DNA of 64,000 nucleotides, taken from the IMG/VR virus record IMGVR_UViG_3300048672_000851, positions 13,495-77,494 of that record; one strand, written 5' to 3'. Under the pieces are notes generated by a model. The model ran no database searches, was not told the DNA's origin, and saw only the letters and a program-made list of their open reading frames with translations. Below are positions 1 through 64,000 of the stretch, in pieces. Numbering within the stretch: position 1 is the first letter of the stretch; each line of letters opens with the position of its first letter. The translations under genes were made by a program, and so were the position numbers. This DNA is from a virus.

Positions 1-22
1 TATCTTCAAAAAGGAAACTACC

Positions 23-262
23 ATGTCAGAATTACAAACCAAATACGCAAATGTTCCTCATGCTACCGTTGAATTGATTCACGGAATTCCAGTAGAAAAC
101 TACAAAGAACAAGAGTTAGTTGATTTGATCAACAAAGCTCAACATGAACTTGAACAAGCTAAGAAATTAGCTGATGTAAGCACTCGCATGAAAAACAAAT
201 GCGAACGTCTGGAAACAAACATCAAAGTGTACATCGAAGCTCTGGATAAGTTACCAGAGTAA
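23..262 (+). CDS. hypothetical coiled-coil protein (79 aa)
   Basis: ORF with SD AAGGA, heptad-like C-terminal half. Confidence 0.8.
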   Translation: MSELQTKYANVPHATVELIHGIPVENYKEQELVDLINKAQHELEQAKKLADVSTRMKNKCERLETNIKVYIEALDKLPE

Positions 263-364
263 CCTTTTGTCCTAGGGAGCGAGTAACTACATTAAGCATA
301 AGTTATGCATTGTTACTTGGATAGGGAGTATCTCCCATCCTCTCCCTCTTTTATTCCTGCACAA

Positions 365-397
365 AGCCAGTTAGTTAATTCTAACTGGTTTTTTTTT
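365..397 (+). terminator. intrinsic terminator
   Basis: agccagttag/ctaactggtt stem followed by a T run. Confidence 0.85.
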
Positions 398-410
398 AGC
401 TGAGGTTTAT

Positions 411-719
411 GTGTCTGATGAACCAAAAGTAGTTACCATTGATATTTTACAAGATTACAGAAACCAGAACATTGTTACTTTAAGAGAAAAAATGTTTGCT
501 GAGTTAGCTACTTTTGGCAATAGTAAAACTAAGTTAAACATAAGTGATTACGTAGTTAGGTCTAAAAGAACCAATAAAGACTTTAGGTTAACTGTTAGCC
601 AAACAATAGATTTAATTCAGTTAGCTTTAGATTTATCTGAAAGTGTTTTATTTGAAGACAATGAAAACACAACTGAATTAGCTTCACAAATTCTAGAAAA
701 AATTAAGGATTCACAATGA
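411..719 (+). CDS. hypothetical protein
   Basis: ORF with GTG start after GAGGT; ATGA overlap with next gene. Confidence 0.7.
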   Translation: MSDEPKVVTIDILQDYRNQNIVTLREKMFAELATFGNSKTKLNISDYVVRSKRTNKDFRLTVSQTIDLIQLALDLSESVLFEDNENTTELASQILEKIKDSQ

Positions 720-1324
720 ATACTGGTTTTATTAATGGTTATCGTTGGGGTATTGAGTATCCGACGAATGGTAAGAAGCCGGATTTGGCGAATGATGTTT
801 TAGTAGACGTTAAATGTAAAAAGGGTAGCGGCGAATGGCAGGGCTGGACAGATATGACGGTTGCAGATACCGCATGGACAGAAGCACAAAATTATATCTC
901 AGCTACAAGTTTTAAGATTATCGACGAACGCTACAAACCATCAGATACGAGCTATTTAGACGCGCCAAATGTCAAGGAATCCTTGATGGATGAGTGGTAC
1001 GACTACGACAACCAAAAAGCGATTGCGTTGCCTAAGGCTGGTGAGTATTGCCAAGTTTATTTAAACGGTTGGTATAACTGCTACATCGTCGGGCTTGATG
1101 ATTTAGGTGGTTGCGTGTTCAGAAAAGATGGGGAGTATATGCAGCGAATTACGGATGATTCATTCCGCCCGCTTGACCACAACCGCAAATCTGAAGCAGA
1201 GAAAAAGCGGGTTGTTGATGCTGCCATGTCAATAGTTGTTGATGCGCATATGTTAGAGGACATTCTTGGTTCTTTATACGACGCAGGCTATTTGAGACTG
1301 CCAGATACAGATAAAGGGGAATAA
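716..1324 (+). CDS. hypothetical phage protein
   Basis: 202-aa ORF coupled to the upstream gene; codon usage richer in G/C than its neighbours. Confidence 0.8.
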   Translation: MNTGFINGYRWGIEYPTNGKKPDLANDVLVDVKCKKGSGEWQGWTDMTVADTAWTEAQNYISATSFKIIDERYKPSDTSYLDAPNVKESLMDEWYDYDNQKAIALPKAGEYCQVYLNGWYNCYIVGLDDLGGCVFRKDGEYMQRITDDSFRPLDHNRKSEAEKKRVVDAAMSIVVDAHMLEDILGSLYDAGYLRLPDTDKGE

Positions 1325-1333
1325 ATCCCCTTT
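1313..1333. terminator. hairpin between convergent genes, likely bidirectional terminator
   Basis: aaagggga-ataaa-tccccttt between convergent stop codons. Confidence 0.7.
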
Positions 1334-1335
1334 GC

Positions 1336-1485
1336 TTATTCTGTAGTAGGTTCTTCAATCATAACTTCTAGCATTTTAGTACCATGTTTTTGAAACTCAT
1401 AAAACCAATACTTTAATGCCATTAGTTCAACTGTATTCTCAGGTGCTACTACCATTGTGCCATCTGGTTTAAATTGAAGTACCAT
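1336..1485 (-). CDS. 49-aa hypothetical protein (MVLQFKPDGTMVVAPENTVELMALKYWFYEFQKHGTKMLEVMIEEPTTE), not in ORF track
   Basis: Hand translation; ATG 2 nt after the stop of the 1488-2204 gene; ends at the terminator hairpin. Confidence 0.7.
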   Translation of the reverse strand: MVLQFKPDGTMVVAPENTVELMALKYWFYEFQKHGTKMLEVMIEEPTTE

Positions 1486-1487
1486 AG

Positions 1488-2204
1488 CTAAACACTCACA
1501 TTAGTAGGATTAGCAGTTTGTTGAGTACCAACACCTGTTGATCCTACTACAACACTACTGTTAGTTGCTCTCGCAATCTGACCAACACCACCTAACAAAT
1601 TATTCAATTGCCATTGAAGATACTGCATCTGTTGTTGTTGCTGTGATTGCTGTTGGTTCATACCAATAGTAATTGTGTTAGTGTTTACGATTTCACGATT
1701 AATACTACGTTGTTCACTTTCACGTAGTTGTGCAACAGTTAATTGTTGCTCTAAATCAGCAATACGATTACTTGTAATTAAAGCTCGTGTTGCTTGTCCA
1801 TCAGCATAGATTGCTTGTTGAACAACAGTACTTTGTCTATCAACATTAGTATCTACTGTACCAATTTCACGACTTAAACTTGCTGCTAAATTAGCTTGAG
1901 CCAATGCAAATGCATTTTGATTTTGCATGATGTTTTGAGTACTAGCATTAATGTTTTGGTTCACTGTAGCAGTTGCACCAGCTAATGCTAATTGTACTTG
2001 TGCTTCATTAAATGGTATTGACGCTTTAATATCACCTAATGTTTGCTGGTTAATTGTTTCATTAGTAACAACATTATCTTGGTTTCCAAATAAACCAACA
2101 CGACCAAGTAATAAACCTAATAACAATCCACCACCTAAACCACCGTCCATACCACCACCAGAACCAAGACGACCAACAATATCACCTTCAGTAAAAGTTG
2201 CCAT
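1488..2204 (-). CDS. Gly-rich hydrophobic N-terminus / coiled-coil / Q-N-rich protein of unknown function
   Basis: SD GGAG before the ATG at 2204 (ORF track start 2216); GGGLLLGLLLG segment, DGQATRALITSN motif, poly-Q stretch. Confidence 0.85.
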   Translation of the reverse strand: MATFTEGDIVGRLGSGGGMDGGLGGGLLLGLLLGRVGLFGNQDNVVTNETINQQTLGDIKASIPFNEAQVQLALAGATATVNQNINASTQNIMQNQNAFALAQANLAASLSREIGTVDTNVDRQSTVVQQAIYADGQATRALITSNRIADLEQQLTVAQLRESEQRSINREIVNTNTITIGMNQQQSQQQQQMQYLQWQLNNLLGGVGQIARATNSSVVVGSTGVGTQQTANPTNVSV

Positions 2205-2282
2205 GATTAACTCCATTAATTAGCGCAACACGCGCATGTAAGTTATAGTCTGATTTCACTTCTACATATCAGGCCAACTAAA

Positions 2283-2465
2283 ATGTCACAGCATTACGTT
2301 ACTAAAGACGGTTTATGCTCGTACTGTGGTTCTCGATTAACTCAATGTCCTATTTGTCTTGAATGGTTCTTATCTAAAAGTAAAAACCATTTAATCTGTA
2401 CCAGTCGGTGCAGGACTAGAAAACATAGGAATAAAATTAACAACTTAGTGGATAAACAAACATGA
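2283..2465 (+). CDS. small Cys-rich (Zn-finger-like) protein
   Basis: CSYC, CPIC and CTSRC motifs plus a basic tail; ATGA overlap with next gene. Confidence 0.6.
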   Translation: MSQHYVTKDGLCSYCGSRLTQCPICLEWFLSKSKNHLICTSRCRTRKHRNKINNLVDKQT

Positions 2466-2836
2466 AAGATTTTAAAAAGTTAGATATGCAACAGCATGTG
2501 CGAGTTAAATTGCAAACCAATACACATTTAGATAAACCATTAGTTATTGGTGATCCACCAAACTTACTTAATGCCCAATGTGCTAATTGGACTGATGTTG
2601 TTGTGGTTGATGGTAAAGCTTATGACAAAGAAGCTGTAGCTCGTTTATTGATGCAGCTTAGTTTAGCTAAAACTAAAAATGAAATTCTTATTGATGCTTT
2701 AGATGGTGCAGCTAAAACAGTTGGCTTCTTGTCTTATCATCTTCGTGGCAGAGTTGCAGAAGAAGCTTTACTTGATATGGCTGCTAAAGCAGACGAATGG
2801 GCTAGTGTTGTAAAATCAGCTTCAGCACAGGAGTAA
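2462..2836 (+). CDS. hypothetical protein
   Basis: ORF in a tightly packed operon. Confidence 0.75.
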   Translation: MKDFKKLDMQQHVRVKLQTNTHLDKPLVIGDPPNLLNAQCANWTDVVVVDGKAYDKEAVARLLMQLSLAKTKNEILIDALDGAAKTVGFLSYHLRGRVAEEALLDMAAKADEWASVVKSASAQE

Positions 2837-2839
2837 ATC

Positions 2840-3319
2840 ATGGAACAACATAAACAAATTCAAATGTATATTGGTTTTGAAGAAGGTGGATGCCAAGATA
2901 TAGCCACGATAAAACTAGAAGGCTTCAGCCTAGTCGCAAACAACGAACTAGAAGCACTTAAAGCCGAGCGCGATGCGTTGGTGGCTCAGGTTGAGATTCT
3001 TAAAAACGCTGGCAATGAAGTCTATGATGAGCTTCAGCAGTGGGCTTTGACTGAAAGTCATAAGGAAACTGATAAAGCATTCCGCTTGTGGCTTAAAGCT
3101 AGAAAGCAATCACCGCAACAACACCTCGCCGAAATCCGCGCTGATGCGTCTGTCAGCGGCTACTACCAAGGTTTTAAAGATGGTCTTGTGATTGAATGTC
3201 CACGACCAGATGGCACAAATACTGCGTCTCCTATCAATTATCAGCAAGTGGCTATTGAGAATGCAGCTCGAATGAGAACCAGCCAATACGCCGCCAAAGT
3301 GCGCCAAGGCGGCCAGTGA
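2840..3319 (+). CDS. hypothetical protein with coiled coil
   Basis: SD AGGAG; LEALKAERDALVAQVE coiled coil. Confidence 0.75.
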   Translation: MEQHKQIQMYIGFEEGGCQDIATIKLEGFSLVANNELEALKAERDALVAQVEILKNAGNEVYDELQQWALTESHKETDKAFRLWLKARKQSPQQHLAEIRADASVSGYYQGFKDGLVIECPRPDGTNTASPINYQQVAIENAARMRTSQYAAKVRQGGQ

Positions 3320-3516
3320 TGCTTAATTACCATCAAGCATTAGGTCGTGCATTTCACGAACTTCAATCAACTTTTATTAAATTATTAAGAAGACATTCTT
3401 TATCTTTTATTGAAAAAATTGCTGGAGTTAAGTGCGGTGAAAATTTATTGCTTGTAGATATTCTTCAAGCTCAAAGAAAATTAAACAACTACTTTAAAAG
3501 AGAACTGTCTAAATGA
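3316..3516 (+). CDS. hypothetical protein
   Basis: Overlap-coupled ORF. Confidence 0.6.
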   Translation: MMLNYHQALGRAFHELQSTFIKLLRRHSLSFIEKIAGVKCGENLLLVDILQAQRKLNNYFKRELSK

Positions 3517-3740
3517 ACGGTATGTTAATAGCTTCCACTATTCAAATTGTTCCTTATAAGATTTATGGATTAACCATGTATGCTGTAGAAGGTTTATCTA
3601 TGAATTCTTATGAAGACTTTCAATTAGTTCAATTAAAATGGTTTTACAATAGTAATCTTGCTGTTAAGTACGTAGAACGTCATATGCAATTTTACAATAT
3701 TGTACAAGACCGTGAAATCAACCAACGTTTAAGGAATTAA
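3513..3740 (+). CDS. hypothetical protein
   Basis: ATGA-coupled ORF. Confidence 0.65.
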   Translation: MNGMLIASTIQIVPYKIYGLTMYAVEGLSMNSYEDFQLVQLKWFYNSNLAVKYVERHMQFYNIVQDREINQRLRN

Positions 3741-3744
3741 TATA

Positions 3745-3870
3745 ATGACAAATATCTACACAAACAATCCAAAAGGTTTCTTACAAACACAACGTACATT
3801 AGTTTCATTGTGTGTTGAATTAGCAATCATTCAAATGCGTAATGAAAGCTGGAAACGTCCGTTAGTTTAA
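3745..3870 (+). CDS. 41-aa hypothetical protein (MTNIYTNNPKGFLQ...WKRPLV), not in ORF track
   Basis: Hand translation; SD AAGGA; fills the gap between genes. Confidence 0.6.
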   Translation: MTNIYTNNPKGFLQTQRTLVSLCVELAIIQMRNESWKRPLV

Positions 3871-3882
3871 AAGGTCAATCTT

Positions 3883-4131
3883 ATGTTGAACCAGCAAGAC
3901 TTGAAAGAAATTGAAATCCAAGAAAACATTAAGCTAATCAACATGCAGTGGCATCTAGTTAAAAGTAATACTGCTGGCTTAATGTTTGTATGTCCTGTTA
4001 TTGGTGGTTGGTTAGTTAAAGAAGTTCAGAATGTAATTACACCTACTGAGCGAAGTAGCTTTAACACAGGCTATAGCTACACATCTTCAATGGTGTTTGT
4101 TCCTGATCCAAATCATGAATGGTTCTACTAG
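3883..4131 (+). CDS. hypothetical protein
   Basis: ORF; GGWLVK...FVPDPNH motif seen in small phage proteins. Confidence 0.7.
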   Translation: MLNQQDLKEIEIQENIKLINMQWHLVKSNTAGLMFVCPVIGGWLVKEVQNVITPTERSSFNTGYSYTSSMVFVPDPNHEWFY

Positions 4132-4132
4132 T

Positions 4133-4636
4133 ATGAATAACAGACCAGTAATCATTGAGCTTATTGAAAAAGGCTACAACAACGCTGAAATCAAATCAGC
4201 TACCCATTGTACTTTACGATACATTCGTAATATCCGGTCAGAGTACAATGACAGTTCGCCCATTCCCAAGCTATCCCGTCATAAGGCACCTGCTGAAAAT
4301 ACCCTAGCCAGAAAAGCCTATGACATGATCAAAGCTAACCCCTTGCTAACAGACAGGGAAATCGCAGATGCTACTGGGATGACTCGTGCAAGCGTATACT
4401 GCACCCGTAGACGGTACTTTGGTATGGTCAACATCAAGCTCAATACCTACCATATTGAGTACGGTACCAACAGTAAAAAAGGTGCTGCCTTAGTCCAAGC
4501 AGCCACACAAAAAGAAGCAGAACACAAGCTAGTCAATGCTTTGTCCTTACCCTTATGGGCAGTAGACAAAGTGTCTATGCTTCGTACATTGCCTGCTGTG
4601 ATGCAATTACAGCATACCGACAGTTACCATTTCTGA
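4133..4636 (+). CDS. HTH DNA-binding protein
   Basis: Two HTH-like segments (GYNNAEIKSATHCTLRYIRNIR; LTDREIADATGMTRASVYCTRRR); ATG at 4133 just after the upstream stop. Confidence 0.7.
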   Translation: MNNRPVIIELIEKGYNNAEIKSATHCTLRYIRNIRSEYNDSSPIPKLSRHKAPAENTLARKAYDMIKANPLLTDREIADATGMTRASVYCTRRRYFGMVNIKLNTYHIEYGTNSKKGAALVQAATQKEAEHKLVNALSLPLWAVDKVSMLRTLPAVMQLQHTDSYHF

Positions 4637-4644
4637 GGTGTTTT

Positions 4645-5139
4645 ATGAACAAAAGTCCGTTTATTCAAAAAGAACTAGAAATACTACATACTCGACTTCA
4701 TCAAATTGATGAAAACACTTTTATAGATAGCATGTTGCAGATTATCCGCAATGCTACTGGAAAAGTGTACTCACTTCATGTTGATGTAGAAGAAAAGAAA
4801 GAAACCAAACATCCGGTTACTGCTCAAGACTTCTTAGAAGCCATTGCAAAAGTACAAAGTAATCGTGGTGCAGAGTATGAAGAACAAAGTAAAGAAGAAC
4901 GTAGCTTTGCTAAGGTTGCTGCTTCATACAATGCTATTCGTGACACTAATTTAGCTGGTTCAGATATTGCTTTGATCCAAGCACAATTAAAGTTCGTTCG
5001 CCAATACTCTAATCCTGAACGTATTCACCATGATTCATTGTTAGATGCTCCAAGCTACACTGTCTTATGGTCAAGTGAACTCATGGCTGAAGCAGCGGAG
5101 AAACAACAATGTCTGAAAACAAACCCTTCTTCCGAATAG
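4645..5139 (+). CDS. DUF6378-like (dATP/dGTP diphosphohydrolase-related) protein
   Basis: RGAEY...ERSFAKVA...LKFVR...HHDSLLD..SY pattern; SD GAGGTG before ATG 4645. Confidence 0.55.
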   Translation: MNKSPFIQKELEILHTRLHQIDENTFIDSMLQIIRNATGKVYSLHVDVEEKKETKHPVTAQDFLEAIAKVQSNRGAEYEEQSKEERSFAKVAASYNAIRDTNLAGSDIALIQAQLKFVRQYSNPERIHHDSLLDAPSYTVLWSSELMAEAAEKQQCLKTNPSSE

Positions 5140-5291
5140 AAGAAAAAGATAAGTTTTTTCCTTATCTCAAAATTATGGCTGGTGACAAAGAAATCACGTA
5201 TACCGAACTGGTTCATGCTGCTAATGTCATGCGTGACAAGTTAGCTGGGTTCGGTATTCGAGTTGACTTCACTAAAAAGGATAAACAATGA
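5109..5291 (+). CDS. hypothetical protein
   Basis: ORF with SD GGAG. Confidence 0.65.
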   Translation: MSENKPFFRIEEKDKFFPYLKIMAGDKEITYTELVHAANVMRDKLAGFGIRVDFTKKDKQ

Positions 5292-5629
5292 CTCCTGAAC
5301 AGTTTCAAGAAATGACCGATAAAATGACTGTAGAAGAATTCAAAGAATACTGTGTAACGAATAAAATTTCGTTCATTTTATCTTACGCTTCTGATTCAGA
5401 TATTAATAAAGCTGCTGCTTGTAGCTTCTTTATTAACAGTAAAAACGAAGGAAATCTTCAACACGCTATGTCTAAAGAAGCTGCCAGAATCTCAGCAGCT
5501 AGTATGTGTATTAGTAAAAATTTAAAAGATCAAGAACTAATTGCCTTAGTTCAATTTTTAGGTGAATTGGATTTTCAAAAAGCCTATTTACCTAATGAAG
5601 AAGAAGAAACACCGAAATACTTAAATTAG
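5288..5629 (+). CDS. hypothetical protein
   Basis: ORF with SD AAGGA. Confidence 0.75.
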   Translation: MTPEQFQEMTDKMTVEEFKEYCVTNKISFILSYASDSDINKAAACSFFINSKNEGNLQHAMSKEAARISAASMCISKNLKDQELIALVQFLGELDFQKAYLPNEEEETPKYLN

Positions 5630-5641
5630 GTTACAATATGT

Positions 5642-5670
5642 TTGACATTGTACGCTCCGCGTACTAATAT
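5642..5670 (+). promoter_or_regulatory. sigma70-like promoter (TTGACA-N17-TAATAT) with an N4 vRNAP-type hairpin in its spacer
   Basis: TTGACA 5642-5647; TAATAT 5665-5670; gtacgc-TCC-gcgtac 5650-5664. Confidence 0.65.
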
Positions 5671-5715
5671 TGATTAAAGGCTGTTAATTAGCCCTTATCA
5701 ATAACGAGGTGTAAC

Positions 5716-5832
5716 ATGGATTATGAATTTCTGAATGATGTTGAAGAAACATCTGAAGTAACTCAAGATAATTCCGACCTGTATACCTTCACTATCGAAG
5801 GTGACAAAGTTGAAACTATCTTTGAAGTTTAA
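5716..5832 (+). CDS. 38-aa highly acidic microprotein (MDYEFLNDVEETSEVTQDNSDLYTFTIEGDKVETIFEV), not in ORF track
   Basis: Hand translation; strong SD GAGGTG; own promoter and terminator; 12 D/E versus 1 K. Confidence 0.8.
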   Translation: MDYEFLNDVEETSEVTQDNSDLYTFTIEGDKVETIFEV

Positions 5833-5849
5833 CTACCAAACGCTGGTCT

Positions 5850-5882
5850 AAAAGCCCTGACTAGTTCAGGGCTTTTTATTTT
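5850..5882 (+). terminator. intrinsic terminator
   Basis: aaaagccctga/tcagggctttt stem plus T tract. Confidence 0.85.
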
Positions 5883-5907
5883 GTAGTACCTAAATCAAAG
5901 AACTCCT

Positions 5908-6054
5908 ATGAACGAATTTTTACTTAATAACCCGTGGGTTATCCTAGCTGCTATGGTATTAGCTGGTGCAGCTACTATTATGGCCGCTACTTTAGCAGTC
6001 TTTTGGTTTGGTTATTTAATTACCTATCCATTTCGCACAAAAGACTATCGCTGA
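5908..6054 (+). CDS. 48-aa membrane peptide, not in ORF track
   Basis: Hand translation MNEFLLNNPWVILAAMVLAGAATIMAATLAVFWFGYLITYPFRTKDYR; long hydrophobic span. Confidence 0.55.
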   Translation: MNEFLLNNPWVILAAMVLAGAATIMAATLAVFWFGYLITYPFRTKDYR

Positions 6055-6167
6055 ATACAATCCGTATTTCAATTAAATTACAATCTCAATGACAAACACT
6101 TATTTAGTCTGGTAGCATTACTAGGCCAGACATGGCGTTTTCCCTGTGAGGTTGTGTGTTTACACAA

Positions 6168-6198
6168 AAGGCTATTCAAATTGAATAGCCTTATTTTT
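6168..6198 (+). terminator. intrinsic terminator
   Basis: aaggctattcaa/ttgaatagcctt stem plus T-rich tail. Confidence 0.75.
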
Positions 6199-6211
6199 AT
6201 CGGAAACACTA

Positions 6212-6394
6212 ATGGCTTACTCACTTATAGTTGTCTTATTTATTGGTTCCACTCCTGTTCTCTATGAACAACCCAAATCCACTAAAGAACAATGTCTACT
6301 TGAAGCCAAACAAGTTAAACGTACATTCAGACAACTTAAGTTTGTGTTTCCTAACTTATTTGTTCAATCAGCCTACTGCATGGAGATCAAATGA
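6212..6394 (+). CDS. small hypothetical protein with hydrophobic N-terminus
   Basis: ORF; ATGA overlap with next gene. Confidence 0.65.
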   Translation: MAYSLIVVLFIGSTPVLYEQPKSTKEQCLLEAKQVKRTFRQLKFVFPNLFVQSAYCMEIK

Positions 6395-6807
6395 ATAAAC
6401 TTGAAAAAGGATCTGAGTATGAAATTACAGCTATTATGTTGTTTCCTACTCCAACTCCTAGTTGCAATGTCATTGAAGTAAGTACATCAAAATACACAGT
6501 AACAGAAATGATTAACCCACTTACTTCTGTATACCAACTGGTTTCAGAATGGGGAACTGTTACTGAACGAACTGTATTTGTGTTTGATCCAAAATACTTC
6601 AAAAGTATCTCTAAAAGCCTTTGTGGTTGTTCTTTCTATGTTCCAGAAGAACATAAGCAAGAGTTTATCAAACTAGTTTATGATTTACTGAAATCTAATA
6701 AAATGGATTTAATTAAATCTGTTACTGAACAACTCAATGCAGTTAAAAACAACTACAAAGAGTTCTGTAAGAAAAACCCAGAGGAATTATCTATCTATGA
6801 CCTCTAA
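6391..6807 (+). CDS. hypothetical protein
   Basis: ORF with SD GGAG. Confidence 0.75.
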   Translation: MNKLEKGSEYEITAIMLFPTPTPSCNVIEVSTSKYTVTEMINPLTSVYQLVSEWGTVTERTVFVFDPKYFKSISKSLCGCSFYVPEEHKQEFIKLVYDLLKSNKMDLIKSVTEQLNAVKNNYKEFCKKNPEELSIYDL

Positions 6808-7369
6808 GCCAACAATCATTGTTAAAAAAGCTGAACGTAATACTCAAGCCATGTACAATAAGTGGTGGGAAGAAAAGGCTTTAGTTTTCTTTAGCAATAT
6901 TAATACAGTACCTATGCTTATGCATCTCGGTACTGCATTAACCTATCCTGACTCTAAGGTAAGAGAGCAGTCAATTAATAACGGTGTATTTCCATACCGT
7001 ATTTACATTGGTTCTACTTTTAGCGAAGATGGACAGGATTATTTCAATTACCAAGAGTTAACTACAGTACCTAAACACTTAACTTATAACCAATTCAAAG
7101 ATTTGGTTAAAGATAAACTTCGTGCTTCAGGTGTTGCTTTAGGTAACAAGTTAATCAACCAATTTCACATTGTCATTCCATTAGGTTATGAGTTAACTGA
7201 AGAATACTTAGGTAAGCTTCTTAATGAATACCGAGTATGGACACCACTAGGAAACATGATCCATGAGTCAACTACACTTCCAACTGTTATCCAAAACATT
7301 ATCGCCAGCACAGTTAACCACTATGTTGCAACTTCAACACGAAACCAACTGCGCTCTAATCGACCCTAA
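6797..7369 (+). CDS. hypothetical protein
   Basis: ORF track 6737-7369; likely start ATG 6797 after GAGG. Confidence 0.7.
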   Translation: MTSKPTIIVKKAERNTQAMYNKWWEEKALVFFSNINTVPMLMHLGTALTYPDSKVREQSINNGVFPYRIYIGSTFSEDGQDYFNYQELTTVPKHLTYNQFKDLVKDKLRASGVALGNKLINQFHIVIPLGYELTEEYLGKLLNEYRVWTPLGNMIHESTTLPTVIQNIIASTVNHYVATSTRNQLRSNRP

Positions 7370-8039
7370 CTATTTAATCACTCGTGATGAAAAAGTAGAC
7401 TTCCTGCTTGCAGCAGAACAAGAAGCTTCTGAAGCTATTGATCACTTGGATTGGAAATGGTGGGCTAAAAACCCAGCACCATTAGACTTGTGCCAATTAC
7501 AATTGGAATTCATTGATGTAATTCACTTTGCATTATCTCAATGTATGATTGATGGTCATAACTTTATTTTAAGTCGTGGTTCAACTAACGTTGATGAAGT
7601 CTTCAAAGTATTTGAAGAAAAAGTTGCTACACTAATTACATCTCAATTTGGCAACGAAATGACTCAACGAATTACAGAAGATGTAGGCATTGACTCATTT
7701 GACACAACGATTATTTCAATGCTTCGTCAGATGAAAGTATGTTGTTTAGATTACCAAGCTGCACCTTTGTTGATAAATGCTTTGATTGCCTGTCATATCA
7801 CTGGCATGACACCAGAAGACGTTTACACTACCTATGTCAAAAAGGCTGTGTTAAACCGCTTCCGTCGAGCCAATGGTTACAAAGAAGGCACCTACAACAA
7901 GCTGTGGTCTGGTCTTGAAGATAACGTGTATTTGGACACCGTAGCTTCTACGATTGATCCTAATGACCCCAACTACGTGAATAGCCTGTATTCTCAACTG
8001 ACTATGGAATACGCTGCTCACAACCAACAACAACACTAA
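7263..8039 (+). CDS. dut: dimeric (all-alpha) dUTPase
   Basis: EASEAIDHLDWKWW, LEFIDVIHF and LNRFRRANGYKEGTYNKLWSGLEDN motifs of the dUTPase_2 family. Confidence 0.85.
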   Translation: MSQLHFQLLSKTLSPAQLTTMLQLQHETNCALIDPNYLITRDEKVDFLLAAEQEASEAIDHLDWKWWAKNPAPLDLCQLQLEFIDVIHFALSQCMIDGHNFILSRGSTNVDEVFKVFEEKVATLITSQFGNEMTQRITEDVGIDSFDTTIISMLRQMKVCCLDYQAAPLLINALIACHITGMTPEDVYTTYVKKAVLNRFRRANGYKEGTYNKLWSGLEDNVYLDTVASTIDPNDPNYVNSLYSQLTMEYAAHNQQQH

Positions 8040-8042
8040 TGT

Positions 8043-8071
8043 ATAGGGGGGCTTAGGCTCCCCTATTTTTT
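8043..8071 (+). terminator. intrinsic terminator
   Basis: ataggggggc/gctcccctat stem plus T run. Confidence 0.8.
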
Positions 8072-8081
8072 AGGGAATTTT

Positions 8082-8423
8082 ATGATCCTCTACCAAGACA
8101 ACACCCCTATTCCTGTAACCGTTAAATCTCCCTCTTCATTCGGCTTTGTACGGCTCTATCACTCATTCTCTGGCAAGTATATTGCTACCCTACCTGCTCG
8201 CTTTGTACGTCAAAAGGTAGGCTCTATTACGTACAATGACCACGTTTATCGCTGGATGGATTACAACGGTTCTGTTATTGAAAAAGACGGTACGATTTAC
8301 ATTATCGGACCCCATCATTACGCATTCTATCTCTGCCCTAAAAATACTTGGAAAGAAAGTGCTACTTTCACAAACGAACAATTAAAAATCCAAGCTAGAG
8401 AAGACCGCAAAAATAGAAAGTAA
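8082..8423 (+). CDS. hypothetical protein
   Basis: ORF with SD AGGGA. Confidence 0.7.
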   Translation: MILYQDNTPIPVTVKSPSSFGFVRLYHSFSGKYIATLPARFVRQKVGSITYNDHVYRWMDYNGSVIEKDGTIYIIGPHHYAFYLCPKNTWKESATFTNEQLKIQAREDRKNRK

Positions 8424-8437
8424 GCTCCGCTTACTTT
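8417..8437 (+). promoter_or_regulatory. N4 vRNAP-type hairpin promoter
   Basis: aaagtaagc-TCC-gcttacttt; template strand reads GC-GGA-GC as in N4 early promoters. Confidence 0.65.
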
Positions 8438-8452
8438 TCTGAGATAATAATT

Positions 8453-8632
8453 ATGAAAGATTTACTTTTTGCTTATATTGAGCTTAATTCCGTTTTGGAT
8501 TACACCCACACAGATAAATACGTTGAAGTTAGAGAATTGATTATTCAATTTAATCAGGATATGTCCACTAACTTTGATCCAGACAATACTACCTTGGAAT
8601 ACCTGTCTTATGATCACTCCTTTAGATCTTGA
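8453..8632 (+). CDS. 59-aa acidic hypothetical protein, not in ORF track
   Basis: Hand translation MKDLLFAYIELNSVLDY...SYDHSFRS; first ORF after the hairpin promoter. Confidence 0.55.
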   Translation: MKDLLFAYIELNSVLDYTHTDKYVEVRELIIQFNQDMSTNFDPDNTTLEYLSYDHSFRS

Positions 8633-8966
8633 TCAAGTTACCTTTCTTGCTTCTATTCAATGTCCAGTTGTACTTAAATTAAATCAGTTTCAAGATTTAA
8701 TTGACATCTACAAAGCCAAAAATCTTATCAAGATTGATGTTAAAAAAACTGTAGAAAACAAAGTTACTTCTTATCTTGCTTTAGGTGATATTCAATTCTG
8801 CTTTGAAGAAGAATCACAGTTATTGGGTAAAACAAAAATCCATACCATTAAAGCTACAGAGTATCTAATAGGAAACTATGTTGATGCTATTAAATCTGAA
8901 TTAGCTTATTTGGGTTACAAAGAAGAAAGACTTCAAATCTCAGGGGATGACTTGTTTGATGATTGA
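8610..8966 (+). CDS. hypothetical protein
   Basis: ORF track 8574-8966; first ATG at 8610. Confidence 0.7.
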   Translation: MITPLDLDQVTFLASIQCPVVLKLNQFQDLIDIYKAKNLIKIDVKKTVENKVTSYLALGDIQFCFEEESQLLGKTKIHTIKATEYLIGNYVDAIKSELAYLGYKEERLQISGDDLFDD

Positions 8967-8976
8967 GGCTTAAATT

Positions 8977-9369
8977 ATGTCTATAGGTGAATATAACTAC
9001 ACTCTTGTTAAGATGTTTCCTGAGATTTACTGGATTAATGAAAAATCCAGAATCAAATTTAATTCACAAGAAGAAGTAATAGATTTTCTTGCTGCTTATA
9101 TCTTAGATTGTGGCTATAACAATCAATCCGTTTATATTAAGTTTTATGAAAGATACTTAATATATTTTAGATCTTCACTTGGGTATATTCCTGTGTTTTT
9201 GTTAAAAGAACACTCTAAAATTAAAACAAGTAGTTTCTCTGACTTTATTGCTTTAACACTACCTTCAATTAATACTTTTAGTTGTGAAGAAATAAGACAT
9301 CTTATAGCTGAAAAAATAAAAGAAAAAGATCGAGCGTTATTTGATTACCTTTTAAGTAGAGGAAATTAA
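8977..9369 (+). CDS. FP[DE][IV]YW paralogue family member 1
   Basis: YTLVKMFPEIYW...DFLAAYILD...IAEKIKEKDRALFDYLLSR. Confidence 0.8.
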   Translation: MSIGEYNYTLVKMFPEIYWINEKSRIKFNSQEEVIDFLAAYILDCGYNNQSVYIKFYERYLIYFRSSLGYIPVFLLKEHSKIKTSSFSDFIALTLPSINTFSCEEIRHLIAEKIKEKDRALFDYLLSRGN

Positions 9370-9732
9370 ATGTCACACAGTTACTATCAACTCACTAAAA
9401 TGTTTCCTGATGTTTATTGGAAAGATGGTAAACCAACTATCCCATTTATTTCTGATACAGAATTAGTAGATTTTTTAGTTGAATATGTCCTAGATAACTA
9501 TGAAGAAGATTCCGGTATTTATATTTCCAAAAATGAATTGCTATCAAAATACAAAAACACAGGAAACACAAAATTTAATTGTGTCTGGAATGGGCGTACA
9601 GCAATAAACGGTTTTCTTATAGAACTAGGACTCAATAACCCAGTTTTTCTTAGAAAAAGCGCAGCAAATCGAATAAAAGAGTTAAATCCAGTAGTACATG
9701 AAATACTTTCTATTAGAGAGAAAACAACATAA
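9370..9732 (+). CDS. FP[DE][IV]YW paralogue family member 2
   Basis: YQLTKMFPDVYWKDGKP...DFLVEYVLD...AANRIKELNPVVHEILSIR. Confidence 0.8.
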   Translation: MSHSYYQLTKMFPDVYWKDGKPTIPFISDTELVDFLVEYVLDNYEEDSGIYISKNELLSKYKNTGNTKFNCVWNGRTAINGFLIELGLNNPVFLRKSAANRIKELNPVVHEILSIREKTT

Positions 9733-10166
9733 TGACACCTAAACAGTTTTATCAAGCTTCTTGTTTATTTCCAGATATTTACTGGCCTAATGGTAGACCT
9801 ATAGTTCAATTTGATAAAAAATCAGAAGTAGGTGAGTTTGTTATTCTTTATTTAAAGGATTGCTATTTAGTAGACACATGGGTAGCTATAGAAGAACTAG
9901 CTTCAAAAAGAAGTTTTTCTATTTATCGAATGTCAGGTACTCATCTTTTACGCAAACAATTGCCTGTGTTCCTGCAAAGCGATAACGGTTATTTCAGTAA
10001 CTTAATTACAGCACTGCTTTCAAATAAAAACATAGATCCAGAAGAAGTTAAAGAAAGTATAGCTATTGATTTAAGAAACAACCACCCAGAAATCTTTAAT
10101 GTATTACATGAAAGATATATATCTATAATGTTAAAGAGTGACAATAAACATGGTTATGGAATCTAA
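9732..10166 (+). CDS. FP[DE][IV]YW paralogue family member 3
   Basis: QFYQASCLFPDIYWPNGRP...EFVILYLKD...IAIDLRNNHPEIFNVLHERY. Confidence 0.8.
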   Translation: MTPKQFYQASCLFPDIYWPNGRPIVQFDKKSEVGEFVILYLKDCYLVDTWVAIEELASKRSFSIYRMSGTHLLRKQLPVFLQSDNGYFSNLITALLSNKNIDPEEVKESIAIDLRNNHPEIFNVLHERYISIMLKSDNKHGYGI

Positions 10167-10509
10167 TCAAGAAATCATTGATAACTTGTATTTTGTATAT
10201 AAGTTAACTAATGATCCAAAGTGTATTGATATTCCAATAGATTTCCCTAAACGCTTTACTGAAGATGAAATGTTTAGTTTTATTAAGCTGCTTGGTATAG
10301 CGGGTATGGTAGCGCGTAGAATATCTAAAGCTAAACACTTTACCAATACACTTTATCAATTTAACGATAAGTTTAATTTTCAATATCGAGTACAAAATAG
10401 TAAATCTCTTGTTAGCTTTTTAAGTGATAACAATACCGCTGACTTAGATGACAACTACTTAACTGTAAGCGATTCTCTTGTTGAATACTTCTTTAAGGGT
10501 AAAGTGTAA
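10138..10509 (+). CDS. hypothetical protein inside the paralogue array
   Basis: ORF coupled to both neighbours; start uncertain. Confidence 0.7.
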   Translation: MTINMVMESNQEIIDNLYFVYKLTNDPKCIDIPIDFPKRFTEDEMFSFIKLLGIAGMVARRISKAKHFTNTLYQFNDKFNFQYRVQNSKSLVSFLSDNNTADLDDNYLTVSDSLVEYFFKGKV

Positions 10510-10958
10510 TGTCTCCTGAGCAATTCTATAAAGCTTCATGCTTATTTCCTGAAATCTATTGGCCAAGCGGTGTACCTATAGTTACGTATGAGCATATGGA
10601 TGATGTTCTTGAATTCATGTGTTTATATGTATTGGATTACGGTCAATTAGATCAATCCATTCAAATAAAAACAACTATAGGAAGTGATAAAGTTCATCCT
10701 TATGTTTTTAGAACAAGAAAAGCTTTTAATAAACATGAGTTTTTAGAGCCAGCTTTTATACGGATGAATAAAGCATTAAGTGCATCTTTAATGTACAGTA
10801 CTATGGAATTCAATCAGTTGATTTTAAAATTGTACCAACCCAAATCTATAGAAGATGCAGATTACCTCTCCACCTCTAAGTACAGATTAGCTAAATTAAT
10901 TCAAGAAAGGGACAGAAACTTATATGACACCCTTGTTGATAGATACTTATTTTCCTAA
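10509..10958 (+). CDS. FP[DE][IV]YW paralogue family member 4
   Basis: QFYKASCLFPEIYWPSGVP...EFMCLYVLD...LAKLIQERDRNLYDTLVDRY. Confidence 0.8.
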   Translation: MSPEQFYKASCLFPEIYWPSGVPIVTYEHMDDVLEFMCLYVLDYGQLDQSIQIKTTIGSDKVHPYVFRTRKAFNKHEFLEPAFIRMNKALSASLMYSTMEFNQLILKLYQPKSIEDADYLSTSKYRLAKLIQERDRNLYDTLVDRYLFS

Positions 10959-11367
10959 CTTTGCTTGGTTAAGGAAATTTCATCCAGAAGTGTATGGATT
11001 CAATGTAGTATCTTTTGAGTTATCTCCTGATGATGCTTCCAGAATGATAATTGATTTCATAGTAGAGAAGCTTGAAAATAGTTTAACTGTTGTAATTGCA
11101 CTATCAGAAGACGGAAAAAAAGTTATTTCTGCGGAGGTGTACAACGGTATAGTTAAACTTGGTTCAATAAATTATATCTTTGCAAGATTTATTTACACTG
11201 AATTTCCAAAACCACATAGTTTTTTATTTGATGTAGAAAAGGTTAGGAAATTGGTTTTAATTAGTCTTCGTACTGACCCTAGAACAAAAGATCATCCATA
11301 TATAACTTACCAAGAATACCCTAAACCTTTTTCTACATACGTATTAGGCGACTTCCATGACAAATGA
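10924..11367 (+). CDS. possible divergent member 5 of the paralogue family
   Basis: FAWLRKFHPEVYG...IIDFIVEKLE resembles the family N-terminus. Confidence 0.65.
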   Translation: MTPLLIDTYFPNFAWLRKFHPEVYGFNVVSFELSPDDASRMIIDFIVEKLENSLTVVIALSEDGKKVISAEVYNGIVKLGSINYIFARFIYTEFPKPHSFLFDVEKVRKLVLISLRTDPRTKDHPYITYQEYPKPFSTYVLGDFHDK

Positions 11368-11680
11368 AGAATTAGAACAAGAGATAGAACATATTAAAAT
11401 GCTCCTGTCTCTCAATGTTCCCATTGTGTTTGATCCAGTAAATAAAATTTATGATGCTCTTGCAGCAGCTACTTTATTTGCAGCAATACAAGCTGCAAAA
11501 TTAGACAATAAAAACATTATTGTTGGGTTCAACACAGAAAAAACAGTTAATTATGTTTTTGCTCGTAATTTAACTCTTAATGAATTCACTAACAAATTAA
11601 ACGTAAATTTAAAGGTCACTACAGATGAACTACGCAGAACTACTGTATCGGATTATATTGTCGATGTTGACCTCGGTTGA
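11357..11680 (+). CDS. hypothetical protein
   Basis: ORF overlapping the previous stop. Confidence 0.7.
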   Translation: MTNEELEQEIEHIKMLLSLNVPIVFDPVNKIYDALAAATLFAAIQAAKLDNKNIIVGFNTEKTVNYVFARNLTLNEFTNKLNVNLKVTTDELRRTTVSDYIVDVDLG

Positions 11681-11840
11681 GGTCTTGTTAGTTACAGATA
11701 GTAACTTACTCGCTTATTTTACTTTAGGCTTCTTGGCTTTTTATGCGTCTATTGATTTAATCATAGTGCCGTATGAGGCATACCTTTATTCATTGGAATT
11801 GGATGACTATGAAGATGACGTACAAAGATACAATAAGTGA
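11625..11840 (+). CDS. putative membrane protein
   Basis: Hydrophobic LLAYFTLGFLAFYASIDLIIVPY segment and acidic tail; start uncertain. Confidence 0.45.
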   Translation: MNYAELLYRIILSMLTSVEVLLVTDSNLLAYFTLGFLAFYASIDLIIVPYEAYLYSLELDDYEDDVQRYNK

Positions 11841-12027
11841 AATTCAAGTAGCAAAAAATAGAACAGTTGTTTATCAACTACTTTCTAAAGCAGGTATTGA
11901 AGCTGGTGGTATTGGTAATTCTATTTCTCGTTTAATTAGCAAAGCAGTAAGAGATAAAGATTATCAATTAGGTGTTCTATTAAGAACAGCTAAAGCCAGA
12001 TTAGACCAATTGGAGAACATCCAATGA
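11773..12027 (+). CDS. hypothetical protein
   Basis: ORF; true start probably further downstream. Confidence 0.6.
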   Translation: MRHTFIHWNWMTMKMTYKDTISEIQVAKNRTVVYQLLSKAGIEAGGIGNSISRLISKAVRDKDYQLGVLLRTAKARLDQLENIQ

Positions 12028-12212
12028 CAAAATCAATGCTATCAAATATGAGTGTGGATGAATTAGCTAAACAAATTTTAGGTAATAAAGATCCCACATT
12101 CGATTACAAAACTGCTGCTGAAATCCTTGCTGCTAAAACCCAAATCCTTTCATTCCATTACAAACAGCTAGAACATGACGTACAAGTTTTAGCTTCTAAT
12201 ACCAATCGTTAA
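12024..12212 (+). CDS. hypothetical protein
   Basis: SD GGAG; ATGA overlap. Confidence 0.7.
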   Translation: MTKSMLSNMSVDELAKQILGNKDPTFDYKTAAEILAAKTQILSFHYKQLEHDVQVLASNTNR

Positions 12213-12218
12213 ATAAAC

Positions 12219-12239
12219 AGGGTCGGCTCCGCCGACTCT
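12219..12239 (+). promoter_or_regulatory. N4 vRNAP-type hairpin promoter
   Basis: (agg)gtcggc-TCC-gccgac(tct) in the intergenic gap before the AAA ATPase. Confidence 0.6.
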
Positions 12240-12264
12240 TATAAACATCCCAAAGGAAAACACC

Positions 12265-13455
12265 ATGTCTAGTATTAACTTTGATTTAAATTATGATCAG
12301 TGCAAAGAACAAGTAAAAATGGTTCTTAAAGCTGGTTTGGTTCCAATGATTGAATCAGCGCCGGGAATCGGTAAATCTTCAATGATGCGTGAAATCGCTG
12401 AAGAACTGGATTTATTCCTGATTGACGAACGTATCTCTACTCGTGAACCGTCAGATATGACTGGTTACGTGTTACCTACAGACAGCGTGGATTTAAACGG
12501 TAATCCATTCAAACAAATCCAAACTGCCCCTCTGGACATTTGGCCACTGGAACACACTCCATTACCAATCAACCCAAAAACAGGCCAACCATATAAAGGC
12601 TGGTTGATCTTCTTGGATGAATTACGTTCAGCTACTCCTGCTGCACAAGCTGCCTGTTACCGTGTCCTGTTAGACCGTGAAATCGGCAACAAGAAGCTGC
12701 ATAAGCGTGTTCTGTTGGCTGCTGCATCTAACCGTATGGAAGACAACGCTGTTGTTCATGACGCTGGTACAGCAATGCAATCACGTTTGACTTGGTTGGG
12801 TTTACGTTCAGATTTAGACATCTGGATCAACAACGTAGCTATTGGCCGTAGTCTGGATGCTCGTGTAACTGCTTTCGTACAGTGGAAAGGCATTCAAGCA
12901 CTGAACAACTTCAACCCAGATCACCAAGAAAAAACATTCACTTGTGAACGTACTTGGGAAATGGCCAGCAAGATTTTGAAGAAAAACTTCCCACAAGTCG
13001 GCCCGATTCCTAACGAGTATGCTGCTGTATTCGTAGGTACAATCGGTCAAAGCATGGCTTTGGAATTCATCGCATTCACTCAAATTTACTCTAATTTAGT
13101 GACATTTGATGATATTGTACAAAACCCATTAGGTGTAGCAGTTGACGTTAACCGTCCTGACATTATGTTTGCTACCGTGTCTAACATTCAAAGTAATTTG
13201 AATGCAAGCAACATGGGTACTGCGCTTGATCCAGTAATGAAATTCATTAACCGCGTTGGTATTGAATTCCAAGCACTTGTTGTACAACACATTTTACGTA
13301 CTGACCCTATGGTTGCACGTACAAACAATGAAGTTGTTACTTGGATTAGCCAGAAACAAACTTTCTTGAACAATAAACGTGCTCAGGTACAGGCAATTCC
13401 AATGCCACCACAACCATCAACACAAGATGATGACGATGCCCCTGATGCACCGTGA
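12265..13455 (+). CDS. MoxR-like AAA+ ATPase (N4 gp24-like)
   Basis: Walker A SAPGIGKS, Walker B LIFLDE, sensor AASN, TCERTWE. Confidence 0.9.
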   Translation: MSSINFDLNYDQCKEQVKMVLKAGLVPMIESAPGIGKSSMMREIAEELDLFLIDERISTREPSDMTGYVLPTDSVDLNGNPFKQIQTAPLDIWPLEHTPLPINPKTGQPYKGWLIFLDELRSATPAAQAACYRVLLDREIGNKKLHKRVLLAAASNRMEDNAVVHDAGTAMQSRLTWLGLRSDLDIWINNVAIGRSLDARVTAFVQWKGIQALNNFNPDHQEKTFTCERTWEMASKILKKNFPQVGPIPNEYAAVFVGTIGQSMALEFIAFTQIYSNLVTFDDIVQNPLGVAVDVNRPDIMFATVSNIQSNLNASNMGTALDPVMKFINRVGIEFQALVVQHILRTDPMVARTNNEVVTWISQKQTFLNNKRAQVQAIPMPPQPSTQDDDDAPDAP

Positions 13456-13463
13456 GGTGAACC

Positions 13464-14603
13464 ATGTCTAAAACAACAATGGACTTAGCTGCACAAGCTT
13501 GGGATCAAACAAAATTCTTCTTTGCGACGGACACTAAATCAGTGTTCGTCTCAACGATTTTGTTTAACATGAATTTCTTTTGGGAACCAAAAATCCCAAC
13601 TGCATGTACCAATGGCTTAGATTTATACGTTAATCCAGACTTTCTATTAAGTCTTCAACCGGATGAACGTGTATTCTTAGCAGCACATGAAGTATGGCAT
13701 GTAGCCTTCAATCATGTTACTCGACTGGAAACCAGAAATCCTTATTGCTGGAACAGAGCAGCAGACCATGCAATTAACTTAATGTTAAAGCAGCAAGGTT
13801 ATGCTGTTCCAGCATTTGCATTGTGTGATCAACAGTTCACTGGTATGCAAGCGGAAGATATTTATGAGATCTTAATTCTTGATCCAGAAAATAGTAAGCC
13901 GTTTGACCACAGTGACATGCAATACCAAAACCCAAATACGAATCCAGCTAATGTACAGCAAATCAATAACACAATTTTGAAAGCTAGTACTGCTGCTTCG
14001 TTAAAAGGTCAAGGTGGAACAGTCCCAAGCACCATTACATCTACAATCCAAGAAATCATTACACCAGTAATTAACTGGAAAGTGTTGTTTCAACGATTTG
14101 TGCAAATGGTAGCTAAGGTTGATTACTCATTCAAAAAGTACAACAGACGTTACTTCCCTCATGCAATTTTACCTACTTTGTCAGGTGAAAAAGTTAAAGA
14201 AATGGTTGTAGCTTATGATTCATCTGGTTCAGTATCAGATGATGACTTAAGAGCATTCTTGGGTCAAACCAACAAAGCAAGAACCATTCTACAACCTGAG
14301 AAAACAACAATGTTAATGTTTGACACTAGTGTCCGTGACGTTAAGGTGTTTCCTCAGAATAAACCAGCGAAGTATGTAGACTTTACTGGCAGAGGTGGTA
14401 CTGACCCTAGTTGTGTTTTTGAATACCTCAAAGAAAACAACATCAATCCAGTGTGTTTAGCAATCTTTAGTGATATGGATTTTCAACCATTGGATATTTC
14501 ATTCAGACCAAAATACCCCGTATTGTGGGTTAGTTATAAAGCTTACGGCAAACCAGAAGTTAACTTCGGCCAACTTGTGATTATGCCAGAGGAAAAAAAA
14601 TGA
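13464..14603 (+). CDS. DUF2201-like metallopeptidase / vWA domain protein (N4 gp25-like)
   Basis: TACTNG, HEVWH zincin motif, MIDAS DSSGS, GRGGTD. Confidence 0.9.
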   Translation: MSKTTMDLAAQAWDQTKFFFATDTKSVFVSTILFNMNFFWEPKIPTACTNGLDLYVNPDFLLSLQPDERVFLAAHEVWHVAFNHVTRLETRNPYCWNRAADHAINLMLKQQGYAVPAFALCDQQFTGMQAEDIYEILILDPENSKPFDHSDMQYQNPNTNPANVQQINNTILKASTAASLKGQGGTVPSTITSTIQEIITPVINWKVLFQRFVQMVAKVDYSFKKYNRRYFPHAILPTLSGEKVKEMVVAYDSSGSVSDDDLRAFLGQTNKARTILQPEKTTMLMFDTSVRDVKVFPQNKPAKYVDFTGRGGTDPSCVFEYLKENNINPVCLAIFSDMDFQPLDISFRPKYPVLWVSYKAYGKPEVNFGQLVIMPEEKK

Positions 14604-15907
14604 CACTAGTTCTTACCGCAGACCAGCAAAACTTAGTGCAAGAGTTTGAAAAATTCTTGTTAGACCCCGTAAGAAAACGTTTTATTATTAACGGTAAGCC
14701 CGGCTGTGGTAAGACTACTATTCTTCCGATTCTCGAAGAAAGAGCACATGATTTAACCCAGTTTCTGAATAAGTTACTGGGTGAAAATCAACGCATTGCC
14801 GTTCAATACACAGCTACAACCAATAAAGCTGTAGAAGCCCTGTCTGAAAAGATTCCTGATCCAGCAAATGAAATCTGCACAATCCATTCCTTCTTAGGTT
14901 TGATTGTACGTGATGACTATGCTACTGGTACTTCCAAATTAGTTAAAACCAACAATTACAAAGTACATAGTAATGTACTGTTATTCATTGATGAAATGTC
15001 AATGGCTAATACAGAGTTATTAACTATCATTGATCAATCAACAATTGACTCAAAAGTTGTATTCATTCTTGATCAAAACCAAATTCTCCCAGTATTTGAG
15101 AACAGTATTCCATTACTGTCTCGTTATCAAGTTGACGTAAACCTAACTCAAATTGTACGTCAAAAGCAATTGTCTTGTGGCTCTATTCATCCAATTGCTA
15201 AGTTAACTGAAGACCTATGGAATACAGTTAACAACAAAGAAGATTTACCTGATTTAATGCAGTATGTTGATAATCAACACATCTTTCATTTAAAAGGTGC
15301 AGCATTAAAATCAGCAATGGAAACTGAGTTTGATAAACCAGACTCAGAACATAACTGCCGTATCTTGGCTTGGACTAACAAGAAAGTTAACCAATACAAT
15401 GCATTTATTCGTAAATACAAAGGTAAGCCAGTTGAAATTGAGAAAGGCGAATTCCTCATTGCAAATGAAGCAGTAACTAGTAACGATGTAACTATCATCT
15501 CTAACCAAGAAGAAGTTTACATTACTAGTGCCACTGAAGTCTTAACAGATGACTTAGGTATTCAATTCCAAAAGCTATCTGCTAGAACAAAAAGAGGCAC
15601 TTACCTCGTAAAACGTGCCTTAGACCAAGATCATCTCAATAAGTGGATTAACTACTATGCCAAACTAAAAGACTGGCCTAAGTATTTTCAACTTAAAAAA
15701 GATTACTCAGATTTACGTATGGTTTATTCAAGTACCGTGCATAAATCACAAGGGAGTACATACGAAGCTGTATTTCTAGATTTAAGTGATATTTGTTCCA
15801 ATAACAAATTGGAAGAAGTAAGACGACTAATCTTGGTTGGTTCATCAAGACCAACACAACGTTTGTACTTAACAGGTGAAATCCCTAAAAAGTATTTAAA
15901 GGTGTAA
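14600..15907 (+). CDS. Dda/RecD-like SF1B DNA helicase
   Basis: GKPGCGKT, TIHSFL, DEMSM, QIVRQ and TVHKSQGSTY motifs. Confidence 0.92.
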   Translation: MTLVLTADQQNLVQEFEKFLLDPVRKRFIINGKPGCGKTTILPILEERAHDLTQFLNKLLGENQRIAVQYTATTNKAVEALSEKIPDPANEICTIHSFLGLIVRDDYATGTSKLVKTNNYKVHSNVLLFIDEMSMANTELLTIIDQSTIDSKVVFILDQNQILPVFENSIPLLSRYQVDVNLTQIVRQKQLSCGSIHPIAKLTEDLWNTVNNKEDLPDLMQYVDNQHIFHLKGAALKSAMETEFDKPDSEHNCRILAWTNKKVNQYNAFIRKYKGKPVEIEKGEFLIANEAVTSNDVTIISNQEEVYITSATEVLTDDLGIQFQKLSARTKRGTYLVKRALDQDHLNKWINYYAKLKDWPKYFQLKKDYSDLRMVYSSTVHKSQGSTYEAVFLDLSDICSNNKLEEVRRLILVGSSRPTQRLYLTGEIPKKYLKV

Positions 15908-15908
15908 C

Positions 15909-16556
15909 ATGTCAGTCAAACTAGATTCTATTCTTTGGTATGACGCAAATGCATCAGAGCAACTATCATGCCAATCTGGTGTTATGCTTTATGTAATGGA
16001 GTACATTAAAAAGCTAGTACGTCCTACAGTTCAGCGATTTGATTTTAGAGTATCAACTGGTTTGTCATTTCATTTTGTTGAATATAACGGTTCATACTAC
16101 AACGTATCTGGAATACATGACTATTATTTTATTTCTAAACATGATTACACTATTTTAGTGTCAAGAAAAGATTCTTGTTCTAGTTCATCTTCTATAGTCA
16201 GAATGCTGTCTGATAAAGACTTTTGGGTTTTACCTTATTCAGAATTAAATCAAGAAGCTAGAAATCTCTTTTTAAAGATTAAAGAGTTAATTGATTTATC
16301 TGAAAATCTGTATTCTTACTTATGCAGAATAGTGAATCTCTTTAAGAATCAAAATCCAAAGGAAATGCACTACAGGATCAGACAATTAAACTTCCAGCCT
16401 GTCATTCCTTTCAATCTGCCGTATGCTAGTGAAACATTTTCAGAGCAGTTAACCCAACAAGAAATTGAAAAGTTCAACACCCACAAAAAGTTCTTTTTTA
16501 CTTCTTCAGAAGAAAATAAACTTGCTCAGGAAATGCTCATTTACCAGCTAATCTGA
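15909..16556 (+). CDS. hypothetical protein (positional N4 gp38 equivalent)
   Basis: ORF between helicase and polymerase. Confidence 0.7.
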   Translation: MSVKLDSILWYDANASEQLSCQSGVMLYVMEYIKKLVRPTVQRFDFRVSTGLSFHFVEYNGSYYNVSGIHDYYFISKHDYTILVSRKDSCSSSSSIVRMLSDKDFWVLPYSELNQEARNLFLKIKELIDLSENLYSYLCRIVNLFKNQNPKEMHYRIRQLNFQPVIPFNLPYASETFSEQLTQQEIEKFNTHKKFFFTSSEENKLAQEMLIYQLI

Positions 16557-16566
16557 TGGAGAACAA

Positions 16567-18396
16567 ATGTACCACTTAACCTTTCAGGAAACCTCCGAAA
16601 ACATACCTTACAAGCTTGCAGTGGTACTCCCCTACCCTGCCATCCAGCAGAAAAAGAATGTCGAAGAAGCCTACTGTAAGCCGTTTGGAATAGACCCTAA
16701 GGAAGTGATTTTCTTCGGGTTTATTACTCCCGCCAACGGTAAACAGATGCCAGCAAAAGAGGCCAAAGATGCTGCGGCAAATGTTATGGCAGCCTGTGAA
16801 CACCTTGGCATTAAGACCATCTATATCGCTGAAACATCCATCTTTAAAGCTGCTTCAGGGGTTAAGAAGGCTACCCCTTACCTTGGTATTCCCACGCCCT
16901 GTAAGGACGATACAAAGCCCTTTACACTGGTCTATGGCATTAACCATCAACGGCTATTCTATGATCCAAGTCTTAAAATGGAATTGGAACGAGGCTTTAA
17001 CATTGCCTACTCAATTGCCGATGGCCGTAACTACGAAGTCATTCCACCGGATTTAAGAAAAAAAGTAGTTATTGTTGATGATTACTTTGAGATCCAATCA
17101 AAATTAATTGAATTACTTTCCGAACCCAAGTTATCTCTTGATGCTGAAACATTCAGTTTGAAGTTTTATGAAGCTGGCTTAGGTACGTTTACTTTGTCCC
17201 CTTCAGAAGAATTAGCTTATGCTTTTCCATGCGATGTAATGGAAGAAGATGGACAATCAATTCGTGAAGTTAATATTCCAGTCAGACGTTTATTAAAGAC
17301 TTTCCTAGATAATTATCGTGGAACAATGGTTTACCATAATGGTAGCTACGATATGAAAGTTCTTATCTATGTTCTGTACATGGAAGAAAAACTCCACAAC
17401 TTAAAAGGTATGTTAACTGGCATAGAAGCCTTAACTACCAAAATGAAGTTTGAAGACACTAAGTTAATTACCTATGTGGCTACAAACAGTACATCAGGCA
17501 ATGACTTATCACTTAAACATCAAGCAAGAGAATTTGCAGGTAATTACGGTTTAGGTGATGACATCAAAGACATTCTTAAAATTAAACTAGAAGACCTGTT
17601 AATCTATAACGGTATTGACGGTTTAAGTACTAATTATGTCTACAACAAACATTGGCCAACAGTTTTATCAGATAATCAAGAATACGTTTATCGTGAAATT
17701 CTCCTTAAATCAGTTAAGTTATTCTTACAAGCAGAACTAACTGGTATTCCTATTTCACTTGAAAAAGTGAAAGAAGTAGAAGAAATTCTTAAACAAGCCA
17801 GAAAGGAACAAACAGATAAGCTTTATGCTAATCCAGCAGTACTTGAATATGTTCCTAAGCTCCAACAAAAGAAAGTTGATCAGCACAATGCTAAGTTAAA
17901 AACTAAGCGTGTTGGTTTAGACTTGTACTCTCATATTACTTATAATCCTGGTTCTGACCAACAAACAGTTGAGTTATTAATTGAACAAGGTCAAATGGTG
18001 TATGAAGATACAACTGATTCTGGAGCACCATCAGTCTCTAAAGATGCATTAATTAAAATTAAAGCACTAAACCAAGATAAACCTATTTATCTAGAAATAG
18101 TTGATGTACTTATTGAATTAAGTCAAATTGACATTCTCTTAGATAACTTCATTGAAGCATTCAAGAATAACTCTGCTTATCGTGAAGGAATGGGTTATTT
18201 TTTATTTGGTTCATTCAACATCGGTGGTACTGTATCTGGTCGATTAAGTTCATCTAAACCAAACTTACAGAATTTACCATCCAAAGGTAACAAGTATGCT
18301 TATTTAATTAAGTCATGCTTCGTTGCGCCTAAAGCAAGATACATAGTTGACAAGGATAAGTGGCGGAGTATACTGGCTCCTTACAAAGACATTTGA
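16567..18396 (+). CDS. family A DNA polymerase, N-terminal part (3'-5' exonuclease, thumb, start of palm)
   Basis: ExoI LDAET, ExoII HNGSYD, ExoIII YNGID, GTVSGRLSSSKPNLQN; stops before motif A. Confidence 0.92.
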   Translation: MYHLTFQETSENIPYKLAVVLPYPAIQQKKNVEEAYCKPFGIDPKEVIFFGFITPANGKQMPAKEAKDAAANVMAACEHLGIKTIYIAETSIFKAASGVKKATPYLGIPTPCKDDTKPFTLVYGINHQRLFYDPSLKMELERGFNIAYSIADGRNYEVIPPDLRKKVVIVDDYFEIQSKLIELLSEPKLSLDAETFSLKFYEAGLGTFTLSPSEELAYAFPCDVMEEDGQSIREVNIPVRRLLKTFLDNYRGTMVYHNGSYDMKVLIYVLYMEEKLHNLKGMLTGIEALTTKMKFEDTKLITYVATNSTSGNDLSLKHQAREFAGNYGLGDDIKDILKIKLEDLLIYNGIDGLSTNYVYNKHWPTVLSDNQEYVYREILLKSVKLFLQAELTGIPISLEKVKEVEEILKQARKEQTDKLYANPAVLEYVPKLQQKKVDQHNAKLKTKRVGLDLYSHITYNPGSDQQTVELLIEQGQMVYEDTTDSGAPSVSKDALIKIKALNQDKPIYLEIVDVLIELSQIDILLDNFIEAFKNNSAYREGMGYFLFGSFNIGGTVSGRLSSSKPNLQNLPSKGNKYAYLIKSCFVAPKARYIVDKDKWRSILAPYKDI

Positions 18397-18407
18397 GAGG
18401 TGCCAGT

Positions 18408-18911
18408 ATGCAAGAAACTAGTCGTGGAGCAATCACTAAAACAAAGCTGTACCATATCTGGGACAGCATGTATCAACGTTGTTTAAACCCTAATTCGTCC
18501 GGCTACCATAAATACGGTGCTAAAGGTATCGGTGTTTGCGCTGATTGGCTAGACGCCTATAACTTTATGGGTTGGGCTTTACTTAACGGGTATAGAGATG
18601 GTTTAACTATAGAACGAGTAGATTTTACTAAAGACTACTCACCACAAAACTGTACTTGGATACCAGCAGAATACCAAGCTCAAAATAGAGGTAAAAGTAG
18701 TTTAAATACTTCTGGTTTTGTTGGTGTTAATTGGCATAACGAAAAAAAATGCTGGATTGCACGAGTTACAGTTAAGGGTAAAAGAACAGAAATAGGTAAA
18801 TATGACTCTGCTATAGAAGCTCACTTAGCCAGAGGAAAATATTTTAAAGATAACAACTTATTGGATAATTTGAGAACTTATGAATTACAGCACAAAGACA
18901 TTACTATTTGA
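18408..18911 (+). CDS. HNH endonuclease with AP2 DNA-binding domain (putative homing endonuclease) inserted in the polymerase gene
   Basis: WDSMYQRC..YGAKGIGVC..LTIERVD..YSPQNCTW HNH-type motif; NTSGFVGV..WIARV AP2 domain; SD GAGAGG before ATG 18408. Confidence 0.88.
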   Translation: MQETSRGAITKTKLYHIWDSMYQRCLNPNSSGYHKYGAKGIGVCADWLDAYNFMGWALLNGYRDGLTIERVDFTKDYSPQNCTWIPAEYQAQNRGKSSLNTSGFVGVNWHNEKKCWIARVTVKGKRTEIGKYDSAIEAHLARGKYFKDNNLLDNLRTYELQHKDITI

Positions 18912-19872
18912 ACTGGATGCATTAGTTGAGTCTGATGAAATACATAAACATACCAAAAGAATAACGGAGATAATTAAGCTATTACCAGAACAACTTAGAG
19001 ATAAAGTCAAAGAAGCTGTAGTTTATGATGCTGGATGGTTATTTTGTGGCGCAGACTTTGCTTCACTTGAAGATAGAATCTCTGCATTACAAACCAAAGA
19101 CAAGAATAAACTAAAAGTGTACACAGATGGTTATGATGGTCACTGTTTACGTGCGTATGGTTATTTTAGTGAAAACATGCCAGATATAGTTGATACAGTT
19201 GATTCTATCAACTCCATCAAAAAGTTATACCCTGATGAACGCCAAGACAGCAAAGAACCTACATTCTTATTAACGTATGGTGGTACTTGGCATGGATTGG
19301 TTTATAACTGTGGCTTTAGTGAACAAAAGGCCAAGTTAATTGAACAGAGATACCATGTTCTTTACAAAGAGTCAGATGAATGGGTAGAAAACCGTATCAA
19401 ACAAGCCTGTAAAGACGGCTACGTTGAAGTGGCCTTTGGGCTTAGGGTTCGTACACCCATCCTCAAGCAGACTATTCTGAACACATCCAAGACGCCATAC
19501 GAAGCCAAAAAAGAAGCAAGAACCGCTGGTAACGCTTTAGGTCAATCCTACTGTATGCTTAACAACCGCGCTGGTATCGAGGTACAAGAAAAAACCTTAG
19601 CATCGGAGTACGCAATGGACATTTGGCCATCGTGTCATATCCATGATGCTCAGTATTTCTTAGTACGTAACAAGATTGATCCAATTCACTTCTTGAACGA
19701 AACTCTAGTACCAGCAATGGAATGGCAGGATTGGCCTGAAATCCAACACCCGACAGTTAAGTTAGGTGGGGAATTGTCCGTCTTTTACCCATCTTGGAAT
19801 GATGAAGTAACTATTCCAAATGGAGCCAGTAAAGATGAAATCAAAGCAATAGCAAAAGGTAACAAACAATGA
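18880..19872 (+). CDS. family A DNA polymerase, C-terminal catalytic part
   Basis: Motif A GADFASLEDR, motif B RQDSKEPTFLLTYG, motif C HIHDAQY. Confidence 0.92.
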   Translation: MNYSTKTLLFELDALVESDEIHKHTKRITEIIKLLPEQLRDKVKEAVVYDAGWLFCGADFASLEDRISALQTKDKNKLKVYTDGYDGHCLRAYGYFSENMPDIVDTVDSINSIKKLYPDERQDSKEPTFLLTYGGTWHGLVYNCGFSEQKAKLIEQRYHVLYKESDEWVENRIKQACKDGYVEVAFGLRVRTPILKQTILNTSKTPYEAKKEARTAGNALGQSYCMLNNRAGIEVQEKTLASEYAMDIWPSCHIHDAQYFLVRNKIDPIHFLNETLVPAMEWQDWPEIQHPTVKLGGELSVFYPSWNDEVTIPNGASKDEIKAIAKGNKQ

Positions 19873-20789
19873 TTAGAGTTGTTCCAGTTCAAGCATCACA
19901 TAACGTAGTGACTGACACTAAGTTATTTACCATGCTTGCAACTTATCCTCGTGCAGTTCATGCACAACTTCTGACACATCGAGATAAAAGCAAGAATAGT
20001 TCATCTAGTCGTGCTATTCCGGTGTTAACTGAAATTGAAAACATCAAAGCAGATCCTGTTCAAATCTTTTGGACACAAAACCAAAAAGGTATGCAAGGTA
20101 AACGTATTACAGACCAAAAACTAATTGATGAATTAGATTCTCTGGTTCTGGAACATCGTGAAGATGCGTTTGAATTCGCTAAAAAACTATCTGATAAAGA
20201 TGGCTACAACATCCACAAACAAAACGTAAACCGTTTCCTCGAACCATTCTCAAACATTACAGTATTAATCTCTGCAACTGAATGGGAAAACTTTGATTGG
20301 CTTCGTATTGATGAAGCTGCTCAAGGTGAAATCGAAGAACTGGCCAAACAATTACGTGATTGCCGAAATGAAATGGTAGCAATGCCAATTTATGAAGGTG
20401 AATATCACGTACCATTCGTTGACCGTGTACGTGATGAAGATGGTGTTCTGCGCTATTACAGCATGGATGAAGCACATCAAGAACTTGAATTGCAAGATGC
20501 AATTGATGTAAGTACTTCATGCGCTGCACAAACAAGCTACCGTAAATTAGATGACAGCTTGGAAAAAGCAGCAGATGTGAAAGCCAAACTGACTCAAGGT
20601 GATAAGTTACATGCTTCTCCATTTGAACATGTTGCTACACCAATTCAGCTACCAATTCACAATCTTAAAGATTTACCTTTAAGTTTGTTTATGGAAAAAC
20701 TACCAAAAGGTATTACTCACGTATCTCGTGATTTATCTTTATGGTCTGGTAATTATCGTAACTTCATTCAGTATCGTCATTTAATGTAA
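19869..20789 (+). CDS. thyX: flavin-dependent thymidylate synthase
   Basis: HAQLLTHRDKSKNSSSSRAIP ThyX-type motif; HKQNVNRFLEP; HASPFEH. Confidence 0.8.
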   Translation: MIRVVPVQASHNVVTDTKLFTMLATYPRAVHAQLLTHRDKSKNSSSSRAIPVLTEIENIKADPVQIFWTQNQKGMQGKRITDQKLIDELDSLVLEHREDAFEFAKKLSDKDGYNIHKQNVNRFLEPFSNITVLISATEWENFDWLRIDEAAQGEIEELAKQLRDCRNEMVAMPIYEGEYHVPFVDRVRDEDGVLRYYSMDEAHQELELQDAIDVSTSCAAQTSYRKLDDSLEKAADVKAKLTQGDKLHASPFEHVATPIQLPIHNLKDLPLSLFMEKLPKGITHVSRDLSLWSGNYRNFIQYRHLM

Positions 20790-20798
20790 GGTGAAACA

Positions 20799-21227
20799 AT
20801 GCAAAACTACATTGGAACCAAATTAGTTAAAGCTATGCCAATGACTCGTCAAGAGTACAATGACTTACGCGGTTGGAAAGTACCTGCTAATGAAAATCCT
20901 GAAGATGATGGTTATTTAGTTGAATACCCTGATTCTGAAGCTAACCATCAAGACTTTGCTGGTTACATTTCATGGTGTCCTAAAAAACAATTTGAAGAAG
21001 CAAATATTTGCTATTCATATTACAGAAATAAACCTGACTTCGTTAATCGTATGCTAGCTGAGTACGCTCAGTTAACATACCGTATTAATAAACTACATTC
21101 ATTCTTGTCTGGTGAAGCTATGCTTTCTACACAAGAAAGAGATTTAATGGTTTGTCAGCTTGCAGCAATGCGAAATTATGCTGATGCATTAAAAGTACGA
21201 ATTGTTGCATCAGGAGTTCAGGTCTAA
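20799..21227 (+). CDS. two-domain phage protein (YIGTK...GYISWxPK domain plus C-terminal helical hairpin)
   Basis: YIGTKLVKAMPMTRQEYN..GYLVEY..GYISWCPK; RMLAEYAQL..RINKL..FL. Confidence 0.8.
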   Translation: MQNYIGTKLVKAMPMTRQEYNDLRGWKVPANENPEDDGYLVEYPDSEANHQDFAGYISWCPKKQFEEANICYSYYRNKPDFVNRMLAEYAQLTYRINKLHSFLSGEAMLSTQERDLMVCQLAAMRNYADALKVRIVASGVQV

Positions 21228-21505
21228 TGGAAAATCAACATCGTTTAATCAAAGGTTATCGTGAATTAACTCAAGTCGAAATTGATTTGATGAATCGCAT
21301 CAAAGCCAAAGGCCGTGAAATGCTTGAACTTCAAAAAGAAGTTCTTGAATACTTGGATAATCAAGTAAAAAACACGGAATGGAGTGCTGAACTTGAACAA
21401 CATCTTGAACATACAACACCTAATCGTTGGGCTGCATTAGCTAAAACCGATATGCAAACTGCAACTATGTTTTTAGTTCGAGCAGTGGCACAACCAACTG
21501 ATTGA
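21227..21505 (+). CDS. acb2: anti-CBASS cyclic nucleotide sponge Acb2
   Basis: MENQHRLIKGYRELTQVEIDLMNRIK...PNRWAALAKTDMQTATMFLVRAVAQP closely follows the Acb2 signature (NQHxxIKGYRxL; RW-A-xxKTDxQT; RAxAQP). Confidence 0.9.
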   Translation: MENQHRLIKGYRELTQVEIDLMNRIKAKGREMLELQKEVLEYLDNQVKNTEWSAELEQHLEHTTPNRWAALAKTDMQTATMFLVRAVAQPTD

Positions 21506-21521
21506 TCCAAGCACAATTAAC

Positions 21522-21545
21522 AAGCCCCTTCATTGGGGCTTTTTT
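21522..21545 (+). terminator. intrinsic terminator
   Basis: aagcccc/ggggctt stem plus T run after acb2. Confidence 0.85.
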
Positions 21546-21556
21546 ATAGGTGATTT

Positions 21557-21724
21557 ATGAAAAAAGGTGATTACTCTTTAAGTCCAGAAGACTTTAAAGC
21601 TAAGTACGGTTATCCATTGTTTGATCTATTTCAAGATGAAAATATTTTCAAACACGTAGCTCAACAAAAATTAGCTAAACAACAGGAACAAAAAGATGAT
21701 TCATGTAACGGAAAAAGTATGTAA
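21557..21724 (+). CDS. 55-aa hypothetical protein, not in ORF track
   Basis: Hand translation MKKGDYSLSPEDFKAKYGYPLF...; SD AGGTG. Confidence 0.6.
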   Translation: MKKGDYSLSPEDFKAKYGYPLFDLFQDENIFKHVAQQKLAKQQEQKDDSCNGKSM

Positions 21725-22040
21725 ATACAAACCTTTTGCTACTTGTGATTCATTAAGTGATTTGCTGGCTTTTGACACAAAAGATGCTTTTACTAAATGT
21801 GGTATGTTTCCAATTTACTTATATGGTAAAAAGAAAGCATTTTACATTACTAATCAATTTGCTGAGTTAATTCAGAGTGTAAATATCTACGGATTACCTA
21901 ATCCTATTAATTTAATACTCAGATATGCTGATGACGGTACATTAGGGTTCCAGTTTCAGTATATTATTGGTGGTTACAAACTCGTTTTGTTATCTCCACA
22001 ACAGCAAGTAGAGTTCATTAAGCTCTTTGATTCTCTATAA
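21696..22040 (+). CDS. hypothetical protein
   Basis: ORF with SD AGGA. Confidence 0.7.
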   Translation: MIHVTEKVCKYKPFATCDSLSDLLAFDTKDAFTKCGMFPIYLYGKKKAFYITNQFAELIQSVNIYGLPNPINLILRYADDGTLGFQFQYIIGGYKLVLLSPQQQVEFIKLFDSL

Positions 22041-22041
22041 C

Positions 22042-22214
22042 CAAACCTTACGTATACCGCACTCCCTGCGCTCACTGGCGTTCGCTTGGGGCGCTATATA
22101 CGTAAGGTTTGTATAGTGACAACGAGAATAGAAAAAGTCTTGAGGACGAGGCCACGCCGAGGACGCTAAGACTTTTGAGATTCGAGTTGGAACGGTGCAA
22201 ACCTTACGTATATA
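22042..22214. repeat. origin-like element: three copies of CAAACCTTACGTATA (direct, inverted, direct) enclosing G.A-rich hairpins
   Basis: Copies at 22042-22056, 22097-22111 (inverted) and 22198-22212; largest non-coding gap in the window. Confidence 0.8.
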
Positions 22215-22262
22215 TATGGGAGTAGGGGATCAGTATTTACAAGGGTTAGCGGGGAGTTTTAC

Positions 22263-22314
22263 GGAAGAAAATCTTCCTTTTTAAAGCAAAAAAGGAAGAA
22301 AATCTTCCTTTTTT
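22263..22314. repeat. two direct copies of the palindromic site GGAAGAAAATCTTCCTTTTT (operator/iteron-like)
   Basis: Copies start at 22263 and 22294, 31 bp apart; each is GGAAGA-aaa-TCTTCC. Confidence 0.85.
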
Positions 22315-22362
22315 ACAACTCAGTGATGTATCCTTGAGGTGGCAAAATCAGAAGGTACACAC

Positions 22363-22794
22363 ATGACTAATAGTAATATAGTCCTTGCAGAATTGCAACG
22401 GGATGAAGCCCTTTCTATCACTAAGATCCGTAAACCTGTTGGTTTATATAGCTGCATAGGCGAATCAGGTCGAGCCAAAGGCAAGCAAAACATGAGCGCT
22501 TTTTCAGTATTCAAAACATTCTCTGCTGTGGAATCCCTAGAGTTTTTCACTATGGCTGAACATAGGAACAGACTCACTAATTTAGTTGATGCTTTCTACA
22601 TATCTGACTATTCAGAATCAGAAGTAAAAAGATTCAGACAAGCAACTAAATCTCTCATTGAAAAAGACTGCATCAAACTAGTTTCTAAGAAAGAAAAAAT
22701 ATACATGATTAATCCAAGATTAATTCTTGGTTCTTTTGAATGTATGGATGAGTTAATCAAGCAATACCAATCCTTAGACAGCAAGGAAAAATAA
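22363..22794 (+). CDS. RepL-like winged-HTH replication/regulatory protein
   Basis: C-terminal SESEVKRFRQATKSLIEKDCIK...IYMINPRL resembles the RepL wHTH; ATG 22363 after GAAGGT (ORF track start 22339). Confidence 0.55.
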   Translation: MTNSNIVLAELQRDEALSITKIRKPVGLYSCIGESGRAKGKQNMSAFSVFKTFSAVESLEFFTMAEHRNRLTNLVDAFYISDYSESEVKRFRQATKSLIEKDCIKLVSKKEKIYMINPRLILGSFECMDELIKQYQSLDSKEK

Positions 22795-23807
22795 TGAAAT
22801 ACACTAACAAAACTAAAATGTCATTACCAATGGCATTATGGTTAGCTACTGAAACCTATGGTGGAAGTAATAACTTCGACAAAAAACAAATCAGCGTAAC
22901 TACACTCTTACGTCCTCTTAAACAGTCTATTCTTGGTTTCCATACCAAAGTAACTGAAATTGACGTATTAGGTGTATTGGCTTCTCGCAAAGGTACTGCT
23001 GTACACGATGCTATTGAGAAAACCCTTAAACAAACCAACATTTATAAAACAATGTTGAATTTGGGTTATTCTGAAGAAGAAGCTGCTGCTATTCGTGTTA
23101 ACCCTTCACCAGAAGAACTACGTTTAAATCCAAACATTGTTCCTCTGTATTCTGAAATCCGTACTGATAAATTAGTCGGTGATTGGACAGTTTCAGGTGA
23201 ATTTGACTTAGTGGTTGATGGTGAAGTTCAAGACGTTAAAAATACCAAAGTGTACTCTTACACTAAAGGTAATAACGATGACAAATACATCAAACAGGGT
23301 AGTTGTTATCGTTGGTTAAATCCAACAATCATTACTAAAGACACAATGAAAATCCAATTCATTTTGGATGACTGGTCTTCTGTAATGGCTTTAAATAGCA
23401 AAAACTATCCACCACATCAGTTAACAGAAAAGACATTTGATTTAATGTCTTATCATGCTACTGATAAGTTTGTACGAGATAAAATTGCAGATATTGAATA
23501 TTACATGCAGTTTGATCCAGATGAAGTAGAAGATCATCTACCACCGTGTACTGACGAAGACTTGTGGCGTTCTGAATCAGAATACAAGTACTACTCTACT
23601 ATCGGTGCTATTCGTGCTACTAAAGCTGGATTTGACACTTTAGCTTCTGCAATGCTTTACATGCAGAATGAAAAAGCTGGTAAAGGTGAAGTACGTGAAA
23701 TTAAAGGCCAAGTAAAAGGTTGCTTATACTGCAATGGCTTTGCTCGTTGTAAACAGAAGAACCAATACTTATTAGATGGCACTCTCATTCTTAAGGAACC
23801 AGTGTAA
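22794..23807 (+). CDS. PD-(D/E)XK / Cas4-like nuclease (N4 gp42-like)
   Basis: SVTTLL, GTAVHDAIE, SGEFDL..DVK, C-terminal Cys cluster C..CLYC..C. Confidence 0.8.
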   Translation: MKYTNKTKMSLPMALWLATETYGGSNNFDKKQISVTTLLRPLKQSILGFHTKVTEIDVLGVLASRKGTAVHDAIEKTLKQTNIYKTMLNLGYSEEEAAAIRVNPSPEELRLNPNIVPLYSEIRTDKLVGDWTVSGEFDLVVDGEVQDVKNTKVYSYTKGNNDDKYIKQGSCYRWLNPTIITKDTMKIQFILDDWSSVMALNSKNYPPHQLTEKTFDLMSYHATDKFVRDKIADIEYYMQFDPDEVEDHLPPCTDEDLWRSESEYKYYSTIGAIRATKAGFDTLASAMLYMQNEKAGKGEVREIKGQVKGCLYCNGFARCKQKNQYLLDGTLILKEPV

Positions 23808-24307
23808 TGACTTTATTTGACTACTTTATTGTTGGTGTAACTATCTTTGCTTTAATCGTAGATTTCTATTTCTTAAATAAATGGCACAACGATGCTATTA
23901 AAGAAAAAGAACTTTTACGTAAACATCTACACGATTATCGTGAAGAACACAGAAATGTTTTAAGACGTTTCGCTGAGTTAGAAGAAGTAGTAGATATTCA
24001 CAGAAATGTTATTACTTCTCAAGTAAACCAGAAATTTGCTATTTTACATAGCAAAGTTAATGGGATTGAAAAAGTGTTGTCTCCGACAACTGTTGTTGAA
24101 AAAGACTCTGAATCAAAACCTCATTCAAAAGCTTCCTTTTCACCATTGCAAAAACGTATCATTAAACAGGCTTACCTAAAGGAAATCGCATCAGCAACAC
24201 CTGATTTAGATTTCTTGGTTCGTGAACTTAATAAGCAACTTGGATTGAATAAATCTAAGCGTTCGTACCAAGGTTATTGGAGCCAAATTAAACATGAAAG
24301 ATCTTAA
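23807..24307 (+). CDS. membrane-anchored coiled-coil protein with possible C-terminal HTH
   Basis: N-terminal TM segment YFIVGVTIFALIVDFYFL; helical middle; basic C-terminus. Confidence 0.7.
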   Translation: MTLFDYFIVGVTIFALIVDFYFLNKWHNDAIKEKELLRKHLHDYREEHRNVLRRFAELEEVVDIHRNVITSQVNQKFAILHSKVNGIEKVLSPTTVVEKDSESKPHSKASFSPLQKRIIKQAYLKEIASATPDLDFLVRELNKQLGLNKSKRSYQGYWSQIKHERS

Positions 24308-26462
24308 AACAGTCCCCTATCATCCAATGTCAGAAATGCTGGTGGATGTCTTGTGTAAAAAAACACAACGACTGAACACCCAATTCTTCAGGGTACAGGT
24401 AGCCTACTTCCTCGGTAAAATGGCTTCTATGATGCGCTGTAGCGTTCAATCGACTACCCGCAACACTATCCCTGTAAACGTCTATGCCATTAACCTAGCG
24501 CCTTCTGGCTCTGGTAAAGGCCATTCGACAAACATCATTGAACGGGAGATTATCAACGGGTTTCGGGATGCTTTCCTGTCTACGGTATTCGAGGAAATCA
24601 AGGATATTAACCTTGCTACGATTGCCCTAGACCGTCATTCCAAGACGGGGAAAGACCAAGATGCGATCTTAAAGACTCTGCAAGGTGAGTATGTCAATGC
24701 GGGGAATATGGCCTTCTCATTCGATAGCGCCACTCCTGCTGCAATCAAGCAACTACGCCATAAATTACTATTGGCTGGTGCTGGATCACTCTGTTTAGAG
24801 ATTGACGAAATTGGTTCTAACTTGATTGGTAACACCGATGTTCTGAACACCTTTATGGAGTTGTATGACATTGGAACCATCAAACAAAAGTTAACCAAAA
24901 ACACCAACGATAACACTCGTTCAGAAGAAATTGTAGGTAGTACACCAGCCAATACATTATGGTTCGGTACACCCGCTAAATTAATGGATGGAGCCAAAGT
25001 AGAAGAAACCTTAATGGAATTCTTTGAAACTGGCTTTGCTCGTCGTTGTATGGTGAGTTACACACGTAAAAACGAACGAATGAGAGATATGAGCAGTCAA
25101 GATATTATTGACATGCTTAATGACCCTCAGTTAGCAGCATCCATTAGTTTACTTCACAATCACTTCACCAGCTTAGCTACTACAAATAACTTCAACAAAG
25201 TAATCATTGTTCCTAATGATGTTGAAACTTTGCTAGTTGAGTATCATCAAATGTGCGAAAGCATTGCAGATGATATGAAAGAACATGAAGAAATTCGTAA
25301 AGCAGAAATTGCACATCGTTATTTCAAAGTGTTAAAGCTTGCTGGTATCTATGCATTTATTGATGGATCAAACGTAGTATCTGAAGACAACTTGTATGCA
25401 GCTATTCGTTTAGTTGAAGATTGTGGTGAATCATTTAAAGCATTGTTAAGTCGTGATCGAGCTTACGTTAAATTAGCAAAGTACATTGCTGATGTAGGTA
25501 CTCAAGTCACTCATGCTGATATGGTTGAAGAATTACCTTTCTTTAAAGGTTCTCAAGCAGCTAAGCAAGAAATGATGACCTTAGCAATCGCATGGGGGTA
25601 TAAAAACAATATCATTATCAAGAAATCATTTGAAAGTGGTATTGAGTTCCTATCTGGTGAATCAATCAAAGAAACTGACATTAGTAAGATGTTAATTGCT
25701 TACAGTCGTGATTTAGTTGATAAGTATAGTCGTGCTGAAGTTAAATTCTTCGGTATGAAAAAGTTTTTGATGAACAATCATCTTCATTTCGTAAACCATG
25801 ACTTAAAAGATGGCTATCGTGACGAAGATCACATCATTCCCGGATTCAACATGCTTATTCTGGATGTTGATGGAACTACTACAATCCAAACAGCACAATT
25901 GCTGTTAAAAGACTTGATGCATGTGATTTATACAACTAAATCGCATACACCTACTGACCATCGTTTCAGAATTCTACTTCCAATGAGCCATGTGTTAAAG
26001 CTGGATTCAAAAGAGTACAAAGAATTCATGGACAACGTGTTTGAATGGTTGCCATTCCAAGTAGACACTCAAACTTCACAACGTTCGCGTAAGTGGAGAA
26101 CTTGGAAAGGTGATTACTATGAAAACAAGCATGGTGAGTTGTTTAACGTATTGCCGTTTATTCCTAAAACAGCACAGAACGAAGAACGTAAGAAAGCAAT
26201 TCTGGATACTCAATCTCTGACTAATTTAGAGCGTTGGTTCATTCAGAAGACTGGTAACGGTAATCGTAACGGTCAATTGCTCAAATACGCTTTACTTTGT
26301 GTTGACCAAGGGTATGATTACCACTCTACTCTGAAAGCTGTTCAACAGCTTAACGAGAAGTTGCAAGATCCAATTTCTGACCAAGAAATCCTGACTACCG
26401 TTATGGTAACTGCTGGTAAACGCATCTCTGAAAACCAAGATAAGGTAAACGATGAACAATAA
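24294..26462 (+). CDS. DNA primase/helicase (N4 gp43-like)
   Basis: APSGSGKG P-loop, EIDEIG; AEP-like LDVD, YTTKSH..RFRI; C-terminal GNRNGQL. Confidence 0.88.
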   Translation: MKDLKTVPYHPMSEMLVDVLCKKTQRLNTQFFRVQVAYFLGKMASMMRCSVQSTTRNTIPVNVYAINLAPSGSGKGHSTNIIEREIINGFRDAFLSTVFEEIKDINLATIALDRHSKTGKDQDAILKTLQGEYVNAGNMAFSFDSATPAAIKQLRHKLLLAGAGSLCLEIDEIGSNLIGNTDVLNTFMELYDIGTIKQKLTKNTNDNTRSEEIVGSTPANTLWFGTPAKLMDGAKVEETLMEFFETGFARRCMVSYTRKNERMRDMSSQDIIDMLNDPQLAASISLLHNHFTSLATTNNFNKVIIVPNDVETLLVEYHQMCESIADDMKEHEEIRKAEIAHRYFKVLKLAGIYAFIDGSNVVSEDNLYAAIRLVEDCGESFKALLSRDRAYVKLAKYIADVGTQVTHADMVEELPFFKGSQAAKQEMMTLAIAWGYKNNIIIKKSFESGIEFLSGESIKETDISKMLIAYSRDLVDKYSRAEVKFFGMKKFLMNNHLHFVNHDLKDGYRDEDHIIPGFNMLILDVDGTTTIQTAQLLLKDLMHVIYTTKSHTPTDHRFRILLPMSHVLKLDSKEYKEFMDNVFEWLPFQVDTQTSQRSRKWRTWKGDYYENKHGELFNVLPFIPKTAQNEERKKAILDTQSLTNLERWFIQKTGNGNRNGQLLKYALLCVDQGYDYHSTLKAVQQLNEKLQDPISDQEILTTVMVTAGKRISENQDKVNDEQ

Positions 26463-27189
26463 CATTATTCTTGTTAGTGGTTCCTCTGGCACTGGTAAAT
26501 CCATGTGTCTTAGGAACTTAGAAGATCCTGAAGGTGTTTTGTATCTAAACTGTGAATCCAATAAAGGCTTGCCCTTCCAACGTGGTTCACTGTTCAAGAG
26601 TAAAACCATTCAAGATCCATACAAGGTTTACGATTACTTGAACCAAGCTGTTCAACACTCAGGCAAGATTCATACAGTTGCTATTGATACTGTAACTATG
26701 CTTATGGATATGTTTGAATCCAAGTACGTATTAACTTCAGCTAACACTCAAAAAGCTTGGGGCGATTACGCTCAATACTTTATCTCATTAATGCAAGATT
26801 TCGTTGCTGCTATGCCACAACGTGTAATCATGTTAGGACACACTGCTGAAGTTCTTAATGAAGATAAGATTTCTCAAATCGTAGTTAAAGTAAAAGGTTC
26901 ATTGATGAACCGTGGTATTGAAGCTTATTTTTCTAATGTAATTTCAACTAAGCGTATGCCGCTGAAAAAGTTGGAACCATACATGAACAACAATCCGCTT
27001 CTTACTTTATCACCTAAAGAACAAGCTTTAGAGTTCAAACACGTTTTCCAAACCAATTTAACCAAAGATACGATTAATGAGCGTATTCGTGGCCCTGAAG
27101 AACCTCCAATGTGGTCTTTAGAAGAAACGTTCATTAACAACGACATTGAATTAGTCTTACAAAGACTGAAGAAATACTACGCTGTATAA
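26452..27189 (+). CDS. Sak4-like AAA ATPase / recombinase (N4 gp44-like)
   Basis: GSSGTGKS, LNCE, IDTVT, WGDYAQY. Confidence 0.85.
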   Translation: MNNNIILVSGSSGTGKSMCLRNLEDPEGVLYLNCESNKGLPFQRGSLFKSKTIQDPYKVYDYLNQAVQHSGKIHTVAIDTVTMLMDMFESKYVLTSANTQKAWGDYAQYFISLMQDFVAAMPQRVIMLGHTAEVLNEDKISQIVVKVKGSLMNRGIEAYFSNVISTKRMPLKKLEPYMNNNPLLTLSPKEQALEFKHVFQTNLTKDTINERIRGPEEPPMWSLEETFINNDIELVLQRLKKYYAV

Positions 27190-27203
27190 CCGGAGATACA
27201 AAC

Positions 27204-27968
27204 ATGTCTTTACTTAAAAAATCTGCTGCCATTGGTAGCGATGTTAAAAACACGAAAGAACAAGACCGCTTAGGTGGTACTTCTGTCAAAGAAACTGATG
27301 TTTACGCTGCTACTATTGACTCCATGTACATGACCCAAGCTAAGTCAGGTGCAGTTGGTGTAGTACTGAACCTCAATTTCAAAGATGGCTCAAAGTTCTC
27401 TGAAACTATGTATATCACCAACAAAAACGGTGAAAACACATACAAGAACAAAAGCACTGGTGAACTCGAATTACTTCCGGGTTTACTGATGTTGGATTCT
27501 CTGTCTCAGATGTTAATCGGCAAACCACTTGCTGATAATGATTCTGAAGAACGTAAACTGGACATTTACGATTATGAATCTAAAGCAACTCGTCCTACTG
27601 CTGTTGAATGTTTGGTTGATTTCTTCAAAAAAGAAGTTCAAGTTGCACTTGTCAAAGTACGTGCAAACAAACAAGTCAAAGGTGATGGTGGTTATGTTGA
27701 TTCTCCTGATGAACGTTTCTTTAACCGTATCGAAAAGTTCTTCAATGCTGATGGTCAAACCAACACTGAACAGCAAGCCAAAGTTCCAGCTAATTTCATT
27801 AACCAATGGTTAGAAAAGAACAAAGGCAAATTACGTGATGAATACAAGCAAGTTGCTGGTGTTCAATCAGGTGCTCCTGCTCAACGTAAGCCTATCACTC
27901 CACCAGCCACTCCTGCGGCTGCTGGTGCAGCTTCATCTGATGACGATGATCTGTTTGGTGAAGACTAA
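27204..27968 (+). CDS. ssb: single-stranded DNA-binding protein (N4 gp45-like)
   Basis: EQDRLGG start, LLPG, N.IEKFF; synteny after gp44; flexible C-terminal tail. Confidence 0.85.
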   Translation: MSLLKKSAAIGSDVKNTKEQDRLGGTSVKETDVYAATIDSMYMTQAKSGAVGVVLNLNFKDGSKFSETMYITNKNGENTYKNKSTGELELLPGLLMLDSLSQMLIGKPLADNDSEERKLDIYDYESKATRPTAVECLVDFFKKEVQVALVKVRANKQVKGDGGYVDSPDERFFNRIEKFFNADGQTNTEQQAKVPANFINQWLEKNKGKLRDEYKQVAGVQSGAPAQRKPITPPATPAAAGAASSDDDDLFGED

Positions 27969-28001
27969 TAGAAGGGGCTGTGCCCCTTCCTATGAGGTTC
28001 T

Positions 28002-28568
28002 ATGAGCATTATTAAAGTTGTCGGTCTTGATCCATCCATGAATAACTTTGGCATGGTAAAAGCCGATTTAAATTTAGATACTTTGGATCTAACTAACGTT
28101 GAACTTCTTCTTTCACAACCAGTAATTGAAGAAACTAAAACTGTTAGACAAAACTCCAAAGATTTAGAGAAGGCTAAACAGCATTGGGAGAAGCTACAAT
28201 CGTTTATCCCTGCTGAAGCTATTGTGTTCGTAGAAGTGCCAGTAGGAAGCCAATCAGCTAGAGCTATGGCTTCTTATGGTATGTGTATCGGTGTTCTAGG
28301 TTGTATTTCTAACAATATGATCCAAGTAACACCACTTGAAGTTAAATTAGCTGCTGTTGGATCAAAAACTGCTACCAAAGCAGAAATGATCGAATGGGCA
28401 ACTAATAAATATTTGTCTGCAAAATGGTTGACTACAAAACGTAATGGTGTAATATCTTTTACAGACAAAAACGAGCATTTAGCTGATGCATTAGGTGCAA
28501 TCCATGCAGGGCTAAAAACTCAAGAGTTTAAAACCCAACTATCATTCCGAAGGAAAACATCATGTTGA
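28002..28568 (+). CDS. RuvC-like Holliday junction resolvase (N4 gp46-like)
   Basis: VGLDPS, VFVEVPVGSQSARA, ATKAEMIEWA, EHLADA. Confidence 0.85.
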   Translation: MSIIKVVGLDPSMNNFGMVKADLNLDTLDLTNVELLLSQPVIEETKTVRQNSKDLEKAKQHWEKLQSFIPAEAIVFVEVPVGSQSARAMASYGMCIGVLGCISNNMIQVTPLEVKLAAVGSKTATKAEMIEWATNKYLSAKWLTTKRNGVISFTDKNEHLADALGAIHAGLKTQEFKTQLSFRRKTSC

Positions 28569-28807
28569 AATTATCTTTAGACAAAACCGCTGTTGAAGTT
28601 GCTGTTCGTGCTCACTTGGCTGCCAAATTCCCAGCACTGGTTACTCCAGAAGCAAACATTGCAATCAAAATCGTTGTTGGCAAAGGCGAAGTAACTGGCG
28701 TTGACATCGCAGTAGGCGAAACTGACGAAGATCTGTCTGCTTTCAATGCACCGAAGCCAGTTGTTAAGCGTGGCGGTCGTAAAGCGAAAGCCGCTGCTGC
28801 TGAGTAA
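28562..28807 (+). CDS. small hypothetical protein with basic tail
   Basis: SD AAGGA; KPVVKRGGRKAKA tail. Confidence 0.75.
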   Translation: MLKLSLDKTAVEVAVRAHLAAKFPALVTPEANIAIKIVVGKGEVTGVDIAVGETDEDLSAFNAPKPVVKRGGRKAKAAAAE

Positions 28808-28812
28808 TCAGT

Positions 28813-28965
28813 ATGCAACGAATTAAGGCCGCATTTGCGGCCTTTTTTATTGCTATTGCATTTGTAGCTTGGCCTTTGTTCTTAACTGCAACCTGTGTTG
28901 GCATTATATTTTATGTCATTTACAGATTAATCAGAGAAGAACAAAAGTCAAAAACTGAAGATTAG
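28813..28965 (+). CDS. 50-aa membrane protein, not in ORF track
   Basis: Hand translation MQRIKAAFAAFFIAIAFVAWPLFLTATCVGIIFYVIYRLIREEQKSKTED; fills the gap to the vRNAP stop. Confidence 0.5.
   Translation: MQRIKAAFAAFFIAIAFVAWPLFLTATCVGIIFYVIYRLIREEQKSKTED
28825..28848 (+). terminator. intrinsic terminator ending the + strand replication operon
   Basis: aaggccgca/tgcggcctt stem plus T run. Confidence 0.75.
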
Positions 28966-28968
28966 CGG

Positions 28969-31900
28969 CTATTTGATAGCCGCTAGTGTTAGAGTTTCCC
29001 CAATTGCTGACAAGATAATCTCGATAGCATTAGTTAAACGGTTTAGTAAGTTTTCTAATGTCAGCATTGTATCGTATGGATCTTCAATATCCCCTAAACC
29101 ATACTGGCTTACAGCAGAGAACAGTACAGTTAATGGTTTATCAATTGCCAATTTCACTAATACTTTCTGAGCACGTAAAATGTACTTAGTAAAGATCATA
29201 AAACCAATCTTATTAAACATACTTATTAATGGGTGTGTAGCATAGTCATAGTCTACATAAGTTTCCATTACATCATCTAAGTTTTGTTTATCCTCCATCC
29301 CTTCCTCTTTATTGTGCATATAAAGAGCGTATCTAGCAGTAAAATCACCCATCTGAACCATCTTAAACATTAATTTGTAAAGACGAGTATCATGAGTCAT
29401 TAAACCAGTCTTAACCAAATCAGTGATTACATCTGGAACTTTATCAGTTACATTTTTGAACTTATCCATCAATTCAGTAGAGTAACTAAACAAGTCATTC
29501 TCAGAATCCATGTCTTCTACAACAGTCTGGAATACACCATTCTTAATTAAGAAGTGGACTGGATTAGAATGTACTACTCCTTCCAACTCTAGTTTACGTG
29601 ATATGGCTTCCTTACGTTCTTCATCACTTAAATTTTTAGCTTCTAATTGTAAGTTTAACTGGTCAATTTCATGAACCATACGCATATACTGGTTCGTGTA
29701 GTTAAACCCTTCAATCATTCTGGTAATAGTTTTTACTAAGCTGCCTGTTTTCATAGAAGTCAGCAATACGTTTGACATAATGTTTGCTAAACCAGTAACA
29801 CCAGATTTAACTACAATAATGTCTTTGGCCATACGCAACGCTTCATAAGTCATATCTTCGTAGCGCATAAATTTAGAATTACGAGCTAACTTATCCATTG
29901 ACTCAGTAAATGCATTATTAAAACGTTTATGCATAGACTCAGTTAAGTCATTAACTCTCAGTTCTCTAAAACCAAATACATCATTAATGCTTCTGGCTCT
30001 GACATACATACCTTCTTCACCCCAAGTATCTTTAATAGCTAATTGGGTATCGAAAGGTAATTTATGCCATAGTTCACGCATTTTAGGGTCAGTAGACTGT
30101 CTACCAATAAACACATACTGTTTAAATTCACCTGCTCTATCTTTATACTTATCAAAATCCTTTTTAAGTGAATTAACAGCTAATCTGTTTAACAGTTTAG
30201 TGTTTACCTTATCTTTAGAGTGAGCCATTGTAACGCCAATGGTTTCCGCAAATGAAGGTTGTAACTTCAATACATCCACTCTTGTTTTGTGCAGCATTTC
30301 ATAACGGTAGTTAACTACTTTACCTTTATCAGTGTACACTGGGTTAGCTACGTTAACTTCCTTAGTAAAGTTACCTTTTAACTGTTCTTCAATTTCACGC
30401 ATGGCATTATCTTTGTAAGTTTTAATATCATTTTTACCAGTAATGAAATTTTGTACTGAACCAGTTCCATTTAAGTTAGCTACATCAATTAAATCAGTAC
30501 CACTTGCTGTTTCAGAAGTGAACGACATAACACCAGCATTCAAGGTAGCTAAACCACCTACAGGATCAACCAATACATACATTTCTGTAGAATTAGGATC
30601 TAACGGGTCTTTAGGAATTGGATTTTCATAAACCAACTCTTTACCTTGTGCAACTAGTTGATCAACTTCATCCTGATTATGTGCAAAGATTAAGCTACGT
30701 TTAGGATGCGTAATATCAGTTACATAACCTTTCTTAGTTTGGGTTTTATTATTACCAAACAAGAATTGATTAGAGTACTGAACAGATTTAGCTTGTAAAG
30801 CAACTGAGCCTTCAAAAGCTTCTCTGTTATTAGCAGCCAATTCACTAAGTTCTTTACGTTTACCAGAAAACTTCAGTGCATAAATAGAAGCCAATTCATC
30901 AATGATTTTCTCAGCTAGCTTCTTATCACCATTAGTTTTACCAATACCCATTGTAGTTTTCAAACTAGCAATCAAGTAAGCATTGTTAGCAGAACAGTTA
31001 ATTAAATGCTTATCTGTTTGCATATAATGACCTAAACTTGAAGCATGTTCCTTGTAGTAATTAGCAATTTCTGGTTCAAAGTTGTCATCTAATTGTTTTT
31101 TCAACTCAACAATACGAGCATTCAAATTTTTATCTGACTCTATTAATTGAACCAGTTGATCAAATGTGTAATCTCCTTCGCGTACAAACCAACTCAAGTC
31201 AGATTTCATAACACCATAGTACAATGCTTCATCTGTAGCTTTGCTCAAGTTACCTTTAAACAAATCTTGTACTACAAACTTTTTAAGGTTAGTTCTTACG
31301 TTAATACGCATAGCATCAATGTAACGTTGAGATACCTGACGCAAGTTATGCACTACACTAGTACGTTCATTTCTACCCTGAATTTCACGACCAGCAGCAG
31401 CTAAAATAGCTTGTTCATCGTGAATCAGTTTACTCATTTGAGTATCAATTACTTCGCTAATAGATTTACTGTTAGCATGACCCAAGTGCATTAAAGATTT
31501 AGTCAACTTATTCAGAATATAAACAGGGAATCCAGTAACAGTGTTTGGATTAGCGTTGTTAGTTGCAATTGCAACCTTTCTCATAGGTTCTGATGTTAAA
31601 CTTCTCTTAATTGCATCTTTAGTTTTGTTATTTAAATCAAACTTACCTTCATAAGAAGAAATTGTATTTAACAAGTTCTTTTCTTGTGTTTGGGTCATTT
31701 GCTCCATTAACTTCATAGCTTTCTGGTGAGCATTACTACCTTTAGGATTAGTAAAGTAATCTTGAATTACATTCATGTATTCAAAGATTCTACTAACTAA
31801 CTCAACTACAAAGTTACCTGCTTGTATTACAAAACTAGACTTAGCATTAGAAGGAGTAGGTTCATACTTCCTGCCTTTATTAAATGCAGCATTCAATTCT

Positions 31901-34900
31901 TTATTTGTTTCTAAGATACGAATAAAGTTTTGATTAGTTGCAACATGAGCTAAGAATTCAGAGAATCCGTTGTGCTTAGTCTCTTTTTCTTTTACACCTG
32001 TAATTGGGTTAGCCACAATACGAGTGCTTGATTCAGTGTTATAAAACACGTAATCATACATCTTTTGTGCATCTTCAATTTGTTCTTGAGTTGGGTTAGC
32101 AATCTTATTGCCATTAGCATCAAACTCAATTAAGTCTTCTGGCTTAATGTGTTGACGAGCTAACTCATACAGGAAGCGTAAGCGTTCTGTATGCTTGTTC
32201 TTAAAGTCTACAAACGGTTCTAAGATGTGGTGGATCATCTCATGAGCGAATGTCTCAGCATCGCTCATACCACGCCGCATCAACGCTGGTACAGTCTTAA
32301 GCTTCAATCGAGCCGTCTTAGTTTCTTCGGAGTAATCACCTCTAGTCCGGTCAGTACCCTTGGCCAATAGGACTGTTACTGGCTCCATGACTTTACCTAC
32401 CTGCTCTATAACAGCCTTCAATCGCTCCATATGCTCAGTATTAGTTGGGGTAATATCTTGAGCCTGTAAGTCCTCTAAGGTCTGTAAAGTTTGATCTGTA
32501 GTGGTAAGAATCTTTGATCCAATAGTAGTAAATGTACCCATCTTATCCGCAGACGAACCCAGAGAATTCTTGATTTCTTCCTGAATGTTTAAGTAGTTAT
32601 CTTGAGTTGAATCTAACTCAGGTCTATCAATTGCATTCTGCTCATACACGACACCAGATAAACCGTATTGACCAAATGAACCAATTTCGTCTATCAGCTT
32701 TTGTTTTACTTCTTTGTTGTCAATTCCTTTACTTGCTCTTGCATCAATGAGTGTCATTACATACTTAAGACCCTTTAAGCCACTAAAAACAACTTCATTG
32801 GTGCCATAACCTTCCGACATTTCAAAGACGTTTTCTAAGTAATGCTTAGTCTTAGCATCAGCATTCTTTAAGTAATTAGACACAGCAAAACTAAAATCAC
32901 TGGCCATGTCATAAACACTTTCAGAAATACTGAACTTTTCATTCACTTCTTTAAAGATTTGGTTCATGCGAATAATAGCTGCTTCAGCATCTTTAGGAGC
33001 TACTAATACAGCATCGTTCAAGTTATAGATGTTAAACTCAGCCATCATTTCACTGATAACAGCAGCATCTAAATTATGGATTAATACTGGAGCTACACCA
33101 ATCTTGTTATTACCCCAAAACATTAAGTTATCCATTTCAGGAACAATTGGTGCTGATTTAACTTCACCAACAGTACCATTCTTATTAAACACTAATGGAT
33201 TTAATGGATTAAAACTAATTTTACCTATGGTGTTTTTACCAAACAGTAATTCTCTTGGGTTAACTACCACATTCTGTAAACTGATGCCTTTACTATTAGC
33301 TGCTGCTTGCATTACGTTGCCAAAGTAACGAGCTAAGTAACCTTCTTTAAAACCATTGTTTTCTGCAATGTTAGCATCATTAACAAAACCAGACTTCTCC
33401 ATCCAGTCTTCTCTATCAGAGTAAACTGGTTCAGAAGCGTAACCTTTGAAAGAAGGAACCATTTCTTTTATGGATTCCATAATTTCTTTGTGTGCTTCTT
33501 TAGACACATGGTAAATACCTTGGTCTTTAACCTTGTTAAGATACTTACGTACTTCTACATGGTAAATAACACCAAATACTTCATTAATTTTATATACAAC
33601 GTCGTTTACTGCACTACGAGCATTATGTAATTCAGGGAATGTCTCTTGCATAGTTGTATTAAGCAAGGAACCATAAGTAAACTGAATTGCAACAGCAAAC
33701 TTATCAAATTGCTCTTGTGTGAGCATGAAAGTATTAGCGTGGTTAATGTCAGCTTTTAAATTAACATTCAAAATAGCAGACATATTGCTTAAATAAGCTT
33801 TGTATTGCTTACTGATTTCTGCACGTTCTTGCTGTGTATTTACTTCACTGTACTTGTCTTTAAACTTAGCCAGTTCACTATAGAAATTATCTACAGCTTC
33901 AGTAGCAAAGTTACGTGCAATAGAAGCTCTACCAGCATTGTAGTTCCATGTCATTAAAGGAGATTTAGCGTAGTTACGCCCAGCTTTAGTTACTTTACCT
34001 TCAGCATCAACTAAATCACCTACTAATGTAGAAATTGCTTTTAGTTTTTCTTTGAACTTGTAATTCTTAGTTAGTTCTAAACTAACAAGGATTTCTTCTT
34101 CCTTAGTACGATTAGGTTTCTTGCTGATTTTATAAATGTCTTTAGCCAGCTTATTAATTTGTAAATCATCGCTAACCATATCATTAAGGTTCTTAGCGAT
34201 TAACTGATAACTATCCATTGCACCTTGGCCATAGTATTCAGCCAAATCACGAAATCCAGACAATACGCCAGTTCTGTTAAGCTGCTCTTTATAATCAGCA
34301 GTAATACCTCTTACGTATTGAATCAAACTGAAAGCAAAACCGTTAGTTTTACCATCCACTTCTAATGTCAAATCAGAAGTAAATTTACCGTTACTACGTA
34401 AGCCTTGACGATAATTAGCTAATGCTTTTAAGCCAGCTAATAAATGTAGTTTGGTTCCATATTTTTCATTTAGAGCCAAAATAGATTTAATATTTACTAC
34501 TTCGCCTTTAGACAAAGTATCGACTTCATCAAGAGCTTTTTGAACCAAATCTGATTCATAAATATCTTTAAACTCTTGTTTAATTCTTTCTGGACTCCAT
34601 ACGTCAATCTTGCCATCAAAAGCAGCAACAACAGCATGTACAAAGAAGCCTAAGTTATTTACATCGTATTCTGTTTTCCAGTTAGCATTGCTGACTAACC
34701 AACGATGCACTTTAGACTGCATAGTATCAATCTTGTTTGCAATACCGTATCGACGGTTAGCATAAGTAACATTTTCCAAGAAGAAAGTTTTTAAACCCAT
34801 CTTCATTAGATTTTTAAATGTTTGGATCTCTTGCTTAATACCATCACCAGCAGCTTCAGCACTTTCTTTAGCAGTAATATGACTCTTTTCAAATTTTACA

Positions 34901-37900
34901 CCATGAGTACCAGAAGCTAATTGTTGTTGTTGTAATTCATCCATATTCATGAATACATCTGCAACATCAGCAATAGTGTGTGGTTGTTCATTCTGTCTTT
35001 GTAGTTTATTTACCAAATCAGCAGGCAGTTTTTTATTGCTACGTTTAATTTTATTAGTAGCTTTTACTGGTTTACGATGAACAATAGATTTACTTAAGTC
35101 TTCACCAGCAAATAGACTATCAATTATTTCACCATTAACAGCTAAGCCATTAATTGCAATTTGAGTATCTTCATACAACTCAGAACCCGGTTTAATGCGA
35201 ATAAAGTTCACATCATCATTACGTGCTCTGTTTTGTTTGTTCTGGCTTGTTTGGTTGGCTTCTTTAACTAAGTATGAATCCAATGAAACCTTATTTACTT
35301 CGAACAAACCCATTTCAACCATAGTGTAAAGAGCAGCTAAGCCTAAACCAGTTACTAACTTCTCTTTACCAAATTCAATTCCTTCCACAGAAATGCCAAT
35401 CATATCAACTACACGTTGACCAATTTCATCAGCATACATATAGACAGGAGTGCCTTTATCGCGTAAAGCCTTAGCTACTACTGCATCTACTGGTTTTTTT
35501 TCTTTCTTCTTCTGAATAAGGTTAATTGTTTTGTCATCATTCAAAATAGAAGTTAAAGTTGAATTGTTATTTAATTCAACTAAAGCAGCATAACCTAGAG
35601 CAGTACTGATATTTTCATTCAGCACTAAATTACCTTTAGTATCTTCTTCTAAGAACATAGCTAATGGATTTTGAGTTCTGAAGTAATCACTCAGCGTATC
35701 TTTACCTGATTTATCTTTAAAAGATAAAGCAATTTTAGCTGATAATGATTTATTGAACTTATTCACAAAATGAACAGCATAAGAAACATCTTCTAGATGT
35801 TCTTCTTTTATCTTGTTCTCACCTAAAATGTAACGTAATACATGACTATCTTTCTTGAGTTCGTCTTTAATAGTACTCAAGAAATTAGGAATGTTAGTTA
35901 GGTTATTGCTGATCTTTTTGTTGTTAACCTTAAATGCTGAACCAAGCTTATTCAATGTTTCAAACATCTTGTCAAAAACACCTTCAGGCTTAGTAATACC
36001 AGCAAGTAAATTCTCACTGTTATTTTCTTCTTCAAGAATAGAAGTCAATAATGCTTCAGCACTAGAGTTGTTTAATTCAACTAATGCTTTCTCATGTAAT
36101 AACTGAGTTTCACTTGAATAGTTAGATACATCTAAATTAGACAGCAGATTTTTCAATTCTAACTTAGTTTGTCTTACTACTTTAGTATCAATACCACCTT
36201 TTAAATCACCACTCAGATTTTTATATTCTTTAAGGAATTTAAGAGTATTCACATTCTTTGGTTTCAGTCTTGCTCGTTTAGCTTTTTCTTCTGCTTTAAT
36301 TTCTTCTTGTTCAGCAGCAATTTTATCAGCTTTACGCTTGTCTACTCGTGCTTTGATTTCATCAAAGTTAACTTTACCAGCAGTTACAGATTTTAATGTA
36401 ACTGGGTCTTGTTCTGGCAAATCTACAGTAGGTTCTTCTTGTGTGTCTTCTACTACAGGAGCAGATTCTACTTTTACTGGCTCTTTGGCCACTATAGATT
36501 CTACTTTAGGTTGTTCAACCACTGGACTTACAGAAGCTTCCATTACTGTGTTGTCTTTAACACCTAGAATACCTGACATATATTTATGAGCAGCATCAAT
36601 AATTGGTTTTTCAATTACCAAGTTATTGTACATTTCTCTTTGTTTATCGGATGCTCTGTTAGCATCAATAAAAGACTTAACAGAAGCTAATGTAGAATCT
36701 GTTCTGTTCTTTAGCTTAGTTACACGTTCATAAGTATTCTTAGACCAAGTATCATTCTTCTCAGCTAAACTTGTGTTAAAGCTGTTCATCAAGTCTTTAA
36801 TGCTACGAATTTGCTTAGCTCTCCCAGCATCTTCGTTATTACCTAAAATATCTTTACTTACTTCATTTGTACTTCTTTCATCAAATAAAGATTTGTACTC
36901 ACGATAAGCATCAACTGTTTCTTGTACTTGTGCTCTGATATTTTCATCAGGAATTTTGTTAATGTCATCATCAGAGAACGAATCAATACTAGAGCCAAGC
37001 TTTCTAAATAAACCTCCTGCAACTTTATCCATTTCTGGATCATTGCTCTTAAAGTTCTGGAATTGTTTTTTCAGAGTTTCAACACTTAAGTCTGAGTTGT
37101 TGAATCGCAAAACAATGTGTTTTACGTTAGCTACAATGTCATCATAATCAGATTTAGCATTAACTAATTCTTCTTCTAGCTTAGCTTTTTCATCTTCAGA
37201 AACAGAAGCATCCTCTAATTGTTTTTGGATTTCTTCTGTTCTAGTTTCTAAATTTGTTTTAGCTTCTTCACGTAATTCAATTGCAGTAGCAGCTAATTCC
37301 TCAAAATCTTTTTTCTTTGTGATTTCTCTAGACAATACTGTTTTAGAAGATAAAGCTTGGATTTTATCTTTAATTGGAGCATCCAGTTTTACAATAGCTT
37401 CCTTGTCATTTTTATCTAATAATTCAATGACTTTACTAAATACTTCTGGATTAGCGACTTCTGATTTTTCCTTCTCATAAGCCTTACTTTCAGCACGTTT
37501 TTCTAACTTGTCTGAAACAGCCCCTAAAGCCTTCTTAGCCATTTGTCCGGCTACTGGGGCTTCGGCTAGGGTAGTAGTTGCACCCGCTGTAATACCGCCT
37601 GCCAGAGCACCATAAGCAGCAGCATCACCAGTGCCTTTATATAGGTCTTGATCAGGATTAGTAGTTACTTGTTCAGCCTTGTTCTGGCCAACAGCACCAC
37701 CGATACTTTCAGCAGCTTCCTGAACACCTTCAGCAAGCGTACTACCAGCCACTTTGCCAGTACTACGAAGAAGACCCTTCTCAGTACCTGTATCAACCAA
37801 TAGACCGAAGCCTGAGCCTTCCAGCTTGCCTGTACGAGCTAACTTGGTACTGGCCAATGACACTAAGGCAGAGATTGATCCAGCATTAACAAATGCTCTT

Positions 37901-39189
37901 TCTGCCAGTGCATACTTAGCTTCTTCTTCAGTTAAACCATCGCCAAGTAAATCACGGTATTGTTTGCTTTGTTTTAGCTTTTCAATTTCTGTATTTAAGA
38001 TTCGTTCTTTAGCATCAATAGCATTAGATAAACCTTCTTGTGCCATGCTTACAGTTAAGCCTGAACCAGCAGTAATTTTAGCTAACTGCTTCATGCCTTC
38101 TTCTGTTTTAAGGAACTCTTTACTTAATTTAGAAACTTTAGCTGCGCTATATGCACCCGGAGCCAAACTAGATAATAGTGATTCACTAATGGTTCGTTGT
38201 AATTCAACGGGTGAATCTAATAAGTAAGCACCTGCATCAACAAAGGATTGTAATTGAGCAGCAGTTTTATCTGTCCATTCAATTTTTCCTTTCTCTGCCA
38301 AGGCTTGCAAATATTTCGCGTCTACGTTCGCTTGTCGCTCACTTGACGCTTCATTTGCAAGCCTTGCTGAAGCCAACTGAGAATCTGAACTTAGATTATC
38401 ATTTACAATTTCTTTTGTTTTGCCGAAATCAGGACGTAAGCTAACACCAATTGTACTTTTACCTGCTTTATCTAAAGCTAAGCCTAAATCAATTGGTGCA
38501 ACTTCATCTTTAATTTCTGGAATAAAAGAACCATCTGGTACAGTAATACTTGCACCACTAAAAGGCATTGCTGCAACTTCTACAGCAGCATCTAATGCTT
38601 GAACGCCTAAATCAGCAGCACCATAAGCAACTTGGCCTAAACCAATACCACCTTGAATAGCCACATCTTTGATGTTATCTGCTACTGCTTCAGATGTAGT
38701 TCTTCCATCAACAATGTTTTGTTCAAACTGTGCTGTAGAGTCAGCATTTAGATATTGATCTAATGTAATGCTTGCTGTCTCTTGAGCTTGCTTATCTAAT
38801 TCAGCTTGTGCCAATTTCTGAGCAAGAAGCTGCTCCGGTGGAATAACTTCTACTGGCTTAGGGGTTGGATGTAATTGTTCTTTAACTTTAGCTAAGTGAT
38901 AACCAAGCACTGAACCAGAATCAATTTCTTTATTAACCCGCTGTTCTTCTTCATAATCAGCCATCAGTTGATTTGGATTAAACGGTGCAGGTTGATCACG
39001 TATTGGCTGCAATTCAGATTTAGGATTAAGCGTAGGTTTAATCGCATTTTGGAATACAGATTTTTCTGCTAAAGCTTGTTTTTTGACTTCAGAAATAGAA
39101 GCTACTTCAGCTTTCTTTTGCTCGGCTGTCTGAGCCAAGACATTGAACATACTGGTTAATGGGTCATTCTGAGTAGGTTTGTCTGACAT
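28969..39189 (-). CDS. virion-encapsidated RNA polymerase (N4 gp50-like vRNAP)
   Basis: ~3400 aa; T7-superfamily motifs LEVDGKTNG (A), RNYAKSPLMTWNY (B), NLNDAV (C); nearly Cys-free; SD AGGAGAG before ATG 39189 (ORF track start 39222). Confidence 0.95.
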   Translation of the reverse strand: MSDKPTQNDPLTSMFNVLAQTAEQKKAEVASISEVKKQALAEKSVFQNAIKPTLNPKSELQPIRDQPAPFNPNQLMADYEEEQRVNKEIDSGSVLGYHLAKVKEQLHPTPKPVEVIPPEQLLAQKLAQAELDKQAQETASITLDQYLNADSTAQFEQNIVDGRTTSEAVADNIKDVAIQGGIGLGQVAYGAADLGVQALDAAVEVAAMPFSGASITVPDGSFIPEIKDEVAPIDLGLALDKAGKSTIGVSLRPDFGKTKEIVNDNLSSDSQLASARLANEASSERQANVDAKYLQALAEKGKIEWTDKTAAQLQSFVDAGAYLLDSPVELQRTISESLLSSLAPGAYSAAKVSKLSKEFLKTEEGMKQLAKITAGSGLTVSMAQEGLSNAIDAKERILNTEIEKLKQSKQYRDLLGDGLTEEEAKYALAERAFVNAGSISALVSLASTKLARTGKLEGSGFGLLVDTGTEKGLLRSTGKVAGSTLAEGVQEAAESIGGAVGQNKAEQVTTNPDQDLYKGTGDAAAYGALAGGITAGATTTLAEAPVAGQMAKKALGAVSDKLEKRAESKAYEKEKSEVANPEVFSKVIELLDKNDKEAIVKLDAPIKDKIQALSSKTVLSREITKKKDFEELAATAIELREEAKTNLETRTEEIQKQLEDASVSEDEKAKLEEELVNAKSDYDDIVANVKHIVLRFNNSDLSVETLKKQFQNFKSNDPEMDKVAGGLFRKLGSSIDSFSDDDINKIPDENIRAQVQETVDAYREYKSLFDERSTNEVSKDILGNNEDAGRAKQIRSIKDLMNSFNTSLAEKNDTWSKNTYERVTKLKNRTDSTLASVKSFIDANRASDKQREMYNNLVIEKPIIDAAHKYMSGILGVKDNTVMEASVSPVVEQPKVESIVAKEPVKVESAPVVEDTQEEPTVDLPEQDPVTLKSVTAGKVNFDEIKARVDKRKADKIAAEQEEIKAEEKAKRARLKPKNVNTLKFLKEYKNLSGDLKGGIDTKVVRQTKLELKNLLSNLDVSNYSSETQLLHEKALVELNNSSAEALLTSILEEENNSENLLAGITKPEGVFDKMFETLNKLGSAFKVNNKKISNNLTNIPNFLSTIKDELKKDSHVLRYILGENKIKEEHLEDVSYAVHFVNKFNKSLSAKIALSFKDKSGKDTLSDYFRTQNPLAMFLEEDTKGNLVLNENISTALGYAALVELNNNSTLTSILNDDKTINLIQKKKEKKPVDAVVAKALRDKGTPVYMYADEIGQRVVDMIGISVEGIEFGKEKLVTGLGLAALYTMVEMGLFEVNKVSLDSYLVKEANQTSQNKQNRARNDDVNFIRIKPGSELYEDTQIAINGLAVNGEIIDSLFAGEDLSKSIVHRKPVKATNKIKRSNKKLPADLVNKLQRQNEQPHTIADVADVFMNMDELQQQQLASGTHGVKFEKSHITAKESAEAAGDGIKQEIQTFKNLMKMGLKTFFLENVTYANRRYGIANKIDTMQSKVHRWLVSNANWKTEYDVNNLGFFVHAVVAAFDGKIDVWSPERIKQEFKDIYESDLVQKALDEVDTLSKGEVVNIKSILALNEKYGTKLHLLAGLKALANYRQGLRSNGKFTSDLTLEVDGKTNGFAFSLIQYVRGITADYKEQLNRTGVLSGFRDLAEYYGQGAMDSYQLIAKNLNDMVSDDLQINKLAKDIYKISKKPNRTKEEEILVSLELTKNYKFKEKLKAISTLVGDLVDAEGKVTKAGRNYAKSPLMTWNYNAGRASIARNFATEAVDNFYSELAKFKDKYSEVNTQQERAEISKQYKAYLSNMSAILNVNLKADINHANTFMLTQEQFDKFAVAIQFTYGSLLNTTMQETFPELHNARSAVNDVVYKINEVFGVIYHVEVRKYLNKVKDQGIYHVSKEAHKEIMESIKEMVPSFKGYASEPVYSDREDWMEKSGFVNDANIAENNGFKEGYLARYFGNVMQAAANSKGISLQNVVVNPRELLFGKNTIGKISFNPLNPLVFNKNGTVGEVKSAPIVPEMDNLMFWGNNKIGVAPVLIHNLDAAVISEMMAEFNIYNLNDAVLVAPKDAEAAIIRMNQIFKEVNEKFSISESVYDMASDFSFAVSNYLKNADAKTKHYLENVFEMSEGYGTNEVVFSGLKGLKYVMTLIDARASKGIDNKEVKQKLIDEIGSFGQYGLSGVVYEQNAIDRPELDSTQDNYLNIQEEIKNSLGSSADKMGTFTTIGSKILTTTDQTLQTLEDLQAQDITPTNTEHMERLKAVIEQVGKVMEPVTVLLAKGTDRTRGDYSEETKTARLKLKTVPALMRRGMSDAETFAHEMIHHILEPFVDFKNKHTERLRFLYELARQHIKPEDLIEFDANGNKIANPTQEQIEDAQKMYDYVFYNTESSTRIVANPITGVKEKETKHNGFSEFLAHVATNQNFIRILETNKELNAAFNKGRKYEPTPSNAKSSFVIQAGNFVVELVSRIFEYMNVIQDYFTNPKGSNAHQKAMKLMEQMTQTQEKNLLNTISSYEGKFDLNNKTKDAIKRSLTSEPMRKVAIATNNANPNTVTGFPVYILNKLTKSLMHLGHANSKSISEVIDTQMSKLIHDEQAILAAAGREIQGRNERTSVVHNLRQVSQRYIDAMRINVRTNLKKFVVQDLFKGNLSKATDEALYYGVMKSDLSWFVREGDYTFDQLVQLIESDKNLNARIVELKKQLDDNFEPEIANYYKEHASSLGHYMQTDKHLINCSANNAYLIASLKTTMGIGKTNGDKKLAEKIIDELASIYALKFSGKRKELSELAANNREAFEGSVALQAKSVQYSNQFLFGNNKTQTKKGYVTDITHPKRSLIFAHNQDEVDQLVAQGKELVYENPIPKDPLDPNSTEMYVLVDPVGGLATLNAGVMSFTSETASGTDLIDVANLNGTGSVQNFITGKNDIKTYKDNAMREIEEQLKGNFTKEVNVANPVYTDKGKVVNYRYEMLHKTRVDVLKLQPSFAETIGVTMAHSKDKVNTKLLNRLAVNSLKKDFDKYKDRAGEFKQYVFIGRQSTDPKMRELWHKLPFDTQLAIKDTWGEEGMYVRARSINDVFGFRELRVNDLTESMHKRFNNAFTESMDKLARNSKFMRYEDMTYEALRMAKDIIVVKSGVTGLANIMSNVLLTSMKTGSLVKTITRMIEGFNYTNQYMRMVHEIDQLNLQLEAKNLSDEERKEAISRKLELEGVVHSNPVHFLIKNGVFQTVVEDMDSENDLFSYSTELMDKFKNVTDKVPDVITDLVKTGLMTHDTRLYKLMFKMVQMGDFTARYALYMHNKEEGMEDKQNLDDVMETYVDYDYATHPLISMFNKIGFMIFTKYILRAQKVLVKLAIDKPLTVLFSAVSQYGLGDIEDPYDTMLTLENLLNRLTNAIEIILSAIGETLTLAAIK

Positions 39190-39242
39190 GGTTTTCACTC
39201 TCCTAGATGATGCATCAAGCATACCCCAAGAGATGATCCAAG

Positions 39243-39272
39243 AAAAGAAAAGCCCCTAAAAATAGGGGCTTT
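39243..39272 (-). terminator. intrinsic terminator
   Basis: aaagccccta/taggggcttt stem with U tract on the - strand. Confidence 0.75.
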
Positions 39273-39275
39273 GTT

Positions 39276-40781
39276 TTAGTTTGTTTTTCCAGCTTGCTTT
39301 ATCAGTTCAAACATAGAAGCATCAGCTTCTATTTGACTTCTGTTGATACTGTTTTCTTCATCAGTCTGAAATTTTTGAAGGGCTTTTTTATCTTGAAGAA
39401 GTTTTAATTTAGCTTTAATTGCATTATTAATATCTTCGCCTGAAATATCTAAGTTAGGGTTATCAACTCCACTAATCCAAGCACTATCAAATTTATTTTT
39501 GCCTGCTTTAAAAATAATATCGTCAGTAATAACAATATTGTCATTAATAAAAGCTTTTAATCTTTCTGAATCAGTTTTACCTGAATATTTATTTAATACT
39601 TGTTGATACTCGGTGTCGTTAAGTCCAAACATGTCTTTTACAACACCTGCTTTAACATTGCCTTTGTTATCAACTAAGCTTGCATTAAATAATGCAAGTC
39701 CTTCTGTAGTGGCGGTATTTATGTCTTCCATAATAGAAGAAACGCCATCTTGGGTTAGCTTTTCATCTTTACCTGTCACTTTACTGATAAAATCAGTAAC
39801 AAAAGTAGCGTCATTATTAAATGGCTGTCCGGTTACACCATTGTAGACACCAAAAGTAGATTCAACATCTTTAATGCGTTGAGCTTTTTCAGCAACAACT
39901 TGGTCTTTTTCTTTTGTTAATTTAGCAATAACAGCATTATTGCCATTTTGAACTTTTTTAAGATTTTCTTTTTCAGCAAAGTCTATATTACTGCCATCAA
40001 TACCTTGCTCAACATTTGCATGAGCCAGTAATGTTTTAAGTTCATTACCTTTAAGTCCACTGTTAATAGCAAAGTTATTAATATCATTGGCAGGAACACC
40101 TGCACCAACCATCTTAGTTACTTCAAGCATCTTGTCTTTTAATAACTGACCTTGATTGTAAGCTTGTTGTTGTTGGTTAAAAGTCGTATTTCTTTGTGCT
40201 CTGGCTTCTGCTTCGTTAGCAAGATTTCTTTTTTGATCCACTAAGCTTTGATACTTATTGGTCATAGCAGCCATTAGCTTACCGCCTTGCTGCATAGTTC
40301 CAATTTTTTGTTGGAGTGCAGGCATATCCTTAAGCATGGTTTCAGGATCAACGTAACTTGCAATCTGTTCTTCTAATGGATCAGCAATTAAATTATCTTT
40401 GCGGTTAACTAATTTTTGATCATAGTCAAATTGAGTATTGAGCCTAGTCATTAAGTTATTTGCTGCACTGTCTCTTGCAGCAATAATTGCTTTTGTATCT
40501 ACTGCATTACCGTATTTCTGTCTTAATCCAGCATCGGTAAGAGAAGCAGTAAAAGCTTTTAATTGATCTAAGTCTTGAATAGAGTTTAATGCATCTAACT
40601 CAGCAGCAGTATTTTGATCTACAGCCTTTTTATAATTAGCTTCGTTAGCATCTTTAATTGGATTAAACGCACTACCTAAGTTTTGAAAAGCTTGGCTCAA
40701 ACTACTTGAGCCTTGCTGTAATAATCGTGCTGAATCAGTTAAATCTGGTGCAGCAACGTTTTGCCAAGTAATAGGAGCCAT
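39276..40781 (-). CDS. internal virion / ejection protein (N4 gp51-like)
   Basis: MAPITWQNVAAP N-terminus; position next to vRNAP. Confidence 0.75.
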   Translation of the reverse strand: MAPITWQNVAAPDLTDSARLLQQGSSSLSQAFQNLGSAFNPIKDANEANYKKAVDQNTAAELDALNSIQDLDQLKAFTASLTDAGLRQKYGNAVDTKAIIAARDSAANNLMTRLNTQFDYDQKLVNRKDNLIADPLEEQIASYVDPETMLKDMPALQQKIGTMQQGGKLMAAMTNKYQSLVDQKRNLANEAEARAQRNTTFNQQQQAYNQGQLLKDKMLEVTKMVGAGVPANDINNFAINSGLKGNELKTLLAHANVEQGIDGSNIDFAEKENLKKVQNGNNAVIAKLTKEKDQVVAEKAQRIKDVESTFGVYNGVTGQPFNNDATFVTDFISKVTGKDEKLTQDGVSSIMEDINTATTEGLALFNASLVDNKGNVKAGVVKDMFGLNDTEYQQVLNKYSGKTDSERLKAFINDNIVITDDIIFKAGKNKFDSAWISGVDNPNLDISGEDINNAIKAKLKLLQDKKALQKFQTDEENSINRSQIEADASMFELIKQAGKTN

Positions 40782-40791
40782 AACTTACCTC

Positions 40792-41163
40792 TTAACCACC
40801 AATTGTTCCTTTAGCTGCCCATTTGTCCATATAGGAACTGGCAGTACCATACTTAGCAGCATTCAAGCGTTCACGGTTAGCAGCCAGATCATTAATCTGT
40901 CTGTTATACGCTGATGCTTGGTTTGCTAAGTTAACAGCAGACATTTGTTCATTAAAACGTTGCTGTTGCTTGGCCAGCTTCAATTGTTGAATACCAGCCC
41001 AACCTTGCATCAATGCACTACCTGCATTAGCAGCTACAGGCAGAATACCTGCATTACCTTTTGCTGTATTTCCAATCCAATTATCCCAAGACCAGAAACT
41101 AGGATCAGCGGTGGTACTGCCAACCTGATCTGTCGCCCACTTATTAATAGCGTTACTAAACAT
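40792..41163 (-). CDS. virion protein (N4 gp52-like)
   Basis: QLKLAKQQ..FN...NLANQ..YN pattern; synteny. Confidence 0.7.
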   Translation of the reverse strand: MFSNAINKWATDQVGSTTADPSFWSWDNWIGNTAKGNAGILPVAANAGSALMQGWAGIQQLKLAKQQQRFNEQMSAVNLANQASAYNRQINDLAANRERLNAAKYGTASSYMDKWAAKGTIGG

Positions 41164-41196
41164 ACAAACCCCCTTTAGTTTGTCAATAATATAGCC

Positions 41197-43353
41197 TTAA
41201 AACGTTCCAAAATCACTATTTTTAGGCAACCGAAGCATACGCTCTACGTATGTACTAGGTGCATCTAAACCAAGCACCCCAACGTTCCCTATGTGTGTTA
41301 ATCGGTTAAAAAACTCAGTAGGAGTCTCATTTGGGTTAAACTGGAATACGTATCTACGAGACAAAATGTAACTCATATCTGGAGCTATGTTTTTCTGTAG
41401 TTCTTTCAGTTCATCAAACGCTTTCTCATACTCTTTCATTGTTGCTTCGTAAGTGGCAACAGACTCATTGTAATCATCCGTAACTACATTGTTTAGTGCA
41501 TTCTGAGCCAGCATTGTTGTTTTAAGTAAGTTCTCAGCCCACTCAGTATTCTTAAATCCATACTCATAAGCAGAGTAAATAGCAGCTAAGATAATTAATA
41601 TTTCTACTGCATCATAACCTAGCAAATCAGCTATTTCTTTAATAGCCAGCTTCATTAACTTAGCAATTATGATCTGCTTAATTGTATCAACAGCCAATTG
41701 CTTTAAAAACTCGTATACGCTCATGCCTTGAGGGTTCATCGAAAACAATGAGATTACTATCATTGTAATTTGAACCAGATTTAAAAAATCCTCTGTTAAA
41801 TACCAAGGAATTTCTACTTCGTCCTTAGCGTATACAGTAAGGATTAATGAATCACTAAGTATTCTACTTTGGTCAAATATGCCGATACTTTTAAACAAAC
41901 CAATAATTATTGGAAAATAAATATGGTTTTTACTGCTATCTTGATACTCATTTAAGTAGTATTTAGCTACTACTCCGGGATATGTTTCACCAACCCAGAT
42001 TAAACCTCTGATTTCTATTTCTACATAAGAGCCAGTGTTAATTTGCTTACGAACATAGAAAGATGAATCATCAGCTTTAACTAAAAGTGTAAATTCAATA
42101 AATGGTCTTGTTACTATCTCTGTAGTTACTGTGCCAACTTCACCTATAACTCCAGCAATAACTTTCTTTTCAGCATACAAGTATCTCACTGAATGGGCAT
42201 AGTTGTTATCTTCACCACCTTTGAGATTAATTATGTTGTATTGATCTTTAAGTAAGAATGTCTGTTCTGGACTATTGTAATTAGCTAAGAAATGTTCCCA
42301 TGTTGCTTTAGTTCTGAAGTTATTCACATAAGTAGTCAGATAACCAGCGAATTCAAACAAGTAATCTTTAGTTGCTTGTTGTTCTGTAGCTGGACTAACA
42401 CCAAATCCAACGAAAGCATCATCAATTATTTCTGGATCATTCCCTTGTTCCGTAGACATGATGGCATCAGTAACAGTCTCTAACTTAATACCTAGTAACT
42501 TTAATGCTCTGTATACATCTTTAAAGTTCTCATTTTCTTCATGGTCAATGAGATTTACTTTAGTGTTTCTAATAGATACTGTAGGAATGTATTTGTTAGT
42601 TATAGCTGTATTACCAGCTACTATTTCATCAACAATGTCAGGAACATCTACTTGATCCAATGGCAAATAATAAGCTTCGTCAGTACCATACTCAAATACG
42701 ACTAAACTCTTATTTCTGTCCATCCAACCATTAATATTAATTGGAATGTACGTGTATTCTTGTGTGGTTCCGCCAGTAAAGTGAATAGTTAAGTAAACTT
42801 CACAACCCCACTCTTTTAATACCACTGTAGTAGGTAAGTCCATCCAAGTAACTTTGCTTACTGAGCCAAGTGCATTTATCTCAGGAGGGTAACTACTTAA
42901 TTCTTTAGTAGTGCTATTCCATCCCATAAACTCAGGCATGTAACTCGCCTTTAAGTAATAGAATGGATAAATTCTATCTGTCCAGTAAACTCTGTTATAT
43001 GTAAGCCAGTTCTTACCAGATTTATCCCAGAATAGTTTCAATAAGTCTGAATATGGATACACAAAACTTTTAGTGTTGCGCCACAGTACATACTCACCAT
43101 CTACAGGTAAGATTTCAGGGAAATCGTATTCAATACTGTTTGTATATGTTTGGTTCTCAGAAATTAAATTGTGATAATTCATAACAGAAGCTTTTAAACC
43201 TCTGCTTAGTGTTTCTTTTAAATTATCAGATAAATTTCTGTTATTAAGTACAGAATCTAAACAAGCATCTCTTAATTCAGTACTTTGATTCTTTAATAGT
43301 TTCTGTGTACTGACACCAACTACTATGACCGTTTCATTGTCTAATCCAAGCAT
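41197..43353 (-). CDS. N4 gp53-like structural protein
   Basis: Synteny; IDDAFVGFGV; PWY plus hydrophobic C-terminal region; ETPTEFFNR. Confidence 0.75.
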   Translation of the reverse strand: MLGLDNETVIVVGVSTQKLLKNQSTELRDACLDSVLNNRNLSDNLKETLSRGLKASVMNYHNLISENQTYTNSIEYDFPEILPVDGEYVLWRNTKSFVYPYSDLLKLFWDKSGKNWLTYNRVYWTDRIYPFYYLKASYMPEFMGWNSTTKELSSYPPEINALGSVSKVTWMDLPTTVVLKEWGCEVYLTIHFTGGTTQEYTYIPININGWMDRNKSLVVFEYGTDEAYYLPLDQVDVPDIVDEIVAGNTAITNKYIPTVSIRNTKVNLIDHEENENFKDVYRALKLLGIKLETVTDAIMSTEQGNDPEIIDDAFVGFGVSPATEQQATKDYLFEFAGYLTTYVNNFRTKATWEHFLANYNSPEQTFLLKDQYNIINLKGGEDNNYAHSVRYLYAEKKVIAGVIGEVGTVTTEIVTRPFIEFTLLVKADDSSFYVRKQINTGSYVEIEIRGLIWVGETYPGVVAKYYLNEYQDSSKNHIYFPIIIGLFKSIGIFDQSRILSDSLILTVYAKDEVEIPWYLTEDFLNLVQITMIVISLFSMNPQGMSVYEFLKQLAVDTIKQIIIAKLMKLAIKEIADLLGYDAVEILIILAAIYSAYEYGFKNTEWAENLLKTTMLAQNALNNVVTDDYNESVATYEATMKEYEKAFDELKELQKNIAPDMSYILSRRYVFQFNPNETPTEFFNRLTHIGNVGVLGLDAPSTYVERMLRLPKNSDFGTF

Positions 43354-43381
43354 AAATAAAAAAGGACGGTTGCCCGTCCTT
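43354..43381 (-). terminator. intrinsic terminator
   Basis: aaggacgg/ccgtcctt stem with U tract on the - strand. Confidence 0.7.
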
Positions 43382-43386
43382 CCCTC

Positions 43387-44052
43387 TTAAGGTGTTGCTG
43401 GTGGAGGTGCCACAGGTGTAGCCCCAATCCCTTGAATCGCTTTAAGGGCAACTACATTGATATTACCATCATGCATCCCTGTATCAAGTGGATCAACGTT
43501 AGGGTCAACAGATTTTTGAATTGACCACACATCAGAAAGTATTTTAAGTAGTTTCTGTTCTGCATCACGCAAGAAACCATCACCTTGACGAGTGTACAAT
43601 TCTTTCTGTTTACCAATAATACCTGCTACAGCAACACCATCAATTAAGTCTTTAAACTGAGCTTCTTCAGTCTTCACCTTAGCTTCCAATAACAGTTTTT
43701 CTGTATTGGTTCGAGCTAGTTGTAATTCTAAAATAGCAATTTCTTTATCTGCTTTAATTAGGTTCTTTTCAACTAACTGTTTTTCTACCAGTGATTTCTG
43801 TGTTTCTGCTTCTACTTGTGCCTTTTGAGCCAAGATTAAAGCAGCCTGATTATTGGCTGCTTCTACAGAAGTTACATACTGAATGCTCTGTGCTAAAACT
43901 GTATTCAAAGAACCAAGATAAATTTCAGCATATTCTTTACTACCAATACGCTTAGCTTGAAACTGCTCATTTAACTGAGCGTAAACTCTTGCCATTAGTA
44001 CATCGAATACGCCTGTACTACCATTTGTGATTTGTTCTACAGTAATAGCCAT
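43387..44052 (-). CDS. N4 gp54-like virion protein
   Basis: GVFDVLM...EYAEIY; GIIGKQKELY..Q..GFLRDAEQK. Confidence 0.8.
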   Translation of the reverse strand: MAITVEQITNGSTGVFDVLMARVYAQLNEQFQAKRIGSKEYAEIYLGSLNTVLAQSIQYVTSVEAANNQAALILAQKAQVEAETQKSLVEKQLVEKNLIKADKEIAILELQLARTNTEKLLLEAKVKTEEAQFKDLIDGVAVAGIIGKQKELYTRQGDGFLRDAEQKLLKILSDVWSIQKSVDPNVDPLDTGMHDGNINVVALKAIQGIGATPVAPPPATP

Positions 44053-44058
44053 AGTTTA

Positions 44059-44682
44059 TTAACCTACACGAGCACGTTGAGTATGAGCCAGTTGAGCTAA
44101 TTCTTCTTTGGTCAATGGTGGCAGAATTTCAATAGCAAATTCATTTACCAAGTAACCTTCACGAACTTCAATGCCCTTTTCTTTCTTCATTTTGAATTGT
44201 TGGAACTTACGTTCACGCAACATATCAAGGAATACACATTCAACATGTGTTTCAACGTTAAATGGAATTGCACGACGAATAGTACCAACTACATCGTTAC
44301 CAAAAGTGAAGATCTCAGCTTCGTATTCAGATTTACTTGGATTCATACAAGTAACACGTACACGAATTAATTTATGTGCTTCTTTACGCTTACGAGCTTT
44401 GTAAGCTGTGTCTGATTCATCTGGATAACGATCCAATGATTTAAATTGTAGTTCCAGTTCTTCACCAGTTTCAGATAATTCTTTACCTGCTTCTTCAACA
44501 GTGTTTAATACTTCTTTGGCTTGGAAATGAGCAATGATAAGTTCTTTTAACTTGGCTTCGCCAGATTTATGATGGAAGTGAATATCTTCGGCATCACAAA
44601 TGTCTTTTAATTTTTCTAAACGGTCTTCATCTTCCAGACCTTCTAAAAGTGCATCTAATTTTTCTACTGTGTATTGTGACAT
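44059..44682 (-). CDS. N4 gp55-like protein
   Basis: LIRVRVTCMNPSK..EIFT.GN; EFAIEILPPLTKEEL. Confidence 0.8.
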   Translation of the reverse strand: MSQYTVEKLDALLEGLEDEDRLEKLKDICDAEDIHFHHKSGEAKLKELIIAHFQAKEVLNTVEEAGKELSETGEELELQFKSLDRYPDESDTAYKARKRKEAHKLIRVRVTCMNPSKSEYEAEIFTFGNDVVGTIRRAIPFNVETHVECVFLDMLRERKFQQFKMKKEKGIEVREGYLVNEFAIEILPPLTKEELAQLAHTQRARVG

Positions 44683-44705
44683 GGTTTTTTCCTTATTACT
44701 TAGAG

Positions 44706-44730
44706 AAAAAAGCCCCCATTAAGGGGGCTT
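44706..44730 (-). terminator. intrinsic terminator after the major capsid gene
   Basis: aagccccc/gggggctt stem with U tract on the - strand. Confidence 0.85.
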
Positions 44731-44744
44731 AATTTAGTAGTACA

Positions 44745-46169
44745 TTACCACTTGGCAACTGTTTTGCAAAGTGCAATACGTTCTGGACGAGTTACCAGAA
44801 TACCGTAGTACCATTTGATTGACATGAAGCCAGATTCACCGTATGGATCTGTGCGGTCAGCAGTTTCTTCGCCCGGTTTTTTGTGGAAGATCTTGAACTT
44901 AGTTGAAGAACCACCAGTTTGGAAACCGATTGTAGTAAACGCATCTGAACCAACAACCAACATTGGGAATACATCGTACTTCTCAGTAACACCGTCAGTA
45001 GATGAACGGTAGCCAGAGTTAGCTGTTACAGTAGCACCAGCACGCGCCCAGTACATCATTTCTGGAACCACGATTACACGGAAGTCTGCAACTTTACCGA
45101 TTTCACCTTCGGCCAGAGTAGTACCAGCAGCGTAGTGTTCAGCAGCAACCCAAGCAGGTTCACCAAAGTAATCAGTCATCTGTTCCAGCATTGGGATCAA
45201 TTCAGAACCAACGTACATGAAACGAGCATTGTTGATTACTTTGGTATCAATCATACGAGTACCAGTAACCATCTTGGTATCACGAGGACAACGGTTGTTA
45301 TCCAAGTCAATAGACAGACGTTTCAAACTTGCGTAAGAAATTACTGAAGGAGTACCTTCACCTGTCATTGTACCGTTTGATGTTGCAGTACCACCATAAC
45401 GAACTACACCAGCAGCGTTCAACAAGTCAATTTGCAATGCATCTTCAGTGATTTCGTTAGCACCTAAGATCATTTCACGGTTAACGTGTTGCAGCAAATC
45501 TGCATCAGTATCGAAATCCAGAGATTCTTGCGTGTATTCGGTGAAGAAACCGAACTTAGCAAAAGTACCTTTCAGTTCACGACGTTTGAAACCAACTCGG
45601 TTAACACGACCACCGTTTTCAGTCAGTGATGGTAATTTACCAGAGATGTAACCAACGTCTTTAGATGAACCATACAGGTTGCCTGCTACTGGTACAGCAG
45701 ATTCAGAATCAACAATGATAATGTTGTACGGAGCAACAATAGCATTGGCTTTAGCAGCAGCGTAGTTAGCGCCCGGAATACCTAATTCTTTGCTCAGAAT
45801 TAAGAAAGCTTTAGCTTCAGCTTGAGTTGTTGCTTGTGTTGAGTTTGAACCTTCACCAACAGCATATTTAGTGGTGTACAAACCTTCTTTTACCAGAGAG
45901 ATCTTGATGGTCTTTTCTACAGTAGTAGAAGCACCAGCAGCATCAATACCCATGTCGTTGATGTTGGCATCATCTAACAATGGAATGTATTGATAAACTT
46001 TGATCTCCTTACCCATGTTTTTAGGCATGTTGGTAGTGTCTGCCAATTGAGAGAAGTACTGTTGTTTCTTCGCTTCAATCAGTGCCTTTTTGATCCAGTA
46101 AAAGGTATTAAACTGTGTGCCAACTGTACTTGGAGTACCGCCAGTTGGGTTATTATACTTCATCGTCAT
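44745..46169 (-). CDS. major capsid protein (N4 gp56 family) with an insertion
   Basis: [50 protein letters not shown]. Confidence 0.95.
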
Positions 46170-46181
46170 AACTCATTCCTT

Positions 46182-47342
46182 CTAATAGCGATTTGCAGAA
46201 AGTTTTTCAAATTCATCATCTGATAAATCCAATGGATTAAAATCAGACTGTTTACTTGTTGTAGTCTTCGCCTTAACTGGTGAAGCTACTTGCTTTTGTT
46301 TTCTTACTGTCTGTGGATCAACTACATTAGACGGTTTACTTGCTGGTTTAACTACACGTTTTGGAACTACAGTGGCTTGTTGAGCTTGTTGTTCACGTAC
46401 ATGTTGTTCGTACAGATCGTTGCCTGTCTGGATGTAAGCTTGATAATCACTTACTGAATTACTAATTTGGCCTAACATTCTCCGTCTTTGTACTTCAGCG
46501 GATACATGTTCAAATAGCGATTTCCCTGTACTATCTGGAACCATGTGATCATGAAGTTGACGTAAAATTTCAGGATTATTGTAAATCTCTCCGCGACTAT
46601 CATTATCCCACTGTTTAGTGACAACTGTGTTTAACTTAGCAAAATGATTACTGTCTTTCAGTTCATTAATTACTTCATCTAATACCACATCATTATCACT
46701 TACAGCTTTAGCTGTTGGAACATACTTATCACCAAGTGATTTATCTAAGTCCAACGGATCTAAATTACTGTCAGCTAATAGTTTAGCTATTGCTTCTGGA
46801 TTCTTATTCTTAACGTCAATCAAGAAAGCAATTTCATTTTCGTCCAAAAGTTTATTTTGTTCAAGTGTTTTAAGCAATTTCATATGGGGTTTAATGCCAG
46901 CCATCTTCTTATGATAATTGGCACCCATTTGAATTAGCTGAATTGCTTCATCAACACTCTTTAGTTTGATTTCACCACCATTAGCTTTAATTGGTGTATT
47001 TAAAATACGATCCAATTCACTTTTATGGTTTAATTCTTCTGGCTTAGCTTCAGGTTTACTTTCTTCTGAATCATCACTTTCTTCTTGTTCTTCTGATTCA
47101 TCAGTATTTTGATCATCTTTAGATTCATCTTCAGATGATTCTTCGTCTTCGATTTGTTCGCCTTCTTCGCCAGAATCTTCGTCATCATCTTGATTCTCTT
47201 GTTCTTCTGAACCAGATTCATCTTGATCTTCAGATTCTTCTTCTACTTCGGCTTCAACTTCTTCTTCATTGTCTGTAACTTCTTCTGGTTCAGACATATT
47301 CAGAATATCATCATCAGACATTTCTAGAAAATTTTTAGACAT
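46182..47342 (-). CDS. N4 gp57-like protein (scaffold; often annotated tape measure)
   Basis: Acidic N-terminus, KANG, QMGANYHKKM, NPLDLSDDEF; upstream of capsid. Confidence 0.85.
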   Translation of the reverse strand: MSKNFLEMSDDDILNMSEPEEVTDNEEEVEAEVEEESEDQDESGSEEQENQDDDEDSGEEGEQIEDEESSEDESKDDQNTDESEEQEESDDSEESKPEAKPEELNHKSELDRILNTPIKANGGEIKLKSVDEAIQLIQMGANYHKKMAGIKPHMKLLKTLEQNKLLDENEIAFLIDVKNKNPEAIAKLLADSNLDPLDLDKSLGDKYVPTAKAVSDNDVVLDEVINELKDSNHFAKLNTVVTKQWDNDSRGEIYNNPEILRQLHDHMVPDSTGKSLFEHVSAEVQRRRMLGQISNSVSDYQAYIQTGNDLYEQHVREQQAQQATVVPKRVVKPASKPSNVVDPQTVRKQKQVASPVKAKTTTSKQSDFNPLDLSDDEFEKLSANRY

Positions 47343-47347
47343 GGTTA

Positions 47348-47683
47348 TTATTCCTCTGTTTCCATTTCAGCCTGTGCTTCTTTTAATTGTTTAAGGTAAT
47401 CGGCTGCTTCTACTGCGGGTGAATGAATTGAATTTAAATAACGGTGAAATGCAGTTACACCATCAAGAGATTTTTTAATTGATTCTTGAACCAATGGATT
47501 TTTTTCAACATCTTCTCGTGAAGCTGCTTGAAGTAAGTCAGCAGGAAACTTTTTCAAATAACCTTCAAGAACCAACTCTTGAAAATCTGGATTAGCTTTT
47601 AAACGATCCAGTTTTTCTTTCTGTTTAACTAACAACTCACATTGCTCAATTAATTCATTAAGATCTTCAGTTGTAACTTCCAT
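47348..47683 (-). CDS. N4 gp58-like protein
   Basis: L..NPDFQELVLEGYL; synteny between portal and scaffold. Confidence 0.75.
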   Translation of the reverse strand: MEVTTEDLNELIEQCELLVKQKEKLDRLKANPDFQELVLEGYLKKFPADLLQAASREDVEKNPLVQESIKKSLDGVTAFHRYLNSIHSPAVEAADYLKQLKEAQAEMETEE

Positions 47684-47733
47684 CGTAATTTCCTCGTGTC
47701 CTCCCCCATATTTCAGGGGGAGATTTCTGTTAA

Positions 47734-49854
47734 TTACTCTTTTGTAGATTTAGCTTTCGCGCTTTCTTTTAAGAGTGTTTCTTGTGCTTTTACCATACCT
47801 TGTTCACGAATCTTTTGTAATTCGCGTTCTTGGTTAGTTCCTGTTTCCTCTTGAACATAATTCAAGAGACTTTCATCAGCTTCATTGTTATGCTTGCGAG
47901 CTTTAGCAATTTCAGCCTGAGTTTTACCTTCATTTAATCCAACATTACTTAATGCTGCTTGTGCCTTAGCATTTGCTTCATTAATTTGTGCTCTTAACAA
48001 CTCAACTTCCAATTTAGCTTTCTCAACTGCAATTGGATCTGGTTGTGGATTATATTCTTCAATCTTCTTCGCTAACAATGGCATTTTACGTAATTTAGCA
48101 ATATCACTTAACAACATTTTTGTGATATTGAAATCCATATTGTTACCCATTGTTTGCAGCATGTAGGCTAATTCTTCTGCCTTTTGATTGTCAACTTCTG
48201 CTGTTGAAATAGCTAGTTTTAAATCAAAATTACCTGCTAAATCATCTCTACGTACCTGAACAAAACGATTGTTAGTGATACGTACAGTTTCTTCTTCAGA
48301 TAACCACACTGCATTCATTGCAATGATCTTACGGCCAATAGTCTTAAGTCCTTCTGCCAGTCTCCGTAAGATTTCCAAATCACGTTTACTAGTCGCATCC
48401 AACGCACTACGAACGCCTGTAGCCGTATTCCCTAAAGCCTGACCACTGATACCACCTGAGAAGGATTTAACCCCTGTCAGCGATTCTGCTTCGCTTTGTT
48501 GAAGCTGGAGCATAGTATAAGCCGACTGAGGAATTTCAGGAAATTTATGTACATGGAACGCTTGTTCTGGGTTAACCCCCGGATTGAATGCGTAGTCATC
48601 CCCTTCCTTGAACCGCTTCAAATTTAACGTATCCAGAATGCCCTTGGCGTAACCAATTTGACCATTGGCACTTCTGGCCATCAAATCGACCATACCCCTT
48701 GTAACGGCTCCTATGATCTTCTGGTTGTCTTCTAACAACTCAGCATCACATTCACCATAGTTTTCTTCAAACACAGGTAAGTATTGTGCAATAGAGAATG
48801 GCAGTGATTTATCTGGAAACGGGTTTTCTTCCAGCAAAATCATTGTATCGCCCACAAACGTAGCTACGATTGGCTTAGTAATACCAGAACCATCAATATC
48901 CCAGTAACCCCAATACTCGTAACACACTAACTTCTGTCTTGGCTTATCACTGAAGTTAAATTTCTTATCATTGAAATCAATATCTTCAGCAGCTAAGTAA
49001 TCAACATTGATATTATCTAGTTGATCCAGATTCTTATAATTCTTATTGCTTTTCTTTAAGTCAGACAGAGTAGTTGTGTATTTATAAATTACAAATGATG
49101 CTTTAGATAAATCACCTTTAGCGGTTGGATCAATCATTACATGTTTGTAATTACACACTTCAATCGTAGGGCAGTTCTTAACTACTCTAGATTTCTTAAC
49201 CATCTCTGTTCTAACAAAAGAAGGTACAACTGGAATTTGATTTTCCATTGTTAGTTGTAATGCTTCTTTCCATTCTTTTGGAACAGTAGCTTCAAATTGG
49301 TGTGGATCACCTTGAGATAATTGTTGAACCATTTCTAATTCTGCTAAGTCATCTGGACTAGCAGCTTGAATGTATTCATAAATATCTTCTTCTTCTTCGT
49401 ATTCTTCTTCGGCGTATTCCCAACCTACTTTGCATATTACTGTCCCTGTATTTACAGCAGCACGTACATAGTCATTAATAAACTTAACTTTATTAATTTT
49501 AGTATTGAATTGGTTGTTAATTACTAATTGGTTCTGCTCTGCTGCAAATTGATCATCAGCAGCTACAGGTTCAATGTTGAATAAGTCATCAGTACTTAAG
49601 AATGGTTCAGATAAAGATGCATAACGCCATTCAGCTTGTTTACGAATAAGCCGAGGTGTAATTGATGAACGTCCTTTAATCTTCTTTACAGCAGCAGTGT
49701 TGGATACATTCAATAAATCCATGTAACCATCAATCTTTCTTACTTGCTCGCTATGAATAGACTGGACTTCAGTTAAGTCTTTCTTTAAATCACTAACTTT
49801 AGGTTCATTAGACCAGCTAGTTAGCTTTACGATTTCTGGCTTATCTTCAATCAT
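47734..49854 (-). CDS. portal protein (N4 gp59-like)
   Basis: LTSWSNEP, PRLIRKQAEWRYASLSEPFL, EAESLTGVKSFSGGI. Confidence 0.95.
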   Translation of the reverse strand: MIEDKPEIVKLTSWSNEPKVSDLKKDLTEVQSIHSEQVRKIDGYMDLLNVSNTAAVKKIKGRSSITPRLIRKQAEWRYASLSEPFLSTDDLFNIEPVAADDQFAAEQNQLVINNQFNTKINKVKFINDYVRAAVNTGTVICKVGWEYAEEEYEEEEDIYEYIQAASPDDLAELEMVQQLSQGDPHQFEATVPKEWKEALQLTMENQIPVVPSFVRTEMVKKSRVVKNCPTIEVCNYKHVMIDPTAKGDLSKASFVIYKYTTTLSDLKKSNKNYKNLDQLDNINVDYLAAEDIDFNDKKFNFSDKPRQKLVCYEYWGYWDIDGSGITKPIVATFVGDTMILLEENPFPDKSLPFSIAQYLPVFEENYGECDAELLEDNQKIIGAVTRGMVDLMARSANGQIGYAKGILDTLNLKRFKEGDDYAFNPGVNPEQAFHVHKFPEIPQSAYTMLQLQQSEAESLTGVKSFSGGISGQALGNTATGVRSALDATSKRDLEILRRLAEGLKTIGRKIIAMNAVWLSEEETVRITNNRFVQVRRDDLAGNFDLKLAISTAEVDNQKAEELAYMLQTMGNNMDFNITKMLLSDIAKLRKMPLLAKKIEEYNPQPDPIAVEKAKLEVELLRAQINEANAKAQAALSNVGLNEGKTQAEIAKARKHNNEADESLLNYVQEETGTNQERELQKIREQGMVKAQETLLKESAKAKSTKE

Positions 49855-49908
49855 AGATGTTCCTTAAAGTGGTCATGTAGCTTAACAGACCAAAGGGGCA
49901 AAAGCCCC

Positions 49909-50235
49909 TTATCTTAACCAAATATTAGACATGTTTTCCACAGCAAGAACAAAAGCTTCCTTGAGTTCGGATACCAGAATGTTAGTAGGTACCCCTGATC
50001 CAGTATCAGCTAAACTCCACTGAATAGTATCTGAGTCAGCTTTACCGGACAACTCGCAAGCTTTAATAGCTCTGGCCATACGGTCTTGTGCTGCTTCATT
50101 AGCATCAAAGTATAAGCCAGATTGAGTAATTACAACCGCTTTTTCCAGTAAGTTCTTACGAGTAGATACAAATAATTCTACTTCTTTTTCTGCTTGGATC
50201 TGAGCAGTAGTTTTAATAGTTTCAGGCTTGAACAT
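49909..50235 (-). CDS. DUF4376-like tail fibre assembly protein
   Basis: FDANEAAQDRMARAI...IQWSLAD...ELKEA. Confidence 0.7.
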   Translation of the reverse strand: MFKPETIKTTAQIQAEKEVELFVSTRKNLLEKAVVITQSGLYFDANEAAQDRMARAIKACELSGKADSDTIQWSLADTGSGVPTNILVSELKEAFVLAVENMSNIWLR

Positions 50236-50560
50236 CTACAATCTCCCATTCAATAGGACAAGGAACTTCACCTTGCTCTACTGTAAATTGATAATCAGCA
50301 ATATTTAATGATTGTTCTTTTACTGCTTTAGTTGAATCGTATGGGTAGTGTAGATTCAAATGAATTACACCATTAATACGTTTAACTTCACCTACAGCGG
50401 GATACGTAGCTTCAGCTACGCACCCTTCTTCAATTAAACTTAAATCATACTCAGTACCATTATAAGTAATTGTGTCACCATCAACTTCAATTACTGGATA
50501 ATCTTGAGTAGGGTTATTTGCACTAGCAATACACAGTGTAATAAACATAATTATCTCCAA
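50222..50560 (-). CDS. tail fibre-associated protein
   Basis: GDTITYNGTEYDLS...GEVKRINGVIHL; directly downstream of a fibre gene. Confidence 0.65.
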   Translation of the reverse strand: MEIIMFITLCIASANNPTQDYPVIEVDGDTITYNGTEYDLSLIEEGCVAEATYPAVGEVKRINGVIHLNLHYPYDSTKAVKEQSLNIADYQFTVEQGEVPCPIEWEIVDVQA

Positions 50561-53553
50561 CGACCAATAGCAACGTGAGCTAGTGTATGTGTTTGGCTTA
50601 CAGAAACTTTAGTTCTGATTGATGCACCAGTTGTAGTTTGTGAGTGTGCAGCATCTTTAGTTACGTTAAAGAGATGAGTTGCACTTGCACCAGTAATTGA
50701 TGTTTTAATAAATGTAGGGGCTGAGGCAAACACAGCAGGGAATACCCAATCAAATTGGTTATCTGTATCCGCTGTCATTGCAATACCGCTACGAGTAATA
50801 AAACACTCTAACCGACCATCAGCATACTTATAGTAACTACCATTTACACCACTACCGTACTCTAATAAACCACCTGTATTTTGTCCAGACACGTTAGTAA
50901 CTGAACCAATGGCGTTCGTAGAGTTATATTGTAAATCCCATGTACTCCATACCCCGCTATTTAAATGGCGTATATAGTGCAATTTATTTTGAATATTGTA
51001 GTGTAGCTGTACCCCATATAAAGTAGTCCAACTTAGGTGTAAAAGGATACCTTGGTTATTCGAGCTTGTACCGGTGATTACAGAACCTGTCCAACTAGTA
51101 CCGACTCGATACACCCCCGAAACACGAAGTGCATCGGCATCAGATACTGTAGTTGCAATGGTATTTGTTCCCCAACCGAACGAACCGGGTCTCAATAGTG
51201 CAGCGGCAGCGGTATCATACGGGTTAGCTTGTGCTGGTGCAGATAATGCATCAGTAGTTAAAAACTTCTGCCATGAACTCCAAACACCGTTATCTTTAAA
51301 ACGAATCATGTGATTAGCATGATCTGTCTGCATACGGTAAAAAATTTGAGTACAGTAACTAGCACTACCCCAAGCCAGATGAATTAAACATCCTTGGTTT
51401 GTTCCACTACTACCTACAATTGGAGAGCCAGTCCAAATATTACCTGTAGCATAAGCACCAGACACAGTTAATGCGTTTGCATCTGTAATGTAAGTAGCGT
51501 TACTACCAAAACCATCAGTAGCAAATGTAGTAGTACCCCAACCAAATGAACCACTCTGTAACATTGCACCAGCAGTATTGTCATAACGGTTTGCTTGTGC
51601 TGGTTTGTCTTTTTTATCCCACAATCCGTAGTAAGTACCACTGCGATCAACTTCCATTAAACCAGTAGTGAAATCACGACGAATATAAGGGTCGTTACCA
51701 AACCAACTTGGACTTTGAATAGTAACATTATTTGTATACCAAGCTTCAATCCAAACACAAATACTTTGTGCTGGTGTACCTGTGTTAGAATGAGTTAACT
51801 CTAGTGTATTTAATGCTGTACTAACTCTCAATGAAGCGTGGTTTACACCAGTTGGGTTAACAATACCTGCTTGTCTTGCTACCCAAGTTCCAGAAGCACT
51901 TTGAGTTAAATAATACAATGCACCATTACTTACACCAGTGTTGTATACATTCAAATGAATTCGGTAAACCCAGCCATTAGTTAAAGTGGCTTGATTACCT
52001 ACGTATTCACTTAATGCAGTCCACACACCATTAGTACCTACCATTACAAATTGATTTTGTAAGTAGTTAGAACCAATTTCAAATGCACCATTCTGTAAAA
52101 CAGCATTGGCAGTTGTATCTTGCTTGTTGGATTGTACTGGTGCCTGTGTTTTATCCCACATTTCATACCATGTAGGTGCAACTCCCGGACTATTACGTTT
52201 ACCACCAAACAATGCAAAGGTGTTGTTATCTGTTTTTAAACCAGCACCTAAAAAGTAGGTTGTTGGTGTACCATCGTACTGTGCAGTAACAAATGCACCA
52301 GCATTCATAAATGAAGGTTTACTTACTGCTGTAGATAGGAATCTGCCCCAACGGTTTACGTTTAATGTTGATGCAGTAAAATCTGGAACATCGGTTGCAC
52401 CACCTAACAAACCACCAGCACCTACAGTTAATACACTACCTGCTGTAGTATCAAATGGTGCAGTTTGCAAAACTAAGTCATTGTTCAACGCTTTCCATGC
52501 AGTCCAAGCAGATGTGGTATATGTACGGAAATACATTTTACCTGTCTGATGTGCAATAGCGATTTGTGCAGAATCAGTAACGTTGTAACGCATACTTAGC
52601 AAGTTAAAATCAGTAACACCACTTGGTTTAGTGCCAGTATCGCCATTCACTACTCGATAGAAACCAGTTGGAATAGTAGTAGCATCCAAGCTAATTGCTA
52701 ATGAACTAAACTGAGCACCAGATGAAGTATTGCCAATACCAAATGAACCAACAGTAAGTAATGCACCTGCTGTAGTATCTAAATTTGATGTTTGTTTAAC
52801 TGTATTACCTGAGTGCCAAACTTCACGCCATGCTGTCCAAGTAATAGTTCCAGAACCGTTACCAGTACGCATGTACATAGTTTCAATGCCAGTATTAGCG
52901 CACCAAACAATTTGACGTACTACAGACGTTTGAGCAGCAATTTGCAAACCAGCATAGATACGAGTATCAGCAGTTGGTCTGTTTAATGTTGTATCAGATG
53001 TATAAAAGAAACGAGTTGTTCTTGGTGATCCAATACTATTCAAATCTGTCTCAGCACCCGGAATATATGTTCCAAGTAAGCCAGAAGTCTTAATTAAATC
53101 TAAAGTACGCACTGGTGACATAAATACACCAGTTAATGCGCCTGCTTCAGCTTGTACTTGTGTTGCTTCTTTACGGAAGAAATCAATTGCTTGTTTAACA
53201 CGTAAAGCAGTCATTGATGCAGCATTATCAGTACCAGCTTCAGCAATTGCTTGTGTAGCAACCGTAAAGTTAGCTAAGTAGTTATTTAACGCTACAGCAA
53301 TAGAATTTAAATCAGCATCAGTAGGAAATAATACTGCTGCTTGGTTCGATACTGTACCAAATGTCCAGTTACGTTTTAATTCAATTTTCTTGACGCTGTT
53401 ATCAATATAACCACGAACAACTTCTACTGGAGGGTAAGAGCCAATGACTAATCCACCTTCAGGGGAAATTGATAACGTATCATCACCTGTAGTTACTGTT
53501 ACGATGTTAGTGTTATTAGTTACACTAACGTTTGTTGCACTCCACCAACTCAT
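50551..53553 (-). CDS. long tail fibre with repeated knob domains
   Basis: Five Q..DTTAG.LL..G.FG.G hinge repeats separating knob domains ending W..W; C-terminal GSYYKYADG tip. Confidence 0.88.
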   Translation of the reverse strand: MSWWSATNVSVTNNTNIVTVTTGDDTLSISPEGGLVIGSYPPVEVVRGYIDNSVKKIELKRNWTFGTVSNQAAVLFPTDADLNSIAVALNNYLANFTVATQAIAEAGTDNAASMTALRVKQAIDFFRKEATQVQAEAGALTGVFMSPVRTLDLIKTSGLLGTYIPGAETDLNSIGSPRTTRFFYTSDTTLNRPTADTRIYAGLQIAAQTSVVRQIVWCANTGIETMYMRTGNGSGTITWTAWREVWHSGNTVKQTSNLDTTAGALLTVGSFGIGNTSSGAQFSSLAISLDATTIPTGFYRVVNGDTGTKPSGVTDFNLLSMRYNVTDSAQIAIAHQTGKMYFRTYTTSAWTAWKALNNDLVLQTAPFDTTAGSVLTVGAGGLLGGATDVPDFTASTLNVNRWGRFLSTAVSKPSFMNAGAFVTAQYDGTPTTYFLGAGLKTDNNTFALFGGKRNSPGVAPTWYEMWDKTQAPVQSNKQDTTANAVLQNGAFEIGSNYLQNQFVMVGTNGVWTALSEYVGNQATLTNGWVYRIHLNVYNTGVSNGALYYLTQSASGTWVARQAGIVNPTGVNHASLRVSTALNTLELTHSNTGTPAQSICVWIEAWYTNNVTIQSPSWFGNDPYIRRDFTTGLMEVDRSGTYYGLWDKKDKPAQANRYDNTAGAMLQSGSFGWGTTTFATDGFGSNATYITDANALTVSGAYATGNIWTGSPIVGSSGTNQGCLIHLAWGSASYCTQIFYRMQTDHANHMIRFKDNGVWSSWQKFLTTDALSAPAQANPYDTAAAALLRPGSFGWGTNTIATTVSDADALRVSGVYRVGTSWTGSVITGTSSNNQGILLHLSWTTLYGVQLHYNIQNKLHYIRHLNSGVWSTWDLQYNSTNAIGSVTNVSGQNTGGLLEYGSGVNGSYYKYADGRLECFITRSGIAMTADTDNQFDWVFPAVFASAPTFIKTSITGASATHLFNVTKDAAHSQTTTGASIRTKVSVSQTHTLAHVAIGRWR

Positions 53554-53556
53554 AAG

Positions 53557-56500
53557 TTATTCCTCACTTATTAAAGATAAATTTTGTAAGACTTCACCAC
53601 CACCCGCTACAGGTAATGCATGAGTAAATTCTAATCGGTACTCTCTATTGTTTGTGCTCATTAATGTATCGGTATACGTAAAACTACCTGACATTAACCA
53701 ACTTTGATAATAAGTACCTGTTTCTAGTTCTTGGTCGAATGTACCAACAACACCCTGACTAGCAACTAATGTCCAAGTACCGCCTACTTTTCTATAAAGT
53801 GACATAGTACCTGTTAAGTTTCCTGCTGTAGCACTAGTAGTAGAAGTTCTACCAATAGACACACTACAAGAATTCTTAATAGTGATTAAACCGCCATTAC
53901 TTGCATAACTTCCTGATTCAACAAATACGTTAGTACCTATAGTTGTACTTTGTTGTGCATTTCTAAGTACACCAGCCAGTATGCTACCACCAAAATAAGC
54001 CTCACCTAAAGAGCTTAAATAAGTAATGGCATTAGACTTCAATAAGCCAGTCAGAATTGGTTCTCTAGTCGCAGAATTGAAGTTAACACCGTCCACGATA
54101 GCACCGAACCAAGATATTAAACTATGAGGGCCGAAAGGTTCTGCTGCTTCTACCCTAATATGGGTTGATCCAACAAAATCTAATCGAGCATTCTTCAGCA
54201 TTGGCTTAGTGGCAGTAGGTGTTTCAAGCTCCATGTTCTTAGCTTTTACTACACCAGTTTTATCTACATAAAATACTGCATTGTCCTTGTTTTTATCTCC
54301 ATTACCAATCCAAATAACTAAATCGCCATCATCAGATAATTCAAGTCTGAAACCTGACTTAGCTGTTTGATAAGTACCAGCTACTAAATCACCTTTAAAT
54401 TCCCATTTATTAGATGCAGTATTGTAGTAAAGTTGAGTAACACCGTTTGTATCAACCAAACCAAATGTATTTGCTTGGAATAGGATACTGTTAGTTTGTC
54501 CATTTACTTCAACACCGTTAATCGTAGCTACACCATTAACTACTGACTTAACTCCAAAGAATGCTTTACTATATAAGCCGTCAACTTCGTCATTAATTGA
54601 ACTAAGTTGTACCATTGCTTCAGTGTAATCACCTTGCACAGTACTTACTTTGTTTGCTAACTCAGTAATAGCTCTAGCTTGGTTATCTAGTGCAACATAA
54701 GCTTCCTGAACCATAAAATATGAAGCAGATAAGCCAGTAACACTATTATTCACCTGAGCAGCAATCTGAGATATTGCTTGTGCTCCTGCTGTTGCAGAAA
54801 CTAATGCTGATTGTGCAGTAGTATAGGTTGCAGATAATCCCGTGTTTGGATCATCTAACTTCGCATTGATACCACTAATAGAACTTAAAGTACCATCCAC
54901 AGCAGCACTAACACTATTCAAAGCATTTTGTACTACAGCAACACGACCAGAGAAATCAACTGATAGAGAAGTTAATGCACTAGCTCTGTTACCAGCTTCA
55001 TCTGCAATAGCTTTGTTTACTTGCAAGAAGTTACTATTTGCTTGGTTCTCTAATCGACCAATTGAAGCTACTAAGCTAGCTTTTTCTTGTGCAATAGCTG
55101 TTTGAGCAGCTTCTACAGCAATTTGTCTTTGGCCTACAGCAGCAGTTGATCCAGCTTCTAATAGATTCTCTTTCTGCTTTTGCATTTGAAGCAGAGTATT
55201 AACAGCACTTTTTTCTAAGTCTTTGACATTGTTGTTAGTTACAAACAATGATGTTTCAGTAGATGCTTTGTTTGTATTTACAGTAGCTTCAATACTATCT
55301 ACTCGTGTAATACTTGCATACATGCTGTCATAAACAGCTTGCTTAGAGTCAACATAAGTAATTCTAGCTTGTGTTTCATCTGCAACTAAATCATCTACAT
55401 AACTAGTTGTTGCGTATGTTCCAGCAATAGATGCACTTAAATTATTCAATGCTGTTGTTCTAGCTGCTGTCTCACTGGCAATAGCACTATTCATGCTTGA
55501 TATAGTTGCATAGTTAGCAGCTACAGAAGCAGATAAGTTATTAATTGCAGTAGTACGAGCATTAGTTTCAGTAGCTATTGCACTATTCATTCCATTAATA
55601 GTTGCGTAAGTACTTGCAATGTTAGAACTTAAATTATTAATTTGTGAAGTTCTTGCTGAACTCTCAGTTGAGATAGCCGTATTTAAACTAGTAATAGTTG
55701 CATAAGTATTACCCACAGAAGTACTTAAATTATTGATGGCTTCAATACGAGCCAATTCTTCTGTAGTGACTAAACTCTCAGCATATGTTTTAGTTGCGTA
55801 GTTATTTGCAACTGAAGTGCTTAAAGTACTAATGTCATCCAAAGTAGCCTGACGTTCATTAGCAAGTGCAATAGTAACTTCCTGCTTAGTAGCCATATTG
55901 TTATTAAACTTGGCTTCTAATGCTTCAGTTGTACTTGCAATTGAAGAATCTAATCTAGCTTCTACAAGGTCTACTTTAGTGATTAATCCAGAACTAATTA
56001 CTCCCAATGAAACCTGTAAACCAGAAACTTCTTTAGCTAATGAAGACTCTTGATTAGAAATAGCTTCTTGTAATGAAGTAATTTTACCAGTGAAATAAAT
56101 ATTGTTATTTACAACAACACTCTCTAGCTCAGTTACTCTTTGTGCTGAAGCTTCATCTGCTGTTGCAATAGCATCATTCAATACTTGGTTAGTAGCAAAG
56201 TTACTGTACACTTCACCACGTAATAGCTCTACAGATTCACTCTTAGCAAAATCCAATGATGCAATAGCATTACTTACTTCTTCATTTAATGCATTAATAC
56301 CAGCATTAAACTTAGACTCTAATTGAGTAGATGAAGTAACAATAGCTTGGTTTGCATTAGCAAGACTTTGAACCAATGTTTGATAATTGGCATCAATCTT
56401 AGAATTGACGTTAGAGTTTACTTTGTTAATCTCAGTAGCTAATGCTGAATCACTATCAGACACTACCTTACTTAAATTAATGATTGAGCTATTCAATTGG

Positions 56501-58482
56501 CCAATATAACCACCATAACTTGCATTAAGTTGTGTGATTTGTTGTGCCATAGCGCTTTGCTCAGTCGATAGCGCTTGAATCTGTTGCTTCGCCACAGATA
56601 CGCTATCGCCTATCGCAAGCGCATTATTTTCTACTTGCTTCAGCTTTAATTGAGCGTAGATGTGCGCTTTGTTAATGTCATTAATTCCAATCTTCAATCC
56701 ATTAATTGAAACTAATTGACTAGAAATAGCATTGTTAACCCCATCCATCTCTGTACGGAGTGTATTGTAATTACCTGTTAAAGTACCTAATTGTGCATTA
56801 ATACCGTTTGGTTGAGCTACAAATGTATTAATAACACTAGTGATATTTGCATTGGCTCCATCCACCCAAGTAGATGCACTATTAGCCTTAGCAATCGTAC
56901 CATTACTGTTAATTGCAGTTTGTGTAGCCTTTAAACTGATAATTGCACTTTGGCCATCAAGTACAGTACTCACATTATTCAATGTAACTGCATTGCTATT
57001 ATAAAAAGCAGTAGTCACATAGTTTGTAAGCTGTCCCTGAACACCATCTAGCTCGATACCCAGATCATTTATTTGAGCCTGTATGCCTTCCAGTTGGGTG
57101 ATCGCAGCAGAGGGCTTACCTATGGTAATGTCATCCAGATCAAACACATCTGAGGTCGTAGCGCCCAATACAAAGCGAATACCAGTCACCGTACCCGCAT
57201 AGGTTGGTTCCCCAGACAAGTTCAGAGTACGGACAAAAGCACCACCAGTAGGTACGTTTGCAAGCACAGCAGGATAGTGTACGGTTGATCCACCGGAGTA
57301 GGTAATATACATGTCACCCACCCAGCCTGAACCCGCTGTACGAGTGATTGAAAGCGATATGACAGGGTTTTCATCAGCCAAGTAAGACAAGGCTTGGTTG
57401 GTAATATCACCTTTGGTTGCTGTGACCTTGTTCCCTGTATTGGTCAACGTACCTGATACAGCAGACCAGCCTTCCAAGCTATTGAAGAAACCAAAGCTAT
57501 AAGCAGGAGTAACCGCAGAAATTGCACCAGCAATTGCTTCATTCATTTCAGAGTATTGAACACGTAACTCAATACCATCTTCTAATAAAGTAATACGGTT
57601 ATTTGCAGAAGTAATTCGATTACTTTCAACAGTTAAGTTTTGATTAGTTAAATCAATCTCACCTGACAAAGCATCAATAGAAATACTGGCCTGATTAAAC
57701 TTATCATCAGCATAGTGATAAGCTTTTAATACAACCAATCCACTAACAGGGTCAACCATAAATACAGCATCATTCAGGGTAGTTAACCCGTTATTAGTTG
57801 CTGTCTTAAATTGAGCCAAATCAGTAATAGTATTATTCAGAGAAGTGTTGATGCCAGATAAATCAGTATCAAAACCAGCAACATCTAATTCTATGTCATC
57901 TAGTCTTGTGTCTACACCTAGCAAGTTTGTATTTATGGTATTGCTGATATTCGTAAACTTAGCATCAAGTGATAAGTCTGCTGCTTGTAGTTCTGTTTTT
58001 GCAGCATTGATTGCATTAGTTAAAGTAGTATTTACAGCAGTCAAATCTACATCAAAATCTATTACTGCTTGATCCAATGCAGAATCTAATACCGCCAAAC
58101 CAGCAGCTAAATTAGAATCTATTTCAGATTGAGCATCAGCTAGTGCAGCATTCCATTGTGAATTAATGGTACTTGAAGCATTAGCAATCTTAGCGTCAAT
58201 TTCAGCAACAGTATTTGTGATTTGACTTACACGTCCATCAATAATTGGGTTAATTACTTCTGGTGTTAAATCTGCTGGATCACCTTTGTCACCCTTTTCA
58301 CCTTTAGCAGAAGATTCAACTACAACTGTTTTTTGATCTTCAGCAATTACCACTTGGTTTTCTAAGGTAACTTCAACAATAGCAATGTTATTTTCTTCAG
58401 TGCTTAAATGCACAGAAACCGCAGTTGGTTCAACTACGGTTACTGTGTCTTGATCATTGATAACTACAACTTCATCTGTCAT
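53557..58482 (-). CDS. large tail/host-specificity protein with long coiled coil
   Basis: 1641 aa; ~29-aa repeats AIATETNARTTAINNLSASVAANYAT; DUF1983/J-like C-terminal region. Confidence 0.8.
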   Translation of the reverse strand: MTDEVVVINDQDTVTVVEPTAVSVHLSTEENNIAIVEVTLENQVVIAEDQKTVVVESSAKGEKGDKGDPADLTPEVINPIIDGRVSQITNTVAEIDAKIANASSTINSQWNAALADAQSEIDSNLAAGLAVLDSALDQAVIDFDVDLTAVNTTLTNAINAAKTELQAADLSLDAKFTNISNTINTNLLGVDTRLDDIELDVAGFDTDLSGINTSLNNTITDLAQFKTATNNGLTTLNDAVFMVDPVSGLVVLKAYHYADDKFNQASISIDALSGEIDLTNQNLTVESNRITSANNRITLLEDGIELRVQYSEMNEAIAGAISAVTPAYSFGFFNSLEGWSAVSGTLTNTGNKVTATKGDITNQALSYLADENPVISLSITRTAGSGWVGDMYITYSGGSTVHYPAVLANVPTGGAFVRTLNLSGEPTYAGTVTGIRFVLGATTSDVFDLDDITIGKPSAAITQLEGIQAQINDLGIELDGVQGQLTNYVTTAFYNSNAVTLNNVSTVLDGQSAIISLKATQTAINSNGTIAKANSASTWVDGANANITSVINTFVAQPNGINAQLGTLTGNYNTLRTEMDGVNNAISSQLVSINGLKIGINDINKAHIYAQLKLKQVENNALAIGDSVSVAKQQIQALSTEQSAMAQQITQLNASYGGYIGQLNSSIINLSKVVSDSDSALATEINKVNSNVNSKIDANYQTLVQSLANANQAIVTSSTQLESKFNAGINALNEEVSNAIASLDFAKSESVELLRGEVYSNFATNQVLNDAIATADEASAQRVTELESVVVNNNIYFTGKITSLQEAISNQESSLAKEVSGLQVSLGVISSGLITKVDLVEARLDSSIASTTEALEAKFNNNMATKQEVTIALANERQATLDDISTLSTSVANNYATKTYAESLVTTEELARIEAINNLSTSVGNTYATITSLNTAISTESSARTSQINNLSSNIASTYATINGMNSAIATETNARTTAINNLSASVAANYATISSMNSAIASETAARTTALNNLSASIAGTYATTSYVDDLVADETQARITYVDSKQAVYDSMYASITRVDSIEATVNTNKASTETSLFVTNNNVKDLEKSAVNTLLQMQKQKENLLEAGSTAAVGQRQIAVEAAQTAIAQEKASLVASIGRLENQANSNFLQVNKAIADEAGNRASALTSLSVDFSGRVAVVQNALNSVSAAVDGTLSSISGINAKLDDPNTGLSATYTTAQSALVSATAGAQAISQIAAQVNNSVTGLSASYFMVQEAYVALDNQARAITELANKVSTVQGDYTEAMVQLSSINDEVDGLYSKAFFGVKSVVNGVATINGVEVNGQTNSILFQANTFGLVDTNGVTQLYYNTASNKWEFKGDLVAGTYQTAKSGFRLELSDDGDLVIWIGNGDKNKDNAVFYVDKTGVVKAKNMELETPTATKPMLKNARLDFVGSTHIRVEAAEPFGPHSLISWFGAIVDGVNFNSATREPILTGLLKSNAITYLSSLGEAYFGGSILAGVLRNAQQSTTIGTNVFVESGSYASNGGLITIKNSCSVSIGRTSTTSATAGNLTGTMSLYRKVGGTWTLVASQGVVGTFDQELETGTYYQSWLMSGSFTYTDTLMSTNNREYRLEFTHALPVAGGGEVLQNLSLISEE

Positions 58483-58845
58483 TTATGTTACCTTTGGAGA
58501 AATTTGAACAGTTCCGTTTAATAGGCGAATAGGAGCAGGATCTTCACCTGATTTCTCTAGAATAATATCGTAAACAGCTTCAATGTAATCATTAAACTTA
58601 TTTCCTTTTAACGGGAGATTAGTTAATGCATCATGAGCCAGTTGAATAACAACCTTACCCTCTGCTCCAATAACAGAACAATTAAATGTAGCAATCGGAG
58701 TAGGATCACTCATTTTAAGTTTCATCTTACCTGTAGCCAGATAATCTGTTAAAGGAATTACGTTATTGTCTTTGTCTTTATAAATAACAGAAAAGGTGTA
58801 ACCTACACCTTGTTCTACTTTGAAGTTGTATACGCCTGCTGCCAT
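58483..58845 (-). CDS. BppU-like fibre attachment/adaptor protein
   Basis: YNFKVEQG..F...IPLTDY.A..K..YDI...RLLNG.V.ISP.VT. Confidence 0.65.
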   Translation of the reverse strand: MAAGVYNFKVEQGVGYTFSVIYKDKDNNVIPLTDYLATGKMKLKMSDPTPIATFNCSVIGAEGKVVIQLAHDALTNLPLKGNKFNDYIEAVYDIILEKSGEDPAPIRLLNGTVQISPKVT

Positions 58846-58852
58846 GCTGCAC

Positions 58853-59293
58853 CTATTTAATTTCTACAGTTACAACTGAAACTTCTTTTTCTATTTGTCT
58901 TAATGGATTCAAATCGTAACTAACAATAACATGATATTTATAAATTCCCGGATCAAGTCTGCCTGTGTAAGCACTCAGCTTAGTTTTAAAACAGCCACTA
59001 CCAGCAGTTTTATAAACACCCTCAGGAACATGATACATTACTTGAGTATCAACATTCTCATAGTAACGACTAATCTTTAAATCTTTCTTGGTTGGAGTGC
59101 AGAAGTTAACTTCCACTACAAAATCCTTTTTGTCTTTTTCAAGAACTACCGATTTTGAAGTAACTTCAAATACTGCATGTTCTTGTTCTGTTTGCCAATA
59201 CACTGCACAACAGAACGCAGTAATTAAAGCACCTAAAGCCAAATAATAGTAAACGCCTTGAATAAAATGAAACGGGGTTTTTGTAGTGGACAT
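58853..59293 (-). CDS. membrane-anchored protein with beta-rich periplasmic domain
   Basis: N-terminal TM segment, two Cys in the soluble domain, LDPGIYKYHV.VSY.LNPLR. Confidence 0.65.
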   Translation of the reverse strand: MSTTKTPFHFIQGVYYYLALGALITAFCCAVYWQTEQEHAVFEVTSKSVVLEKDKKDFVVEVNFCTPTKKDLKISRYYENVDTQVMYHVPEGVYKTAGSGCFKTKLSAYTGRLDPGIYKYHVIVSYDLNPLRQIEKEVSVVTVEIK

Positions 59294-59297
59294 AGAA

Positions 59298-59525
59298 TTA
59301 AACTCCTAATAAAGCTCTAAGTACATTGCCGCCTGCTTCACTGGAAGCACCGACAACTAAAACAAGAGCAGTACCAATGACAGTTAATTTCTTTTCCATG
59401 CTTGCTAATACTTTGGTTTGATTTTCAATCAGCTTTTCTAAAGTATTCAAACGAACTTCGTGCTTACCCTGCACAACCAATAAATTATTGATGGTTTTCC
59501 CTAGATCTTTATCCTCTGGTGTCAT
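59298..59525 (-). CDS. coiled-coil protein with C-terminal hydrophobic segment (holin/XhlA-like)
   Basis: HEVRLNTLEK coiled coil followed by LTVIGTALVLVVGA. Confidence 0.55.
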   Translation of the reverse strand: MTPEDKDLGKTINNLLVVQGKHEVRLNTLEKLIENQTKVLASMEKKLTVIGTALVLVVGASSEAGGNVLRALLGV

Positions 59526-59555
59526 AGCTATAGCCCTAAGTTTGGTGATAAAAAG

Positions 59556-59584
59556 AGTATAGCGGTTCTCAGATCACAGGTAAA
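59556..59584 (-). promoter_or_regulatory. sigma70-like late promoter TTTACC-N17-TATACT
   Basis: Reverse complement tttacc-tgtgatctgagaaccgc-tatact, directly after the lysis terminator. Confidence 0.5.
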
Positions 59585-59585
59585 T

Positions 59586-59608
59586 AAAAAGCCCCATTAC
59601 GGGGCTTT
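59586..59608 (-). terminator. intrinsic terminator after the spanins
   Basis: aaagcccc/ggggcttt stem with U tract on the - strand. Confidence 0.75.
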
Positions 59609-59785
59609 GCATATACTTTTCGTATTTCGATTATGTTCTGCAATTGATCTTGCCAACTTATCACTGATTACATCAACATCCTGTTTAGTGTATTCAATTG
59701 GTTTGACCCAAGTACATTCATTCTTTGAGGTTGTCGCGCAACTCATTACGAACATCATCAATACTAGAGTTAGAAACAGCTTCAT
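59597..59785 (-). CDS. o-spanin (Rz1-like lipoprotein)
   Basis: MKLFLTLVLMMFVMSC lipobox; overlaps the i-spanin 3' end. Confidence 0.75.
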   Translation of the reverse strand: MKLFLTLVLMMFVMSCATTSKNECTWVKPIEYTKQDVDVISDKLARSIAEHNRNTKSICKAP

Positions 59786-59930
59786 GATTTTCACTTGCTT
59801 TTTTCCTTGCTTCTAGTTCTTCTTCAACTTTATCCATTTCACTTTCATGTTTTTGTTGTTGCTTCCCTGCAAAAAAGGATAAACCAACAATAACAAACAC
59901 ACAGATAGCAATAATCCCTACTGTATCCAT
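59718..59930 (-). CDS. i-spanin (Rz-like)
   Basis: N-terminal TM segment plus periplasmic helix; overlapped by the lipoprotein gene. Confidence 0.7.
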   Translation of the reverse strand: MDTVGIIAICVFVIVGLSFFAGKQQQKHESEMDKVEEELEARKKASENHEAVSNSSIDDVRNELRDNLKE

Positions 59931-59933
59931 TTG

Positions 59934-60143
59934 TTAATCCTTTTTGGTTTTATCACTTGTAGTATGGATACTAAACTTATCCAGAATTGCCACAACAACG
60001 GACAAACCCTTAGCTAACTTACTAGCTAATTCATCATCTTTAGTTGTTGGTGTAATTTGTGCAATCTTATCGAATGCAGCTACTAACACTGTAGCGATTG
60101 TCACAGCCATACCTAAATATGTAAAAATTTGATCAAGAGTCAT
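59934..60143 (-). CDS. putative holin
   Basis: Hydrophobic helices flanking the ITPTTKDDE motif; between endolysin and spanins. Confidence 0.6.
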   Translation of the reverse strand: MTLDQIFTYLGMAVTIATVLVAAFDKIAQITPTTKDDELASKLAKGLSVVVAILDKFSIHTTSDKTKKD

Positions 60144-60153
60144 AGTACTTTCC

Positions 60154-60546
60154 TTATTTCATACCATTGTGTTCAATACTAAAATGGTTAGCATCATTAA
60201 AGCGCCCACCCCATGTACCACCCATAGCTTCCCAGTACTCACCTAATTCCTTATATTGACTGGTTTCACCTGAGCTTACATAATCCAAATCACCATCTGC
60301 ATCAATATCTGCAAACAAATTCAGATCAATTGCTAATTTAAGTTTATGGCAGCTTTTTGCATGACCATAACCTAACTTAACACCTACTTCACCATGAAGT
60401 CTTGGATCACGAAATGCATCACCAAAACTAAATTCATATCCACGAGAATACGCATAGTGAATTAGTTCAGCAACCATTAAAACAAAATGTCTTTGCTTTT
60501 GTCCTAATGTCATATTACTAAAATCTCTTTTAACTGGCTTATTCAT
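60154..60546 (-). CDS. endolysin, M15 family L-Ala-D-Glu-type peptidase
   Basis: SCH..KLAIDL, WGGRF.DANHFS zinc ligands. Confidence 0.88.
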   Translation of the reverse strand: MNKPVKRDFSNMTLGQKQRHFVLMVAELIHYAYSRGYEFSFGDAFRDPRLHGEVGVKLGYGHAKSCHKLKLAIDLNLFADIDADGDLDYVSSGETSQYKELGEYWEAMGGTWGGRFNDANHFSIEHNGMK

Positions 60547-60724
60547 AAGCTATACCATTATACCTTTTTAAAGTTACAGGAACCCATTGTGTTCCATCCC
60601 ATCGTTTAATACTTACAATATTCCACTGCGTACCATCCCAGCGTTTTACAGCAATACCAACTGGAACTGAATCACCAGTATCAAAAATTGCACTGTCAAA
60701 TATCGCGCTGTCAAATAATGCCAT
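60539..60724 (-). CDS. small repeat protein (fibre adaptor-like)
   Basis: FDSAI x2 and KRWDGTQW-like x3 repeats. Confidence 0.7.
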   Translation of the reverse strand: MALFDSAIFDSAIFDTGDSVPVGIAVKRWDGTQWNIVSIKRWDGTQWVPVTLKRYNGIAYE

Positions 60725-61659
60725 TAACTAAACGCCTGTAAAAAACAGCTACAAAAACGAATACCCACAACAGAAGAAATACCGCCAACACTCGCATATG
60801 TTGACGGAGCTAAATAAGTAGTCTGTGGTGGTATATCAGCACTAAATTCACCGTTGTAAGTTTTGCCGTCTACTAAATCAATAACTGTAATAAATACGCT
60901 GGATGTGTTGCGCGGCGCAAAAATGAAAATATCATACATTGCTGCACGGTCTGTTACAGGCACCGGCCACAATGCACCTAAATCGGTTTTCGTTGCTGCG
61001 CCTGTGCCATCGTTTGTAAAAATCTGGCAATTACCGTCAGCAGCATCCCAACCAAAGCCAATGCAATGCACCGCCGTACTAGGTTCAACATCTGTTGGTG
61101 CCGCCGTATTCTGGCGCATACCCGCCCAAAATCGTTGGCTGGTATTACTTGCGCCCGTAGCTGGTGCTACACGCATATTCATAAAAAAGCCGCCACCGAC
61201 TGTGTTCCCGCGCACCCATTGCGGCGCAGTAAATCGCCAAGATGCAACAGCAGTTGTTGCGGCTGTTGTAATGAGTATTTCAACACCATTTATAGATTGA
61301 ACTTTACTGGTTAGACCAACGTTACCGTTAGTTAAAGTCCCCGCTGTAGTGCCACCAATAGCACCATAAGCGCTTAACGATGTGCTACCAGTGTTACCAC
61401 ACCAAAACGCGGTTTGACCGTCACCAATGTAAGTTTGCAATAGTTGGTCAACTTCGTTAGATGACTTAAAAGCCGCCATCATCCGACCAGCTAACTTTTT
61501 ACCATACGAACGTAAAATGTTTGCTGCTGGTTGATTTGGCGTTTCAGCCGGAAGATCAATACCATCAACTATTGTGTGATTTTCATTCCAAGCGTTAACA
61601 CTAATTTGATCTGTTGGGTCATTTGTGCCTGTGGCTTGTGTTGTGTGTTTTAAAGTCAT
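60724..61659 (-). CDS. secondary tail fibre / receptor-binding protein
   Basis: WNENH N-terminal anchor; beta-rich lectin-like C-terminal domain; CG-rich codon usage. Confidence 0.65.
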   Translation of the reverse strand: MTLKHTTQATGTNDPTDQISVNAWNENHTIVDGIDLPAETPNQPAANILRSYGKKLAGRMMAAFKSSNEVDQLLQTYIGDGQTAFWCGNTGSTSLSAYGAIGGTTAGTLTNGNVGLTSKVQSINGVEILITTAATTAVASWRFTAPQWVRGNTVGGGFFMNMRVAPATGASNTSQRFWAGMRQNTAAPTDVEPSTAVHCIGFGWDAADGNCQIFTNDGTGAATKTDLGALWPVPVTDRAAMYDIFIFAPRNTSSVFITVIDLVDGKTYNGEFSADIPPQTTYLAPSTYASVGGISSVVGIRFCSCFLQAFS

Positions 61660-62078
61660 ACTGGCACCTCGTATGCAGCTATATCTGATGATTCAGTTAA
61701 AGCAATTAAATCATTTTTCATTTTTCTTTGTTTAGAGTGCGTTATTGCAGCATGTGTAATCATACTTAAATACAATCCTTGCATAAATGTGGCATCTGCT
61801 GGCACGTCAATATTGTCGGCAGTTGTCCACGTACCTGTTGGACTACCTATACCAGCTAGTGCTAAAGCCATTACACGTTGAACTGATATTGGGTCATAAT
61901 CAAAATTATGACCACTGTAATTTACAACAGTTACTTGCTGTGATTCGTTCCAATCGCGTACCGCTTGCATCTTTTGTTCGCGCAGTAAATCCGCGTTATA
62001 AGTGCCAACACGCATATCACCATCGTCATCATGATAGTAATACTGGTGCGGCGGCAACATCTGTACTTGTTGTCTCAT
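61656..62078 (-). CDS. DUF4376-like tail fibre assembly protein
   Basis: FDYDPISVQRV...WTTADNIDVP. Confidence 0.7.
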   Translation of the reverse strand: MRQQVQMLPPHQYYYHDDDGDMRVGTYNADLLREQKMQAVRDWNESQQVTVVNYSGHNFDYDPISVQRVMALALAGIGSPTGTWTTADNIDVPADATFMQGLYLSMITHAAITHSKQRKMKNDLIALTESSDIAAYEVPV

Positions 62079-62302
62079 TTAATTCTGTCCCATTCGATTG
62101 AATTGTAACAATGATTCTTTTCCCAAGGAGAGAAGATTAAATTAATAAACTTCTCCAAAAGTTTAAACTTCTTACTCTTAGTAGTATGTGCTTTATACCC
62201 AACATAACCACTAATAGTTTGATCTTCATCAGTGTTGAAAATCAATACAGCAAAAAACTGGTCTACACAAATAAGTAACTTCAATCCTTTAGATTTACTC
62301 AT
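62075..62302 (-). CDS. conserved small phage tail-region protein
   Basis: DQFF..DEDQTISG..G..WEKNHC pattern. Confidence 0.7.
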   Translation of the reverse strand: MSKSKGLKLLICVDQFFAVLIFNTDEDQTISGYVGYKAHTTKSKKFKLLEKFINLIFSPWEKNHCYNSIEWDRIK

Positions 62303-62311
62303 AATACTACC

Positions 62312-63676
62312 TTAAATTTGAATCCATAAATCATTTAAGCTTGGGCTTGCTGGTTGTGTAGCTGAAATAGTAATTGTTTTTTGTTTTCCATCTAATGCAG
62401 TTTGTAAACCTGTGACATCACCTATTACATGAGTATGTGTTGTATTGGCTTTAGCATCTAAAGCTGTCTGTAATCCTGTTACATCAGCAATTATATGCGA
62501 GTGTGCAGTACTAGCTTTACTATCAAGAGCAGTCTGCAATCCAGTCACAGTACTGATTGCTTGTGTTCCAGTGTGGTTTGCTCTAGCTAATAAGGTTGCA
62601 TCTGGACTGTTTGCAGTAGCATTAGTGGCAATACCTTCTAACTTAGTTTTGTCAGTGTTAGACATTAAGCCGTTAGCACCAGTAGTAGCTACAGCAGTAC
62701 CAGCTTTAGCATCTAATGCAGCTTGTAAACCAGTAGTATCTGCTATTGCATGACCATGAGTACTTGATGCATAAGCTGTACTTGCAGTTGTAGCTGCACT
62801 GCCTAAGCCCAGTGTAGTTCTCATTGCAGCAGCAGTTGTATCATCCAGTAATGTTAAAGCAAATGTACTTACTGTCGATGCATCCAGTTTTGCTGTTAAT
62901 GCAGCAGTTAATCCAGTAATAGCAGACATAGGATGTGCGTCTGCTAATGATCTGTTAGTCAGTAAACTATGGTCTGTAGTTCCACCACCACCGGAAATAA
63001 CAATATCTCCTGATCCAAGTAAACTAACACCGTTAATACTCTTAATATTTACTTGGTTCTGCAATACAGCTTGCTTACTATCTAAAACAGCCTGTAAACC
63101 TGAAATATCGCTAACACCAAAACTAATATTACCGCTTCCGAGAGGTGATTGACCTGCAATAGTTTTGATCGTAGTACCCGATACAAGCGTAGCTTGCTTA
63201 CCATCCAACGTATTTTGTAAGTTTGTAATATCACTAATAGGATGTGTATGTGAAACATTGGCTTTCCCTGCTAATGAAGTAGTAAGACCATCGAGTTGAG
63301 TTTTGTAAGCAGTGCTAAAGTTATTTTCAGACAAACCAAAACCAACAACCTTATCTACTTTGTTACTGTCTAGTGTAAAAACAGCATTAACTAAAGCAGT
63401 ATCGTTGTATGGTGCTGGAATTGTACTAAGAATTGCTGATAATCCAGTAATAGAACTAATTGGATGTGCATCAACTACATTACGATTAAGTAATGTGTTG
63501 TGTTCCAGCAAACTTAAATTAGGAATATCTGGAATTTCAGGAATATTTTGCAATTGTTGTGACAAAGTTTCCATTAAAGGAATGCTATCAGCTAATTGCT
63601 CAAATAAATCCAGTTGTGTGTTATCAAACTGGGCTAACTGATTGCCCGAAGCTTGAGTACTTGGTCTCATACCCAT
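62312..63676 (-). CDS. tail fibre with HxH metal-binding fibre repeats
   Basis: Repeated H.H.I.D.TGLQ.ALD.K and DAHP.S.ITGL units. Confidence 0.85.
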   Translation of the reverse strand: MGMRPSTQASGNQLAQFDNTQLDLFEQLADSIPLMETLSQQLQNIPEIPDIPNLSLLEHNTLLNRNVVDAHPISSITGLSAILSTIPAPYNDTALVNAVFTLDSNKVDKVVGFGLSENNFSTAYKTQLDGLTTSLAGKANVSHTHPISDITNLQNTLDGKQATLVSGTTIKTIAGQSPLGSGNISFGVSDISGLQAVLDSKQAVLQNQVNIKSINGVSLLGSGDIVISGGGGTTDHSLLTNRSLADAHPMSAITGLTAALTAKLDASTVSTFALTLLDDTTAAAMRTTLGLGSAATTASTAYASSTHGHAIADTTGLQAALDAKAGTAVATTGANGLMSNTDKTKLEGIATNATANSPDATLLARANHTGTQAISTVTGLQTALDSKASTAHSHIIADVTGLQTALDAKANTTHTHVIGDVTGLQTALDGKQKTITISATQPASPSLNDLWIQI

Positions 63677-63999
63677 CCGCGTAACTCCAATTTAGTTGTA
63701 GTTAAGTTGTCTTGGACAATTAATCCAGTTGACTCTAATAACATCAACGAGTTTTCATAAACCTTGAATGCTAATGCAGCTTGTTGTTGCATCTCTACAC
63801 CATCAAAACTAGATTTCTGTTTGTAATTAACGTAGTTAATTAATACTTGAGCGTAACTGTGTGGCAAATCAATTTCTTGATTGAGTACATCAACACCAGT
63901 TTTCTCTAAACGTGGGTGTAATGATCTGTAAATAATAGAAATTCGTGCATCCTGTACTGGATAAGGAATTTGCAGTGTATTTAGTGCAGGAGTGAACAA
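63667..63999 (-). CDS. N4 gp67-like head-tail adaptor, 3' part (truncated by window edge)
   Basis: IYRS.HP..EIDLP.SY..L.NYV..K; ends RGWV; position normally next to terminase. Confidence 0.75.
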   Translation of the reverse strand: MFTPALNTLQIPYPVQDARISIIYRSLHPRLEKTGVDVLNQEIDLPHSYAQVLINYVNYKQKSSFDGVEMQQQAALAFKVYENSLMLLESTGLIVQDNLTTTKLELRGWV

Positions 64000-64000
64000 C

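Follow-up and report, generated by a model that had tools for sequence, protein, structure and literature searches.

Which RNA polymerase reads the short block at positions 5642-5882, and what does that block make? It lies on the + strand of a 64,000-nt stretch of viral DNA (hereafter the window), which spans bases 13495-77494 of one contig (77,494 bp in all) in a JGI/IMG freshwater metagenome. The initial annotation had described an acidic 38-aa microprotein under a nested promoter open to both the host and the virion polymerase, and had proposed that its product is an anti-defence or host-takeover factor. Judged by its sequence, the combination of promoter hairpin, RNA stem-loop, microORF and terminator is a real, compact and largely self-contained expression cassette. 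Taken as a whole, the explanation that we favour, in which a hairpin promoter would be recognized by a phage RNA polymerase and drive production of a translated acidic peptide, seems to us to stand slightly better than an even chance of being right.

The cassette and its phage

On its gene content, the source is an uncultured N4-like phage and a member of the Schitoviridae, because it encodes a vRNAP, a major capsid protein, a gp24-like ATPase, a gp25-like protein, a helicase and the RNAPII subunits. The vRNAP gene (3417 aa) occupies window positions 28969-39222 on the minus strand. The ATPase, the gp25-like protein and the helicase are likewise encoded in the window, while the two RNAPII subunits are encoded upstream of it, at contig 6726-8646. 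Full-length comparison of the major capsid protein with its counterparts in Vibrio, Alteromonas and Pseudoalteromonas N4-like phages gives 51-56% identity. The phage collection holds no close relative, and megablast of window 5000-7000 against phages returned no match. Similarly, the neighbouring 113-aa gene has no relatives in IMG/VR or in the JGI metagenomes, and the ATPase gene has none in IMG/VR. A 3.3-kb Logan contig carries a variant of a neighbouring 60-aa gene.

The cassette begins with a -35-like hexamer, TTGACA (5642-5647), a perfect consensus match that is separated by a 17-nt spacer (5648-5664) from a -10-like hexamer, TAATAT (5665-5670), which matches at four of six positions and keeps A2 and T6. 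Within the spacer lies the hairpin GTACGC-TCC-GCGTAC (5650-5664), referred to below as H1, with the heptamer GCTCCGC at 5654-5660 and its loop centre at C5657. H1 folds as DNA on either strand, at -5.3/-5.4 kcal/mol (z about -4). It is followed by a 36-nt stem-loop (5668-5703; -10.7 kcal/mol, z -3.9), which would form the 5' terminus of the predicted transcript, and by the Shine-Dalgarno sequence GAGGTG (5706-5711), whose GAGG is separated from the ATG by a 6-nt gap. The 38-codon ORF (5716-5832) ends in TAA and encodes an acidic microprotein with 12 D/E and a single K. An intrinsic terminator with an 11-bp stem and a 5-nt loop (5850-5876; z -5.0) completes the cassette, its T run extending to 5882. 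All of these elements lie on the + strand, and all had been pointed out in the initial annotation: the two boxes, the hairpin that fills their spacer, the stem of the 5' UTR, the Shine-Dalgarno sequence, the acidic ORF and the strong terminator were each recovered on reanalysis.

The DNA upstream of the cassette promoter is AT-rich. On that side, 13 nt separate the end of the 113-aa gene from the -35 box, and this gene has no terminator of its own. Downstream, a 48-aa membrane protein gene at 5908 is followed by more + strand genes, and an obvious promoter is not reached until 8424. The cassette lies in the post-RNAPII (middle-type) region of this freshwater N4-like phage.

The GCTCCGC hairpins and the polymerase that may read them

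H1 is one of four similar hairpins in the genome, all on the + strand and all at gene boundaries (class II). The window contains three matches to GTNNGCTCCGCNNAC, where 0.2 would be expected, and the contig carries a fourth copy further upstream, outside the window. This copy, H0 (contig 8688), is found 42 nt past the end of the large RNAPII subunit gene. H1 (contig 19148, window 5654) lies ahead of the 38-codon ORF. H2, AAAGTAAGC-TCC-GCTTACTTT, spans window 8417-8437 (heptamer at 8424, contig 21918) and ends up 15 nt before an ORF at 8453, and H3, GTCGGC-TCC-GCCGAC, spans window 12222-12236 (heptamer at 12226, contig 25720) and precedes the gp24-like ATPase gene at 12265. The four hairpins share the consensus GT-NN-GCTCCGC-NN-ACT, in which the heptamer is invariant in every copy and the NN positions vary yet remain complementary. 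An A/T-rich stretch follows each of them.

The same heptamer is present in the coliphage N4 promoters P2 (562) and P3 (4551). Across eight GCTCCGC sites, taken from the source phage, N4 and Vibrio phage VBP47, pairing of the stem cells is complete (100%), with changes on both sides at four of the six pairs; none of 500 shuffles matched this result, and slid controls pair at 23-48%, although the eight sites were chosen as hairpins and their pairing is in part a matter of ascertainment. An invariant head with variable stems is the known sequence signature of an N4-type promoter. The heptamer also fits the description of vRNAP promoters as a GC-rich heptamer centred at -11 with flanking inverted repeats and a template loop, 5'-GGA-3', closed by G:C (PMC4496689). 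As far as sequence can tell, H1 is a genuine N4-type promoter hairpin, because it carries the N4 P2/P3 heptamer, recurs as four copies in the genome and belongs to a set with compensatory stem changes.

Comparison with N4 reveals both shared and distinct features. H1 has the GC-T[C/T]C-GC heptamer, in which G:C closes a loop of 3 nt, and a stem of 6 bp, within the 5-7 bp of N4-type promoters, that keeps its pairing at the variable bases. As in P2 and P3, the non-template heptamer is GCTCCGC (template GC-GGA-GC), the loop has 3 nt, the outer pairs of the 5-7-bp stem vary but stay complementary, and an A/T-rich stretch lies past the stem. However, the stems of the source phage end in a conserved AC-T, where those of N4 continue as C-TTTT, and the source phage is without the GG start at +1/+2. 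Neither the T run from -4 to -1 nor the G start at +1 that characterizes N4-type promoters is found at H1: the sequence past its stem reads TAATATTG, and the first G comes 15 nt beyond the loop centre. Location differs as well. N4-type promoters lie leftmost, upstream of the RNAPII genes, whereas all four class II hairpins are downstream of these genes (contig 6726-8646), H1 being ~15.7 kb from the probable left end. The vRNAP-type promoter proposed in the initial annotation therefore survives as a hairpin of the N4 P2/P3 type, but the position of all four copies speaks against the polymerase to which it had been assigned.

The region in which vRNAP promoters are expected is occupied by a second class of hairpins. 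Five of these (contig 3833, 4293, 4840, 5650 and 6147) lie in the left early region, at contig 3.8-6.2 kb. They have 4-nt AT(A/T)C loops closed by C:G, and each is followed by an A/T spacer and then, 12-13 nt past the loop centre, by a GG. Resembling them are the LUZ7 hairpins with TAC loops, at 3668 and 3700. These are placed ~33 nt apart ahead of the Drc gene, and the two strongest early promoters mapped there by ONT-cappable-seq, arranged in tandem, show the same spacing (PMC9163698). Similar TAC-loop hairpins are also present in VBP47.

The middle promoters of LUZ7, attributed to RNAPII, are GC-rich hairpins with a stem of at least 6 bp and a 3-4-nt loop, located ~15 bp upstream of a G start (PMC9163698). 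At 8244, directly past its RNAPII gene, and at 9528, LUZ7 carries GC-rich hairpins with TCC loops, which we matched to the published description of the middle promoters and not to their tabulated coordinates. H1 shows the same arrangement throughout: a GC-rich hairpin with a 6-bp stem (four G:C pairs), a 3-nt TCC loop, a G (G5672) that follows the loop centre at +15, and a post-early position. In both phages, moreover, the first hairpin copy lies directly past an RNAPII gene. The two phages differ in the pairs that close the loop, TC-TCC-GA in LUZ7 and GC-TCC-GC in the source phage, and in that no homologue of Drc, N4 gp1 or N4 gp2 was detected in the source phage.

Because the class II positions lie past the RNAPII genes, and by analogy with LUZ7, our analysis leans towards RNAPII as the polymerase that would read the class II hairpins, H1 included, and we rate this as somewhat probable. 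In a low-confidence alignment, too weak and divergent to favour either polymerase, the N4 contact residues K114, R119, D901 and R904 are not conserved in the source vRNAP, and W129 is replaced by F. Several observations point away from RNAPII. The heptamer is exactly the one read by N4 vRNAP. In VBP47, GCTCCGC hairpins precede the annotated RNA polymerase gene as well, so that position does not cleanly separate the classes. Finally, H1-H3 are without the conserved G start of N4 and LUZ7. Reading of the class II hairpins, including H1, by vRNAP retains a considerable probability, if somewhat short of even.

The predicted transcript and its peptide

In the mechanism that we propose, the hairpin would be extruded from supercoiled DNA and its template strand read by a phage single-subunit-type RNAP, which would more probably be the heterodimeric RNAPII than the injected vRNAP. 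Transcription would start ~11-15 nt past the loop centre, at 5668-5672. Placing the loop centre at -11, as in N4, puts +1 at 5668, the first base of the 36-nt stem-loop, while LUZ7-like spacing would give a start at G5672; a sigma70 start near 5677 would retain only the inner hairpin. Full pairing of the 5' end is a classic means of stabilising an mRNA against 5'-end-dependent decay, and the 5'-terminal stem-loop may act in this way. The predicted RNA of ~210 nt would carry the stem-loop, the Shine-Dalgarno sequence and the 38-codon ORF, and would end at the strong intrinsic terminator.

Several lines of evidence bear on translation of the ORF. ATG 5716 is the only possible start past the in-frame TAG at 5689-5691, and exactly this 38-aa protein is present in the JGI/IMG gene call for the contig. 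The per-codon log-likelihood of the ORF is +0.60, compared with +0.44 +/- 0.18 for in-frame windows of long genes and -0.84 for out-of-frame windows. None of 6000 out-of-frame windows reaches the value of the ORF, which ranks first of 151 small ORFs. Acidic GAN-rich codons inflate such frame scores, and the same peptide written with random synonymous codons scores 0.33 +/- 0.08, below the +0.60 of the ORF itself.

Relatives of the region were sought in the contigs of four sequencing runs; among the runs listed for the region, none is of RNA. Three further freshwater metagenomes, from two studies, yielded contigs that span 4939-5953 with ~95-99% identity, and in all three related assemblies the ORF is without indels among the differences listed. 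The indels listed comprise a 1-nt deletion at 5865, in the terminator loop, one at 6152, in intergenic sequence, and a pair in the upstream gene, at 5450 and 5456, that sum to +3. A T>C change at 5684, in the loop of the 5' stem-loop, is the only one of the listed differences that is common to all three related runs. Conservation of the ORF, which the initial annotation had proposed as a test of its coding role, thus holds as an absence of indels in three near-identical relatives, but does not extend to any homologue beyond them. Based on the Shine-Dalgarno spacing, the gene-like codon usage and the lack of indels in relatives, we conclude that the ORF is most likely translated.

The fold of the transcript invites other readings of the same block. 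The whole 217-nt RNA folds at z -4.9 against shuffles, and the ORF interior is moderately structured in its own right (z -2.6). LUZ7 is known to make abundant small RNAs of <250 nt (PMC9163698), and both of the differences from relatives that could be located in the unit, 5684 and 5865 among those listed, fall in loops. A small structured RNA of ~210 nt could therefore be the main product, with the ORF incidental or secondarily translated. We regard this as quite improbable: most of the z-score is supplied by the 5' stem-loop and the terminator, the search of Rfam gave no family match (the best, the rimP leader, reached E 0.38, below threshold), and the strong Shine-Dalgarno sequence, the unique start and the gene-like codons all favour translation. 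It is also conceivable that the ORF acts as a leader peptide, its 38-codon translation controlling read-through of the terminator at 5850 into the small genes downstream, as the terminator lies within 18 nt of a short ORF and the + strand genes beyond it appear to lack a separate promoter up to 8424. Yet the predicted folds keep the terminator independent, with no competing antiterminator pairing, the ORF contains no regulatory codon runs, and its codon usage is like that of a well-expressed gene. We therefore give attenuation hardly any weight, and continue with a translated peptide as the preferred product.

Database searches with the peptide returned little beyond the peptide itself. It has no match by tblastn at E 10 against 50,697 phage records, and a word-indexed search of 5.8 billion proteins, in which the query was the peptide plus two in-frame leader codons, recovered only the peptide. 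A full HMMER search of 1.84 billion representatives found the peptide and two long InlB-B-repeat surface proteins. The latter match over 25 aa in several of their repeats, which we read as compositional/beta-strand similarity and not as homology. Pfam, PHROGs, PDB and the ESM Atlas likewise hold no match. AlphaFold, run on the single sequence, predicts with low confidence (pLDDT 59.6) only a C-terminal beta-hairpin at residues 23-36, preceded by an N-terminal half that is disordered and acidic. The net charge of the peptide is about -11. These data support a product that is a small, probably abundant and very acidic phage peptide.

T7 Ocr, T7 Gp2, ArdA and the mimic-type Acrs are proteins of ~64-170 aa that occupy nucleic-acid-binding surfaces. 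The peptide resembles them in its strong net negative charge and in its early/middle phage region. In contrast to these proteins, it has no sequence match or confident fold, and neither similarity to a known mimic nor a rigid, DNA-like acidic surface was found. The suggestion in the initial annotation of an anti-defence factor acting as a nucleic-acid mimic had been drawn from acidity, and we could not uphold it for a peptide that, at 38 aa, is far below the size of known mimics and is without homologue or confident fold. Going by charge and genomic setting alone, the peptide might bind a host or phage protein at a basic surface used for nucleic-acid binding, for host takeover or counter-defence. 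Its candidacy as such a factor is, at this point, purely speculative.

Host-type boxes over the hairpin

The two boxes that enclose H1 match the sigma70 consensus at 10 of 12 positions with a 17-nt spacer, inside the 16-18 bp of bacterial sigma70 promoters. They constitute the best + strand sigma70 match in 1-13000. In the genome, sigma70-like sites are rarer than expected (13 against 42 +/- 6.6 simulated), as they are within 1-13000 (24 against 46.9), a two- to three-fold depletion relative to shuffled or simulated sequence. A strong intergenic site stands out against this depleted background. Enclosure of the hairpin is also unusual: at 4.8e-4 of positions in the genome, a 15-nt element would be wholly enclosed between the two boxes of a sigma70 match scoring 10/12 or more, which gives a chance of ~0.002 for the four class II hairpins and ~0.004 for all nine promoter hairpins.

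This arrangement does not recur. The 26 other hairpin promoters of the source phage, N4, LUZ7 and VBP47 reach only 5-9/12, with no comparable -35 box, and within the source genome only one of nine promoter hairpins carries the sigma70 boxes. The strict promoter pattern has no match in IMG/VR. A looser geometry gave seven matches in IMG/VR and at least 119 in the JGI metagenomes, none with complementary flanks among the matches listed, and the distribution of flank pairs in these matches equals the chance expectation. Of the nested sigma70 promoter described initially, the boxes and the optimal spacing are therefore confirmed, but neither the 26 hairpins nor public contigs offer a second example. 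The sigma70 overlay is statistically unusual and a single instance.

How, then, should the overlay be interpreted? Host RNAP may read the same gene while the hairpin is not extruded, although the proposed cassette would work without this contribution. In a stronger form, host sigma70 holoenzyme and phage RNAP would share one site as a dual-polymerase promoter: supercoil-driven extrusion would break the duplex -35/-10 geometry and switch the gene to the phage polymerase, and relaxed or replicating DNA would restore a strong host-type promoter, so that the microprotein would be made very early or mid-infection and late, or when phage polymerases fail. The perfect -35, the optimal spacer, the -10 with its A2 and T6 and the AT-rich upstream region all agree with such a site, as do the low background of hairpin enclosure, the poorer scores of the 26 other promoters and the depletion of sigma70-like sites elsewhere in the genome. 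In addition, ~20% of the late starts of host RNAP in LUZ7 are on the Watson strand (PMC9163698). An engineered equivalent has also been published: with an N4 P1 hairpin inserted between its -35 and -10, the rrnB promoter was inactive in vivo except under gyrase inhibition (Dai et al. 1997, as reported in PMC4496689). As it is described there, that promoter shares with the H1 site an N4-type hairpin between -35 and -10, but was an artificial construct serving as an extrusion probe, whereas the H1 site is natural sequence. The precedent makes a topology-dependent polymerase switch mechanistically reasonable. Against it, there is just one instance, the matches listed from IMG/VR and JGI provide no complementary flanks, and the -10 shares sequence with the A/T-rich stretch found past every class II hairpin, which makes a partial match cheap. 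We consider a promoter shared by both polymerases possible but unlikely, and are more doubtful still about a natural supercoiling-gated one, in which extrusion would toggle the gene between phage single-subunit RNAP and host holoenzyme.

The arrangement of H1 is also reminiscent of the PeSLs of T4-like phages (PMC2839356, PMC4122927), cassettes that flank ORFans and whose stem-loop mostly occupies the -35/-10 spacer or extends over the -10 (PMC2839356). By this comparison, the block would be a host-type promoter whose built-in stem-loop terminates or attenuates RNA from the upstream gene and, as a recombination hotspot, promotes ORFan shuffling. The stem-loop of H1 is similarly located in a sigma70-like spacer ahead of a small ORFan, the 113-aa gene upstream has no other terminator, and the relatives are mosaic around the block, with breaks at 4632/4807 and 6198. 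These breakpoints, however, lie elsewhere than the hairpin site. PeSLs occur in many copies per genome, one sigma70 promoter with its stem-loop repeatedly flanking ORFans, whereas the source phage has a single copy, with sigma70 boxes on only one of its four class II hairpins. Furthermore, PeSL stem-loops act as RNA terminators, while H1 belongs to a phage-RNAP promoter family of the N4 type and not to the G/C-tract terminator type, and a stem of only 6 bp and a weak U tract would make it a poor terminator. A PeSL-like module is thus very improbable, and we retain the hairpin promoter read by a phage polymerase as our preferred explanation.

If RNAPII does read the class II hairpins, then the hairpin grammar of N4 vRNAP would also serve middle transcription, as in LUZ7, and the heptamer of the N4 early promoters would serve another stage elsewhere in the family. 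Such use would bear on how promoter specificity evolved in both phage polymerases. Should the host-type boxes be functional, the site would be a natural counterpart of the 1997 extrusion construct, in which DNA topology selects the polymerase. A gated dual promoter, if true, would guarantee that an acidic effector peptide is made whichever polymerase is available and, together with the two hairpin classes, would mean that the canonical N4 hairpin has been reassigned to another polymerase or stage in this lineage.

Sigma70-like sites, terminators and the sequence upstream of H0 and H1

Matches to the sigma70-like promoter are strongly depleted in this phage, both across the whole contig, where 13 sites scoring at least 10/12 were observed against 42 ± 6.6 expected from Markov simulations, and in window positions 1-13000, where 24 sites scoring at least 9/12 compare with 46.9 in dinucleotide shuffles. 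Terminator-like hairpins are in excess (25 vs 7).

H0 and H1, two of the four + strand GCTCCGC hairpins, also have in common the upstream stretch G-N-TTA-N-AATATG-N-T, located in identical register 25 nt 5' of the heptamer (contig 8664-8675 for H0; window 5630-5641 for H1) and absent upstream of H2 and H3. This stretch could represent an upstream promoter element or the trace of a duplication.

Neighborhood of the acidic peptide cassette

Immediately 3' of the terminator that ends the H1 cassette, an ORF at window 5908-6054 encodes a 48-aa hydrophobic, single-pass membrane peptide, with gene-like codon usage (0.46) and no clear Shine-Dalgarno site. The following stretch, 6055-6200, is non-coding and highly structured (z -4.6); it contains a long imperfect hairpin (6074-6162) and, 3' of this hairpin, an 11-bp terminator (6168-6192). 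Similarity ends sharply at window 6198 in three related metagenome assemblies.

The block 4807-6198 is common to related freshwater contigs at ~95-99% identity, with loose ends at 4632, 4807/4808 and 6198. Its flanks differ in each of the related runs, and this mosaic arrangement of the contigs suggests that modules are exchanged among these related phages.

Besides the 38-aa peptide of the cassette, the genome holds a single other small, very acidic + strand ORF, which lies at contig 12190-12414, encodes 74 aa (14 D/E, 2 K/R) and is preceded by a Shine-Dalgarno site. The two peptides show no sequence relationship.

A second hairpin class in the left early region

Upstream of the window, at contig 3825-6165, we find five hairpins of a second class, with loops at contig 3833, 4293, 4840, 5650 and 6147. 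Their 4-nt loops read AT(A/T)C and are closed by a C:G pair, and GG occurs at a fixed 12-13 nt from the loop center. Every one of them lies 5' of a gene, and all are in the left early region, ahead of the RNAPII genes. These hairpins resemble the TAC-loop hairpins of the N4-like phages LUZ7 and VBP47, and they are probably the true promoters of the virion RNA polymerase.

LUZ7 also carries GC-rich TCC-loop hairpins directly 3' of its RNAPII gene (8238-8256 and 9521-9541), and the early region of VBP47 contains both TAC-loop and GCTCCGC hairpins (4477-4499 and 7257-7276). The possession of two hairpin classes per genome may be general among non-Enquatrovirus Schitoviridae.

What the first reader, a model, noticed from the sequence alone, without database searches (positions are those of the whole stretch)
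8977..11367. Tandem array of diversified paralogues (FP[DE][IV]YW family) with conserved ends and variable middles
Seen: four clear copies (8977, 9370, 9732, 10509) and one divergent copy (10924), 120-149 aa each. They share an N-terminal Y..x-x-[ML]FP[DE][IV]YW..G.P.[IV].[FY]....[ED][VL].[DE]F...Y[IVL].D and a C-terminal [IAL]A..[IL].E....[LVI][FY]..L..R, while the centres do not align by eye. The genes are tightly packed or overlapping, AT-rich with AGA/ATA codons, and lie downstream of a vRNAP-type hairpin. Inference: a scaffold-plus-variable-domain gene accordion of early effectors, as expected for counter-defence against diversifying host targets. I do not recognise the family, so this is a strong candidate for an undescribed system.
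Basis: partly seen in the sequence, partly recalled or inferred. Interest (0 to 1): 0.75.

Follow-up and report, generated by a model that had tools for sequence, protein, structure and literature searches.

The report
Four-copy orphan gene family, N4-like phage
An uncultured N4-like phage carries four old, diverged tandem copies of a small protein that has no relatives or known fold in the searched databases; they are probably pre-replicative binding proteins, but their function is untested and such arrays are common in these phages.

Summary
The four clear copies (8977, 9370, 9732, 10509) are true paralogues. All six pairs are significant, and they are the only paralogue family in the 77.5-kb genome. 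The fifth copy (10924) is not shown: its alignment is in register but weak (22 of 2000 shuffles score as well; hhalign probability 6%). An unrelated orphan gene (10156-10509) sits inside the array.

The ends are conserved and the centre varies, in both the conservation profile and the AlphaFold confidence.

The family is undescribed. Pfam, PHROGs, NCBIfam, PADLOC, PDB and BFVD gave nothing credible. A profile search of 1.84 billion proteins returned only the window's own copies. Four one-to-one orthologues (72-90%) lie on two short Logan contigs.

The "accordion" reading is not supported. Copies are 22-33% identical, synonymous sites are saturated, and the one known relative keeps each copy it can be checked for.

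The array lies between the RNAPII genes and the gp24-like ATPase, behind a GC-GGA-GC hairpin like N4 promoter P2. Early versus middle timing cannot be told from sequence.

Counter-defence is speculation. My best guess is non-enzymatic binding proteins aimed at host targets.

Earlier AI notes from this scan report other paralogue arrays in N4-like phages, on other DNA and in other families.

The parts
8419..8435 (+). Hairpin AGTAAGC-TCC-GCTTACT. The template strand reads GC-GGA-GC. It is a candidate hairpin promoter (vRNAP or RNAPII type) at the head of the operon, and its stem covers the stop codon of the upstream gene.
   Evidence: The template strand folds as ssDNA at -6.9 kcal/mol, z -4.45. 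Same-core hairpins lie at 5649 and 12221 and in the record at base 8683. All three GCTCCGC heptamers in the window are these hairpin cores.
8453..8632 (+). 59-aa ORF. Possibly a relic of a family copy. Weak evidence.
   Evidence: The HMM aligns VLDYTHTDKYVEV to profile positions 41-64, and 37 of 2000 shuffles score as well. An 18/21-nt in-frame match to copy A's DFLAAYI segment exists (D4). Not significant after multiple testing.
8574..8966 (+). 130-aa acidic ORF (TTG start, or ATG at 8610). Not demonstrably a family member.
   Evidence: 194 of 2000 shuffles reach the HMM score. No Pfam or PHROGs hit.
8977..9369 (+). Copy A, 130 aa.
   Evidence: BLASTP to B 4e-9, to D 4e-7, to C 1e-6. GAGG Shine-Dalgarno 9 nt upstream.
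9370..9732 (+). Copy B, 120 aa. Its start abuts A's stop.
   Evidence: Orthologue P0006 at 90% identity.
9732..10166 (+). Copy C, 144 aa. TAATG overlap with B.
   Evidence: C-D E 1.3e-15. Orthologue P0003 at 88%. AF2 model pLDDT 75, pTM 0.75.
10156..10509 (+). Unrelated orphan ORF X inside the array. 117 aa from the ATG at 10156, or 123 aa from the GTG at 10138.
   Evidence: No similarity to the family: 550 of 2000 shuffles score as well. The only homologue in the 5.8-billion-protein set is itself.
10509..10958 (+). Copy D, 149 aa. TAATG overlap with X.
   Evidence: Orthologue P0005 at 85%, with the changes concentrated in the middle third (34/50 identical, against 49/50 and 46/51).
10924..11367 (+). 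ORF E, 147 aa, overlapping D by 35 nt. A possible remote member through its N-terminal half only.
   Evidence: Orthologue P0009 is 72% identical and keeps 19 of the first 22 residues, which supports the long start. E shares the array's ATA/AGA codon signature. The AF2 model is uninformative at pLDDT 41.
11357..12212 (+). Four further small overlapping ORFs (107, 71, 84 and 62 aa) completing the putative transcription unit.
   Evidence: No family hits.
12221..12237 (+). Next hairpin of the same class (GGTCGGC-TCC-GCCGACT), 28 nt before the gp24-like ATPase gene. It marks the end of the unit.

Best explanation
Shown. A-D are four ancient tandem duplicates of one small (14-17 kDa), soluble, near-neutral protein. 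The family is confined to this sparsely sampled lineage of N4-like (Schitoviridae) phages. Each copy is kept intact, and B, C and D have a one-to-one orthologue in the one known relative. All copies are translationally coupled in one tightly packed, roughly 3.8-kb block of about twelve small genes. That block lies between two N4-P2-type hairpins, after the RNAPII genes and before the replication genes.

Inferred. The block is transcribed before replication from the hairpin at 8419, by vRNAP or by RNAPII. The conserved N-terminal 50 residues (aromatic FP[DE][IV]YW core) and the C-terminal helices fold together into a helical scaffold. The indel-rich centre (a beta-hairpin plus a disordered loop in the model) is presented as the specificity surface. 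With no conserved His, Cys, Ser or Lys, the proteins are probably binders rather than enzymes. Each paralogue is probably specialised for a different partner, most likely host proteins (takeover or anti-defence) and less likely phage proteins. The duplications are old and subfunctionalised, not a dynamic accordion.
For: Paralogy.

Coding and kept intact: Shine-Dalgarno sites and TAATG or abutting junctions. Orthologues at 85-90%, full length. N-terminal pN of 0.32-0.49 lies below a saturated pS.

N4-like context: 3417-aa vRNAP ORF. gp24-like ATPase, with N4 gp24 at 37%. RNAPII subunits match phrog_2166 and phrog_2051 at 1e-60 and 5e-107. DUF2201/VWA, helicase and PolA genes lie downstream.

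Hairpin: GC-GGA-GC on the template strand. This meets the N4 requirements of a loop with 5'G and 3'A, a G:C closing pair and a central purine (PMC4496689).

Scaffold plus variable centre: conservation profile. AF2 pLDDT is 83-92 for residues 1-40 and 86-91 for residues 91-130, against 46-57 for residues 61-90, with pTM 0.75.

Non-enzymatic: the invariant residues are M, Y, F, P, Y, W, F, Y, D, I, F, A, R. pI is 5.9-6.7.

Accessory: no homologues among 1.84 billion representatives. The region upstream of gp24 is a run of small hypothetical genes in Vibrio phage PJN101 too.
Against: No experimental or homology-based evidence for any function.

The AF2 model rests on seven sequences that are really four families, and the ESM Atlas models of the same proteins are poor (pTM 0.19-0.28). 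The scaffold picture is therefore provisional.

Only one of four orthologue pairs concentrates change in the centre.

The hairpin's predicted +1 (11 nt from the loop centre) is T, not G. A G lies at +14, as in LUZ7. The 8419 hairpin is followed by TTTT, so it could also terminate the upstream gene's transcript.

The odd codon usage (ATA 46% of Ile) argues for low expression or foreign origin rather than a highly expressed early effector.
Confidence: 0.45

Rival explanations
1. Dynamic gene accordion of counter-defence effectors. Copy number expands and contracts quickly under an arms race with host defence systems, and the variable centres are under diversifying selection.
For: Tandem arrangement, variable centre and pre-replicative position. 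Orthologue pair D/P0005 has a hypervariable patch: 8 of 9 residues changed plus an indel. An alternate frame of D's own DNA does not reproduce it.
Against: Paralogues are 22-33% identical with saturated synonymous sites. No copies are near-identical. B, C, D and E each have a one-to-one orthologue in the relative. Pairs B and C diverge evenly along their length. No match to Pfam, PHROGs, NCBIfam or PADLOC, the libraries at hand. None of these is a dedicated anti-defence library.
Confidence: 0.15
2. Phage-directed accessory factors. The paralogues act on the phage's own machinery, for example as cofactors or regulators of vRNAP, RNAPII or the replication proteins, or they hetero-oligomerise through the conserved ends.
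For: The array lies between the RNAPII genes and the replication module. N4-like phages need small cofactors for middle transcription, such as N4 gp1 and gp2 and LUZ7 Drc (PMC4496689, PMC9163698). Conserved ends could be an oligomerisation interface.
Against: The family is absent from all other Schitoviridae searched, whereas machinery cofactors would be expected to travel with the conserved polymerases. The proteins are not basic, with pI about 6, so nucleic-acid binding is not favoured. The codon usage is atypical of the core genes.
Confidence: 0.15
3. Horizontally acquired, largely dispensable cargo ('moron'-like island). The block 8977-11367 came from an AT-richer genome and persists under weak selection without an important role.
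For: Compositional and codon island. GC is 30.5% against 37%. ATA is 38-50% of Ile and AGA 25-70% of Arg across A-D, E and X, against 0-8% and 28-32% in core genes. The immediate neighbours differ.
Against: All ORFs are intact, although the AT-rich sequence is stop-rich. The relative keeps them at full length at 72-90% identity. Start sites are coupled and carry Shine-Dalgarno motifs. No donor is known.
Confidence: 0.15
4. The whole block from 8453 to 11367 is made of family members, and u_8453, u_8574, X and E are copies diverged beyond detection.
For: Similar sizes of 117-149 aa for all but the 59-aa u_8453. In-register weak matches for E and u_8453 at p about 0.01-0.02 each. E has FPNFAW at the family's position, and no other such motif occurs in the six-frame translation of the genome. 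E's predicted N-terminal secondary-structure order (H-H-H-E-E-H) parallels C's. E and X share the codon signature.
Against: None is significant after correction for nine tests. X and u_8574 score at p 0.28 and 0.10. hhalign probability is 6%. The E model has pLDDT 41, and its C-terminal half is predicted as strands, not helices.
Confidence: 0.25

Closest known systems
Tandem paralogue arrays of small uncharacterised proteins in other N4-like phages
   Same: Several diverged, tightly packed copies of a small orphan protein in the accessory part of a Schitoviridae genome, with function unknown.
   Different: No sequence relation. PHROGs, which according to the earlier notes holds the gp70/gp71 clusters, gives no hit at E <= 0.1. 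The position also differs: this array lies between RNAPII and gp24, not at the right end.
Coliphage N4 early promoter P2 (vRNAP hairpin promoter) and LUZ7 early and middle hairpin promoters
   Same: A 6-9-bp stem and a 3-nt loop reading GGA on the template strand, with a G:C closing pair. It lies in an intergenic position, oriented with the genes (PMC4496689, PMC9163698).
   Different: It lies about 18 kb into the rightward-transcribed region, downstream of the RNAPII genes. The base 11 nt downstream of the loop centre is not G. Which polymerase uses it is unknown.
Poxvirus K3L gene accordion (from my own knowledge: Elde et al. 2012)
   Same: Tandem copies of a small viral gene, proposed to act against the host.
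   Different: Accordion copies are recent, near-identical and variable in number. Here the copies are ancient (22-33% identity) and conserved one-to-one in the relative.
Small non-enzymatic phage anti-defence or host-takeover proteins of pre-replicative operons (for example Ocr, Tad1/Tad2, Acr clusters, N4 gp8)
   Same: Size, solubility, lack of catalytic residues, pre-replicative location and lineage-restricted distribution.
   Different: No sequence or fold similarity to any of them in Pfam, BFVD or PDB. The proteins are not acidic DNA mimics (pI about 6). No functional data.

Membership tests
FP[DE][IV]YW paralogue family (defined here) | Significant pairwise or profile similarity over the N-terminal ~55 residues and the C-terminal helices | tested here: met
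   A, B, C and D score 143-198 bits against the family HMM, and all six BLASTP pairs are significant.
FP[DE][IV]YW paralogue family (defined here), ORF E 10924-11367 | Significant similarity to the family profile | tested here: inconclusive
   4.2 bits, with 22 of 2000 shuffles scoring as well. hhalign P 0.006, probability 6%. The alignment is in register and a degenerate motif is present.
FP[DE][IV]YW paralogue family (defined here), ORF X 10156-10509 | Significant similarity to the family profile | tested here: not met
   2.0 bits, with 550 of 2000 shuffles scoring as well.
Gene accordion (recent tandem amplification) | Near-identical copies, with copy number varying between close relatives | tested here: not met
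   22-33% aa identity and pS 0.55-0.86 in the N-terminal and middle blocks. One-to-one orthologues of B, C, D and E in the relative. The relative is known only from two short contigs, so its full copy number could not be counted.
N4-type vRNAP hairpin promoter | 5-7-bp stem, 3-nt loop with 5'G, central purine and 3'A on the template strand, and a G:C closing pair | tested here: met
   The template strand reads GTAAGC-GGA-GCTTAC, and the ssDNA fold has z -4.45. The requirements are as stated in PMC4496689.
N4-type vRNAP hairpin promoter | Template +1C (RNA starts with G) 11 nt downstream of the loop centre, and use by vRNAP early in infection | tested here: inconclusive
   Position 8438 is T. 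A G lies at 8441 (+14), which fits the LUZ7 spacing of 13-14. Polymerase usage cannot be tested in silico.
Csx28 (type VI-B CRISPR accessory, HEPN-like membrane protein) | Score above the curated cut-off, with a consistent alignment across copies | tested here: not met
   Only copy B hits: PADLOC E 0.0012 at 16.8 bits, and NCBIfam 15.9 bits against a cut-off of 50. The family-profile hit to PDB 8gi1 has E 6.9 and lies in a different register. Csx28 is not among the top structural matches.
Any Pfam, PHROGs or NCBIfam family, or any solved or predicted viral fold | A hit above threshold | tested here: not met
   The best VIA-align Z is 3.7 and the best Foldseek E is 0.3-0.5.

The most novel reading that the evidence does not exclude
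The family is a new fold of modular phage inhibitor. A conserved N- and C-terminal helical scaffold presents a hypervariable central insert, and the four or five paralogues each neutralise a different host defence or takeover target. This would be an ancient, fixed multi-specificity anti-defence cassette in a freshwater N4-like lineage. The localised rewriting seen in orthologue pair D/P0005 would be the trace of ongoing adaptation.
Probability: 0.2. Interest if true: 0.6.

Novelty: new member of a known kind. Interest (0 to 1): 0.35.

Why it matters
If the proteins prove to be host-directed binders, they would add a new fold and a four-member specificity series to the catalogue of phage takeover and anti-defence proteins. 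They come from a part of Schitoviridae, uncultured and apparently freshwater, with almost no functional data.

As it stands the value is modest. This is a clean, well-delimited orphan family with a usable AF2 model and defined boundaries. It is one more example that N4-like phages build their accessory regions by old tandem duplication. It also cautions that 'tandem paralogues' does not mean 'accordion'.

Tried and rejected
- Pfam, PHROGs, NCBIfam and PADLOC on all copies and neighbours gave nothing above threshold.
- Csx28 and tm_HEPN hits appear for copy B only. They are sub-threshold, in inconsistent registers, and not supported by structure. Rejected.
- ESM Atlas gave no usable hit for C. 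For D it gave eukaryotic cNMP-binding clusters at 0.92 with only 133 shared features. That is a beta-barrel family, incompatible with the helical model. Rejected as chance.
- The weak WH_Egal (E 0.19) and phrog_21652 (E 0.029) hits were ignored.
- Foldseek against PDB and BFVD, and VIA-align against 48,161 chains, found no match. The best Z was 3.7, to helical repeats and HMG boxes.
- tblastn of D against 50,697 phage records gave no match at E <= 10. blastn of the locus gave none.
- Scans of IMG/VR and JGI metagenome contigs with the family motif confirmed no relatives. A scan for close relatives through the gp24-like protein found none.
- dN/dS between paralogues is uninformative because synonymous sites are saturated.
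- A compensated frameshift as the cause of the D/P0005 variable patch is not supported: neither alternate frame of D's own DNA resembles the orthologue's patch.
- AF2 of E with its one orthologue gave pLDDT 41, too poor to compare folds.
- Rfam found no RNA family in 5000-12600.
Full report
**Context.** The window is bases 13495-77494 of a 77,494-bp IMG/VR virus record rated 100% complete. It is an N4-like podovirus (Schitoviridae).
- It has a 3417-aa ORF on the minus strand, the size of the virion RNA polymerase.
- It has the two RNAPII subunits (phrog_2166 at 1e-60 and phrog_2051 at 5e-107) at record bases 6726-8646.
- It has a gp24-like ATPase at window 12265-13455. Its best phage relatives are only 42% identical (Alteromonas and Vibrio N4-like phages), and N4 gp24 itself is 37% identical.
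- Downstream lie DUF2201/VWA, SF1 helicase and family A polymerase genes.
- The record is permuted. A large terminase lies on the minus strand at its start, so the rightward early and middle region runs from about record base 3.5 kb.

The finding therefore lies about 19 kb into that region, after RNAPII and before gp24. That is the position of the middle genes gp17-gp23 in N4.

**The observation.** ORFs A (8977-9369), B (9370-9732), C (9732-10166) and D (10509-10958) are on the same strand. A abuts B, and B-C and X-D share a TAATG overlap. Each has a Shine-Dalgarno-like motif.
- All six pairwise BLASTP comparisons are significant, at 1e-15 to 2e-5 for a database size of 1e6.
- In an all-against-all of every ORF of 50 aa or more in the genome, these are the only convincing paralogues.
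- The alignment has 14 invariant columns, dominated by aromatic residues: Y7, F13, P14, Y17, W18, F36, Y40.
- Conservation is high in the first 50 columns, negative in the indel-rich centre, and moderate in the roughly 20 C-terminal columns 131-150.

Two corrections are needed.
- First, an unrelated ORF X (10138/10156-10509) sits between C and D. It scores at chance against the family (550 of 2000 shuffles), and its only homologue in 5.8 billion clusters is itself.
- Second, the 'divergent copy' E (10924-11367) is not demonstrable. The family HMM aligns in register (profile 9-62 to E 16-67) but at 4.2 bits. Twenty-two of 2000 shuffles of E do as well. hhalign of the family against E plus its orthologue gives P 0.006 and probability 6%.

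Several points favour E as a remote member.
- It begins MTP like C.
- It carries FPNFAW at residues 10-15, where the family has FP[DE][IV]YW at 13-18. A relaxed motif search finds nothing else in the six-frame translation, though that pattern was relaxed after seeing E.
- The predicted secondary-structure order of its N-terminal half matches C's.
- It shares the array's peculiar codon usage.

The E model is too poor to weigh (pLDDT 41). I put E's membership at roughly 50-60%.

A 59-aa ORF just behind the hairpin (8453-8632) has a similar borderline match, plus an 18/21-nt in-frame match to copy A. It may be a relic copy. After correction for nine neighbours tested, neither is significant.

**Distribution.**
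- A profile of the family run by HMMER against 1.84 billion representatives returned only the window's own four proteins.
- The word-indexed search of 5.8 billion clusters added three proteins from two short Logan contigs: P0006 (90% to B), P0003 (88% to C) and P0005 (85% to D). A search with E added P0009 (72%).
Adjacency is therefore probably kept.
- No relatives turned up in GenBank phages, IMG/VR or JGI metagenome contigs.

The family is confined to one poorly sampled lineage.

**Age and dynamics.** Paralogues are 22-33% identical. Synonymous differences are saturated (pS 0.55-0.86 in the N-terminal and middle blocks). Non-synonymous differences are lower in the N-terminal block (0.32-0.49) than in the centre (0.47-0.67). 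No copies are near-identical at the DNA level; the best is 62-70% over 100 nt of the N-terminal block.

Each of the copies B to E has one orthologue in the relative. This is an old, stable, probably subfunctionalised array, not a breathing accordion.

Among orthologue pairs, only D concentrates its changes in the middle third (34/50 identical, against 49/50 and 46/51). That includes a patch with 8 of 9 residues replaced plus an indel, which no alternate frame of D's own DNA reproduces. B and C diverge evenly along their length.

**Structure and function.** AlphaFold2 of C with the seven-sequence alignment gives pLDDT 75 and pTM 0.75. The elements are H3-12, H14-17, H30-46, a beta-hairpin at 51-66, a low-confidence stretch at 68-85, then H87-95, H103-117 and H119-139. 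Confidence is high in the conserved ends and low in the centre.

No fold match was found. The best Foldseek E-values were 0.5 against PDB and 0.3 against BFVD. The best VIA-align Z against 48,161 chains was 3.7. No library family matches. Weak Csx28 hits for copy B alone are inconsistent, so I rejected them.

The proteins are near-neutral (pI 5.9-6.7). From the sequences I see no transmembrane or signal segment, though I ran no dedicated predictor. They have no conserved His, Cys, Ser or Lys. The most economical reading is a non-enzymatic binding protein whose scaffold is conserved and whose central insert differs between paralogues. The target is unknown.

**Expression context.** A perfect hairpin, AGTAAGC-TCC-GCTTACT, lies at 8419-8435. 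On the template strand it reads GC-GGA-GC. That meets the features N4 vRNAP needs: loop 5'G and 3'A, a central purine and a G:C closing pair (PMC4496689). As far as I recall, it is the same core as N4 promoter P2.

Hairpins with the same core lie at window 5649 and 12221 and at record base 8683. All are on the plus strand at gene boundaries. The array belongs to a block of about twelve small ORFs between the hairpins at 8419 and 12221. No convincing terminator lies inside it, and a strong terminator at 8043-8066 lies upstream.

Timing cannot be told from sequence. In LUZ7, nine early start sites are mostly hairpin-type, and middle (RNAPII) promoters are also GC-rich hairpins (PMC9163698). The array's synteny is 'middle'. 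'Pre-replicative' is safe. 'Early' is not shown.

**Codon island.** Copies A-D, E and X use ATA for 38-50% of Ile. A-D and E use AGA for 50-70% of Arg; X is lower at 1 of 4. In core genes the figures are 0-8% and 28-32%. The flanking small genes are intermediate or core-like. GC is 30.5% against 37%. The phage carries a tRNA-Arg(UCU), which reads AGA, about 0.7 kb before the window. The island suggests a shared history for 8977-11367, either foreign origin or weak codon selection.

**Verdict.** This is a real and undescribed four-member, possibly five-member, orphan family of apparently new fold, in the accessory pre-replicative region of a divergent N4-like phage. The accordion and counter-defence story is unsupported in its dynamic part and untested in its functional part. 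Earlier AI notes of this scan report other tandem paralogue arrays in N4-like phages, from different families. That makes this a new member of a familiar kind rather than a new kind of system.

The relatives' DNA, full copy number and dN/dS could therefore not be examined.

Noticed in passing
L005:12702-12776 (about 0.7 kb before the window start): The phage encodes a tRNA-Arg with anticodon UCU, which reads AGA. AGA is the Arg codon enriched to 50-70% in copies A-D and E, against about 30% in core genes. No tRNA for ATA was found.
   Followed up: partly
window 8977-11367: Codon and composition island. ATA is 38-50% of Ile codons here, against 0-8% in core genes. GC is 30.5% against 37%. The orphan X and ORF E share the signature, but the flanking genes do not. 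This suggests a common, possibly foreign, history for the block.
   Followed up: partly
window 5649-5665, 8419-8435, 12221-12237; record base 8683-8699 (L005): Four hairpins with an identical GC-TCC-GC core (template strand GC-GGA-GC, as in N4 P2) and different stems. All lie on the plus strand at gene boundaries. One lies directly after the RNAPII genes and one 28 nt before the gp24-like ATPase gene. Whether vRNAP or RNAPII uses them is open.
   Followed up: partly
window 8043-8066: A strong intrinsic-terminator-like hairpin (10-bp GC-rich stem plus a T run) lies right after the dimeric-dUTPase-like gene (7263-8039, PF08761 at 2.7e-17). The basic 113-aa ORF at 8082-8423 is left between a terminator and the next hairpin, with no obvious promoter.
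   Followed up: no
window 16567-18396: The family A DNA polymerase ORF matches only the first ~158 of 381 positions of the Pfam polymerase domain before it ends. The polymerase therefore seems split. Earlier scan notes describe a homing endonuclease between the halves.
   Followed up: no
window 10509-10958 versus P0005: The otherwise 93-98% identical orthologue differs in a short central patch: RMN-KALSASL against LLNTRGSNKQY. No alternate frame of D's own DNA reproduces the patch. This looks like localised rewriting of the variable centre.
   Followed up: partly
L005:3-3386 (minus strand): The record starts with late genes on the minus strand, including the large terminase at 586-2190. The deposited sequence is therefore permuted relative to the N4 convention, and the rightward early region begins near record base 3.5 kb. 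Compared with N4, about 12 kb of extra small genes and RNAs precede gp24.
   Followed up: no
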